A DNA stretch of 64,000 nucleotides from Euglena gracilis (GCA_039621445.1 CP154954.1:12642716-12706715); one strand, 5' to 3'. Shown: positions 1 to 64,000, counted from the first letter of the stretch. Numbers and translations: made by a program. The notes: a model not told the origin generated them from the sequence alone.

Positions 1-1603
1 CATAATTCGGCAAAGTTAAACCCTCCCCCAAGTAACACCTCCCCCGCAGTATTATTTTTTTCGCACGCAGTACCACCCAAAGGGGGGTATTATCTAAAAA
101 AAATATACATGATGGTATTCGAGCGCAAGTTTTCTACTGCAGTGAAGCGACGCCTGCCGCCAATCCACCTATGCCTGCCCCCTCTGCCTTCGTTTCCCAT
201 GCTGCGCAATTTCCAGCCGCGAACAGTCGTTTTGTTCATGACCCCTATTCTTTCGATTGTCCTTGGGTTGACGCATGTGTTCTACCTTTGGTCAAACTTT
301 TGCCAAATTCCTGTCACTGAAATGTTTGTATGCCCCTTTCATCAAACCATCATTTAAAAAATGTAGCATTTTAAAACGAAGTCTGTTGTACTGTCGATTT
401 TTTTGATAGATGCTGCACTTCTAGATTCTTGGTCCAATCGCTAGCCTTAATAATGATGAATTTTGAGAAGTCAGAAAGTTTCTATAAACTTCGTTTTAAT
501 TTTCCTTTTCAGATTTGTTCTCTTTGCATTATCAGGACATATCCCGGTCGAGCCTCATTTCTGCACGACAGTTGTGTCCTTGTGACACCTGGTGTGATTT
601 TTATAGGGACATCTGTTTGCCATATCCCCCCCTTCGAATCAAATACTCTACACCCTGGGACCAAGCCTACGGACCCCACTCTGTATTCTAACTTTTTGTG
701 CCTTCAGCATTCACTGCCTGGGGTGTACACAGTTTTATCGTGAGGTGTTCTTTGTCCTTGTTTTTGGACACATCGTGATGGACAAGAGGGGTTGTTCTTT
801 TCTTTCGATTTTACGAATCCGCAAAGGATAAAGGCTTGGGTCCCAAATAATTTGGAATGTTCATCTTTGGTCGCTTTTGGAGCCCCCGTGGGCCTGGTAC
901 CCCTGCTCCCCGAAGCCTACCTATATGGAAAAGACTGGGCGTAGTTGGGTGTGACTGGGCGTGAATGGACGTGACTGGCATGACTCGCTCTGTTTTGACA
1001 CCCTTGGAACTTTTTGGCCATTTTCCAGGAACCTCCTCTAACCTCCTCAGCATGGTTCCATTTTTATAGTATACTACAAAAATCATGTAGTGTACTAATT
1101 ATTGTAGTGTGATAGTCATGTAGTGTAATGTAGTGTACTTTTTGTAGTGCACTACATTTTTGTAGTTAAATTTTGTATTGTTTTTCCATTTTTCTTTACA
1201 ACAACATGAAAATTTTCTATCGGCTCCATGTGTTTTGATGGAATGAATTAAAGTCATTTTAGTCTGGGCGTCTGAAAATCGGCTTTTGGGGTCCCTCATA
1301 TTTGTAATTGCTTATAGCGTAGGGTTTCATTTTTTTGGGGAGTTTAAGCCCGTAAAAGGAGAAAAATGGTCGTTAAGCTGCACTCCGTGTCCCATGACTC
1401 TGCTGTGGGGTGGTGATTTCAGCCCCCTTGTAACTGCAATCTCATCAAAAATTCAGCATTGCAATTCTTCCATCCGTTGTATGCACCGCTTTCCCCCTGT
1501 GGAACACCGGGCTGCGATCATGCCATCGCTTGGACAGTTCCAACAACCTTTTGTCTGGATATTTTGCGGCTTAGACAACGGCCTCAGTTTCAGATTGTCA
1601 GAA

Positions 1604-2076
1604 TACGTGAGTATTCACCTCAAAACCGAGTTTTCTGACGGGAGAAGGGTTCTAGCAGCCATTTAACCCCCCCCCCCAAACAAGGACCTGCTGCTATTTT
1701 TGAGTCCCTGACTGGAAACCTCCAGGGGGCTCTTATTTTTGATTATTTTATTTTTGGTTTCTTTCTTTAACTAACCCTGGAACACAAAAAAAAACTCATT
1801 GTTTATCAAATTCTCAAAAACAGTGAAAAATTTCTTTCGGAGCCATATGTAAACACGCATTTACCATGTTTTTTTAGCATTTCAAAATTCCGAATTTGTT
1901 TGGAATTTCATCATTTTTGTCTAAAATCGGTTGTTTTGGTAGGAAGTGTTTTACCGTCCCCGGCACATTTCGCGGTCAGGGGTGTCTTATTTTTGGAATT
2001 TTGCTCGATCGGCCCAGGGGGGTCTTATAAGGGGACTCTTATTTTGTGGGGTCTCACTTTGGGAGGGTTTACAGTG
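1604..2076. mobile_element. Tc1/pogo-like non-autonomous element, copy 1 (degenerate)
   Basis: Subterminal 'ggggtcttattt' repeats and a right end 'gggtttacagtg'; homologous to 5691-6172. The superfamily assignment is from motif resemblance only. Confidence 0.45.
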
Positions 2077-4571
2077 TTGACGACGCTCGCTAGAAGGATG
2101 TGACCAATGTACACCGTAAGTGTTGCCAATCCCCAATACCTGCAGACCCCCTGAGATCCCTCAAATTGGCCGTTGCTCAACCGCCTTCACATATACACCG
2201 AGAATTCACAGATGGGTCAGAAATGGTATGGATCCTCCTCCCTCGCTACTCGCCCCTTCCTGGCTTCACTGATCTACTGTGCGTTTCAGCCTGTCCCGCT
2301 CTGCCCTCGTTGCCCGTGCTGTGCAAATACCAGCCGCGAGCGGTCGTTTTGTTCATGACCCCTATTTCTTTCGATTGTCCTTGGGTTTGTTATACCTTTG
2401 GTCAACGTTTGCTGTCACTCAAAAATGTTTTTGGAGTGAGTTGCTTCAACCTTTCAAAAATGTTACAAAGCAAATGCTTGTAAATTTTCCATTTTATGAC
2501 GAGCAGCACCCCAAGCAGCCCTCCCCCCAAGAAGTAGCTGTGCAGCACAATCCAGCAGACTGTTCCCCAAATATCAGACCTAAGATCAGTCCATGGCCAA
2601 AAATGAATGTTCAAGTTATGGAATGCTGTCAGATTCCTCTCAATAACCAATTTATTTGTCATATCCCTTCTTCGAATCAATAATCTCAGCCCTGACCCCA
2701 CTCTGCCTAATGACTGTGTGCTCACGCCCCACTCTCACTCAGTCTCAGATTTTGCATTCTGATTGTGTGTCTTTCCAGCATTCACTGCCTGGGGTGTAAG
2801 ATGTTTTGTTCTGAGGTGCTCCCTTTTTTAAGGCATATTCACTCAACATCAGGTCGGTTTTTCTTTTGGTTTTCAGAATCCAATAATTTCCTTCCACATA
2901 TTTGGAGGAAAGCAAATATCCTGGTATACTCGTATTCATTATTTTTTTAAAGATATCAACTGCTCAAATTTGCTTGTTTATTTTACAACAATGCTATTTC
3001 TTCTGAAAATTGCATTGGCTGTTTGGATTTCGATGATATCAAATTGTGATTTTTTATTTGTATTTAATATATTTATATGTATTGTACATATTCATATATA
3101 ATATGTGTGTGTGGGTTGCTGGCTCTTGGGGTTGCTCACATTTATGGTTGTTAAAAAAAACGTGAAAAAAGCGGGGGAAAAGCGTAGGGCTGATTCCATT
3201 TTGCTGTTTGTCCATTTTTGGGTGGTTTGAGTGGGGAAAAAAACCCAACTGCACTCCATGCCCCAAGGCTCCGCTGCGGGGTGCTTACGGCTCCCTCACA
3301 TCGCAACTACATCAAAATTTGCATCGTTGCAACTGTCCCATCCCATATGCACTGCTTGCCGCCCCGCAGAACACTGGGCCGTGATCATACCATCGCTTGG
3401 ACAGTCCCAACAATCTCTTGCCCGATATGTTGAAGCTTGAAGGATGGCGTCAGTATCAGATCAATTGTCAATATCCGTCATTTGTTGGAGAGGGGGAAAA
3501 AACACACTTTCAAATTGAGCCTTCTCACAGGAAACAGCTAGTTGCAGAAATTTATGGCATCGGCGGCACTTACATACAAAGTCTTGAATCTCTCCCTCTA
3601 AATCTTTTCAATCCCCAAAACCTGCACATCCCCGCACATCCCGCAAACCTGCCGGCCCTCGCCCTTTCTCATTATGGACAAGGGGCTGGAAGAAGCTGCC
3701 CAAACGGAATGTTAAGAATGGTTGTTAATGATTTTCCGGTGTTTCTTTGCCTTTCGTTGTGTACGCCTTTTCTTGTCTTGGTTGTTCTGAAAACGAGGGC
3801 ACCCTAAGCAGTTTTTTTTTGTAGTTGGGTTCTTTGGCATTGAAGAAAAAAACTGCCAGAAGAAGCCCCTTAGGCGGACATAGTGTTATTTCTGGGAGTG
3901 TGGGAATTCCCCTCAAGATTGCCCTGCTGGTTTGGGAGGTGCCCCCCAGCGTGTTGGGGTGTGAATCCAGTGCCATATTTTCCGGTATGCTTTGCCTCAA
4001 ACAGCCACCTGTGTGGGGTGGGTGGCAAATTATTGAATGCCATTGCCATAACTGCACCTAAAAGAATACGTATGGTAATTAATGGCATGTTTTCTTCGGC
4101 GGTGAAGTGACGCCTGCAGCCAACCCGCCTCAGCCCGCCTCCTCGGCCCTCGTTGCCCGTGCAGTGCAACCAAACCAGCTGCAGGCGGTCTTTTTGTTCG
4201 TGACCACTATTATTTCGATTGTCTCTGGGTTGACGCCTGTGATATACTTTCGGTCAAACGTTTGCCGAATTCCTGTCACTCAAAATTTTATTATGGCCCT
4301 TTCACGAAAGCTTCATCTTAAAATGTTGTATTTGGTCCGATCACAAGCCTTTATTTTAAGAAGTCAGAAAGTTTTCGTAGAATTTATTTTTAATTTCCCT
4401 TTCAGATTTGTTCTCTTTGCATTATCAGGATATATCATGAGCAGCGCAGTGATCTTGGTTGGGCCACATTTCTGGACGAAAGTTGTGTGTTTGTAACACC
4501 CGGGGTAATTTTTAAAATGTGTTTGCCATATCTCTCCTTCATATCAAATTCTCTACACCCTGGGACCAAAC

Positions 4572-4832
4572 CAGGCTTCTTTTTAAGTCACCTGACCCGC
4601 CCCCCCGGGGGGAGGGGGGTGGGTGGGGGGGGTCCGGGCCGGACCCCCCGGGGGGGGGGTCCCGCGCCAGAGGCGCTGGGTATACCTTTTCGGCGCGAAG
4701 CGCCGAAATTTTTTGAAAATTGCCTTTAACGGGCCCGATTTTGGGGGGGGGTCCCCTCCCTGGGGGGGGTCCCGCGCCACCCTGGGTGGGTGGCCCCCCC
4801 CCTCCCCCCCGGGGGTCTTAAAAAGAAGCCTG
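4572..4832. mobile_element. hAT-like MITE (261 bp)
   Basis: Perfect 16-bp TIR CAGGCTTCTTTTTAAG. 8-bp TSD GACCAAAC at 4564-4571 and 4833-4840. The empty site is visible in paralogous modules ('ctgggaccaagcctacgg' at about 655 and 7557). Confidence 0.95.
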
Positions 4833-5690
4833 GACCAAACCTATGGACCCCACTCTATATTCTAACGTTTTCTGCCTTCAGCATTCACTGCCTGGAGTGT
4901 ACACAATTTTATTGGCAGTTGCTCTTTGTCTTTGTTTCTGGACACAGGTTCATAGACAAAGGGGTTTCAATGTTACAAATCCGAAAAGAATAAAAACCTG
5001 GGTCCCAGAGAATTAGGAATCTTCATTTTTGGTCACTTTTGGATCCCCCGTGGGCCTGGTTACCTGAGGAGCCTCCCTGAAGCCCAGCACCCATTAAATG
5101 ACTGGGCGTGCTTGGGCGTGACTGGGCGTGACTGGCTCTTCCTTGGCGCTTTGGAAACTTTTGGGCCATTTTTTTTTCGGAACCTCTAGAACCTTCTCAC
5201 CCGTAGAATGGTAAAATTGCATTCAGTTCTTACATTTTTTTTAACAACGTTATTTGTACTGAAATGTTTATGTCGGCTGTATGTGTTTTGATGGAATGCT
5301 TAAAATTGTTTGTAATTTTTACAAAATTACAAAATTTTTGTCAGATTTTGGTCAAATTTTACAAAGGACAAAGTACAAAGAACAAAGTACAAATTACAAA
5401 GTATCAGTGTCTGGGTGTCTGATGTCGGCCCTTGGGGTTGCTCCCATTTGTGATTGCTTATAATGCAGGGTTGCTTCCATTTTTTGGGAGTTGATCTGCA
5501 CTCCATGACCCATGACTCTGCTGTTTGATTCCAGCCCCCTTGTAACTGCAATCTCATCAATTCAGCATTGCAACATTTCCATCCATTATATGCCCCTGTG
5601 AAACACCAGGCTGTGATCATGCCATCGCTTGGACGATCCCAACAACTTTTTGTCTGGTTTCAGATTGTTATCAGAAATTGTCCTTTTTCT

Positions 5691-6172
5691 CACCGTGAAT
5701 AGCCACCTCAAAACCGAGTTTTCTGAAGGGAGGGGTTCTGGCAGCCATTTAACCCCCCCCCCCCCCAAAGCAAGACCCGGGTCTTTTTGGGGGGGGTCCG
5801 TTGCTGGAAACCTCCAGGGGGTTCTTATTTTGGGGGTTCTTATTTTTTCTTGACCGACCCAGGCCCCAAAAAGACGGTTCCCAATAACAGCAGGTATTCC
5901 TTCGGCACTTTGCGCCATGTGTAAAGACATACATGTTGCCATCACCTCAAAAATCCGATATTTTTGAAATTTCATCATTTTATGTCTGAAATCGGGGGTT
6001 TTGGTAATTTTTCAGGAAATGTTCAAACGTCTCCAGCGCTTTGTGCCATCAGGGGGGTCTTTATCATTGGATTGGGGTGGGTCTTATTTTTGGATTTTGC
6101 TCGATCTGCCTGGATGGGTCAAATTTTTGGGGTCTTATTTTTGGGGGTGTCTCATTTTTGGGGGTTACAGTG
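5691..6172. mobile_element. Tc1/pogo-like non-autonomous element, copy 2
   Basis: Ends CACCGTGAA.../...TTACAGTG with multiple 'ggggtcttattttt' subterminal motifs; paralog of 1604-2076. Confidence 0.5.
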
Positions 6173-8099
6173 TTAACGACTCGCTAAGAAGGATGAGACC
6201 AATGTACACCATAAGTGTTGCCAATCCCCAATACCTGCAGACCCCCTGAGATCCCTCAAATTGGCCGTTGCTCGACCGCCTTCACATATACACCGAGAAT
6301 TCACAGATGGGTCAGAAATGGTATGGATCCTCCTCCCTCGCTACTCGCCCCTTCCTGGCTTCACTGCTTTGCCCTGCCTTAGTGTGATCTACCGTGGGGA
6401 ATCACAGCGCCAATTCAACTGACAGCTGATTTGCCTGAATGGCAGTAATCATACCCCAATTTCTTTTTTTCGATTTTCCCTGATTTTTTTCGAATTTTTT
6501 TCCCAAAAATGGCCTAAAACGGCTAAGTCAAAACTGGACAAAACTGTACAAAATGGCCCATATTGGCTGAAAAATTGCAGTAACTCGGGTTAGGCGGGGA
6601 GTTGCGGGGAAATCAAAATACCCTTGGATAGGGCATTTTAAAGTGGTCTCCGGACATTTCCTTTGCTTTTGCTTCATTTTCGAGATATTTTGGAAAAATG
6701 TATTTTTGACCGAAAAAAAACGGGGCCCTAAAAACACCCCAAAATTGCCGTTTTGGGCCGCAAAATCACGCTGGAACACGGGCCAGGCGTGTCGGCGAAC
6801 GAGGGGCGATAGAGGGCCTCCAGGGGGGTGCATTTCGTCTGCGGGACACTTTTGGAAATATTGTATGTTTTCTCGATATATTTGCGGAAAAAGTATTTTT
6901 GACCGATTTTTGGACCTCGGCGAAATGGCAGAGTCAGAAGAGGGGGCCAATCCTTCAACCCATCAATCCGAAGGGGTTTGGACCCCTTTGGGTTGAGGGT
7001 CAAATGGAGGTGATTCAGAAAGTAGAAATCCAGTCGCTTGCGATCCCATGGGCTGGCAGAAGCTTTGGAGCTGGGGGTTGGGTATGACCTCATAAAATTC
7101 TCAAGTGAAATGACGCCTGCAGCCAACCAACCTCTGCCCGTCCCCTGTGCCCTCGTTGCCCTTGCTGCGCAATTTCCAGCCGCAACCGGCCGTTTTGTTC
7201 ATGACCTCTATTCTTTCGATCGTCTTGGGTTGACGCCTTTGTTACGACTTTGGTCAATCGCAAGTTTGTATAGTCCTTTGATGTCAAACCTTCATGTAAA
7301 AAATGTAGTATCTATATAGTATATGTAGGTAGAGATATAGATATATATTTTTATATATGTATATATATATAGTACATGCAGTATATATATTTGTACAATC
7401 AAATCCCTTTGTACAATCCCTTTCAGATATGTTCTTTTTGCATTATCAGGACACATCAAGAGTATTGGAGTTATCTCTGTTGGCCCCATTTCTGCACGAC
7501 AGTTGTGCGTTTGTGACACCTGGGGTGATTTTTTAAAGGGAAATATACTCTACACCCTGGGACCAAGCCTACGGACCCCACTCTGTATTCTAACTGTGTG
7601 TGTCTTCAGCATTCTTGGGTGCACGCAATTTCATTGTCAGGTGTTCTTTGTTTTTGTTTCTGGACACAGCGTGATGGACAAGGGGGTTTGTTCTTTTCTT
7701 TCGCATTTACGAATCCAAAAAGAACAAAAACCTGGGTCCCAGAGAATTAGGAACTTCATTTTTGGTCATTTTTGGAGCCCCCGTGGGCCTGGTTATGTGA
7801 GGAGCCTCCCTGAAGCCCAGCGCCCATTAAAAAACGCCCATTAAATGACCGGGCGTGCTTGGGCGTGACTGGGCGTGACTGGGCGTGACTGGGCTATTCC
7901 TTGGCGCTTTTGGCAACTTTTGGCCATTTTCCCAGAACCTCCTCTAGGTAACCTCCTCAGCGGGGTTCCACTTTTGCGCTACACCGGGAGACTTGGTAAA
8001 TTGCCTTGCCCCGGACCAGCAACCCGGCTAGGCCCTTCTTTGAGCCCGCCCGGCTCCCGGCCGAGCCCGCCACCGAGGGCGGCCCTCGGGGCCGCCCCG

Positions 8100-8400
8100 A
8101 TGAACTGCAAGGCAACGGGCCGCGCTTCCGCCGGAAATCGGCCCCATCGTTGTTTTGCTTTTCACTTTGAACGTTGCATGGCATTTCTGGCTAGTTGTGT
8201 GTTCACCTGTGCATTTGAATTTTTTTTGTTCCAGGTTTTTTATATATTATCGATGGGTTCCTGCTTTTTTCTGAACGCCATGCCGCTCATTCTCAAATAC
8301 CAGAACAAGTTGGATTGCTCGAGGCCTGTTGCCATTCGCCCATTTGATGCTGCCCAGCTCGGAACCTGTGCTCTTTCCAAGGGACCCAATCTTTGGTGTA
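8100..8400 (+). CDS. Possible 5' exons of an unidentified host gene
   Basis: A unique GC-rich patch (7960-8140) with ATG AAC TGC AAG, a possible GC donor, then a polypyrimidine-CAG acceptor at about 8234 and an open frame (VFYILSMGSCFFLNAMPLILKYQNK...). No recognisable domain. Confidence 0.2.
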
Positions 8401-9038
8401 AGTAAACGTTAAAGCAGGGGGGTGTGGAGGTGGGGTGGGTGGTCATTGTGTGCCATTACTGCACCTAAAAAACATCACACGATGGTAATTGATGGCATGT
8501 TTTCTTCGGCGGTGAAGCGACACCTGCAGCCAACCAACCTCTGCCCGTCCCCTGTGCCCTCGTTGCCCTTGCTGCGCAATTTCCAGCCGCAACCGGCCGT
8601 TTTGTTCATGACCTCTATTCTTTCGATCGTCTTGGGTTGACGCCTTTGTTACGACTTTGGTCAACCTTAAGTTTGTATGGCCCAACAAACCTTCATTTAA
8701 AAAATGTGGCATTTTGATATATGCTACAATTCTAGAATATTAGTCCAATCGCCGAATTCCTGTCACTCAAAAATTAGTGGAATGAGTTGCTTTACCTTTT
8801 CAAAAATGTTCATGTTACAAGGCAAACGTAGCCTTTCCAAATTGAGTTTGTCGTACGTTTTTAATTTTATGCCAATCAGAACACAAAGTAGCACCCCTCC
8901 CCCCCCCCGCTTTTCTCCGCAGTAGCAGCTGTGCAGCACAATCCAGCAGACTGTTTCCCAGCGGACTTTAGATCAGTGCTATGTGCAAAAATGAGTGTGT
9001 TCCTGTTGTGGAATTGTCAGAATACATATACATAAAAA

Positions 9039-9202
9039 TATGGCCATGGCCATTGTGCGCAACATGTGTGTGCGCACCTAACCCTACTCCTTCAAATAAG
9101 GGAGGAAAAAGCGCGTTGCAAAAAGTGTACCCAAGTGCCAAACCGCTACCACCCCCCCTCACCAGTGAGGGGGGGTGGTAGCGGTTTGGCACTTATGCCA
9201 TA
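9039..9202. mobile_element. Small element with TATGGC/GCCATA ends and terminal hairpin (Helentron/DINE-like or microsatellite-associated MITE)
   Basis: Perfect 30-bp inverted arms 9133-9162/9165-9194. The internal 'gcgcacctaaccct' is shared with 42614-42870. Confidence 0.55.
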
Positions 9203-9538
<336 letters not shown>

Positions 9539-10691
9539 TATGGCATAAGTGCCAAACCGCTATACACACACACACATGCGTGTAACCAATTTTACGCAAG
9601 TTTCAGTAACATGCCAGTTTTATTTTATTTCATTCTGTTGGCCTGCTTTGCTCTGAAAGCAATTTCCCAACTGCACATCAGAAACATTGCAGCGGTGTCA
9701 AGACCACATTTCAGGACGATGGTCATAAATTTGTGGAGTATTTATTTTGGTTTTATTAATATGTTTGTCATGTCCCTTCTTCGAATCAATAATCTCAACC
9801 CTGGGACCCCAGTCTGTCTAATGACTGTGTGCTGAGACCCACTCTCATCTCCGCATTCTGACTGTGTGATTTTCCAGCATGCCTGGGGTGTAAGATGTTT
9901 TGTTATGAGGTGTTCTCTGTTTAAGGCTTCACTCAACAAAGGCTGATAAACAGGGGGGTCGTTTTTCCTTTCAATTTTCAGAATCCATTAAATTCCTTCC
10001 ACGATGTGAAGGGGTGCAAGCATCCCAACCAGAAGGGTTGGTACTCTTATCCACTATTTTTTTTTCAAAAATGAAAACTGGTGAAATTTTTTTTACAACC
10101 ATGCTGTTTCTTCTGAAAATTTCTATCGTCTTTATGGATTTTGATGGAATCATTTAATGTTAATTTTACAATTTTGTTTTATATTTATAGATGTAGCATA
10201 CGTATTGTGTCTGGGGTGGCTGTTGGGGTTGCTCGCTTACAGCGTAGGGTTGCTTCCACTTTGGGGGGTTTGAGTGGGGGAAAAATATCCTAAACTGCAC
10301 TCCATGCCCCATGGCTCCGCCGCGGGGTGCTTTCAGCCCCCTTGTGACCGCAATCACATCAAAATTTTCGTCGTCGCAACTGTCCCGTCCGATATGCACT
10401 GCTTGCCGCCCCACAGAACACTGGGCTGTGATCATACCATCGCTTGGACAGTCCCAACAATCTCTGTCCGATATTTTGGAGCTTTGAAGCTGGCGTCAGA
10501 TCAATTGTTCACATCCGTCATTTTTTTATGAGAAGAAAAAAGCTTTCAAACCGTCGCCATTCTCATGGGAAACAACTAGTTGCAGCAATTTACAGCATTG
10601 ACGGCATTTATATCCAAAGATGTGAACACCTACCTTAAAAGATTTTCAATCCACAAAACCTGCAGACCCCCCTCAGATGCCGCAACCTGAC

Positions 10692-11059
10692 CAGGCTTCT
10701 GCTTAAGGGATTGCAGTACCCCCCCCCCTGGGGGGCTGGACTGCAGCTAGTCCAAATTTGGCTAGTGGGATTTCTAGCAGACCCCCCGTGGGGGGGGGTC
10801 TGCCAGCAGGGCTAGTAGTGGAAATTTTTTTGGACTCCCAAAATGGCAAAAAATGCCCGTTTTGGGCCATTTTTGGGAATTTTTGGAACAAAATCAGCCC
10901 AAAACCTATTAAAAACCTCATTTCCAGCTCGGCGCGCAGCGCCGGAGGAATTTTTTTTTTTACAGTTGGGGGGACCCCCGGATCTAGCTAGTCCATTTTT
11001 TTCAGTGTCTAGCCGATTGGCTGGCCAGTACCCCCCCAGGGTCCTTAAGCAAAAGCCTG
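10692..11059. mobile_element. hAT-like MITE (368 bp)
   Basis: TIR CAGGCTTCTGCTTAAGG / CCTTAAGCAAAAGCCTG. 8-bp TSD AACCTGAC at 10684-10691 and 11060-11067. Confidence 0.95.
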
Positions 11060-11819
11060 AACCTGACTCTGAGCCCCTCACTTTTTTTTGTTTTTTTTTG
11101 TATTGTCAACAATTTATTTTTCATTTAGACTGAGAATTCACAGATGGGGTCAGAAATGGTATCGATTCGTCCCTTGCCCTTCGCCATTTCTTGGCCACTG
11201 CTTTGCCCTGCTTTAGTGTATTCTACTGCGGGGAATCACAGCACATCAATTTAACAGACAGCTGACTTCTCTGAATGTTTTCATTGGCTCAACTGGTCCA
11301 TTGTGCGTCACCACAACTGAACAGTTCGTCTGATTGACCCCGCAGATGTCCCTGCCTTAAAAAGGACAAATTCAATTCGTTGTGTGAAAGATTGTCTCAA
11401 ATAAATTTCGCCTGCCATTTTCAGGATCTGAGGAATACATCTCCCCCTGAGAACACCAAAGGAGGGGATTTTTGTATTTGTTACGACCTTCACTGACGAG
11501 TTTTTGGCTTTGCTGCGCTGGGCAATGAAAACAGTTTCATGTGGAAAATACCCAAGCATCACAAAGTGGGCACCATGCTTAAAATGAGCGTGAAAAGGCA
11601 AAGGGTGAAGGAAATTTTTTTATGCATTTCCCATCACGCCGGAAGAAAATTTTTCGCAGTTTTTTTTTTTAATTTTCGCCCCAAAACCTCACAATAATTT
11701 CCGAGCTGTAACCTCCCAAATACCCCACCCCCTGGCCCAGGACTTCTGGCGAATTTATTTACAAGGCAGATGATTGTTTAATTCATAATGATTGTTTTTG
11801 CCAACAGTGCTGCTTTCAG

Positions 11820-11950
11820 GGATGGAAGTCAGATGATCTGCATGTACCTTCAGGCACCAGATATTTTGTGTTATTCAGGACAACATTGCTCGGTGTCCCA
11901 GCAGCCTGCGTAATCAATGAGGATCTAAAATGTCCACCACAGGGGCAGTG
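11820..11950 (+). CDS. Possible internal exon of an unidentified gene
   Basis: Unique sequence, acceptor 'tgctttcag', one frame open across the whole segment (GWKSDDLHVPSGTRYFVLFRTTLLGVPAACVINEDLKCPPQGQW). Further AG acceptors at about 12146 and 12506. Exons could not be joined unambiguously. Confidence 0.2.
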
Positions 11951-13151
11951 GTTCGATTTTATTTCATATTTCCTCCTTCCACACTCGCAGGAAGAAAAAA
12001 AGCATTCAATACCCCACCACTTTTTTTTTCCCGTTTGCCAGTTTGCAACATATGCCAACCCATCAATTCAAATATGCATGTACAAATCATCCATGCCACA
12101 TTTTCTCTTGTATTCAACCCCTTCTTTTAACGTTTTGTTTCTGCAGAGCGTCATCTGGCTCAGGTCTTTCCATACGTGCGCCCTGTACAGAACACCTTCT
12201 GTTTCAGCCTTTGTTGTAACAGAGTGTGCCCTTCCCCGAAGGCGGCCACCGTTTCTGATTCCCGGGTCGGAAATCCCTTGACCTTGACATAGGTGGTCTA
12301 TGACACAAAAATGCTTTTTTTTTTATGGTACAGTCCACATGACACAGCGTGTCCATGACACCCCCGTGTCAACCGCATTTTCCCCATTCTTTGGAGTATC
12401 AAGGACAAGGGGGGGATTTGTTAGGTGACAGGTACAAAAGTCACGAAAATTCACGAATTGGGCTTTTTCTTTTGGACAACGATGTTGTCTTTTTCTCTTT
12501 TTGCAGCTGAAGCTTTGAAGGTTTGGACGGCTGTGTTTTCTTACTCCCAACTTTCTGCAGTTTCGTTCTTTGGGACACAGATTGTTGCACACCAGAATCA
12601 GAAGATGGCATGACCACAGAGAGCGAATATAACAAAACAAAACAGAACAAATATAAACAAGAAGTGCGGGGGAAGAAGACCATAAAAAAAGATGAAAGTT
12701 GTTGGACCTCAGCCAAAAAAAAATCAATTGAAGATGTGTATTCTTATGAGTTAGGTACCTGAGATTTCCACAAATTATGCCAGAGTGATCACGAATAATC
12801 ACGAACCAGCACAAATTTGGGAATATACAAAATCACAAATTACCGAGTAGTCATAAATAATCGCGCACAACCCCATACAACCCCCACAAATAATTATGCA
12901 TGTCAAGGGGGTGATAATTGCTCTCCACGCATTTTGTTCTCTGCCACCCTCTCTCGTTTAAAAAAGTGGCTAACAATGCAAAATAAGCATTTCACCAGCA
13001 CCTGCACCATCTTTCAGAAAATGATTTCTTTTTTTGCAAAATCCTGCAAAGTCATGCAGTTTTCACAAAGTCCTGGAAAATGCCGCAAAATACTGCAAAA
13101 TTGTTTTTATGAGAAATGTGCATTGATTTTTTGGTGCAAGGAAAGTGAAAA

Positions 13152-14448
13152 CAGGGGCAGGGAGATGTTCCGGTCCGTAATAAACCGGAATATACCGGAA
13201 TAGCGAAAACCGGAATAAACCCTCATAAACCGGAATAACTGGAAGAAAAGTGCCAGCCAATGGCATGAAAATTCTGAAAGACACAAAGGCAATGAAGGTG
13301 AAGTTTGGTGTATTTCTCACACATATGGCACAAAATGGGGCCCCCATACCCGGGGCACTGGGGGGGGCAAGGGGGGCGTATGGGGGGTATGTGGGGAAGG
13401 GTACGGTGATGTTGTTGATGAGGTTTATGGCGCCCGGGAACACAAACCGTTTCATATGTCGCGCAATTTGCCCACAAAAAAGCTGGGCAAAAAGGGTTGT
13501 TGGACCCCCCGCCCCCCCCCCCTCTGGGCAGACCGTGAAAACCGCGGATTATCACCATGACCTCGGCCCCGTTCCCATATTTTTTTTTTCAGTCGCAAGC
13601 GAGTGGATTTCTGGTTTCCGAATCACCTCCGTTTGACCCCCAACTCCCCGCCAGGCCCGAGTTATTCACGCGCGAAGGAATTTCAGAAATGTCGGTCTGA
13701 CGAAATGCACCCCCGGAGTCCTTCTATCACCCCCCCCGTTCGCCTTTTTGGCCGCCGACGTTGCGGTTTTTGGCACGAGCACGTGGCTTCTGCCAAACAC
13801 AAAGGCGTGAAAGCTTCTGTGAACCCAGTTTGATCGATCCAACGTCCAGACGGACACCGACGTTTTTGGCGTGTTTCACTTGCTTCACTTCTCATACTCC
13901 AGAAGTGAAGTGAATCATGAAGTTTCAAAATCACAAGAGCAACGAAGATCGCAATCGTAGCACAATTTACCCATCTGGTGTGACTTTTTTTTGTGCTGGT
14001 GCAGTGCGCAACGAGTGTGGTATTTCTGAGGTTTCGTTCAGTTTTTCGCACGATGGAACAAGCAGTTTTTGGGAAGAAGCCGGACGTTTTTTGAGATGAA
14101 AAAAGAAATCGGTGCCAGGGACCCGCCTCAAGAGAAACCCTGAGCACCTATTTTTTATCCACTTATTTTTCCCGAAAAGGCGGGGGTCTGTTGTGGTGCA
14201 TAGACCAGCATCACCAAGTGCAAAGTGACCACTTGGTGGGACTAGGCAACCAAGGAATGCATCTCTATTCCTGAAGCCCGGGTGAGCGCCTCGGCCCAGT
14301 TGTACTTCAAAAATCCTAAGTCAATTCAGACAGAAATTGACCGGAATAAACCGGAATAAATTCCGGATTAAACCGGAATAACCCGGAATAAACCGGAATA
14401 AAAACCCGGAATAAAAATTTCGGCCGACCGGAATATCTCCTGCCCCTG
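13152..14448. mobile_element. Non-autonomous TIR element with 7-bp TSD (1297 bp)
   Basis: TIR CAGGGGCAGG(G)AGAT(G/A)TTCCGGTC. TSD GTGAAAA at 13145-13151 and 14449-14455. Subterminal AAACCGGAAT repeats at both ends. Confidence 0.9.
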
Positions 14449-14639
14449 GTGAAAAAATGGATGTGTCTTTGCACACAAATAATCAAGTATATTCACAAAT
14501 GACCACAAATCAGAATAAAAGGGTTGACAAGGCAAGAGAGAGAGTGGATAGAGAGAGAGAGAGACGAAATCTTCGTTGCCACCTAATGATCTGATCTTGT
14601 TTAATGGGAATACGGAGCATCTCCCTGTGCATGTGGAAA

Positions 14640-14645
14640 GAGAGA

Positions 14646-14718
<73 letters not shown>

Positions 14719-14856
14719 GCCGGGGTGAGAGCCCCCCCAGCCCGCACTCACCCCCCCACCCCCCGCCCCAACCGAGGCGCGGGGCCCGGCCCCGTCCCGC
14801 CTCCCCCCCGCACAGCCCACAAAACAGATCCAACCACTACTCCCACCGCTGTGTGC

Positions 14857-14900
<44 letters not shown>
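14640..14900. repeat. Two (GA)n microsatellites with GC-rich spacer
   Basis: (GA)n at 14640-14715 and 14860-14900. Confidence 0.95.
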
Positions 14901-14905
<5 letters not shown>

Positions 14906-16518
14906 CAGCCTCCCCCTCCCCCACCCCCGGGAGGGTGACGCAGAGCTCGTTTGTAACCGTCTGCAACACACAGACAAGAGCGTTCGGGGACGAGGGTTGG
15001 CAGGGTCGTCACCCCTGACGATGCCCCACCTGCCAGCCTGGGGTGAAGCCGCAACACGGACTGACAGCACACGCACCCACACCGACTGACAACACACTTC
15101 CCCCACAAGCACACACTCTCGGGTCGGCAAGAAGTTCCCCCCAAGGAGTTCCCCCAGCAACACCGATTTAGAAGAGAGATTTACGCAATGACCCTGCGTC
15201 CCATGGAGCTTTCCATGGCATTTTCCCCAGAATTGCATGGCACGGTTGTTTCGCACCCCCATGCCTCGCCCCCAGCGCCCCATTTTGTGGGCTAAACCCG
15301 CGACAGTTCTGCTGAGCAACCGGCGGCTCAGGTCACCCCCTCCCCCCGGGGTTGGTGCTGCGACGACCCCAGGACCGGCTGCTTAATTTGGGTACTCGCG
15401 CCCCAAGCCTTCGGGTGTGTTCCGTATTTTTTCGGCAATTTTTGCCGCTTTCCACACCGAAAGGGCCTTGTCTCGCCCTCCCCAAAACCCAAAGGGTGCT
15501 GTCCCGGAGGGTGCCCCGTAGGTAGCGGAGCCATTTTTCCGTCCCACGCTGCCTTGTTTTTGGGGGCCGGTTTTTTCAGCCCCACCCCCCCCTCCCCCAC
15601 CCCCGGGAGGGTGACGTAGAGCTCGTTTTTAACGGTCTGCACCAGACAAGAGCGTTCGGGGACGAGGGTTGGCAGGGTCGTCACCCCTGACGATGCCCCA
15701 CCTGCCAGCCTGGGGTGAAGCCGCAACACGGACTGACAGCACACGCACCCACACCGACTGACAACACACTTCCCCACAAGCTCACACTCTCGGGTCGGCA
15801 AGAAGTTCCCCCCAAGGAGTTCCCCCAGCAACACCGATTTAGAAGAGAGATTTACGCAATGACCCTGCGTCCCATGGAGCTTTCCATGGCATTTTCCCCA
15901 GAATTGCATGGCACGGTTGTTTCGCACCCCCATGCCTCGCCCCCAGCGCCCCATTTTGTGGGCTAAACCCGCGACAGTTCTGCTGAGCAACCGGCGGCTC
16001 AGGTCACCCCCTCCCCCCGGGGTTGGTGCTGCGACGACCCCAGGACCGGCTGCTTAATTTGGGTACTCGCGCCCCAAGCCTTCGGGTGTGTTCCGTATTT
16101 TTTCGGCAATTTTTGCCGCTTTCCACACCGAAAGGGCCTTGTCTCGCCCTCCCCAAAACCCAAAGGGTGCTGTCCCGGAGGGTGCCCCGTAGGTAGCGGA
16201 GCCATTTTTCCGTCCCACGCTGCCTTGTTTTTGGGGGCCGGTTTTTTCAGCCCCACCCCCCCCTCCCCCACCCCCGGGAGGGTGACGTAGAGCTCGTTTT
16301 TAACGGTCTGCACCAGACAAGAGCGTTCGGGGACGAGGGTTGGCAGGGTCGTCACCCATGACGATGCCCCACCTGCCAGCCTGGGGCGAAACCGCAACAC
16401 AGACTGACAACACACGCACCCACACCGACTGACAACACACTTCCCCACAAGCTCACACTCTCGGGTCGGCAAGGAGTTCCCCCCAAGGAGTTCCCCCAGC
16501 AACACCGATCCAGAAGAG
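14901..16518 (-). repeat. Tandem array of a 671-bp structured repeat (about 2.4 copies)
   Basis: Unit starts at about 14901, 15572 and 16243 are near-identical. A diverged reverse-complement copy lies at 44660-45380. Confidence 0.95.
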
Positions 16519-17544
16519 AAGGAGAGATAATGTGTGTGTGTGTGTTTGTGTGAGTGAGTAAGTGAGTAAGTGGGTGTGTGGGTGAGTGGGTGGGTGGGTG
16601 GGTGAGTAAGTGGAGAAAGTGGGAGTGGGCAAGAATTACACATTCAAACTGTTTCTGTATTAACCTGTGGCTGCCTTACGCCTAAAATTTGCCTGCTTCT
16701 TATCACCTTACCCCCTCCGTGGACTCTTGCCTTCCTCCCTCCTTTCCTCTCCTGAATTCAGGACCCTCCCTCTTGGGGGCTTTGCCCAATGCGCAGTTCC
16801 CAATCTGCACAATAATTACACACTTTTGGGGGAATAAGGAAGAAAACACCGAAAATTTGACACAAAATCGGTGTTCGGCCACAATTGAAGGCCGCCGAAG
16901 GTCACAGAAGCCACATTTAATAATTTGATCACCCCAAACATATATCCTTCCCAAATATAAAACCCTCTGAGGGTCTTCAATTCCCGCCCAAATATGAAGC
17001 CGGGGGGCTTCATATTTGGGTGTGGGTTTGTGCGTGATAGTAGTGCATATGTGTCCGGCATTTCAACCGCCGCCACTTTTCTGGGGACCATGGTGGCATG
17101 GAAGGAATCTTCTGGGGACTTTTCATTTATCTGGGAGTGCCCGCCTTTTTGGGGCGTCCGCAACACCTCTTCACCCACCCACCCTCTTCCCCATAAAAAA
17201 AATAAATCTTAAAAAAATTAAATTGCCATCAAAATTATGAAATAATTCCGGAGTAGCATTTGCATTGTAATTTGTGATTATCTGTATGCATTATATCACC
17301 CCCTTCTCCTGACATGCAAATTTAGCCCTTGCCCTCAACTTGTGAACCTGGACCCCATTTTTTGAGGTGTTTTGCACATATTGTGCATGGCTTTGCCCGA
17401 ATTATCAACACGTACCTCCCACCTAGCACCCCCCCCCCCTTGTTGTCCAAGTTGAACGGTGTCCATGACGCACGCCCCATGTCAATGACTCAATTCTGGG
17501 ACCACCGGGAATTTTTCGTGCGTTATTAGTAATAATGATAATAG

Positions 17545-17584
17545 CAACAACAACAACAACAACAGCAACAACAACAACAACAGC

Positions 17585-17628
<44 letters not shown>

Positions 17629-17630
17629 CT

Positions 17631-17663
<33 letters not shown>

Positions 17664-17706
17664 CCAACAACAACACCAACAACAACAACAACAACAACAA
17701 TAACAA
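17545..17706. repeat. (CAA)n trinucleotide microsatellite
   Basis: Direct reading. Confidence 0.98.
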
Positions 17707-20700
17707 GTGTGGCAGTGGGTATTTCTGTTAAAACAAAATAAAGGGGTACACTTATTATTCTATTTGAGGGGGGGGTCCAGGAGATGCAGTCCCCCTTGAT
17801 TGGTTTGGGGCACCAGGTTAGGGTTATGGTTAGGGTTTGGCCCGGCCGGCAGCCCGGGGTTATGTGGGGTGTTTACAGGGACCCATACAGGCCCAAAAAC
17901 GGTCCGGAGAGGCCGGGGGTATGTGGGGTGTATGTAGGCCACTAGGAGGTCCCCCATGGCTGGTTTGGGTCCCCGGCAGTTCCCCATCAGTTTTGGGCAA
18001 TTTTCGAAAAAAAATTTCACCATTTACCAGAAATTACAGAAGTTGTGCAATCGAGACGCAAAATCCAAATTTTGGGGTTGGTGAAGGAAGTGGGACCCCC
18101 GCCTCCAGGTTAACCCCCCCCCCCGCCAGCAAAGCTTTGCCTTTTGACTATTTTTTTTGCAGCCACCCGAAGGGCGGCTAGACAGTAACGCATTTTTGGC
18201 TTTCGGGGTTGCAAAATGGGCCGAAAAAAAGTCCAGCCAGCTCAAGTTTAGGGCCAAACGATCTTTGAGGGTTTTTTTTTATTGTGTTCACCAATTTTTT
18301 TGTGTTCACCTGTGTCCACCAAAAAAAAAATGTGTTCACCAGCATCCTTGTGAACACACTAAGTGTATGTCTGCTCAGGCTCCCCTTGCCAAAGCCTCCA
18401 AAGGCTGCACAAATTTAATAGTACCCAAGGCTCTAACCTGTCAAAGTGCTCATCTGATTGCCCACCACTTGCAATTCAATATCGATGACCCAATTGGACT
18501 GCACTCTGGCTTTCCAGCGCATGCCACCAGCTGAAGGGCTTATATGCCCACCATTAGTCTGTACACTCGTCTGTTTCAGAATTTTTTTGTTTCAAAAGAA
18601 CGGCAAATGCGGTTTTGAATGGTGCTGAGCTCTTAATGGGACTTGCACGTACTGGACGGCCAAAAAGACTACAAATTTCACGTAATTTATAATTTACAAA
18701 TTGCACACCTGCAATTTATGCTTACCTACAGTAATTTTTGAAATGTTGTGACCATGTTATATTTAGTTGGGTGCCTACCACAACCTGGGGCACAAAAATA
18801 GGGTGCCGAAAGGCTCCAAAAACTGCCTATTTTCAAGGAAAACGGTCTATTTTCTAACATTTCCGGAAATAATGTATGTTTTCTCGAGATATTTTTGAAA
18901 AATCGATTTTTTGACCAATGTTTGGACCGAAATGGCAGAGTTGGAAGAGCGTGGGTTGGTCAATCCCACCCAGTTTGGATTCCTTCGCGGGTGAAAGCTC
19001 GGGCCTGGTGGGGAGTTGGGGTCAAATGGATGTGATTCGGAAACTAGCCCGAGTTACAGCCATTTTTCATAAAATTGCCTGAAATGATATGTTTTGGCCT
19101 GTTGGTTCCGGAAAAGCTGTTTTCGAGCCGAAAATGCGGAAAAGCATTTTTTCGACCCCCCCCCCCCAGCGCCCCTTTTTTTGGTCCGAATCCCTTGCAT
19201 TTTGGATCATTTTCGGGTCGAAAAAAATCGAAAAATACAAGAAAAGGGGTAGGGGGGTTTGGGGGGGTCGCTGAGCTTTTAACATTTCAAAAATTATTGT
19301 AAGTTACCGTAAATTGCAGGTGTGTAATGTGTAAATCATAAATTACGTGAAATTTACATTACGTTCAAGTCCCATGAGCTCAGCGTTATCCTGGTCCCTG
19401 GTCCCCCCCCCCTGAAGCGGTCCACCCACCCTCCTCCTCTGCGGGGGCAAAAAAAATCTTCCGACGCTTCGGTTTGTATTTTAGGATTTTCTTGAGGCTC
19501 AATATGAAATTTTGCACTCAACGCGAGTAGTTCGGCGGCTGAAAAACTGAAAGGTTGGAAGGGGGGTGCCCCCCACCCCTAGTTTTGGAAGGGGGCACCC
19601 CCCCCCCTCTGAGATTCCCATACAATCCTGCACACCTGGGCTGTTATAAAGTGTGAATGCAATATTTTCAAAGAAAATGCCAATAAGTTCTTGCAATGCA
19701 TGCTTGTGCTTGTTTTGCTTCGATGTCTGACATTTTTGCGCATATTTTGGTGATTGTTGAGATTTGGCGTTGCCTGCGGCGCAGAAAATGGTGGACAAAA
19801 AATCATGGGAATATTGATTTAAAAAAAACCGAGGAAAACCGCATTTAAACAAAATCAACCTTTTAGGCAAAATGAAATTGATGACACTGTTTTTCATTTG
19901 AATGTTTTTTTTTCGGCAAAAAAAATAACCTAAAGTTCAAAAAATGGTAAAAAAATGTCTCATTTGATCTCTCCCTTTCAGTTCGAAAAGATGCTGAAAT
20001 CAAACGAAGTTTATTTGTTTCTCAAATTTGATTCCCCATGAGAGTGGGTCTTTTGAATACACCCAAAAATTGTGACACGAAAAATGGAAATGTTTTCTTA
20101 TAGTTTTGCCTCCCATATTTTTTTCCGCATTGCATATGGGTGTCGGTCAGTTTGGTAACATTTGGTGTACCTGGACAATTTCTTTTTTTTTTAACCAATG
20201 CAGCATGTTTGCCGATGCATTGTTTCCTGTTCCCTGTTAGCGCTCTGAATCGGTTGTGTTCGTGATTCGGTGTTTGGGGAGGTATTATTTTTCATTGAAT
20301 TTTTAGGCAGCTGAGCTCCAATTTTTGTTCAATTTTAAACCGTCCTGCGGGCATTTCTGTGGGATGAAAGCTGTGGTCGTGTAGTTTTGGTTTCGTGTAG
20401 TGTTGGTGCAGCATGATCGTTTGGATTGTTTCCTCAGCTGACCCCAGGAACGCTCTGCCAACCTCTTTCCGTTAGCGCTGAAAACCCCTTCAATGTCTCT
20501 TGAGGTGTGCACATCTTCCCTCCTCTTTGTCTGTTCATCAGAACATTCAAAATTTCCGTTGTCATTCAAAGTCACCATTTTGTTTGGTCCCAGACCTGTT
20601 CTTTTCGCCCCAGCAGAACACCTTCGTGGTTGGAAATGATTAACTGAAGTCATTATATTATTTCCCATCACCATGAAAAAAAATCTGAAGGTGCAAACCA

Positions 20701-21712
20701 ACGTGGAATGAGACGCCCCCGCCATCCACCTTTCAGAAGGACGCAATTGCCTGTCAAAGACACACCGCCTCAACGTCCACGATTGACACACGGCATCAAC
20801 ACAAGGCTCTTCGGATTTGCGGCCCTCAACTCGGTCGACGTCCCCTTTCCTCCTGCCTCGCTGGTGCGCAAGCACCTTTGTAGCTTATGGCCAACCTCGT
20901 GCCACAATCCGAGGTATATACCTCCATCCTGTGCACCCATCGTGCCAGTCGGCACCCGCCAGCTGAGAAACACTGATAGTAGCGTGTGATTGCACCACTG
21001 TGTCGTGCAATTTGTTTGATTTGGGAAATAAGGGAACGTTGTTTTTGACATATTGCTGGTTTTCTCTTCGGTTTCTCTTCTTTTCTGTTTCTTTTTTTTC
21101 AGCGGTCCATTTCCGGCGTTATTTGGATCTGCTCGGTCATGTAATTGTTGCTGTCAAAAGCGCATCATTCGATAGGAGAAGTGGCAGGTTTGTGGGGGCA
21201 ATTTTTATTTGAGATGGCTGCTGTGCTCATGGGAGCTGGGGAGCATTGTTGTGTGCTTCACAAAGCAAATTTTATTTTTGTTTCATCATATTTGCTTGGT
21301 TTTTTTGTGTATTTTGTGTATTCTGGCAATGCAATTTTTTGATCCTGGCAATATGACAAATTCTAGTTCATTTTTTTTTAATTAGTATTCAGTTTTTTAT
21401 AGTTAGCATTCAGTTCTGTGAGTTGTTTAAAATTTTGACCCCACTTCCTGGGGGTCCAGCCAGCCAGCAGCCTTTTCCCAGCCAGCAGCCTTTTTCCAGT
21501 TTCCAGCCCCGGACCCCGCTCCACCCCGTCAACGAGATTTAGTTATTTCCTGCCGTCCGAAGGTCGTGGGTCGAAAACAACCTGTGCAGGACATTTTAGG
21601 AGTCAAAGAGTGTATTTTTTGCGCAATTGGCTGTTTTTTGATCATTTTTTGCAATTTCGGTTTTTTCGGTACCCGGTTCGACCCCGGGTCGGCCCCAGCT
21701 CCAGCCCATGAT

Positions 21713-22185
21713 CAGGGGTTTTCTTAAGCCGGAGGGTACCCTATCCCCCCGCTGGTGGTCCAGCCAGCCAGCAGCCCAAATCCAGCCAGCAGCCCGGGCT
21801 GGGAGCCCCCCCCCCCCCCGGGGGGTTGAGTGAAATAAAGTTGGGTCCAGCCCGGCCGGAGGCCGGGCCAGCCGGCCGCAGACTGGTCAGCCAACTGGGC
21901 TGCCCAGCTCACCTGTCCCTGCACTTTTTCCCCTCATCACAGCTTCCTCCATCACAGCCCCCCAGCCTTGACCTAGCTCCATCCATCAAAATGTCGAGAA
22001 GGCAAAAATGTTTGAGAAAATTTTGTTTTTCATCGACGCAGCCGAGCCCAGCCCCCTCCAGCCCCGGACCCCCCCTCCCCCCCTATACCCCGGGGGGGGG
22101 GGGTCCAGCCAGCAGCTCATTTCCAGCCAGCAGCCTTTTTGCCAGCCGGAGGCTGGACCCCTGGGGGTCCTTCTGAAAACCCCTG
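21713..22185. mobile_element. hAT-like MITE (473 bp) nested in an older element
   Basis: TIR CAGGGGTTTTC / GAAAACCCCTG; TSD CCCATGAT / CCCATGAC (7 of 8). Confidence 0.85.
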
Positions 22186-25100
22186 CCCATGACCCATATG
22201 GGGAGGGTCAGCCAGCGAGCGGCCTGTTTCCAGCCAGCCCAGATTTTCCAGCCCCTGAGCTCGACCCCACTCTGGGGTCATCAAGCAACGTCATGGTTCA
22301 GTTGTTTTGTCATTAGTCTGTCTTTTCTTTTGGTTACTCCCCCGACCTGGTTGCTGGCCTTCAACAACAGGCATTTTCATCTGGGTGGCTCATTGGCCCC
22401 CCTAACAGCGAAGCCCCTTTTTTAGGCGTTTTCAGCTGGTTTGCCCGTTGGCCCCCTCAGTCCATTGGTGTCTACATCGGTGTCCTGAAATTTCCCCCTT
22501 GGTCTGTTGTGGCCAACACAACCGCAACGGGGGGGGGGGCATTTAACCTCATCCCAGACTTGCAACATTCCATCCGCCCCAACCCCACCTTTTCCCAGGC
22601 AAGCCATCCTCCCAACAAAATGCTCTCCTCTCTGTTGCTGCCCTGCGGTTCCGATGTGCGGGTTGCGTGTACGGGCTCCAGAGCGGCTCGGATGGCGTGC
22701 AGGCGATTGCCGCGTTTAGCCGAAGGTTGGGGTGGCGTCAACCTTCCCTGGATGAATATGCTTTTTGTGCTTGCATTGGATTGCATACAATTTTTAAATA
22801 CAAGACAGAAAACTCGCAGGGTCAGCGACCATGTTTTTGCAGGGATTGATTTCCAGAAAATCAATACATAGGCCGACAATCAGCAATTTTTTCCCCGTTT
22901 TTTTTGTCCTTTTTTCCCCTGGAGATTTCACTCCTGAAGTTTAGTTGTTGTGGTCGTTGGGGTTTAGGCGAGTCGGCCCGACCAGTGCACACCTGGGCCA
23001 ACCAGGACCGACTTCCGTAGGCAGGGTTACAAACAGGGCCGACCGGGGGGGATGCTGGCACACCCCGTGGACCACGTCATCAACGTGTGCACCGCATGGC
23101 GCAGCATGTGCACCATGTGGGAAGTTTCACTCATTTCCAACATTTTTTTTTGCATTTTGGCAACCTTTGGCCACTTTTGTCTTTCTCCATCTTCGGCTAC
23201 TTTGTACCCCCCCCCCCTCGTCGTACGACCACCCCTCATTTACGACCACCCCCCGGTCACAGTTTGCAGGTCATGGGGGTGTTATGACCACCCCCCCCCG
23301 GTCACAGGTTGCAGGTTGCGAAAAATTTAACACCACCTTACCTATGACCGCCACCTCATTTACGACCACCCCCCGGTCACAGGTTGCAGGTTATGGGGGT
23401 GTTATGACCCCCCCCCCGGTCACAGGTTGCAGGAACCCGGTCATACGACTTGGGGGGGGGTACAATTTTGGCTTTTTTTTTGCTTAATTTGGAGTCGTTT
23501 CCCATTTGAACCATTTTTTGTGCTACTGTTGGTCATTTTATGGCAACTGTTATGCAATTTTGACAGTATTTAAATTTCGATCCTAATTTAGCCAGTTCTT
23601 TTTACCTTTTGTGGTGGTTGCAGATATGGTGGCACAGAGTGCCGCACATGGTGCACTTGCGGCACCATGCGGTGCACGCCGAGCCGCGAAACATGTGATG
23701 CACGTGTTGCCGAAGCGTCCCGAATTTTGTCGGCCGAGTTATAGGAAGTGAGATTGTGAAGCTTTTCTCCCCGGTTCTTTTCAACCCTGCCCTTTTGGTG
23801 CGAGCACTCTCCCTCTCCTCATTCTCTGGTTTCTGTCTTGCTTACACTGCAAGTGAATGTTGTGAAGGTAATGAGCGCCTGCTGTGTTTCGAAACCGTCT
23901 AAAGTTTTGCTGAAAACCTATGAAGATAAAACAATGGCATTGTTGATCAGGAAGAGCCTCTACAGGGCGATGCAATTTCCACAGACAATGTGTTAAGTGT
24001 CACGAAGATGTCATGAGAATAATCCAAAGAGAAACAGATGATTGAAAAAAATGCAGGCATTGTGGGTCTCCGTCTTCTTCCATTGTGACCAACTGCATTC
24101 AGAAACCCAAAAAAAATCAAGGCGATATGGCCAACAAAACTCAATTTGTCTGACAGTTATGTAGAAAGTGATTTTTTCTGTGCTTGAAGCAGGGGTTGCC
24201 TTAAGCTGGAGGGGAACCAATTTGTGGGGGGACCAGCCAGCACCTGCACCTCCCCCAGCTCCTTTTTGTCTAGAGCCTTGGTTGGTGCCATTTGCGTGTG
24301 ATTTGTGAACCCTCAAGACAGTGCCGGTTGAAGCCATTTCCTGGTGGTGATAGAGTGGTAATAGAGTGGTAATAGAGTGGTAAAAGGGTGGGAAAACACG
24401 AACACCAACATGGAATTGCGCGCCATTGATCAGATGGAGCAAGTTTCGAATGATGGCTCAAAACGGTTAAGTTGGTTTTAAATTCAAATGGCCAAAATTA
24501 CTTGAAAGTTGCAGGAAAAAATGGCTCACCATGGCAAAATGGCAAAATGCCAAAATAGGTCTAAAACTGGCCCTCTGGAGATAAATTGACTGTTGAAGAG
24601 AAGAAAGCATTTGAAGACAATGTAATTTCTTAATTGAATGAAATGCATCTTCTGTCTGTCATATATTTTCCAGAAATTTCATGAAAATGCTGTACTGCAG
24701 TTGATTCTGCTGTCATTGAAGCTGGAAGAAAAGTGCTGGTTGGACCCCCCTCCTGGAGGGGTTAGTGTGGGTGGGTCCTGATCAGCTGCCGGGCTGGACC
24801 CGGCTCACACCATTGCTTAACACCTGTCTTACCCCACCCCCCCGGGGGGGGGGGGTGACTGACTGGTTTTTTCAGAGTGACTGACTGGTTTTTTGGCCAA
24901 GACCCCCCCGGGGGTGGGGTAGGCCCGAAAATGAATAAAGTGGCTGCCCTGCGCCGAAGACACCAGAAATTTTTTGTATTTTTTTGAGATTTTTTGGAAA
25001 ATTTTCCCTGTGTCTTATAGGTGGGGGTTTCTTATAGGTGGGTTTCAATGTCCGAAATTTTTTTGAGCTGACAAAAGGCCAAAAGTGGCCAAAAACATTC

Positions 25101-28100
25101 AAAAATTTCCTTTCGGCGCCTTCCGTGCCCAGTAAAATGGGGGTTTCTGAAAGGTGGTTGGGTTCAAAGCTCCCCAGGGGTTTCTTATGTGGGGGTTTCT
25201 TATAGGTGGGCGTCGGTCCAAAACTCCCCAAAGGGTTTCTTATAGGTGGGGGTTTCTTACAGAGGGGGTCTTATAGGTGGGGAGTCGCTGGCCTGCGAAG
25301 ATTTTATTGACCCCCCCCCCGAGGGGTCCTCCGTCCAATTAACTCCAAATGGCAGGTGTTGGCCGAAAAAACGATGTTGGCTTGCTGGACCCTCGGTGGG
25401 GGGGTATTGAGCGATCCGACTTAATAAATTCCCTGGGGGGCTCAGGTTTTCTATGTGGCTGAAGACATCAAAAAGTCATAGTAATTAAAATTATCGAATA
25501 TTCAAAACATTGTGTGACAAAAGGAGTTAAAAGTTTGACATATTCTGTGACAAAAAAAATTCCTGAGCCCTGACGGCCAAAAAATGTACGTGAATGTACA
25601 CAGATATCAGTGTTGAATCATGATTGCTTTGTTTTGACATACCCTCCTCAACCTCTGTCCCATTATATGCCGGCTGGAGCTGACCATGGCCAGAACACCA
25701 AATTTGGAATGAACCGTGGAGCTATTAGGAGCCGTGTAGGGGACCATATTTGCACGGTGGTCTGGGGCTGCTGAGGCTCTTGCAATCCCATCACCGCCAG
25801 TTGGCCATCCAAGTTGGCAGGGCTTTTGCAAATTGCTAAGGTGCACCTTAAACGGCCGGGAATGCATTTTTCACTTTTGGTGGTTTTTTGCGCCTTTGCG
25901 CATTCTTGACCAAGTGTGTTGCCATCACTTGACGGAGCAGCGCACCTGCCAACTGAAACCCGTAGTGCGAAAATGGGTACCACTGCTTTCGATCCCCGGG
26001 GTTTTTTCCTGGGTAAACCGACCTTTTTCGGTTTGAAAATGATGGTTTACCACCTCTGCCGACCGAGGGAAAAACCCCGTCTGGCGAAGTGGGTGCGACA
26101 CAAAACGCTGTTTCACAAGGAAGAACCTTGGTCAGTTGAAGCCGTTGTACCTGTTGCTGTCCCCCCCTTTTTGTGGTGCCAGTGAATGCGCAGTCGCATT
26201 CACCCCATCTTCATCAGCGCCCTTTCCTGAAGATTTGGGCGGTTATTGTGGCTCCCGGGGGTGGTTGTAGGAAGGACGTACCGTCATCTCTATGATTAGA
26301 GTGGAGGGGAGGTTCTGTGACCTGCGTTGGAAGCAGCGCACGAGGGGGCGATGGTGTGCGGTTAATTGTGTGGTTTGTATGATTTCAGAGAGTGGTGGGT
26401 GACAGTGTTTTTAAACACATGCCAGGTGTTTGTAAAGGAGGGCTTGGTGCATTTCACCCCTCCAAAACACATGCAGGCACAGCATCCCTCCAGCGTGCAC
26501 GGTGTCCGCTCTGCATGCGCCTTCTCAAAGGCACCACAGCACATCACCATGTGGGACCACCTGTGTTTAGGTCTGACGGATGGGATGGGGTGCTGGGTAT
26601 GGAGGGGGGGGGCTGGTTTGCACGCTTTTCCTGTGCGCCACTGGTTCCTAAAGCTCCGGAGTGGAACCCCGCTCCAACCCCCCCTTTTTTTGCCACGCAG
26701 AGCACCCTCCAAACAACCCTCACAAACGATACAAAATGGCTCCTGTCCAAGGTTGCATGAGGCACAAGAATGCGCACATGCGCACTCTTGAGGCCATTCC
26801 TTCGCTGGCTGGGTGTGATTCTATCTGAGAGAGCGGGATAGGAGCAACACTGGGCATCCACAAGAGTGCGCACCTGTGCATTCCATGAGGGGGAGTGCAC
26901 ATGTGCGCATTCTCTGTGTTGTGGGGAGTTGTTTCTCGCACTCTTGAACCCAGTGCCAGCAGAATATTATGCCAGGGCAACCCCTAGAGGCATTATTGCA
27001 CTGGTGGATGCTGCCAGAGGAGGGTGTATGTCTCCTGCGCTGTGTTCTGGGCTGGTTTGTTTGACATGGCCCTCGCACCAACCTCCTGCCAGCGTGCTTT
27101 AAGGGGAGACACAAGATGGGAATGTGCATGTGCGCATTCACCCCAATGTGCTATGTTTGACTGCAGCCATTGCGGATAAGGTGCTTGGAGAGAGTGTGTG
27201 CATATGTGCTTTCCTTGGACTTCACAGCGGCCAGCGGCCAGGCGTTGTTTTCAGTGCTGGAGCGTCGACTCTGAGTACATGATAAATAAGGGTTCTCTGT
27301 GGTGGGTGACGTTTGTTGCCAGCAAGGCCACAGTAGGTGGTCCTCCTCTGCTGTGTTTCGCACCAGGACTGCCTCATCCTCGGACAACATTCGATCCTCG
27401 CAGGGAGGTCTACCCTTCAACTGTGTGGTTTCAAACCCAGGCCAGGCGAGGGGGAGTTGGCGTGGGTGGTGGCCTGCTCACCTGAGAGTACAAAGTTCAG
27501 GAGTGGGCTGTAATTTAAAGAAAGGCACAGGACCCTTTTTTTTGCGCAAGTGCACATTCACCCACGTTTTACTCATGCCATGAAAGACTGCTTATCACAT
27601 TTGGGAATTAGGGTACCCGTCACTGAAGTCCCTTTCTCATCCGTTTTCCCATGGTGCGACACAGTGGAATAGGGCATATGGCACCACCGGAAACCCATGG
27701 TCTTTAATGATGTGCGTGTGCCTGACTCACGGTCTCAAGGGCCAGGATAAATTTTTTGGGCATGGACTGACCAATGTTGTTTGCTTCTTTGACTTCATTT
27801 GGATTAGGAAATGATTCTATGTTTGCAAACCGTTTTTGGGAAGTCGAAGGTGGCGGTGGTGGGCATGTTTCGCTCTCGAGGTGCCAACCCAGTGAGCCCC
27901 GTGTGTATGGAACCAGACACAATCCCCTGTGTTGACCCTAATTGTGGGGCACAGTGCTCCTTGCACCGTGCACTGCAGCCCAACGTAAGGTTGTTCAGGG
28001 CGACCATTTGGCTGTGTCACAGGCAAGGACAGCCACCGGATCCCACCGGATCCACCGGATCCACCGGATCCACCGGGTATTTTTTGACCATTTGACTGGT

Positions 28101-31100
28101 GGGTTCCCACCGGATCCCACCGGATTCTTCTGGATTTATGGCCCCAAAGACTGCTGCAAAGAGGGATGCAAGGAGGGAATGGGTTATTTTTTGACCCTTT
28201 CCAACAGGTCAAAAAAGGTTGCAGGATACATAGGGAACCGGCGGATTATCACCATGATCCCGGCTCCATTCCGTTCCCGGATTTTTTTTTCTTCAGTCGC
28301 GAGCGACTGGATTTCTAGTTTCCGAATCACCTCTGTTTGACCCCCAACTCCCCGCTGGGCCCGAGTTATCCACGCACGAACGGGTCCAAATTGGGTAGGA
28401 TTGACGGCAAGCATTTGGTGGCCGTTGGGGTGGATGGAACCGAGGACGCTAGGGTGAGCAATGAGTACATCAACATGTGGTATTCCGGCGACGGGGCAGA
28501 AGATCCCAAGCACCTGGCTGGGCCCATTAAATGGAGCCAAAACGTGACTCATGTGGTACAAAAAAAAGGGGCCATGACCGGGGGGATGACCCTGACCTCG
28601 GGGGCCATGCATGTGTTTATGCTGTGCACCCACTGCATGATGCAACAAGAATACCCAGTCAACCCGCTTTGTTGCATGTGTTCCCCCCCCTCAAGGCAAC
28701 CCACCGGAACCCCACCGGATCCCACCGGATCCCACCAGACCCCACCGGAGACCAAAAACCGAGGATGATTGTGCTTGCCTGGCTGTGTTCTGCCATGCAC
28801 GCTCTGGGGCGTGGGGTTGGACAACTCTGGCAGCAACCGGCCCGTCACCTCCGCCGGGTGGGGGACGGTTGCATGTGCGTTGTGCTCCACACGTTCATGA
28901 GCGCAGTGTAGTCTGGGCTGGACACTGGACTGCAGTGGGTGAAGTGGAATGCGCAGGTGCGCATTCTGATTTGTTGGATGATTTCGGCAGCAGGGGGGCA
29001 GTGCCCCTGTCACCGAAGGACACAAATGCGTGCCTTTACACCTGCGGTCGCCGAGCCCAGGGATTTCCACGCCGTTGCAGGTGTCGTGTTTCAGGGTGTG
29101 ACCTGGTACAGCGACAATCTTGCCAAGGGTGATTCTTTTGGTCCATCTCCCCTCACACACCCGTGTTCTGCAAGCCCGAAACCACATCATAGCGGTGCAC
29201 AGCTCGGATTCATAGGAAGGCAAACAACAGGCTATACCCAGTGCGTCCTTCAGCATCAATGCGCGTGTGCGCTTTCCCCCTTTCCGCAGCCTGTGTCCAT
29301 TCCAAAAAATGTGCACTCATTTGGGTTTCCAGAAAATGCGCAGGTGCGCATATTTCGCCTTTGATACTCAGTGACACATTTGTTGTTTTGACCTTTTTGA
29401 TTTTTCTTTCATTTTTGCCACCTTTGGCCACTTTTAACCTCCTTGTTCCATCTTCAGCTATTTGTTGCCAATTTTTGGCTTTTTTTTTTGCCTTATTTGA
29501 TGTTGTTTCCCATTTGAACCATTTTTGATGCTACTGTCGGTCATTTTTAGCCACTGGCTTTCAATTTTAACAGTATTTCAATTTTGAACCTTTTTTAGCC
29601 ATTTCATTTTGCCTGTTGTGGTGGTTGCAGATATGGTGGCACAGAACCACACGTGGTGCACTTGCGGCACCATGCGGTGCACGCGGTGCTGTGAAACATG
29701 TGATGCACGGGTTGTAGAAGCGTCCACACTCCCGAATATGAACTTTGTTGGCCGAGTTACAGGAAGTGAGTGTGAAGCTTTTCTCCCCTGTTCCTTTCTA
29801 CCCCGCCCCTTTTAGTGAAAGCATTCTCCCTCTCTTCATTCTCTGATTTTTTTGTCTTGTTTGCACTGCAAGTGAATCGTGAAGGGAATGAGCAAGTGAA
29901 TTGTGAAGAAAGGAAGAAGATCGATGAAGTTAAAATAATGGCATCGTTAATCAGGAAGATCCTCCACAGGGTGATGCACAGGATGATTTCCACAGACAAA
30001 CTGTCAGTCAGTCAGTGTAAAGAAGATGCCACGAGGATAATGCAAAGAGGAAGAAGTGATTGAAAAAAATGCAGCTATTAGGGTCTCTGTCTTCTTCCAT
30101 TGTGATCAGCTACATTCAGAAACCAAAAAACAAGGAGATATGGCCAACCATATTTGTGCTTGAAGCTTAAGTGGAGGGGAACCAATTCATGGGGGGGATC
30201 CAGCCAGCACCCTGTTTACAGCCAGCACCTGCACCCTCTGCCTGGCTGCACACCTCCCTTTTGGCTGGAGCTTTGTTTCTTCTTTGATTGAGATGGTACA
30301 CTTTGCATGTGATTTGTAAACCACCAAAATTTGTCGGTTGAAGGCATTTCTTGGTGGTTATAGAGTGGTAAGAACACGAAGATGGAATTGCGTGTGATTG
30401 CTCAGATGGAGCAAATTTCAAAGGATGGCTCAAAATGGGGAAATTGGTTTCGAATTCAAATGGCTAAAATTACTTGAAAGTTGATGGGTCACTGTGGCGA
30501 AATGGGTGGCTAAAACTGGACCTCTGGGGATAAATTATATATAACACAGTTGAAAGGAAGAAAGCTTTCAAAGACAATGCACCTTCATAATTGAATGAAA
30601 TGCATCTTCCTTCTTCCTTCAAGTCTTTTTTTTCCAGAAATTCTCTGCATGAAAATACTGCAGTTGATTTTGCCAATTATTAAAGCTTGAAAAACAGTGC
30701 TGGCTGGACCCCCCCCCCTAGAGTGGTCCAGTGGGGTGGGTCCTAATCAGCTGACCCGGCTGGACCCGGCTGGCACCCCAAAGGCAAAAAAAAAGAAGCC
30801 CAAATACACCTGTCTTGGGGTTTATTCAGCCAACTTATTCAGCCAAAAGATTGACCAAAAATGGAAAATGGCCATTAGCCATTTTGGACCCCTTTTTATC
30901 AATTTCTTTTTTCGGTCCAGGCCGGTTTCGTTTTTTTGACATTCACCCTCACCACTCCCAGTCGCTCTTGGGGGGGGGGGCGTCCGCCATCCGACTGGCA
31001 GGTGCTGGCTGGAAAAATGGTGCTGGCTCGCTGGACCTCGCGGGGGGGGGGGGTAGGAAAGGATCTGGCTTAAGATATTCCCTGGAATGAGGGCACATGT

Positions 31101-33351
31101 TTTCCAAATGTGGCTGAAGACATCAAAAATTCCAGCAAAAAGAGCAAAAAAGAATGGAACATTCTGTGACAAAAATTCCCAGAGCCCAGAAGGCCAAACA
31201 ATGTATGAGAATGTCACAAGTATCATCGTGTGGGTTTGAATTGTATTTGATATACCCTCCTCTACCTCTGGCCAATTATTTTGCCGGCTTGGGCTGGCTA
31301 GAGAACAAATTCGGAATGAACCACGGAGCTATTAGTAAGGGTGCACATTTGCACCGTGGTCTGGGGCAGCTGAAGCTTTTGCAATCCCATCACCGCCAGT
31401 TGACCATATGAGTCGGCAGGGCTGCTGCAGATAGCTCAGGTGCATTTACTACTATTCGAACTCCAAGCCTGCAAGCCAAGATATATTTGTTGGATTATAC
31501 ACCATTTTATAATTATTTTATAATCACAAGGGGCTGAAAGCACCTCGTGGAACCATGGGTCATGGAGTGCAGCTTAGGATTGTTTTTTACCCCCAAAACC
31601 CCTCAAAAACGGATGCAACCTGACGCTATAAGCTTCCCCAAATGTGCAACCCCCAAGAACCACCGCAGACAATACAAGACCCAGACAATACATGCCATAC
31701 ATAACAAATACATAAAATACAAATCAGAAATTCACATTTAACGACTCCATCAAAATCCATGCAGCCAACATAAATTTTCAGAAGAAATAGCATTGTTGTT
31801 AAATAAAACAAGCAAGTGTCACCAGTTTACACTTTGAAAAAATTAGTGCATACGAGCACACCACAAACCCCTCTGGTCCGGATCCTTGTACCCCTCCATA
31901 TCCGTGGAAGGATTTTATTGATTCTGAAAATTGAAAGAAAAATCGACCCCCCTGTTTATCAGCTTTTGTTGAGTGAGTATTCTTTAAACAGAGAACACCT
32001 TACAACAAAATATCTCGGGTTTATGTTCAATAACATGACTCCTCTCTTCCTCCCGGGCTCTGATGATTCTAGGTCCAATCCATCTGGAATCTAGCTTTCC
32101 TCTGATCTATGGATCTTTTATGCTATACAGCTCCTAGTGTCAAATGGACCAACTCCCCCGTCTGTGGTTGACCAGTTGGATTGAATCCAGTGTGTGATTG
32201 AGTACTTTTGCAAACTTTTGATCCACCGCCGTTGTCTGTCAGAAAACTTTTGAATGTCTTCCCATTTGGGTGGTTTATGATACCGTGTCGCATTGTTAGT
32301 TTTTTTCTGTCTTTTTTTGCCGCATTTCGTTTGGCAAAAATGCATTGCAACAAAGTGCCAACCGTTCCATGAGTAATCCGCCAGGCAAAAAAGCGGCCAC
32401 ATTATTATTCCAAAAAGGCAATGGCTCTTCAAGGACATCCCCACCGACATCTCCGTTCATGTCCGTTAGCACTGGCCTCCATTCCCTGGCTGACATGTCC
32501 CGCTGCAGGGTTCTCCTGTAGGGGAAAGAGTGGTTATAATGATTTCCCTCTCTGTCTTTCCCTTTCTCGTTGTCTGTGTGTCTGTATATTGACAAGCGTA
32601 AATAATTTGGTCCGAAGCCAGGGGACAGAGGCATATAATTTGGGAGGTTCATCATTTGATTAAAAATTTCCAAAGTAGAAAGAATGATTTGCGCATTTAA
32701 TTCCAGAATTTTCACCTTTTTGACATTTTATTTTTTGTTCGTATTTCCTCAATTTTTTTGTTCCAGTCATTTTTTGCCAAAATATGTTTGTTGTCTGTGT
32801 TGTTTCTTTTTTGGAAGAAAATTGATGATTTTCTGCTTGTTTTTTTTTGGTTTCCCTGTCAGCGGTGTGGGGGCATAAAATTCCTGGATCCACGAAGTCC
32901 CCAGCCATGGGTCCATTATTTGGCGATATAATTCGCTAGAACTCAGATAGGGTGAGTTCTTGCTAACAATATCGGAACAATAAGAACTCAGAACAATGAC
33001 ATGATTTGTTCCGTGTGTGTTAGAAGCAGGCGGTATGACCCTGGCCTCGCCTGGCACATCCCACTCCCTCCAGCCCCGCCAGCTCGGACAGCAGTGTTGG
33101 GACCCACGGTCCATTTGGCAGGAGCCCTCCACTCACCCCACCCGTGCCTCCACAGTGGTCGTGTGGCTCCATCAATTGCCACTGGACTTCACCTTACCGG
33201 CCGTGGACCAGAGTCTCCCAGAGGGAGGTGACCACCTTCATGCCCAAGGAGAGAGGGTTGCGCCACAAGCCCCCCAATCCTGGGCAACTGGAGCACACGG
33301 GCCGTTTCTCGCCATGGCCATGTAACTACGGACTTGCTCTCCATGTGGGTG

Positions 33352-33749
33352 CAGGGTTCGATATAAGGAGGGCGTACATGATTTAGGTGGGGGGTGTCCC
33401 CCCCCACCCCCCCCCCCTCCTGGCCCGCAGGGGGGGTCCGGACCACCCCCCCCACCTGCAAGGGGGGTCCGGACCGACCCTCGGGGGGTACCCGGGACCC
33501 CCCCAAAAAAGGGTCAATTTTTTCCTCCTGCGCTTCGCGCCGAAATTTTTTTGCATTTTTGGCCAATTTTTGCCCAAAAAAGTGCCCAAAATGGCACTTT
33601 TGGTCGTTTTGGGGGGTCAAAAATTTTCCGAAAATCGGTCACCCTGACCACGCCACTGTTTAGGGTGTCCCCCCCACCCCCCCCCCTCCTGGCCCGCAGG
33701 GGGGGGGGGCCGGACCACCCCCCCCCTCCTCTCTTTATATCGAACCCTG
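33352..33749. mobile_element. hAT-like MITE (398 bp), same family as 46090-46486
   Basis: TIR CAGGGTTCGATATAA. 8-bp TSD TGTGGGTG at 33344-33351 and 33750-33757. Confidence 0.95.
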
Positions 33750-34476
33750 TGTGGGTGCCCAAGGGGCCGTGACTAGCCCGCTTGGATCGAGCTGTGGGTG
33801 GCCCGGGGTCGCCATACCCTTGGGGTCCATTAACAGCCCACCCACAGAGCATGCCCGCCCAGAACCAAGGCAGTCTGCCACCACCAGCCGGGCTTTGGTC
33901 TCACAGAGGAGGATGGCCCGGCTGGTTCTGAAACCCAGGTCTTCTGACGTAACTGCTATGTTCAGAAAGAGAGAGAAGGGGGGGCAAACCGGGCAGGCCC
34001 CCCTCCGATCCCCGCACACCCCAACCGATGGGATGTGCTCCAAAGCCGCCGCAGCCGAAGGCAGCAGCAGCAACCCAGCCCGAGCGGGAGGGGGGAGGGT
34101 TCAACAACCACCGGAGGAGCCTCCCACCCCCCACGAAACGACGGCAGCTTGAAATGGAAGGGGTGTTCTCACCGGCCCAACAACAGCAGGGGCGAGCAGG
34201 GAAAGCGGAAAATGCAGCACCCCCCCCCACTGAGCAAAACAGGTTTTTGTCTGTGTCCACAATTGTCTCCAAAATCAGGTGGGGCTCCGTTTTGTGTAAC
34301 AAACAGCTGCCATCGAGGAAAATCTCAGCTGTGCCTCTGTCAAAGGTGGTGTGGGCACCTTCCATCTAGCACGAAGGTGAGCACGAAGGGCATTACAGAA
34401 GCTAGATGGCCCCATACTGTCCCCTTTATCCAACTTTGCTTCAATCCGGGTATCTGTGCAGCATATGACACAGCAT

Positions 34477-35365
34477 CAGGCACCTATGGCCGACCAGGGC
34501 CGACCAGGGCCGACCAGGGCCGACCAGGGCCGACTATGGTTTTCAGGACCCCTGTAGGTGGGGGTTCCGACCACGGCCGACCAGGGCCGACCAGGGCCGA
34601 CCAGGGCCGACCAGGGCCGACCAGGGCCGACCAGGGCCGACCAGGGCCGACTTGCATGTGGTTGGCCGACCGAAGGGGAATGGATGAAGGAATTCGGCAG
34701 CTTTGCCTCTGGAACAAGCACCTCTGATGATGCTGGGCGATGCAGGGCGATGCTGGGCGATGCTGGGTGATGCTGGATTTTTGGAGACCAGAGGTGGGGT
34801 TCCGACGCTGGGCGATGCTGGGCGATGCAGGGTGTTGCTGGGCGATGCTGGGCGATGCTGGCATTTTTTTTGTATATTTTGAAGAACTAAACCCATTTTT
34901 GGATAATTTTCTCACAAATCTCCAGTTTTTCACCATTTTGGCCATTATGGATCAGTTTTTGCTAATTTGGGGGCTATTTGTCACTGATTGGGCAAATATT
35001 GGGCTAATTTTGGTCAATCTGAGCATTTTTTATGGAATTTTGGCCATTTTGCGCCCTTTTGGTAATTTTGGGTCATTTTTAACAATCTTTTGTGGATTTT
35101 GTTGGCGTTTTTTGGTAATTTTTGGTTATTTCAAGCCATTTTAGGTCATTTTGGTTGCTTTTGGGGAGCAAATGGAGGCTTTATGGGGCATTTCCTTTTG
35201 ATCTTGGCGAGACAATTCAGAAAATCATTGCATCCCTTCACATTTTTTCTGTGACGGATACCCCCACCTATGGCCGACTATTTGCCGACCAGGGCCGACC
35301 AGGGCCGACCAGGGCCGACCAGGGCCGACCAGAGCACCAAAATGGGAAGTGACCATAGGTGCCTG
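34477..35365. mobile_element. hAT-like non-autonomous element (889 bp) with internal 10-bp minisatellites
   Basis: TIR CAGGCACCTATGG. 8-bp TSD CACAGCAT at 34469-34476 and 35366-35373. Internal (GGCCGACCAG)n and (GCTGGGCGAT)n. Confidence 0.95.
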
Positions 35366-36125
35366 CACAGCATGATCGAAGCCTTGACGATCCTAGGGAA
35401 CAGGGCCACAATAACGACCAAAAGTAAATGCAGCACCCAACTCAGGCCCAGGGGGGTGCCAGGTTTCCCTCAAAGAATTGGGGAGCCGATTTCCAAATTC
35501 TGCAAATCAAACTTTCTGGTGCGATACATATGCATACACCTTGAAAATACATATATGCAACCGAAATTGCCGCATTGCTGTATCCATCTCCCTCTAATGA
35601 GATCATAAGCTTTTGTTTTAAGGGGAATGCTGGGGAATCAACGGATACAAGCTGATTTTTTCAGCTTTTGGTGCGCTTATAAAACCCCAAAGCTGTCAAA
35701 AAAATTCCAATAGCTTGAAGCTTCTCTTAAAGAGCATTGGAATGGGGGGAACTGCCCCTTAAGTTTAGACATCCAACTCCGAAAATCACTAGGCTGACTG
35801 CCATATTCTGCATGATTTTTTCGTCAGAGTGCAAAGGATGAAGCATGGCTGCCAAGCATCGCAGGAAAAACCAGAGAGTGCACGGAGCACTTGCAAAATG
35901 AGTCATCCAGTGATTTCCTGGCCAGGGGCACTGCTGGAGGAAAATTGGCCGGTAATATGTGAGGCTCCCATCCTGGAAAAACTGCATGTTGCACACCATT
36001 GTGGTGTGGGTGGTCAACGTTGCCAAGCCCAGCACATCTTTTATTTCGCCTGGGGTCCTGCAAAGGTAAGGGCATTGCCTTGGTGTGAAATTTCAGTGCC
36101 TAACAATTTGGCCAAAAGCAAAGTA

Positions 36126-36892
36126 CCTCCCCCCCCCCAAGCCCAATGAACACCCTTGCCCAATGAACAGGGGGTGTTCGGACCGTCTAGATTGTCACCA
36201 TATACTTTTTTTTGTGTCGGCAAGGAAATATTCTTTTGTTGCTGTTGTGAGGATGCCAGTGATTCTGATTCAGGTCACGGTACTGATTCCAGTCAGGCTT
36301 CCGTATTTGTGGGGGGTCGACCCCCCCCACCCCCTGCATGGTGGGGGGGGGTCGACCCCCCCACCACCTCTTCCCGCATTTTCGGGAGCACCAATTTTTT
36401 GGACCCGAAAAAAAATTCCGGCGCCTTCGGCACCGGGTGGTTTTTTTTGACCCACTTTGGGACCCATACAGGGGGTCACCCTAAAAACCACCCAAACCCC
36501 AATTTTTCACACCTTCACACAAATATTCAACGTTTTCTCAAAATTTTGATTTTGAGAGTTTTTTGAAGCAAAAAAAATGCCATTGAAAGTCTAAAAAATT
36601 TCAAAGAGAAAAAAATGTCAGTAAAATTTGATTCTGCCAAAGAAAGAATTTTTTTTTCTGGCCAACATCCCCGTTTTCCCAAAATCGGTGAAAATGCTGT
36701 GGTGGGTGGGGGGGGGTCGACCCCCCCCCCACCAGGCCTTCCCGTTCTGCCCTGGCGTGCACTGTTTATGCACGTTTCAAGGCTACACTGAGAAGGTGAC
36801 CGAATTAGTGAACACCCATGTCCAATGAACGCCCCCCGTTCGGACCGTCTAGATTGTCACTTTAGTGTTCATTGGGCTTGGGGGGGGGGAGG
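36126..36892. mobile_element. TA-flanked TIR element (Tc1/mariner-like MITE)
   Basis: TIR CCTCCCCCCCCCCAAGCCCAATGAACAC at both ends, flanked by TA. Internal direct repeat 'gttcggaccgtctagattgtcac'. Confidence 0.85.
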
Positions 36893-38819
36893 TACAAAAC
36901 AATCCCTGGAGCTGATTTTATAATTACAATTAACTTACAATTAGAATGGGAATTTATTGAATTTACAATTGCAATACCAATTTGAATCAAACTAAAATAT
37001 CCGCAATTGAAAGCGAGACAGGACGCCTACAAAGCTGCCATAAGGGGCAAAAAAAGCACATCAATGCCACAAAGATTGCATACCCTGGCATGTCACCGGC
37101 CAAAATCCCAGCTAAGCTGTCACAAATAATCCGATTAGCAATTTTCTCCTGCCATCAACAAACATTCACAATTAAGCCGGTGCTTGTCTGAGTATTTTCT
37201 GAAAGAACATCTTTAGAGGTGCTATGGGGCAGTCTAGGTGGGCTTCTGGAAACAGAGACGGCAAATTTCCTCCGTTTTCCAAAATAACAGGAGGCTCATT
37301 TGAGACAACAACAGCAAATCGCAGGGAACGGTGCTGAATACATGACAACATGACCGGAGAGTGCCGAGGGGTAAAGACGACCTGCTGATGAATTCGGAAA
37401 AATTGGCCTCACAGTTGTGTGAAATGAATGCTGAAATTACAAAAAAAAAACAGAACAACTACACATAATAATGTCAGAGAAAAATGCAAAAAAAATTGTA
37501 CATGATTTTATGTAATGGAGATTGTGCGGCTGCCTGCACACATAAGTGAATTCAATGCCAGGAAAATTGCATGAAAGAGAATTTTTGCTGGCTTTTGTTC
37601 CAGAAAGGTGGGCCTCGTTCTACAGAAAAACACACCAAACCTGCAAAATAAGTTTCCAGCCAGGAGAGGGCTGACAGTCCCGAACACTGCACCAGTTCCC
37701 ATCACTGATTCCATAGATCGACCAACCTCGGGGCAGGTCTCCCGTTAAACGGTGCTAATGTGGTGGCAAAACACAATTTCACTTGTGTCTCTTCGAGGGG
37801 TGGGGAACATTGTTCAGGTATTGTGAATAAAGTCCAAAGTTGTGATTTTGAGCTTACTTATATGGACGAGTGCTCTTTGAAAAAGCATTTTCGGGTTGTG
37901 GGAAAAGATCCACAGCAAGTCTTTGCTGGAGAGCAGCAAGGGACCCAGCCCTGGCTAGGCAGGCTGTGATAAAATCCAGACTGGTAAGACTGCTAAGCAT
38001 ACAACAAGCCCACCTTGGTTCAACAGTGACCAACCCACAATCTGTTGGCCGAGTCGTGGTGAGAAAGGGCGGGGCAACGAAGCCTGCGGCTGGGTTAGCT
38101 CCCAGAGTCGAGGTGGGAGAGGGGAGGGAGGGCAGGGCGTGGCCCGCAGCTGGGTGAAACTATTCATTGGACCCACTCTCATGGGAATATCATTCAAACT
38201 TCGGGGTCTTTTCAAAGTGTATAAGATCAGCTGAAGACCATTTTTACCATTTTTGGAACATTTTGGTGACTTTTTTGCCGATCTTCAAATGAAAGATGGG
38301 TTCATCGATGTCATTTTTTCCTGAAAGTTTGAATTTTTAAATGTGTTTTTCCCATTTCTTCGAAATTTGAAAATTCTCTTGTAGTTTTCATCCATGCTTA
38401 TTCTTATTTTCTGCATTGCAAGGGGCTCCGGAAATAAACAAATAAATAAAAATGCCATCCATCGAATCAAAACAAGCACCAGCCCATTTCCAGCAGAACA
38501 TGACCCTGCTCGCTCACGCATTTGTTGCTGTCAAGTTGTTCTTCTATAGCCAATGATTATTTAAAAGTCTATCATTCGATAGGAGGAAGAGCAGGTTTTA
38601 GTGACAACTCGCATTTGAGATGGCTGCCTGTGCTCGAGGGAGCTACTGTCGTGGGGAGTATTGTTGTGTGCTTCAGAAAAGAAAAATATTTTGTTTTATC
38701 GTATCTGCTTGGCTTTTTTTGTGTTTTTGTATTCTGGCTGTGCATTTTTTTGAATTTTGTTCTTAAGAATATGACAACTTTTCGTTCATTCCTTGGTTGT
38801 TTTTAATTATTATTCAGCT

Positions 38820-39170
38820 CAGGGCGTTTGACCCAACATTTGACCCAACAACCCGGGAGGATCCAACCAGCCCACCCTTTTCCCAGCAGCTTTTCTCCAG
38901 CCCCGGACCCCCCTCCCCACCATCAATGATATTTATTTAACGTCCAGCCACCTGAAGGGCGGCTGGACGTTAACGGATTTTTCGCTTTTCGGTACAAAAA
39001 TGGGCGAAAATGGGTCGGGAAAAAGTCCAGGCTCAGCTCCAGGCCGGGACCCTTGTAGGGGGTCAGCCTGCTTTTGGCTTGTAGGGGGTCGGCTTTTTCC
39101 AGCCCGCCCAAATTTTCCAGCCTCTTGGCTTGACCCCCCTCGGGGGGGGGGGTCATTTATCAACACCCTG
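38820..39170. mobile_element. Older hAT-like MITE (351 bp)
   Basis: Ends CAGGGCGTTTGA / TCAACACCCTG; degenerate TSD ATTCAGCT / ATTCGGTT (6 of 8). Confidence 0.65.
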
Positions 39171-41759
39171 ATTCGGTTGTCATTGGCCTTGCTTTTTTTT
39201 GGTTACGCCTCCACCTGGGTTGCTGGCCTACAACAAAGCCCCCTTTTAGTCATTTTTGTCTGGGTGGCTCATTCTCCCCCTAAAGACAATGGAGTCTACA
39301 TCGGTCCTGAAGTTTCCTCTTTGGCCAACACAAACACAATGAGGGAGCATTTAACCTCATCCCAGACTTGGACGGCATTTGCAACGTTCCATCTGCCCCC
39401 ACCCCCACCTTTTCACAGGCAAGCCATCCTCCCAACAAAATGCTCTCCTCTCTGTTGCTGCCCTGCAGTGCCGATGTGCGGGTTGAGTGGAAGGGCTCCA
39501 GAGCGGCTCGGACGGCGTGCAGGCGATTGTCGTGTTTAGCCGAAGGTTGGGGTGGTATCAACCTTCCCTGGGTGGGTATGCTTTTTATGGTCGCGTTGGA
39601 TTGCATACAATTTAGAAATATACGACAAAATAGTGCGCAGGTCGACTATAGTCGACTGTGTTTTTTGTATGTTTCTGCCGCACGCCAGAAACATCGTAAA
39701 AAACATCGTAACAAACATCGTAGTGCTTGCCAGAAATAGATACAGATACTCGAACAATCAGCATTTTTTTCCAGTTCCTTGTATTTTTCCCCCCTGGAAA
39801 TTTCATTCTTGAAGTTCAGTTGTTGTGGTAGTTGGGGCTTTAGCTGTTTGGAGGCACTATTGGCCGAGTCGGCCCCACCAGGGGAGACCAGGGTCAACCA
39901 TTGCCGACGTTTCTGATCCCCATAGGAGGGGTTACGACCAGAACCGGCCGGGGGGGATGCTGCCATACCACGTGCACTACGTGCGGCACTGCGTGCACCG
40001 CGTGGCGCACTGTGTGCACCGTGTGGGAAGGTTCACTGATTTTCTACACCCTTTTTTACAGCCAGCGTCTGTATCCCCCGCCTGAGCTTCAAACCTCCCT
40101 TTTGGCTGGAGCTTTGTTTCTTCTTTGATTGAGATGGTACAATTTGCATGCGATTTGTAAACCACCAAAATTTACGGGTTGAAACCATTTCTTGGTCTTT
40201 ATAGAGTGGTAAGAACACGAAGATGGAATAGCGTGTGATTGCTCAGATGGAGCAAATTTCAAAGGATGGCTCAAAATGGGGAAATTGGTTTCGAATTCAA
40301 TGGCTAAAATTACTTGAAAGTTGATGGGTCACTGTGGCGAAATGGGTGGCTAAAAACTGGACCTCTGGCGATAAATTATATATAAAACAGTTGAAAGGAA
40401 GAAAGCTTTCAAAGACAATGCACCTTCATAATTGAATGAAATGCATCTTCCTTCTTCCTTCAAGTCTTTTTCAAGGAATTCTCTGCATGAAAATACTGCA
40501 GTTGATTTTGCCAATTATTAAAGCTTGAAAAACAGTGCTGGCTGGACCCCCCCCCCCAGAGTGGTCCAGTGGGGTGGGTCCTAATCAGCTGACCCGGCTG
40601 GCACCCAAAAGCAGGCAAAAAAAAAGCCCAAATCCACCTGTGTTGGGGTTTATTCAGCCAACTTGTTGAGGTGAAAACCAAAAAAAAAAACCATTTTTGG
40701 CCATTTTAGACCTTTTTTTTATCAATTTCTTTTTTGGTCCAGGCCGGTTTCGCTGGCCCGCGAAGATATTATTGACACTCACCCTCATCACTCCCACCCA
40801 CTCTTGGGGGGGAGTGCCCGCTATATGAATGGCAGGCGTTGGCTGCTGGCAGATGTTGGCTGAAAAAACGGTGCTGGCTTGCTGGACCGGGGGGGGGGGT
40901 AGGGGGGTCTGGCTTAACAAATTCCCTGGAATTGGGGGCGCAGGTGTATGTGACTGAAGACATCAAAAGGTTAAGTAATTGAATTTATCGAACCTTTAAA
41001 ATACTGTGTGAGAAGAAGAGCAAAAAGTATGGCACATTCTGTGGCAATTATTCCCAGCGCTGACAGCCAGAAAATGTATGACATTGTATCATTGTGTCGT
41101 TTTGAATCATGATTTTTTTGTTGTATTGACATTCCCTTCTCAACCTCCGGCCAGTTACGTGCCGGCTAGGCCGACCATGATTAGAACACCAAATTCGGAA
41201 TGAACCATGGAGCTATTAGGAGCCGTGTAGGGGACCACTTTTGCACAGTGGCCTGAGGCTGCTGAAGCTCTTGCAGTCCCATCACCGCCACTTGACCGTG
41301 CGAGTCGTCAGGGCTGTTGCAGATAGCTAAGGTGCATTTATTAACATTAGAACTCCAAGCATCCAAGCCACTTGTTCAGGTGGTATATATAGATGGTGTC
41401 GTGTTGTTGTTGTTTTTTCTGTCTTTTTTTTGCCGCATTTCGCCAGTAAAAAATGCATTCCAACAAAGTCCAAACCTTCATGAGTCATCCCTCAGTCAAA
41501 AAAGCGGCCACCTTATTATTCCAAGGCGGCAATGGCTCTTCAAAGACGAAAGGACATCCCCAACGACAACCCCGTTCATGTCTGTTAGCCCCGGCCTCCA
41601 TTCCCTGGCTGATATGTCCCGCTGCAGGGTTCTCTTTTGGGAGAAAGAGTGGTTATGAGGACTCCCTCTCTGTCTCTCCCTTTCACGGTGTGTGTGTGTG
41701 TGTGTATGCTGGAGTGTGTGTGTCTGTATATTGACAAGCATAAATAATTTCGTATGAAG

Positions 41760-41781
41760 CTATATGAACACATGAGCTGCA

Positions 41782-41817
<36 letters not shown>

Positions 41818-42936
41818 TGTATATATATACATATCACATATACATATATATACATACACATATACATATATATACATATATGTACATATATATACATATA
41901 TATACATACATATACGTATATGTACATATATACATATATATACATATATATACATATATATGTATATATGTATATATAATATAATATATATATTATAATA
42001 TTTATATATATACATATACATACATATATATATATATATATAAATCTTGTCAATACACAGACACACACACTCCCGCACACATGTATATATGTATATATAT
42101 GTATATATGTATATATGTATGTATATATATATATACATATATATATACATATATATACATATATATACATATATATACTATATATACATATACATATATA
42201 TACAACATATACCGATATATACATATATAGCGCAACGTAGCCGATACTATACATCTATATATAACACATAACCCTATACCTATATATATACATGTGTGCT
42301 GGAGTGTGTGTGTCTGTATATTGACAAGCGTAAATAATTTCGTATGAAGCTATATGAACGCATGAGCTGCATATACATATATATATATATGTGTGTGTGT
42401 GTGTATATATATGTATATATATACATATACACATATACATACATATACATACATATGCATACATATATAAACATACATACATACATACATATGTATACAT
42501 ATATATACATACATATACACACATATATATACATATATACATATATATACATATATATATACATATACATATATATACATATACATATATATACATATAC
42601 ATATATATACATATAAGTTTAGTACCCCCCCTGAGGGGTACTAAATTTGATACCAGCTTCGCCACCCCCGTTACTGAAGGTATAGGGTTAGGTGCGCACA
42701 TGCTATGTTGCGCTAATTGGCTATGTTGCGCTACAGGGCTATGTTGCGCAACATAGCCCTGTAGCAAAACATAGCCAATTAGCGCACCTAACCCTATACC
42801 TTCAATAGCGGGGTGGCCAACCTGGTGTCAAGTTTAGTACCGGGGGGTACTAAATTTAACACTTGCCATATATAATACATAATATATATACATGTATAAT
42901 ATATATATTATTATATATGTGTATATATAATGTGTG

Positions 42937-42987
<51 letters not shown>

Positions 42988-43450
42988 TATATATGTGTAC
43001 ATGCAATGTTCGTATATATATATATATTATATTTTATATGTGTATATATATAATGTGTGTGTATATAATAGATATATATACATATATACATATATATATG
43101 TCTATATATATATCTATTATATCTGTGTATATGTAATGTGTGTGTCTCCCCTATCTCTTCTCTCTCTCTATATTTGTCTCTCTCCTGTGTGTATATCTGT
43201 GTGTGTCCTCTCCTCTGTGTGTATATGTAAATATGAACACTTGAATTGCACCGAATGTTCATTCTCCATATATATTATATATATATTATATATGTGTATA
43301 TATAGTGTGTGTATATAATTTATATATATATTATATTATATATATGTATATATCTGTGTGTATAGATATATATTATATATTGTATATGTGTCTATGTAAT
43401 GTGTGTGTATAGTCTCTATATATTCTCTCTATATCTTGTATATATTGTCT
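41760..43450. repeat. Long degenerate TA/TACA/TATG low-complexity tract
   Basis: Direct reading. Includes a local duplication 41705-41790 vs 42295-42380. Confidence 0.97.
42614..42870. mobile_element. Fold-back (palindromic) element inserted in TA microsatellite
   Basis: Almost the whole element is an inverted repeat centred on 'gggctatgttgcgcaacatagccc'. Each end carries a 'tttagtacc...ggtactaaa' hairpin; the right end is GCCATA. Confidence 0.8.
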
Positions 43451-43655
43451 CTCTCCTGTGTGTTCTCTCTGTGTGTGTGTCTCTGTATATGTGTCTGTGA
43501 TAATATGTTCCCCGAATTGCATTGCCCGCATGTCCATGTTCCCATTGGCATTTTTCTTTTCGAAATTCGCTACAATTTGGATTCTTCGCTACAACTTGGT
43601 GAGTTCTTGCTAACAATAGCGGAACAGTAGGAATTCAGAACAATGATATGATTTG

Positions 43656-43800
<145 letters not shown>

Positions 43801-44562
43801 AGAAGCAGGCGGCTGTTCTCTGACTGACCCTGGCCTCACCTGGGACACCCCACTCCCTCCAGCCCCACCAGCTCGGACAGCAGCGTTGGGACCCACGGTC
43901 CATTTGGCAGGAGCCCTCCGCTCACCCCGGCGGTGACCGCGCCACCCGTGCCTCCACGGTGGTCGTGTGGCTCTGTTGATTGCCACCGATTTCGCCTTAT
44001 CATGAAAACCACACAACTGCCAGTGCTGGAGTTGTTGTCCAGCTGAACAGTGGGAACAGATTCTGACTGAGATAGAAATAGAAAGGAGATGGAAAAGAAC
44101 GTTCTCTTACGCTTCCGAGAGTATTCCATAATGTGTTTGGTGAAGGTTTTAAATGAAAATTTTTTCTCAAAAAATATATATGACATAATGTTTGGTTCTT
44201 TATATTTTTTTGTTGTTTGTTATGGAAATGTCAGGACCGTTTTCAGTACACGTACAGTTTGCCTTCTTTCCTTGTACATTTTCCTTCTTTCATATTGTCA
44301 AGTTTTTCCATCTTTGTTTTTTGAATGTGTTTGAATTTGTCTGTTTTGGCTCTCAATTCAGGTGTTACACTTTGTTACGACAGTGCAACTGCGTGTGCCA
44401 AACAGATGCGATTGCCGAATTGTATTCTACACCACAGTCAGCCCCCATTCTTGAGGAGCCCCCCAATTTCACAGCAGAACCCTCTGACGAGGGCTGCCCC
44501 ACTGAATTGCAAGACAACCAGGCTTCTGCGTCATGTACTGAATTGTACAGTATGCTTTGGGA

Positions 44563-44610
<48 letters not shown>

Positions 44611-44659
44611 TAAATTGGTGTGGCTGGGGGAAATAATGACCAACCCGATAGTGTGTGTT

Positions 44660-45380
44660 TCACTACCTACGCGGCACCCTCTGGGACAACACCCTTTGGG
44701 TTGGGCCAGTCAAGGCCCTTTCGGTGCGGAGAAGGGCAAAAATTGCCAAGAAAAATACGGAACACACCCGAAGGCTTGGGGCGCGAGTACTCAATTCTTA
44801 GCCGCCGGTCCTGGGGTCGCAGCACCAACCCCTGGGGGAGGGGGTAACCTGAGCCGTCGGTTGCTCAGCAGGAGCTGCCCAGGGTTTAGCCCACAAAATG
44901 GGCGCTGGGGGCGAGGCATGGGGGTGCGAAACAACCGCGCCATGCAATTCTGGGCAAAATGCCATGGAAAGCTCCATGGGACGCAGGGTCACTGCGTAAA
45001 TCCTTCTTCTGAATCGGTGTTGCTGGGGGAACTCCTTGGGAGGAACTGCTTACCGACCCGACAGTGTGCTTGCGGGGAAGTGTGCTGTCAGTCGGTGTTG
45101 GGCGTGTGTGTTGTCAGTCTGTGTTGCGGTTTCGCCCCTGGCTGGCAGGTGGGGCGTCGTCACAGGTGACGACCCTGCCAACCCTCGTCCCCAACTGCTT
45201 TTGTCAGAAGGTTAAGAACGAGCTCTGCGTCTTCCTCCCAGGATGGGGGAGGGGGGTGCTGAAAAAAACGAGCCCCAAAAACAAGGCAGCGCGGGACGGA
45301 AAAATGGCTGCTCCATTACCTATGGGGCACCCTCCGGGACAGCACCTTTTTTCGGAGGGCCATCCAAGGCCTTTTCGGCG
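44660..45380 (+). repeat. Dispersed copy of the 671-bp structured repeat (one unit plus terminal redundancy)
   Basis: Reverse-complement homology to 14901-16518. 'acctac/t g.ggcaccctc.gggaca.cacc' occurs at both about 44665 and 45318. Confidence 0.9.
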
Positions 45381-45454
45381 CGGCTCACCCCTGGACTCCA
45401 AGCCCCGTACTGTCTTGGCAGTGAGGTGAAGCGCATGGAACATTCCTTAAACCC

Positions 45455-46700
45455 GGCCTAGGAAGGCTCACAGGCTCTAATGTGCCTGTGGGAAATCGCT
45501 TCGGGACCTGTTCCACCCGTTGTGTGGTGGCCGCGGTTTCCCGTGTATCTCTCTCTTTCCGCACACAGCGGTCAGGTCCGAAGACCTGGGCGGTTTCGGA
45601 ACCGGCCGGGCCATGTGCCACTGAACCCCGGCTGGTGGTGGCATACCGCCTTGTTTTTGGGCGCGCATGCTGTGCGGGTGGGCTAGTTATGGACCCCAAG
45701 AGTATGGCGACCCCGGGGCCACCCACAGCTCGATCCAAGCGGGCAAGTCATGGTCTCTTGGGCACCCACCTGGAGCTGTGGAGAGCAACTCACACCTGAG
45801 GAACGGCCCATGTGCTGTTGCCCAGGATTGTGGCACAACCCCCTCTCCTTAGGCATGAAGGTGGTCAGCCCCTCTGGGATTCTCTGGTCGACGGCCGGCG
45901 CGGACGGGGTCCTGGCTACCTCATCAGCCCGCCTCTTCCACCCAGATCCGGGTCAGCCTTCCTGGAGCGACCCGCATAGAGCCACTATGGGGAGCCCGAC
46001 CCCCTACCCACCATGTAGGGACAGGGGTCTCGTCCAGGGACCGTGGGGCGCCCTGCCCCACGTCTCACCAGGAGGGTAAGGGGCATCACCAGGGTTTGAT
46101 ATAAGGAGGGCGTACATGGTTTAGGTGGGGGGGGTGTCCCCCCCCCCCCCCCCCCTCCTGGCCCGCAGGGGGGGGGTCCGGACCACCCCCCCCCACCTGC
46201 CAGGGGGGTCCGGACCGACCCTCGGGGAGGTTCCCGGGACCCCTCCCAAAAAGGGTCAATTTTTTTCTCCGGCGCTTCGCGCCGAAAATTTTTTGCATTT
46301 TTGGCACATTTTTGCCCAAAAAGTGCCCAAAATGGCACTTTTGGTCGTTTTGGGGGTCAAAAATTTTCGGCCACCCTGACCGCGCACCTGTTTAGGTGGG
46401 GGGGGTGTCCCCCCCCACCCCCCCCCTCCTGGCCCGCAGGGGGGGGTCCGGACCACCCCCCCCACCTGTCCTTATATCGAACCCTGGGCATCACCCATGT
46501 GGCTGTCTCCCTGGTGCCGACTTGCACTTGTGGCGGTGCAGGAGGGACCTTGCACTCGATCGAGTCTTTGGAGGCCGAGTGCACCTTCTCGGTTGCTGCA
46601 TGGGGAGCCTGATCATATTTGTCTATCGCCTGAGCTGGCGGTAGCCCATATTGTGTCCTCGCCGTAGGCGGTTGTGGTCTCGGCTCATCCGTGGACTAAG
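45455..46700 (+). repeat. Diverged dispersed copy of the about 890-bp structured repeat (split by a MITE)
   Basis: Collinear similarity to the units at 56853-61256 ('tgttccacccgttg', 'ctttccgcacacagcggt', 'atggaccccaag', 'tgaaggtggtca', 'gtgccgacttgcact'). Inverted fragments lie at 33195-33260 and 33758-33980. Confidence 0.9.
46090..46486. mobile_element. hAT-like MITE (397 bp)
   Basis: TIR CAGGGTT(T/C)GATATAAGGA. 8-bp TSD GGCATCAC at 46082-46089 and 46487-46494. Highly similar to 33352-33749. Confidence 0.95.
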
Positions 46701-48636
46701 GCGGCCGGATTCGCACTTAAGGATTTTTATGTTGATTTGCGCATATGCGCAAATTCCCGAATTTTTTCATTCCGGCTGTGAAGGTGAGGGGGACGAAGAA
46801 ACACGCCGGCAAGCAAGGGCAAAAACGAAGTGATTTTTTGGTTTTGGTGGAGTGACCCCCAGGATTTTGGCAAAAAAATGGTGCTTTTGAGGGGTGTTGG
46901 GGAGGATTTTGTGGCCCCAAACCCCCTGGACCTTGCCCGCCCAAGTGGAAAAAAAGCAAAAAAGCACCAAGGGACCGGGACCCTGCCCGCCACTTTGAGT
47001 GCGCGGAGCATTTTTTGGGAAAGTAGTGTCGCCAGCAGTGTGTTCCCTCCCGGTGCCTCGGAGTGTGTGTTGCTATTTTTACCCCTGGGACTGGGATTTT
47101 TTAGGATTTGGAAGAAAAGCAGGGGACTGGGTGACAGGGTTTTGGGGGGTGGGGTTGCGGGTCGGTGGGTCTGGTGTGACGGGGGAATCGGGTGAAGAGG
47201 TACAGGGGGGAGAGTTGCGGAGGGTGCAGAGGTGCGCAGGGGGGGGGTGGAAGGTGCGGTCAGGGCAGCCGGTGTGAGACACCCACAGGGGGTGTCAGTG
47301 GGGGCTTGGTGGGACACTGACATTGGTGTGTGTGCGTGCAACCCATGATTTGATTTTTGTGTTTTTGTGAGGCATAAAAATTGATGAACAATGTTTGTTG
47401 CCGCAATTACGCAAGTCAACACCCGAATGTGTGTGGGCCGGTGTAGGAGAGAGGGGATAGGGAGGGAAACAGGAGTTAAAAAGGGACCGGGTTGAAAAGG
47501 CCGATAAACAACACAAGCCCCCGGCGGGATATGCTTGCCCCTGGAGGCTGAACAGGATGGGGGGGGTGCCGCCCCACACTCCGTCGCGCTGGTTGTGAGT
47601 GGGAGGTGGGACTTGAGGAGGGATATTTTTCTGTGGCACGGGTGAGAGGGACAGCAGGGCACGAGAGGGGGTGCAGCCACAAGAGGGGATGTGCAAGTCA
47701 CACCAACCCAAAAAAAATTTAATTCCACCCCCTGGCAGGGAAAGGGAAGCTGATGCGGAGGGAGAACGGGATGAGGAGCAGCAGGTGGGTGACCCTGTCG
47801 ACGATGGGTTGGAGGTGGTGGACGGCCGGGGTGGGTGGCGTACACGTACACAACGACAGCGGGGTTTTTGTGATGCCTGAGAGGGCTTTGAGAGAATGAA
47901 TCAACCGAACCAGAGACAATTGCGCAAATGCGCCCATGGACATTTTACAAAACATAAGATGCTGAGGTAAATTGTGAAATGAGCAGGGGAATTGAAAAAA
48001 AAGAAGACCGAGGAGACAAGCCCATAGCCAGTCTCACTTCTTGTGCTTGGAGAGCCGCTTGGCGAGGCTCTCTGAGGCGGCAGCCGGCTTCCCGCCCGGA
48101 TTCAGCAGCCCGCGACGGACGGTGCTCCTGGCCGCAGCGGCTGGGGCTGGTCGTGGTGGTGGAGGCGGTGGCTCCTCCCCTCGGACTCCTCCTCTTCCGA
48201 CTCTGCCTCCTCTGGAGCTGGCTCCCGGGCCGCCGCCGCCTCCGCCTCTACCTTGGCGATGGCCGCTTCGATCATTGGCTACGTCACCGGGTATTTCTTG
48301 CGGTCGAGGAGGTGGTAGGACTTCGGGCCCTTGAGGGCTTCACCCGGCCCGGGCGGACGGACCAGCCCCGCCGCCTTCCACCTGGTGTCCTCTTTGCCTT
48401 TGCCCTTGCCCTTCCCCTTGCCCTCCCCCTTCTTCTCCTCCCCCTTCTTCTCCTCCGCTTTCTTCTCCTCCTCCCTTCTTCTCACCTTCCACTCCTTCCG
48501 CTTCGGCGGCTCTGGCTTCCTGATCCCGGGGGTGGTCTTCTCGATGGTGTCCTCCTCCTCTTCTTCCACTTCTCCCTCCACTGGTCGGGGCGCGAGAGCT
48601 TCACTGGCCAGGGATGAGGAGGCGCCGGAGCTGCTG

Positions 48637-49101
48637 CAGGGGGGGGGGGATGCGTTTCACATTTTTACGCATTTTTTCGCATTTTTTGCGCATTTTTTTC
48701 AAATTTTCCAAAAATGCGCATTTTTGCGCATTTTTTCGCATTTTTTGTGCATTTTTTCTTTTTTTTCAGCGCATTTTTTTTTGCTTTTTGGCACATTTTT
48801 TCGTGATTTTCCAAAATTTTCGCATTTTTTGACAATTTGTGCAATTTTTTGCAAAAATTTGAAATTTTCGACTTTTTTTGAAACTTACATTTTCCTCATT
48901 ATTCTACATAATTTCTTCAAATTTGGTGCCATTTTTGCATGTTTTTGGGTAATTTTTGCATTTTTGTGATTTTTGCGCATTTTTTCTCGGATTTTGCACA
49001 TTTTTGCGCATTTTTTCCAAAAATGCGCATTTGTTGCGCATTTTTTTGCGCATTTTTGCGCATTTTTTTCCGAGGCCGGGCGAGCACATTTCCCCCCCCT
49101 G
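48637..49101. mobile_element. MITE with 7-bp TSD inserted in an exon (465 bp)
   Basis: Ends CAGGGGGGG / CCCCCCCTG. TSD GCTGCTG at 48630-48636 and 49102-49108. Internal 'ttttgcgcattt' repeats. Removing element plus one TSD rejoins DSNSSDSS|SGASSSLASE in frame. Confidence 0.92.
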
Positions 49102-50245
49102 GCTGCTGTCGCTGCTGTTGCTGTCGTCGGACTCCTCCGCCTGCTCGGCCACTGGCACGATGACCGGGCTGGCCTCCTCCGGCTGGCTGCTGGCGGCAGG
49201 TAGGGTCAACTCCAGGGTCTCCTGGCTGGGGGCGGTCATCTCCACATCGCCCTCCTCTGGGCTGTCCACTTCCTCGACGTCTTCCCTTCTGACCTTGGGG
49301 GGTGGAGGCCTGGGCTTCTTCTCCACCTCCTACTCCCGACGCTTCTTCTTCTTGTCACCATCCTCCTTCTGGCGCTGCTCTAGCTTCTGCTTGCGGCGCT
49401 CCTCCTGCTGCAGTTTAGTCTGGCGGCGCCGCTCCTCAGACTCCTTCGCCCTTCGCGCCGCTCCTCGGACTCCTTCGCCCTTCGCCCCGTGTCCTCAGCG
49501 GCCAGCCAGAGCTTGTCCTTCAGGGCGGCATTCTCCAGGGGCACCCAGAGCGGGTCCCCCACCTCTAGCGCAGCCAGGAGCAGCGGCAGCTGGCGGAGGG
49601 GACGGGCCAGGGCAGGGTCACCGTGTTGCCCACACTCTGGGCGACCTCCTCCAGGCTGCTGGCCGAGTCCTCCACCACCACCAGCACCTCGGGCGGCTTG
49701 GCAGCCCAGGCCGCCACACTGGCCGACACCGCGGTGCCGGCGGCCTGGATGACATGGCGTTGGCCACCACCATCCGGCGGACCACCCTGCGCCACAGCCA
49801 CTCCACGCAGAGCCAGTGCAGCCCCAGCCCGCATTTGGACTCCACGTCCCACTCCACCTTCGGCAGCACCTGCGAGGGAGCACACAACAGATACAACATA
49901 ACATAACAGAAAGAACACTGATTCCAAATAATTTGGGCGCATTTGCATGTTACAACCCTGGTCCATTCGCACAGACTGCTTAAAACCCAGGACCTTTCTG
50001 CACCGGATGCAGGATGACCTTGGTATGCTCGACGTCTCCCGGTCCGAAGAGCACGACCATGGACCGCTTGTCGAATTTGCGGGCGACCCCCAGGCCGCCC
50101 TGCCGCAGCCAGACGTCCACCATGGCCGTTTTCCGTCCCGGCGCCAGCCGCTGCACCGCCGTCTCCACGGCTGACACCGCCCCCGTCCTGCCGTAGATGA
50201 CGATCGGCACCAGGCCAGCCAGACGCCTGACCAGCTCGGACAGGA

Positions 50246-50484
50246 GGCAGCAGGATTCTGTTTAATCTGATGCATCCTGCACAGGGTCGTTTCATCTACG
50301 CAAGTGCGCGCATTAAAAGTTGTGTGAAATTGCGCAAATCAACGAACATTGTCACATTCTGAAAGGAAAGTGCTTGCAGAAGGCCACTTCTGGAACGATA
50401 TTTGTGTTAAATTTTTTTGATGCGGGCAAATGTGCAAACAAAAAACGAAGAGCACATTGAGGAAAAAAAAACAGAATCCTGAGC
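50246..50484 (-). other. Euglenid-type nonconventional intron (239 nt)
   Basis: Perfect 13-bp terminal inverted repeat CAGGATTCTGTTT (50251-50263 / 50469-50481), with CAG at +4..+6 and CTG at -8..-6. Excision gives the in-frame join VEVNHNT|VLSELVRRLAGLVPIVIYG. Confidence 0.7.
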
Positions 50485-52899
50485 CCGTGTTGTGGTTGAC
50501 CTCCACGACGACGAGGCCCACCGCGGCCCCCAGCGCCTCCACCGGCACCTCCTTCCCACCGGATTTGTACAGGAGGCACCGCACCGCCTTCTCCTCCCCC
50601 ACTGGCCTGGCCGCCCACCTCGGGCGTCAGCCGCCGCCGGAGGGACCGCATGTGCGAAGACAGCAGCGTGCGGCCCCGCGCTGCCAGCGCCAACTCCACA
50701 CTGAGGAGGCCCGCCATGGCCTCCGGGGTCTCCTCCACCAGCCGCTGCAGCGGCGCGCACATCTTGATGACGTCGCCCTGCGCAGATGACAACACACACA
50801 CACACACACATACACGAGCCCAGCACTCACCATGGATCCATTGTGTTGGTGCGCGCAAAAGCAAAAAACATGCACAATGGCATCAATTATGGCATCAAGC
50901 TACAGTAATTTGAATGTAGTGGGATCACACCTGTGCGACGGACCGGTCCCACCCGGCCTGCCGGTAGGCCGCCGCTAGCCGCACAGCCGGCACGGGGAGA
51001 GGTCTTTCCCCTTCGCCAGAAGGTTGGCGCGGGATGGACAGCTCTTTCACCGCAGATTGGATGGCCTGGACATCGCCTCTGGCGGCCCGCCGCAGGTGCA
51101 CCGGCGTCAGGTTGTGGGGCACGGTAGCCAGGACGTACTTGCCCTGGCCATAGTACTTCATTTGATGCATATTTCAGACACAGAAGGATGGGCAACACGA
51201 GAGCGGCTGCACGGGAGGGGCTGCACGAGACGGGAAGCAAAACCAGAAACAAACAAATAAAAGGATGAACCCTTCGGCGGGTTCAGCTTCCGGGCCCGGA
51301 AGCTCTCCGCCCACTGCTTCAGCGGCACGTGATGTGCTGCCCGCTGACCAGCACGTATTTGTCCTCTGTGAAGAGAATGAATGGAATGTGTGTGCAGCAG
51401 CGCGCATCAACAGAACAGGTGACACAAGACATAACATACTGTCTTTCTGCCACACGGTGACCCGCACCATCTCCAGTGGGGGGTTTAGCTGCAGCTGCCG
51501 CAGCTTCCGCTCCACCTCCATGTTGTTCAGGGGCCGTAGAATGTGTGACCTGAGGCAAGGCGGCATTCCAAAAAAGGGGGGCTTTCTCGCCCTGGATTGA
51601 ATTGTACATTCAACAACTGAAACATCCACACTGGAAGGTCGTCTAACCCCCGGTAGGCAATCCGCCCAAATTATGCAAAAAAATCATCCGACTTAGGCAT
51701 TTTTTTGGGCAAAAATTGGAAAAAAAGTGAAACACCATGACAGAACCCCAGGAATGAATTATTCCTGGTTCCTGGTTCGTGACGGGGGGGGTATGTATAT
51801 ATGTGTGTGTGTGTATGCCATGTTTCTGTATTCTGCAACTGTTTATCTGTGTCAAAAACTGCCCAACACAAACCGGGGGTTACACGTCACGCATTCTAAT
51901 TGCGAAACTGTTAAACCATTGGCAGTTGACGGTTGGGAAACCGTAGGCCTGGTTTTTGGGAAGTGCAGAACGTGTGCGGAGAGAAGTAATGACATTTTTT
52001 ATTTTGGGCCTTGTGCGCGTCGAAATTGCGTATTGACTGACCCTAAATTGTGTCCAAAGTTGTTGAGCTGTCGCCTCATCAGAAAAATCTTTCAGTTGCA
52101 CTCCTCGAAGGGATCCGACGGGACGTACACACCCGGCGGTGCCCTAGGTGGCACCATGTCCCTGCTGCTGGAGGCTGCGCCACGCCGTGCAGGTTCCGCA
52201 GGTGTCCGAACGCCCTTTTTGAGGAGGTAGCTCACCGCCCACCACGGACTCGAACCGCGAACGCCGAGTTGGTCGCTCGGGCAACGACTCCTCGGATGAG
52301 GACTCCACAGCCGCAGATGCTGGCAGATTCAGCGCGTATTCACCTAATATATTTTTTGAAGTAGAATGTTGATTTGCGCAATTGCGCCCAAAAAAACGTA
52401 TTATTTTTGTTTAGGAGGGGGTATGACCCCCCATTTGCAAAAAAAAAAGCAAGTACTCTGAGAAATGCAGAGTTTCTGACATACCGTACCTTCTAACCCT
52501 CTCTTGTTTGTGGCAATCTCTTTTTCAAGCAATTCAATTCAAACTGAGCATACGACAAAGTGCAGGCGTGTCTTGTTATATGTTGCTATCTATCAGGCTT
52601 TCAGACTGTTCACACAGGACATCGGTATAATTCATTTGATGTGTACGCCCACTGAAGGTTCCGCCTGTATGTTTTTTGCATACAAAATGTTTTTTATTTG
52701 CGCAAATGCGCAAATAAAAACATATTTTGTTTGATACAGCACAATTTCAACGAGATTGATGTTATTCTGTGTGTCACAACGTAACCCATATGGACATATG
52801 TTTGTTTTTGATGAGCGCAAATGCGCAAATTTCAATGAACGCTTCTTCATTGTACAATTTGAAGCATGAATGTCTCATAGTGAATGGTCCTCTCAAAGC

Positions 52900-55630
52900 T
52901 ATAGCTCACTGTGAATCTGACTGTACCGTACAGTGTACCCATGTACACTGTCCAAGTGCACCTGGTAGGAGTCCAATTCCGACTGGGCCCGGTGACTGCT
53001 GCCAGCCTGCGCGTCGTAGCAGAGCTGGTCCAGCTCCGTCGTGGCGTCGGCGGAGGGCATCTGGTCCTTCAATAACATCTGCAGGGCATACTGCGGGATA
53101 TCCTTCAGCACCGTCTCGCCCTTCGGTCCGACATCGTGCGCCAGCAGGGATGGCAGTTCCGTCCAACCATCCGGCCACTGCTGCACCACCGCCTCATCCT
53201 CCGACTCCTCCCCCCACGTCCGCATCGAGGTCCTCCAGCTGTCGCATGCTCTTCAGACACATCCCCCTCACCGAGGCGAACCTCACGATCTCGTGCACCA
53301 GCCAGTCGGGGGCATCCAACGGAGGCCACAGCTCACTGCTGTCCAGCAGGTAGTCTAGGTTCCACAGGCAGTCCGCCATCCACCGCCGGTCCACCCCTCC
53401 CGCCTTCAGCTCCCGGGCACTGTATTGCCCCTGCCTCTCCAGGAGGTACAGGTCCATCACGTCCTCCACCTCCACTGCTTCCGAGTGGTGCTGCATGGAC
53501 CTGCCCAGCCTGCTCAGCGTCGCCTCGTTGACTCCTCCGAGAAGCAACAGGCGGGCAGCTGCTCGTGCCACCGATCCCACATCAGCAGCGCACACGCCAG
53601 CGTCCGCACGTAGTCCGAGTGGCCGCGTGCACGGTGTCCCGGGGTCGGCGCCTCCAGGTGGAGCAGCATCGCCAGGGCGTTGCACAGCACCTTCCGCGCC
53701 TGTGTGCCCGTCTGCGGCCGCCGCTCCTCCCAGTGGCACTCCCGCACCTGCCAACGCGAAGCAGGCCAGACCAACAGGAGGTCCTGCAGCGCCTGCGCCA
53801 CCGCCAGGTCCCGGTCCAGCCTCTTCTGGGCCTCATTCCGGCGGCTCTCCTCCAGAGGCGGATGCACTCCATCTCCCAGCTGCCCGACTGCCATGCCCGC
53901 TGCATCTTGGCGCTGGACTCCGTGTGACGCACCTTCTGGGCAGCCTGCCTCTCCGCCTCCTCCTTCCGTCGCTGGGCCTGCTGCATCAGCTGCCGGCGTC
54001 GCTCCACCTCCGGCGCCACGTGTCCCGTCACCGTCTCAGGGTCCGGAACAGCCGTCGCAGGCGGGCAGGGCGGTCCGTCGGCACCATCAGTATGGCGCAG
54101 ACCCACATCTCCAGCACCCGCACCTTCGGGTTTGTGGACCACTGCTCCCCGTGCGCCATCGTGCCCCCTTGCAGGAACAGCAACAGCGGCAGCAGGCGGC
54201 GGTACAGCATGTTCGGCACCTGCTTGTACGCGCCGTGCAGCGGCCACACACCATACGGGGGCAGCTGCCGCAGCGCCTCGCTCGCATCCCACTGCTAGCA
54301 CTCCCGCCCGTACACCACCTTCAGGTGGCGGTACCACAGGTTGATGTCCACCAGCAGGGCAGCGGGGCCTTCACACGGCACAGCACGTCGTCCCTCAGAA
54401 AGCGGAGGACCTTCAGCATCCCCATATGGGAGGAGATCCGGTCGTCCGTCAGCATGAAGGGCCACCACACCGGGCACCGTGCGTTCTCTCAGCCCCATCA
54501 GCATGACCACACAACGGACAGTGTCAGTGTCCGTGATCAATCACTCAGAACAAGGACAATTGGTGCGCGCGTTTATTTGTGCACGCAAATGCGCAAATCA
54601 ATTGTTTCAAAAAACATTTCTCAGTCCTTCGGGAGGTCCTTCAATGAGCACTGAGAAAGTTGTATCTGCGCGCAATTGCACAAATAAATCAGTACAAAAA
54701 TCATCCATGTGTATCTAATGCCAGAAGCGGGTGCTCCCTTAGAGATATCTTTTCAAACACGTAAGTCAGAGTAATATGTGCGCATTTGCGCACATGCGCA
54801 TACAATAAAAATTTTCCATACGGCAGAGTGGCAGAGTCAGAAATATAATTTTACATACAGAAGCATCAGTGATCAGCAGTACCTACCGAGTCCATCAATT
54901 TGTAAGGCAGAAAAAAAAACACTTCTGAGGTGCAGTCATTGTGATGTCCGATGCACGTCCAGCGGTATGCGCAGCTCGTGCGCGTCCAGCGGCCGCGCGC
55001 TGATCTCCAACACCAGCTCCAGGAACGCCGGCAGGTCGGACTGCACCAGCCGTGCGGACACCCGGTGGACGCGCCCCAGCAGCTGCTCCAGTGACGGTTA
55101 CCACGGGTACTCCGGGAACCGGCAGTGGCGGTGGCAGCGGGCGTGTGAGCGGCTGGACGACCTGTGGGAGCAGTCGCTGGGCCGTAGCAGCCGACTGGCC
55201 GCCCCTTGCCTCGCCAGCGGCGCCTCGTGCTCCTTCGCCACCACCCGCTGCGCCGGCCGCGGGCAGGCGTGCTGCCGCAGCGCACGGTACACCGCCCAGG
55301 CGTCTTTCAGCAGCAGCGCAATCTGCTGCCGCCGCGGCTCACGCGCCAGCTCCTCCAGCAGCGCCGCACTGCCCTCCGTCCGCAGCACCGCACTGTGCCG
55401 CCCTCCGCCCGCAGCGGCACCCTGGTGTGGGCTACCTCCGCCACAAGCGTCTTCAGCGGGTGGCCGCGCTGCACCACCGCCGCCACAAACTCCTCGCAGA
55501 TAACAACGAAGTGGGCCTTCACCAGCAGGCCCATCAGCTTCCCAGCCTCCGCGGAGAGGGCGGCCTCCTCGCTGTAACCCTCGTAGCCACGGCGGTGTGA
55601 GTGGGTGCTGCTGGCCTGGGAGGACTCCAT
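52900..55630 (-). pseudogene. Decayed putative DDE/RNase H-like transposase (DUF6589-like motif order)
   Basis: Reconstruction across frameshifts: LRIPLDVHR..ENARCPVWWPFMLTDDRISSHMGMLKVLRFLRDDVLCRVKAPLPLLVDINLWYRHLKVVYG..W..LPPYGVW.LHGAYKQV...YVRTLACALLMWDRWHEQLPACCFSEES/NEATLSRL. In-frame TAA (about 55098), TAG (about 54295) and frameshifts are present. The family assignment is by motif recall only. Confidence 0.5.
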
Positions 55631-55894
55631 CAGTCGTCCCCAGGTCTGCCAGCACGCTACCTTTCATCAACCCACAAATCCTTTAATGACACACCCCCGT
55701 CATCGTCCTCCTCCCACTTTTGGTAAATGCGCATTGCACGCTGTGTCGCATAATTTTTTTTGGAAATGTTTGTGCGCAACTGCGCAAGCCAACAAACAAA
55801 AAGAACATAATAATAACAGCTGTACCCTGCCTTGCCATCCCCCATGTATGTCAAATGCAGGCAGGTGACAGCACAAAAACATTGCCATTCCGCC

Positions 55895-56275
55895 TTGGCC
55901 CCCCCCCCGAATAATAGCACCCCCCAAATAAAAGCCCCCCGAATAATAGCCCCCCTCCGAGATTTTAGCCAAAAATCCGAATAATACCCCCCCTCGGACC
56001 ATGCACAAAAATCGGAATAATAGCCCCCCCCCCCCTGGAGGCCTTTCTCCAAACTGGCGGCGATGCTTCTGAGTCGACCTCATCAGTGTTCACATGGACA
56101 ATGTCTTGAAGAAGATCAGACATTACTAAGAGAAGGATGTTTGTATGTGTTTGGAGCTCCCCCCGAAAAATAGCCCCCCCCGTATTGTTATCCAAAAATC
56201 CGAATAATAGCCCCCCCCCCCGAATAATAGCCCCCCCTGAAAATTTAACCGATTGTCCGAATAATAGCCCCATGG
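55895..56275. repeat. Cluster of 'ccgaataatagccccc' motifs (pogo/Tc2-like subterminal repeats)
   Basis: About seven copies of the motif in two groups. Confidence 0.7.
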
Positions 56276-56852
56276 AGGATTTACAACACAGCACCATCTG
56301 GGTCGTTGTACAAATAAAGTCAACAATTGTGGGCACAATTGCGCAAATCAACAGGGACATTTTTCATTTCAGACATAATCTGGGGTATTGCAACCGTCAT
56401 CTCAGCGACAAAATCAAACACAGCCAAGGCCAATTGCTTGTGCGCGCATTTGCGCAAGTGTGCAGTGTGTCACATTAAAAATTCTTCAGCTCACCAATTA
56501 AACCCACCCCCACTTATAAACCCCCCCATTTACTAACCCCCCCCCTCGGGCCGACCAACCAAACCGGGACTTATAAACCCCCCCTTCGGGGAAGAAAAAT
56601 GAAAGCCGCCGGGGACAATTTTTTCGGCCGCAAACCACCCAGAAACTGCTTTTTTGGCCATTTTTTGAGATCGACCATCATCAAAAATGCTATTTTTGAC
56701 CAAATTTGCCAAAAATTGCCAATTTGGGGCGTTTCGGGGTCATTTTGGGGGTTTGGATTTTCACCAACAATCCAAGCCCCCTGCTGTTTTGGGAAAACAC
56801 AGGAAAGGTATTTTGTGCCTGACCTAGGAAGGCTCACAGGTTCTGGGGCCCT

Positions 56853-59800
56853 GGGACTTGTTCCACCCGTTATGGGGTGGCCGCAGTTTCACATGTGTCT
56901 CTCTGTCTCTCTCTCTTTTCCGCACACAGCGGTAAAGGAGCCAGGCGGTTTCGGATCCAGCCGGGCCTTCCTTGTCGATGCCCCCGACGCCCGGCTGGTG
57001 GGGGCAGACCGCCTGGTGACGGGGCGCTCATGCTCCGCGGGTGGGCGCGTCATGGACCCCAAGGGTATGCCGACCCTCAGGGCCACCCACGGCTCAATCC
57101 AGGCGGGCGAGACACGGCCCCTTGGGCATCCACCTGGAGAGCGCCTCCGCGCGATGCATGGCCCTCGGGTGCTGCCGTCACCCGAGGAATGGCCCAGGAA
57201 CTCCGGTTGCCAGGAGCGGGGACCCCGGGGGCCACTCGCCCCACTCTTTGGCGTGAAGGTGGTCACCACTCTGGGATACGGGATACTCTGGTCCACGGCC
57301 GGCGCCGATTGGGGTCCTGGCACCCCGTCAGCCCGCCTCCTTCACCCAGAGATGGGCCAGCCTTCCCGGAGCCACAGCCCGCATAGAGCCACTTGCTTCG
57401 ACCCCAAGCAAGGTGTGGGGAGCCCGACCCGCGACTCACCAGGAGGGTCACGGGCTTCACCCACACGTGGCTCTTTCCTCTGTGCCGACTTGCACTGGAG
57501 GCTGTGCGGGCGGGACTTTGCGCTCGAGCCCTTGCAGGCCGAGAAGCACCACCTTGGTTGCTGCGTGGGGTGGCCTAGCTGATGTTTGTAAACCGCGTCA
57601 GCTGGCGGGAGCCCATATCATTTTCGCCGTGGGCGGTTGCGGCGTCGGTTCACCCCGGACTCCCAGCCCCTAGCCGTCTTGGGCTGTGTGGGGAAGCGCT
57701 TCAGTCCCCTGCGCCTGGCCTCGGAAGGCTCGCAAGCGCTAGTTGCCCGGAAGGAAGGCCGGGACTTTGTTCCACCCGTTGTGGGGTGGCCACGGTTTCC
57801 CGCGTGTCTCTCTCTTTTCCGCGCACAGCGGTAAAAGAGCCAGGCGGTTTCGGATCCAGCCGGGCCTTCCTTGTCGATGCCCCCGACGCCCGGCTGGTGG
57901 GGGCAGACCGCCTGGTGACGGGGCACTCATGTTCCGCGGGTGGGCGAGTCATGGACCCCAAGGGTATGCGGACCCTCAGGGCCACCCACGGCTCCATCCA
58001 GGCAGGCGAGATAAAGCCCCGTGGGCACCCACCTGGAGAGCGGCTCCGCGTGTTGCATGGCCCTCGGGTGCTGCCGTCACCCGAGGAACGGCCCAGGAAC
58101 TCCGGTTGCCAGGAGCGGGGACCCCGGGGGCCACTCGCCCCACTCCTTGGCGTGAAGGTGGTCACCACTCTGGGATACTCTGGTCCACGGCCGGCGCCGA
58201 TTGGGGTCCTGGCACCCCGTCAGCCCGCCTCCTTCACCCAGAGATGGGCCAGCCTTCCCGGAGCTACAGCCCGCATAGAGCCACTTGCTTCGACCCCAAG
58301 CAAGGTATGGGGAGCCCGACCCGCGACTCACCAGGAGGGTAACGGGCTTCACCCACACGTGGCTCTTTCCTCTGTGCCGACTTGCACTGGAGGCTGTGCG
58401 GGCGGGACTTTGCGCTCGAGTCCTTGCAGGCCGAGAAGCACCACCTCGGTTGCTGCGTGGGGTGGCCTAGCTGATGTTTGTAAACCGCGTCAGCTGGCGG
58501 GAGCCCATATTCTTTTCGCCGTGGGCGGTGGCGGCGTCGGCTCACCCCGGACTCCGAGCCCCTAGCCGTCTTGGGCTGTGTGGGGAAGCGCTTCAGTCCC
58601 ATGCGCCTGGCCTCGAAGGGCTCGCAAGCGCTAGTTGCCCGGAAGGAAGGCCGGGACTTTTGTTCCACCCGTTGTGGGGTGGCCGCGGTTTCCCGCGTGT
58701 CTCTCTCTTTCCGCACACAGCGGTAAAAGAGCCAGGCGGTTTCGGATCCAGCCGGGCCTTCCTTGTCGATGCCCCCGACGCCCGGCTGGTGGGGGGCAGA
58801 CCGCCTGGTGACGGGGCACTCATGTTCCGCGGGTGGGCGAGTCATGGACCCCAAGGGTATGCGGACCCTCAGGGCCACCCACGGCTCCATCCAGGCAGGC
58901 GAGATAAAGCCCCGTGGGCACCCACCTGGAGAGCGGCTCCGCGTGTTGCATGGCCCTCGGGTGCTGCCGTCACCCGAGGAACGGCACAGGAACTCCGGTT
59001 GCCAGGAGCGGGGACCCCGGGGGCCACTCGCCCCACTCCTTGGCGTGAAGGTGGTCACCACTCTGGGATACTCTGGTCCACGGCCGGCGCCGATTGGGGT
59101 CCTGGCACCCGTCAGCCCGCCTCCTTCACCCAGAGATGGGCCAGCCTTCCCGGAGCTACAGCCCGCATAGAGCCACTTGCTTCGACCCCAAGCAAGGTAT
59201 GGGGAGCCCGACCCGCGACTCACCAGGAGGGTAACGGGCTTCACCCACACGTGGCTCTTTCCTCTGTGCCGACTTGCACTGGAGGCTGTGCGGGCGGGAC
59301 TTTGCGCTCGAGTCCTTGCAGGCCGAGAAGCACCACCTCGGTTGCTGCGTGGGGTGGCCTAGCTGATGTTTGTAAACCGCGTCAGCTGGCGGGAGCCCAT
59401 ATTCTTTTCGCCGTGGGCGGTGGCGGCGTCGGCTCACCCCGGACTCCGAGCCCCTAGCCGTCTTGGGCTGTGTGGGGAAGCGCTTCAGTCCCATGCGCCT
59501 GGCCTCGAAGGGCTCGCAAGCGCTAGTTGCCCGGAAGGAAGGCCGGGACTTTTGTTCCACCCGTTGTGGGGTGGCCGCGGTTTCCCGCGTGTCTCTCTCT
59601 TTCCGCACACAGCGGTAAAAGAGCCAGGCGGTTTCGGATCCAGCCGGGCCTTCCTTGTCGATGCCCCCGACGCCCGGCTGGTGGGGGCAGACCGCCTGGT
59701 GACGGGGCACTCATGTTCCGCGGGGGGCGAGTCATGGACCCCAAGGGTATGCGGACCCTCAGGGCCACCCACGGCTCCATCCAGGCAGGCGAGATAAAGC

Positions 59801-61256
59801 CCCGTGGGCACCCACCTGGAGCGGCTCCGCGTGTTGCATGGCCCTCGGGTGCTGCCGTCACCCGAGGAACGGCCCAGGAACTCCGGTTGCCAGGAGCGGG
59901 GACCCCGGGGGCCACTCGCCCCACTCCTTGGCGTGAAGGTGGTCACCACTCTGGGATACTCTGGTCCACGGCCGGCGCCGATTGGGGTCCTGGCACCCCG
60001 TCAGCCCGCCTCCTTCACCCAGAGATGGGCCAGCCTTCCCGGAGCTACAGCCCGCATAGAGCCACTTGCTTCGACCCCAAGCAAGGTATGGGGAGCCCGA
60101 CCCGCGACTCACCAGGAGGGTAACGGGCTTCACCCACACGTGGCTCTTTCCTCTGTGCCGACTTGCACTGGAGGCTGTGCGGGCGGGACTTTGCGCTCGA
60201 GTCCTTGCAGGCCGAGAAGCACCACCTCGGTTGCTGCGTGGGGTGGCCTAGCTGATGTTTGTAAACCGCGTCAGCTGGCGGGAGCCCATATTCTTTTTCG
60301 CCGTGGGCGGTGGCGGCGTCGGCTCACCCCGGACTCCGAGCCCCTAGCCGTCTTGGGCTGTGTGGGGAAGCGCTTCAGTCCCATGCGCCTGGCCTCGAAG
60401 GGCTCGCAAGCGCTAGTTGCCCGGAAGGAAGGCCGGGACTTTTTTTCCACCCGTTGTGGGGTGGCCGCGGTTTCCCGCGTGTCTCTCTCTTTCCGCACAC
60501 AGCGGTAAAAGAGCCAGGCGGTTTCGGATCCAGCCGGGCCTTCCTTGTCGATGCCCCCGACGCCCGGCTGGTGGGGCAGACCGCCTGGTGACGGGGCACT
60601 CATGTTCCGCGGGTGGGCGAGTCATGGACCCCAAGGGTATGCGGACCCTCAGGGCCACCCACGGCTCCATCCAGGCAGGCGAGATAAAGCCCCGTGGGCA
60701 CCCACCTGGAGAGCGGCTCCGCGTGTTGCATGGCCCTCGGGTGCTGCCGTCACCCGAGGAACGGCCCAGGAACTCCGGTTGCCAGGAGCGGGGACCCCGG
60801 GGGCCACTCGCCCCACTCCTTGGCGTGAAGGTGGTCACCACTCTGGGATACTCTGGTCCACGGCCGGCGCCGATTGGGGTCCTGGCACCCCGTCAGCCCG
60901 CCTCCTTCACCCAGAGATGGGCCAGCCTTCCCGGAGCTACAGCCCGCATAGAGCCACTTGCTTCGACCCCAAGCAAGGTATGGGGAGCCCGACCCGCGAC
61001 TCACCAGGAGGGTAACGGGCTTCACCCACACGTGGCTCTTTCCTCTGTGCCGACTTGCACTGGAGGCTGTGCGGGCAGGACTTTGCGCTCGAGTCCTTGC
61101 AGGCCGAGAAGCACCACCTCGGTTGCTGCGTGGGTGGCCTAGCTGATGTTTGTAAACCGCGTCAGCTGGCGGGAGCCCATATTCTTTTCGCCGTGGGCGG
61201 TGGCGGCGTCGGCTCACCCCGGACTCCGAGCCCCTAGCCGTCTTGGGCTGTGTGGG
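56853..61256 (+). repeat. Tandem array of a GC-rich, highly structured about 890-bp unit (about 4.9 copies)
   Basis: Unit starts at 56853, 57761, 58653, 59545 and 60435. The last copy is truncated at a (TC)n tract. Copies 2-5 are nearly identical; copy 1 is more diverged. Confidence 0.97.
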
Positions 61257-61257
61257 G

Positions 61258-61335
<78 letters not shown>

Positions 61336-61470
61336 CTGCTCTCTCTCTCTCTCTCTCTCGCTCTCTCTCTTTCTCTCTCGTCTCTCTCGCTCTCTGATCT
61401 CTCTCTCTCTGTCTCTCTCTCTCTCTCTCTCTCCTCTCTCTCTTCTCGTCTCTCTCTCTCCTCTCTTCTT
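61258..61470. repeat. Degenerate (TC)n microsatellite
   Basis: Direct reading. Confidence 0.97.
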
Positions 61471-61922
61471 GATTGGTATGGGACGGGGATTCTGGGAATG
61501 GGTGGGGATGGGGGGATGGGAGGGGATGGGAGGGGAGGTGGGGGGGGGGGTTGCGCAAGGGGAGCCTTCGCACGGTTTTCCAACCCACCCTCCCAGCCGG
61601 TGCGGCCCGAACTGGAGGGCCGGAGATACCAGCTCCGGGCCGGGGTGGCACACCTGCGATTGCCCGCCTCCGCGTCCGTGCTGGTCATGGTCTCCTTCTG
61701 CCGCCGCTGGCCGCGCCCTCCGCCGCGACGATGGCCTTGAAGGGGATCCCATGGGTTTGGGATGAGAGGGGATCGGAGGGGGGGCCCGGCCCTTGCCTCT
61801 CCTCTCCGTGATGCCTTCTCCGTGGTTGGGGGGCTCCTCTTGCCCGAAAGTGGTTGATGATCTTGGCTCCTTTGGGGCTCCTTTCTTTCCCCGAAAAAGG
61901 CTGCAGCGGAGCGCCAGTCCCA

Positions 61923-63995
61923 TCACTCCTTGTGCAGCGCCGCCCCTCGCCGGCTCTGCACCGGTGTCCACGCGACACCTTCGTCTCTTCGGTCTCTTTC
62001 TTCTCCTCGGGGTGGGTTGCCCTGCGCACTCCCAGGGCGAGAGGGTCTAGAAAATCGCATTGCTGCTGAAGAAAAAGAATCCCCAGGGCGGCGCCCACGG
62101 GCCGCTTCCCTGTTGGGTCGCCAAGGGGCTTGGGGCCGGGGCAAATCCCGCTTCGCTTGCTCCCCTGCGGACGGGGTTGGCGGGGCACAGGCACCACGCT
62201 GCCTGCCACCCGCCCGGACTTGGCTCGGTCTCGCTCCGGGGACGTGGCTCCCGCAGGGTTGGTGGCCCTGGGGAGGGCCGTGGGGGTGGCGCCTTGGACC
62301 GGGGTGGTCGGCCTCCCCAGGGCGGTCCATAAGGGACGGGAAGTTTTTTTTTTTTTTTTTCGTTAAGGACCGCCCCTTAAGGACCGCCCCCCCGACCAAG
62401 GATCGACCGGGACTTGAACGGGGGTCGAAAACCAAAAAGTCGAAAAACGCATTTTTTGACGCTATGGGCGGATGGGCGATGTTCCAAAAGTGCCAGGAAT
62501 CACTTTTTTTCCCCGAAGTCGACCCGTTTCGGGCAAAATACGGCCACTTTTCGGTCATGGATTTTCAAAAAAATTTCTCGGCTGTGCCGGGACGGGATTT
62601 TTTTTTTTTTTTGGCTTAAGGACCGCCCTGGGCCTCCCCGATCCTGGCACCTTCATGCCAGTCATGCGTCTGGCGCTCGAGGTCCGCGGGGCGCTCGACG
62701 TTCTGGACTGCTGCGGCTTCTTGCCATTCTTGGATGATGCTCCGCCGCTGGGGGCCGCACGAGGCCCAGACCTGGTTCTGCAGATCTGGGTCCCATGATT
62801 CGTACACGGCTTGTCCTCGTCCTGCTTCTCGTGGATCCTTCAGCACCGCCTTCCACTCCTCGTACTTGGCTCGCCGCTCGGCAGGCCACTCACTCAACGA
62901 AGTGAATTTCCTCTTCTTTGTGGGGCCTTGGGAAGAGGTGTCGTCGTCGGTGGTGTCGCTGGGTGGCGGCGGGGGAGCGGTGAGGAGGAGGCGGTTGGGG
63001 GCCTCGATGGCGGGAATGGGGAGACCTTGGAGGAGGGCCAAGGAAGACGAGGAGGAGGAGGGGCCGATGGTGAGTGCGTTGAGATGCACATTCTGCACGA
63101 TGGAGGGGGCTTGTGGCGCGGAGGGAGGGAGGTAGATGGGGATGGGTACCCGGACCTCCACGGGGACGGGGACGGGCATGGGGACCCGGACCTCCACGGG
63201 GACTTGCACGGGGACCGGGACGACCCGCTCGATGACCCGATCCACGAAGACAGGCTCCCGCACGGGAACGGGGACCTGCCTCTCGACGATGACGACCCGC
63301 TCCTGGAGGACCTCACGGGTGGGTGGGGGGAGGCATGGGGTTGGGGAGGCGGAGTCCGGGTTGGGGAGAGGGGAGCCTTGGGAGGCTGTGGAGGCCGTTG
63401 GGGCGCTGGGGGATTGGGAGGCGGTGCTTGGCTGCGCTGCTACCACCTCGAGGGCGTCCGTCTCCGTCTCCATGGCCGTGGGCTGGCGACTCTCAGGCCC
63501 GCCCGGGCTCCCCGGGGGAGGGAACCTTGGCGGCGTCACCCCCGGTTCACCGCCCAGCGTAAACCCCGCTCCGGTGTGGGCCAGCCTGTCGCTTGGGGCG
63601 TCCCCCCTCGGCTCTGAGGCCGGTTCTGGCAGCACGATCACGGACCCGCCCGGGCTCCCTGGGGCTGAGATCCTTGGCGGCGTCACCCCCAGTTCACTGC
63701 CCGACGTAAACCCCGTCACGGTGTGGGCCAGTCCGTGGCTCGGGGCGTCCCCCTCGCTGTCCTCAGGCCCGCCCGGGCTCCCCGGGGGCGGGAACCTTGG
63801 CGGCGTCACCCCCGGTTCACTGCCCGGCGTAAACCCCGCCCCGGTGTGGGCCGGCCTGGTGCTGCGGCTGGTTGGGGCGTCCCCCTCCTCTTGGCTGGTT
63901 GGTAGAGGCTCGCCCGGGCTCGCCGGGGGCGGGATCCTTGGCGGCATCACCCCCGGGTCCTTGCCCTTGCTGCTCACGGATTGGGCGCACCTCAC
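61923..63995 (-). CDS. Pro/Ser-rich low-complexity protein (at least 583 aa after MITE removal; may start outside the window), possibly a mobile-element ORF
   Basis: 455 stop-free codons (63995-62631) continue in frame for 128 more codons (62309-61926) once the MITE and one TSD are removed (RIGEA|DHPGPRR). Contains repeats GVTPPRFPPPGSPGGPE and VPVEVRVP. No catalytic domain recognised. Confidence 0.6.
62318..62630. mobile_element. hAT-like MITE (313 bp) inside the Pro-rich ORF
   Basis: TIR CAGGGCGGTCC(A/T)TAAG. 8-bp TSD GGCCTCCC at 62310-62317 and 62631-62638. Confidence 0.95.
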
Positions 63996-64000
63996 CTCTG

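What the first reader, a model, noticed from the sequence alone, without database searches (positions are those of the whole stretch)
50246..50484. Nonconventional intron whose ends look like local hAT-like MITE TIRs; geometry 3+5 nt equals one 8-bp TSD (MITE-to-intron 'introner' system)
Seen: this non-GT-AG interruption has a perfect 13-bp terminal stem. Its left end CAGGATTCTGTTTAA matches the TIR of MITE 10692-11059 (CAGGCTTCTGCTTAA) and of MITE 4572-4832 (CAGGCTTCTTTTTAA) at 13 of 15 positions each. Cutting 3 nt before CAG and 5 nt after CTG restores the reading frame (239 nt, not a multiple of 3). Known: euglenid nonconventional introns carry paired CAG(+4..+6)/CTG(-8..-6) and have been suggested to be transposon-derived; hAT elements make 8-bp TSDs. 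Inference: 3+5=8, so this splice rule removes exactly element plus one TSD. Any CAG...CTG, 8-bp-TSD MITE would then be spliced seamlessly in either orientation, explaining the odd +4/-8 offsets. Caveat: no TSD survives at this old intron and the host gene is decayed.
Basis: partly seen in the sequence, partly recalled or inferred. Interest (0 to 1): 0.85.

Follow-up and report, generated by a model that had tools for sequence, protein, structure and literature searches.

The report
Euglenid nonconventional intron with transposon-like ends
A 239-base interruption in a silent, decayed gene fits the known rule for Euglena's odd non-GT-AG introns, and its ends resemble those of small mobile elements nearby, which supports the idea that such introns began as transposon insertions but does not prove it.

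Summary
On the minus strand, 50246-50484 is 239 nt. It has 3 nt, then CAG, and ends with CTG plus 5 nt. A perfect 13-bp terminal stem closes it. It is 41% GC between flanks of 68-72% GC with strong codon periodicity, and removing it keeps one frame. Eighteen ORF fragments of a multi-copy family place the downstream exon start here, so the intron is old. It matches the published Euglena nonconventional splicing code, except that the acceptor exon starts with T.

The two cited MITEs are real, with CAGG...CCTG ends and perfect 8-bp duplications. An unbiased scan found six such elements, all starting CAGG. The 13-of-15 match to their ends is correct, and only 2 of 2,375 other CAG-started 15-mers reach it.

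Removing 3+5 nt with such an element restores the empty site by arithmetic. Published data agree: an 8-nt repeat at a recently gained intron, and the same Y|R pattern at both junctions.

Descent of this particular intron is unproven. It has no duplication (2 of 8) and no internal similarity to the MITEs. The locus has no RNA coverage, and none of seven MITEs lies in coding-like DNA. MITE origin was proposed in 2014; the named source family and the 8 = 3+5 reading were not found in print.

The parts
50246..50484 (-). Nonconventional intron, 239 nt. Read on the minus strand it is N3 + CAG ... CTG + N5, with borders GC..CC and 41% GC.
   Evidence: It is the only candidate in the window that combines a stem of 9 bp or more, a low-GC interior and coding-like flanks in one frame.
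50469..50481 (-). 5' arm of the 13-bp terminal stem, starting with the CAG at intron +4..+6.
50251..50263 (-). 3' arm of the stem, ending with the CTG at intron -8..-6. This is the end that matches the MITE TIRs at 13 of 15. Its last 11 nt are read as TESC in the ORF fragments P0001 and P0014.
50485..50626 (-). Upstream coding-like exon segment. It is supported by composition and open frame only; no homologue was found.
   Evidence: GC1/2/3 .74/.46/.93. No hits. A stop and frame change lie just upstream, at 50627-50639.
50019..50245 (-). Downstream exon of a multi-copy family with no Pfam assignment. It ends at a conserved K|V(GT) donor.
   Evidence: 19 HMMER hits, best 70% identity. The 18-row alignment A1 bounds the exon at the same places. 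GC3 is .88.
4572..4832 (.). MITE, 261 bp, with a perfect 16-bp TIR starting CAGGCTTCT and the 8-bp TSD GACCAAAC.
10692..11059 (.). MITE, 368 bp, with a 17-bp TIR (1 mismatch) starting CAGGCTTCT and the 8-bp TSD AACCTGAC.
33352..33749 (.). MITE, 398 bp, with a TIR starting CAGGGTTCGATATAAGG and the TSD TGTGGGTG. It belongs to the same family as 46090-46486 (87.8% identity).
46090..46486 (.). MITE, 397 bp, second copy of that family, with the TSD GGCATCAC. Depth in the run contigs is very high, so the family is abundant.
34477..35365 (.). TIR element, 889 bp, with a 13-bp perfect TIR starting CAGGCACC and the TSD CACAGCAT.
62318..62630 (.). MITE, 313 bp, with a TIR starting CAGGGCGGTCC and the TSD GGCCTCCC. 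It abuts the end of a coding-like minus-strand ORF.
21713..22185 (.). Older MITE-like element, 473 bp, with a TIR starting CAGGGGTTTTC and a TSD matching at 7 of 8.
44516..44533 (+). Orphan MITE-like end. Its first 11 nt are identical to the 10692 MITE end. Contigs of two runs leave the window sequence exactly 3 nt upstream of its CAG.
   Evidence: (table 7). No 3' partner and no downstream letters were found in the window.

Best explanation
Window 50246-50484 (minus strand) is an old euglenid-type nonconventional intron. It lies in a silent, probably decaying copy of a multi-copy gene family of unknown function.

In the pre-mRNA its two 13-nt inverted-repeat arms, which begin at the CAG and end at the CTG, would pair and bring the exon ends together. 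The unidentified nonconventional splicing machinery would then cut 3 nt upstream of the CAG and 5 nt downstream of the CTG and join the exons in frame. The anatomy is shown here. The cutting is inferred from the published code.

The arms are of the same kind as the termini of small DNA transposons that have demonstrably moved in this genome. Those MITEs start CAGG, end CCTG, have 13-17 bp TIRs and are flanked by 8-bp target-site duplications. Because 3+5=8, the splicing rule applied to such an element removes the element plus exactly one duplication and restores the uninterrupted message in either orientation. That is arithmetic.

The most likely history is therefore that the intron began as an insertion of a hAT-like MITE of this type into an ancestor of the gene family. 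It has since lost its duplication and its interior similarity and kept only what splicing needs. That history is inferred, not shown.
For: Intron anatomy:
- N3-CAG/CTG-N5, 13-bp perfect stem, non-GT-AG borders.
- Stems this long are essentially absent from shuffles: 6 observed against 1 in 30 shuffles.
- Composition steps from 68-72% to 41% GC exactly at the borders. Codon-position GC periodicity continues in one frame across the excision.
- It is the only candidate of its quality in the window.

Family evidence:
- The downstream exon has 19 homologues.
- Homology starts within a few residues of the predicted junction in all 18 aligned rows.
- P0001 reads through a homologous intron tail. P0014, 40% identical in the exon, shares only the 4 residues that translate the 11-nt arm.

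Fit to the code:
- N3 is strict, N5-6 is tolerated, CAG/CTG is essential, and about 12 bp of pairing is essential (PMC12501133, sections read).

MITEs:
- Six clean elements with perfect 8-bp TSDs and TIRs of at least 10/12 were found without assuming any terminal sequence. All six start CAGG.
- Two copies of one family have different TSDs.

End similarity:
- 13 of 15, reached by 2 of 2,375 other CAG-started 15-mers.

Literature consistent with a TSD origin:
- An 8-nt direct repeat at a recently gained intron.
- The CAG(G)/(C)CTG consensus.
- The same Y|R pattern at both junctions (PMC4770533).
- 84.4% of E. agilis introns have junction direct repeats (PMC12501133).
Against: - No RNA evidence. 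Depth is about 0 over 50021-50880 in three contig sets and one raw RNA run, and no joint was listed at the intron. The only record crossing an intron border is unspliced: an X1 contig over 50449-51368 at depth 2.
- The acceptor exon starts with T. The published code prefers a purine, and T worked in 1 of the 2 contexts tested.
- The upstream exon has no homologue, so the 5' border rests on frame, composition and the rule.
- No TSD survives (2 of 8), and the interior has no similarity to any MITE or to anything else in the window.
- The intron position is older than the family's diversification, while the matching MITE copies look young.
- The other intron end matches the MITE TIR at only 11 of 15.
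- None of 7 TSD-bearing MITEs lies between coding-like flanks.
- No transposase lies in the window.
- A GC-AG reading with the same 5' border (50484..50258, 227 nt) also keeps the frame.
Confidence: 0.55

Rival explanations
1. It is a nonconventional intron, but its likeness to the local MITE ends is chance plus shared constraint. Both need CAG(G)...(C)CTG and a base-paired stem. The intron arose in some other way, for example by double-strand-break repair as Milanowski et al. 2016 suggested, or by conversion of a conventional intron.
For: - Only 15 nt at one end are compared, and 4 of them (CAGG) are consensus for the intron class anyway.
- The other end reaches 11 of 15.
- No TSD and no interior similarity.
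- The intron is old, and paralogues carry different arms. The PCPQLC group shares only ...CCTG, as inferred from the residues.
Against: - Only 2 of 2,375 other CAG-started 15-mers reach 13 of 15. One of those, at 44519, is itself a MITE-like end.
- The published 8-nt repeat at a new intron and the repeated junction pattern are what a TSD predicts.
Confidence: 0.25
2. It is a conventional or 'intermediate' GC-AG intron, 50484..50258 (227 nt). The spliceosome removes it, four more residues (ESCC) are coding, and the stem only helps to bring the sites together.
For: - This pair keeps the frame open and shares the 5' border.
- It would explain the conservation of E-S-C in P0001 and P0014 as coding.
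- Introns carrying both conventional and nonconventional motifs exist, at 0.8% in E. agilis.
Against: - The donor context GCTCAG is a poor conventional donor (my reading of the sequence).
- Paralogues of the PCPQLC group have no AG at the equivalent place, and their homology starts at the nonconventional site.
- The N3/N5 spacing and the perfect 13-bp stem meet the nonconventional code exactly.
- The GT(50472)-AG(50258) alternative is absent from the list of open-frame pairs.
Confidence: 0.12
3. The 3 and 5 nt offsets reflect the geometry of the cutting enzyme, not a target-site duplication. Cutting 3 nt outside the stem on the 5' strand and 5 nt outside it on the 3' strand leaves a 2-nt 3' overhang on the excised hairpin, as staggered cuts across a helix do. 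On this view the sum of 8 is a coincidence. This rivals the reader's inference about the rule, not the identity of the intron.
For: - The spacing is a strict property of the machinery on fully synthetic introns that have no TSD.
- N6 also works at the acceptor.
- Conventional introns also show junction direct repeats in E. agilis.
- The comparison with staggered helix cuts is recalled knowledge, not a tool result.
Against: - It does not explain the 8-nt repeat at the new gapC intron, or why exon-end/intron-end and intron-start/exon-start share nucleotide classes.
- It does not explain why every TSD-bearing TIR element in this window ends in CAGG/CCTG with an 8-bp TSD.
- The two explanations are compatible: a machinery with fixed geometry would select for, or be selected by, elements with matching TSDs.
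Confidence: 0.3
4. It was never an intron. It is a decayed transposon insertion in a dead pseudogene, and the frame continuity is a coincidence.
For: - The host copy has frame changes and no RNA depth.
- The one contig that crosses a border is unspliced.
Against: - The interruption lies at the same exon boundary in 18 family fragments from several sources.
- The flanks keep GC3 of about .9 in one frame.
- An unspliced 239-nt insertion (not a multiple of 3, with in-frame stops) would have killed the ancestral gene before the family diversified.
Confidence: 0.05

Closest known systems
Euglenid nonconventional introns (Tessier 1995 onward; Milanowski et al. 2014, 2016; splicing code of Nomura et al. 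2025, PMC12501133)
   Same: Non-GT-AG borders, CAG at +4..+6 and CTG at -8..-6, G/C at +7/-9, an extended terminal stem, 3-nt and 5-nt spacers, and a position inside coding sequence.
   Different: The acceptor exon starts with T rather than a purine. Excision from RNA could not be checked. The host copy appears silent and frame-shifted.
hAT-superfamily MITEs and Ds-type elements. Splicing of maize Ds from pre-mRNA is the classic precedent for a transposon behaving as an intron (Giroux et al. 1994, seen only in the reference list of PMC3935182).
   Same: The window's MITEs have 8-bp TSDs and short TIRs that begin C-A-G. The intron shares the TIR-like ends. That these traits are typical of hAT elements is recalled knowledge.
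   Different: The intron has no TSD. No transposase or autonomous partner was seen, so superfamily assignment is by TSD and TIR only. Ds is removed by the spliceosome at cryptic sites and imprecisely. Here the removal would be exact and would use a different machinery.
Introners of Micromonas, Aureococcus, dinoflagellates and others (Huff et al. 2016; Gozashti et al. 2022; seen here as search listings and as discussed in PMC11282704)
   Same: DNA transposons with TIRs and TSDs that create introns on insertion, with the TSD taking part in restoring the message.
   Different: Introners are removed by the spliceosome and supply or co-opt GT/AG sites. They occur as many near-identical copies. This intron is single-copy in the window, old, and follows the nonconventional rule.
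Hairpin-guided, spliceosome-independent intron removal that yields circular introns, such as tRNA-type bulge-helix-bulge splicing. This is recalled. Circular nonconventional intron RNAs are reported, as cited in PMC11282704 and PMC12501133.
   Same: The cut sites are set by distance from a helix that joins the intron ends.
   Different: No bulge-helix-bulge motif is evident, and the enzyme is unknown.

Membership tests
Euglenid nonconventional intron | Borders are not GT/GC-AG. | tested here: inconclusive
   By the rule the borders are GC...CC (first line). However, the first two bases are GC, and an AG 12 nt upstream of the rule's 3' border gives an in-frame GC-AG alternative.
Euglenid nonconventional intron | CAG at +4..+6 and CTG at -8..-6 (N3 and N5 spacers). 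| tested here: met
   The spacers are exactly 3 and 5 nt when the frame is kept.
Euglenid nonconventional intron | Base pairing that continues beyond CAG/CTG and brings the ends together. | tested here: met
   13 bp, perfect. It is present in the MFE and centroid folds and is far beyond shuffles.
Euglenid nonconventional intron | Purine at the first base of the acceptor-side exon. | tested here: not met
   The first exon base is T, the complement of 50245. The published work calls this a preference, and T was tolerated in one of two tested contexts.
Euglenid nonconventional intron | Interrupts a coding sequence, and removal restores the frame. | tested here: met
   Open frame and GC3 periodicity continue across the excision. 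The downstream exon is supported by 19 homologues. The upstream exon is supported by composition only.
Euglenid nonconventional intron | Actually removed from RNA (spliced mRNA, circular intron). | tested here: inconclusive
   Depth at the locus is about 0 in 4 runs. No joint was listed. One unspliced contig of depth 2 crosses the 5' border.
hAT-like MITE (the window's elements) | 8-bp target-site duplication. | tested here: met
   Six elements have perfect 8-bp TSDs and one has 7 of 8.
hAT-like MITE (the window's elements) | Short TIRs beginning C/T-A-G/A. | tested here: met
   All seven start CAGG, with TIRs of 11-17 bp. That this start is typical of hAT is recalled knowledge.
hAT-like MITE (the window's elements) | An autonomous partner encoding a hAT transposase with the same TIRs. 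| tested here: not met
   318 of 373 ORFs of 80 aa or more had no Pfam domain. No genome is held, so the rest of the genome is untested.
hAT-like MITE (the intron itself as a member) | TSD flanking the CAG...CTG unit. | tested here: not met
   2 of 8.
hAT-like MITE (the intron itself as a member) | Sequence similarity to family members beyond the termini. | tested here: not met
   blastn of the intron against the window gave only matches of 24 nt or less, none to a MITE. Similarity is confined to 13 of 15 nt at one end.
Introner | Many near-identical intron copies in different genes. | not testable with these tools
   There is no second copy in the window and no genome is held.
Introner | Removal by the spliceosome at GT-AG sites supplied by the element or its TSD. 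| tested here: not met
   The borders follow the nonconventional rule. The only GC-AG alternative is weak.

The most novel reading that the evidence does not exclude
Nonconventional splicing in euglenids is, in origin and in geometry, a precise excision of hAT-like MITEs at the RNA level. The machinery measures 3 nt outside the CAG and 5 nt outside the CTG of the TIR hairpin, so that exactly the element plus one 8-bp target-site duplication is removed. CAGG-terminated, 8-bp-TSD MITEs that are still mobile in the genome, such as the six in this window, would then be the continuing source of new nonconventional introns in either orientation. The published junction consensus would simply be the duplicated target site: pyrimidine|purine at both junctions, and A then C at exon +2 and +3.
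Probability: 0.45. Interest if true: 0.85.

Novelty: new member of a known kind. Interest (0 to 1): 0.6.

Why it matters
How nonconventional introns arose has been open since the 1990s. They make up about 70% of introns in one sequenced Euglena species (PMC12501133). A MITE origin has been proposed since 2014, but Milanowski et al. wrote then that no transposable element had yet been identified in euglenid genomes (PMC3935182). My five literature searches found no paper that names a source family or links the 3-nt and 5-nt spacers to an 8-bp duplication.

This window supplies a concrete candidate: mobile elements whose termini, stem length and TSD length are just what the experimentally defined splicing code needs. 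That turns the origin question into a simple, decisive count on genomes and intron annotations that already exist, plus one knock-in experiment in an established assay.

If it holds, Euglena would be a case where a host tolerates transposon insertions in exons by removing them exactly from RNA with a dedicated non-spliceosomal system. The intron at 50246-50484 is an ordinary, old member of its class and cannot settle the matter.

Tried and rejected
- **Whole genome:** none is held.
- **RNA:** no RNA holder was listed for 46001-56000. Laying X1-X3 (contigs) and X5 (raw RNA, about 5% of the run read) on 44001-56900 gave about 0 depth at the locus and no joint at the intron among the 15 of 39 joints shown. 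I left 56.9-64 kb out of the lay because of its 892-bp tandem repeat, so MITE 62318-62630 was not covered.
- **Protein searches:** The search for homologous proteins gave nothing three times: downstream exon, upstream exon, and alignment A1 with longer lengths. The Atlas gave no usable hit. Pfam gave nothing above threshold for 3 exon pieces or for 318 of 373 ORFs of 80 aa or more. The 55 ORFs not scanned lie mostly in microsatellite, homopolymer, MITE-internal or tandem-repeat DNA.
- **DNA of paralogues:** one attempt failed for lack of a conserved stretch. Two metagenome scans found no relative. Presence or absence of the intron in paralogues could therefore only be read from ORF fragments that run into the intron.
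- **Young MITEs as introns:** after removing each of 7 elements plus one TSD, none had coding-like periodicity on both sides. The 584-aa ORF spanning the excised 62318-62630 is not periodic on its downstream side.
- **Other nonconventional introns in the window:** a scan for rule-conforming introns gave only low-stem, GC-rich, probably spurious pairs apart from the target. No in-window statistics on TSD remnants were possible.
- **Lead at 44519:** the letters that follow the break in the run contigs are not in the window, and no 3' partner exists. The other edge of that 116-nt segment (44400) fits neither AG nor the rule. The break may therefore mark the end of paralogous similarity rather than a splice site.
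- **hAT target-site preference** (A at TSD position 7, recalled): 5 of 7 TSDs have it on the + strand, and none has the mirror T at position 2. Seven elements are too few, so I treat it as a lead only.
- **Supplements:** They would bear directly on the 8-nt repeat claim.

Full report
**1. What is at the coordinates.**
The window reads like euglenid nuclear DNA, and no genome is held for it. The host gene runs on the minus strand. Read on that strand, 50484 down to 50246 is 239 nt. It has 3 nt, then CAG, and ends with CTG followed by 5 nt. The 13 nt that begin at the CAG are perfectly complementary to the 13 nt that end at the CTG (arms at 50469-50481 and 50251-50263).

Among 85,730 CAG...CTG pairs 40-4000 nt apart in the window, six have a perfect stem of 13 bp or more. 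Three of the six are MITEs, one lies in a microsatellite, one is the unexplained pair 30219-31011, and one is this element. Thirty block shuffles produced one such stem in total. The stem is kept in the MFE and centroid RNA folds, with z = -2.69.

**2. Is it an intron?**
- Composition changes at the borders. The flanks are 68-72% GC, with GC at codon positions 1/2/3 of .74/.46/.93 upstream and .73/.44/.88 downstream. The element is flat at .41.
- Removing exactly 50246-50484 joins the flanks in one open frame. A Val codon forms across the junction, and the periodicity continues in that frame.
- The downstream exon is real coding sequence or descends from it. An exhaustive HMMER search gave 19 hits, the best 70% identical.
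- All hits are short ORF-called fragments from JGI/IMG, ENA and Logan contigs of about 1-2.6 kb. No full-length or named protein was found, and there is no Pfam domain.
- In the 18-row alignment the conserved block begins within a few residues of the predicted junction. It ends at an invariant K/R-V, which I read as a conventional GT donor. The exon boundary, and hence the intron position, is therefore older than a family whose members are 31-69% identical to the window's exon.
- P0001 reads through about 75 nt of a homologous intron tail. P0014, 40% identical in the exon, shares with the window only the four residues TESC that translate the last 11 nt of the 3' arm.
- The upstream exon has no homologue. 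It rests on frame and composition.

**3. No transcript evidence.**
No run that holds the stretch is on record as RNA. I laid three contig sets and one raw RNA run on 44001-56900. Depth over 50021-50880 is about 0, and no joint at the intron is among the 15 of 39 joints shown. The only record crossing a border is an unspliced contig of depth 2 over 50449-51368.

Exon identity to P0001 (70%) is not clearly higher than identity of the read-through intron tail (12 of 21 positions by my count). That also suggests relaxed constraint.

**4. Comparison with the published code.**
Nomura et al. 2025 (PMC12501133; abstract and Results sections read) showed the following by knock-in:
- CAG and CTG are essential.
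- The donor spacer must be 3 nt.
- The acceptor spacer is 5 nt, with 6 tolerated.
- About 12 bp of pairing behind CAG/CTG is needed.
- A purine is preferred at the acceptor exon start.

This element meets everything except the last point. Its acceptor exon starts with T, which worked in one of the two contexts tested.

A rival junction exists. GC at 50484 paired with AG at 50258 (227 nt) also keeps the frame and would make ESCC coding. I rank it lower for three reasons. Paralogues of the PCPQLC group have no AG at the equivalent place. Family homology starts at the nonconventional site. The donor context is poor. The pair GT(50472)-AG(50258) is not among the open-frame pairs.

**5. The MITEs.**
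Both cited elements are real. 10692-11059 has TSD AACCTGAC, and 4572-4832 has TSD GACCAAAC. Both have TIRs starting CAGGCTTCT.

I then scanned the window without assuming any terminal sequence. The scan asked for perfect 8-bp direct repeats flanking inverted termini matching at 10 of 12 or better. It returned 1,739 raw hits. Almost all lie in microsatellite or homopolymer DNA. Six are clean elements: 4572, 10692, 33352, 34477, 46090 and 62318. One more is doubtful (52382-56338). All six clean elements start CAGG and end CCTG (the middle of that output was cut, inside the 41.9-42.6 kb microsatellite). A seventh, at 21713, has a TSD of 7 of 8.

33352-33749 and 46090-46486 are 87.8% identical copies with different TSDs, so this family has transposed. 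Its very high depth in the run contigs shows it is abundant. No transposase or any other Pfam domain was found in 318 of 373 ORFs. 'hAT-like' therefore rests on the 8-bp TSD and the C-A-G start, traits I recall as typical of hAT.

**6. The end similarity.**
The + strand left end of the intron, which is its 3' arm in the transcript, matches the 10692 and 4572 ends at 13 of 15 positions each. The other end reaches 11 of 15. Of 2,380 CAG-started 15-mers, and leaving out the four reference ends, three reach 13: this one, 44519(+) and 385(-). That is roughly 1 in 1,000 per end.

There is no TSD (2 of 8) and no interior similarity.

**7. The 3+5=8 inference.**
Take an element that begins CAG, ends CTG and is flanked by the 8-mer T1-T8 on both sides. 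Removing T6-T8, the element and T1-T5 leaves one copy of T1-T8. Because the termini are inverted repeats, the same holds on the other strand. This is arithmetic and applies to all seven MITEs here.

Published observations fit it:
- A gapC intron present in one E. agilis strain only has eight-nucleotide direct repeats at its junctions. The authors read this as double-strand-break repair (PMC4770533).
- In 55 introns, +7/-9 is G/C in 31, giving CAG(G)/(C)CTG. [quoted passage not shown]
- A purine starts the intron (51/55) and the downstream exon (55/55). A pyrimidine ends the upstream exon (49/55) and the intron (49/55). A duplicated target site predicts exactly this repeated pattern (the link is my inference).
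- Most nonconventional introns have junction direct repeats (PMC3935182). 84.4% of E. agilis introns are 'slidable' because of such repeats, although conventional introns are included in that figure.

Against the inference:
- The spacing also holds on fully synthetic introns, so it is a property of the enzyme.
- 3 and 5 nt outside a stem also describe a 2-nt 3' overhang, so nuclease geometry is a compatible or competing cause.
- In this window, none of 7 MITEs lies between coding-like flanks. No MITE was caught acting as an intron.

**8. What is already in print.**
MITE origin was proposed by Milanowski et al. 2014 (PMC3935182; abstract and the section on origin seen as passages). It is repeated in PMC6221363 (passages), PMC12501133 (discussion passages) and PMC12621601 (passages). 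The 2024 review PMC11282704 speaks of 'TSD-like sequences' at the junctions (passages).

Five full-text searches found no paper that does any of the following:
- names a Euglena MITE family with these termini;
- assigns it to hAT;
- equates the 3+5 nt spacers with an 8-bp TSD.

Subscription-only papers and supplements were not searchable.

**9. Verdict.**
The object is an ordinary, old nonconventional intron in a decaying gene copy. For this intron it remains an inference, and it needs the genome-wide octamer test.

Noticed in passing
window 44400-44533 (+): A 116-nt segment (44400-44515) has very high depth in three contig sets. Contigs of X2 and X3 leave the window sequence after 44515. That point is exactly 3 nt (AAC) upstream of a CAGGCTTCTGC whose first 11 nt equal the end of MITE 10692. 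This could be a nonconventional 5' splice site at a MITE-like end, or only the edge of paralogous similarity.
   Followed up: partly
window 47700-55650 (-): A chain of coding-like minus-strand segments (GC3 of .8 or more) contains the studied intron. It changes frame several times without intron-like gaps, for example at 53556/53630, 53873/53947 and 54049/54294, and it has almost no RNA depth. It is probably a large pseudogene or silent gene of unknown family.
   Followed up: partly
window-wide, e.g. 26771/26779, 28950/28958, 46738/46746, 52699/52707, 54779/54787/54795, 55773/55781; one copy in the intron at 50331: The palindromic hexamer TGCGCA occurs 57 times against 14.6 expected (0 of 100 shuffles reach 57). 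It often comes in pairs 8 nt apart and mostly lies in low-GC, intron-like stretches.
   Followed up: partly
window 56900-61150: A tandem array with a period of about 892 bp and at least five copies. Each copy holds a 73-75-nt CAG...CTG unit with an 8-bp stem (56942-57015 and its repeats) and a coding-like segment on the + strand.
   Followed up: no
window 30219-31011: A CAG...CTG pair 793 nt apart with a perfect 14-bp stem starting CAGCCAGCACC and no TSD (1 of 8). The same start recurs at 30201, 24234 and near 40059. It may be another repeat family or a nonconventional intron.
   Followed up: no
window 46090-46486 and 33352-33749: These MITEs carry 80-bp subterminal direct repeats (positions about 30-110 and 300-380, 96% alike within one copy) and long G/C homopolymer palindromes. 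RNA reads and contigs show a variant lacking 46159-46408.
   Followed up: partly
window 41700-43400 and 9250-9500: Long AT/GT-rich microsatellite tracts (33% GC around 42-44 kb). They dominate any naive TIR/TSD scan.
   Followed up: no
window 54489-54943 (-): A low-GC gap between coding-like segments whose ends can pair as CGGACA/TGTCCG, with 3-nt and 5-nt spacers. It is a possible CGG-CCG variant nonconventional intron.
   Followed up: no
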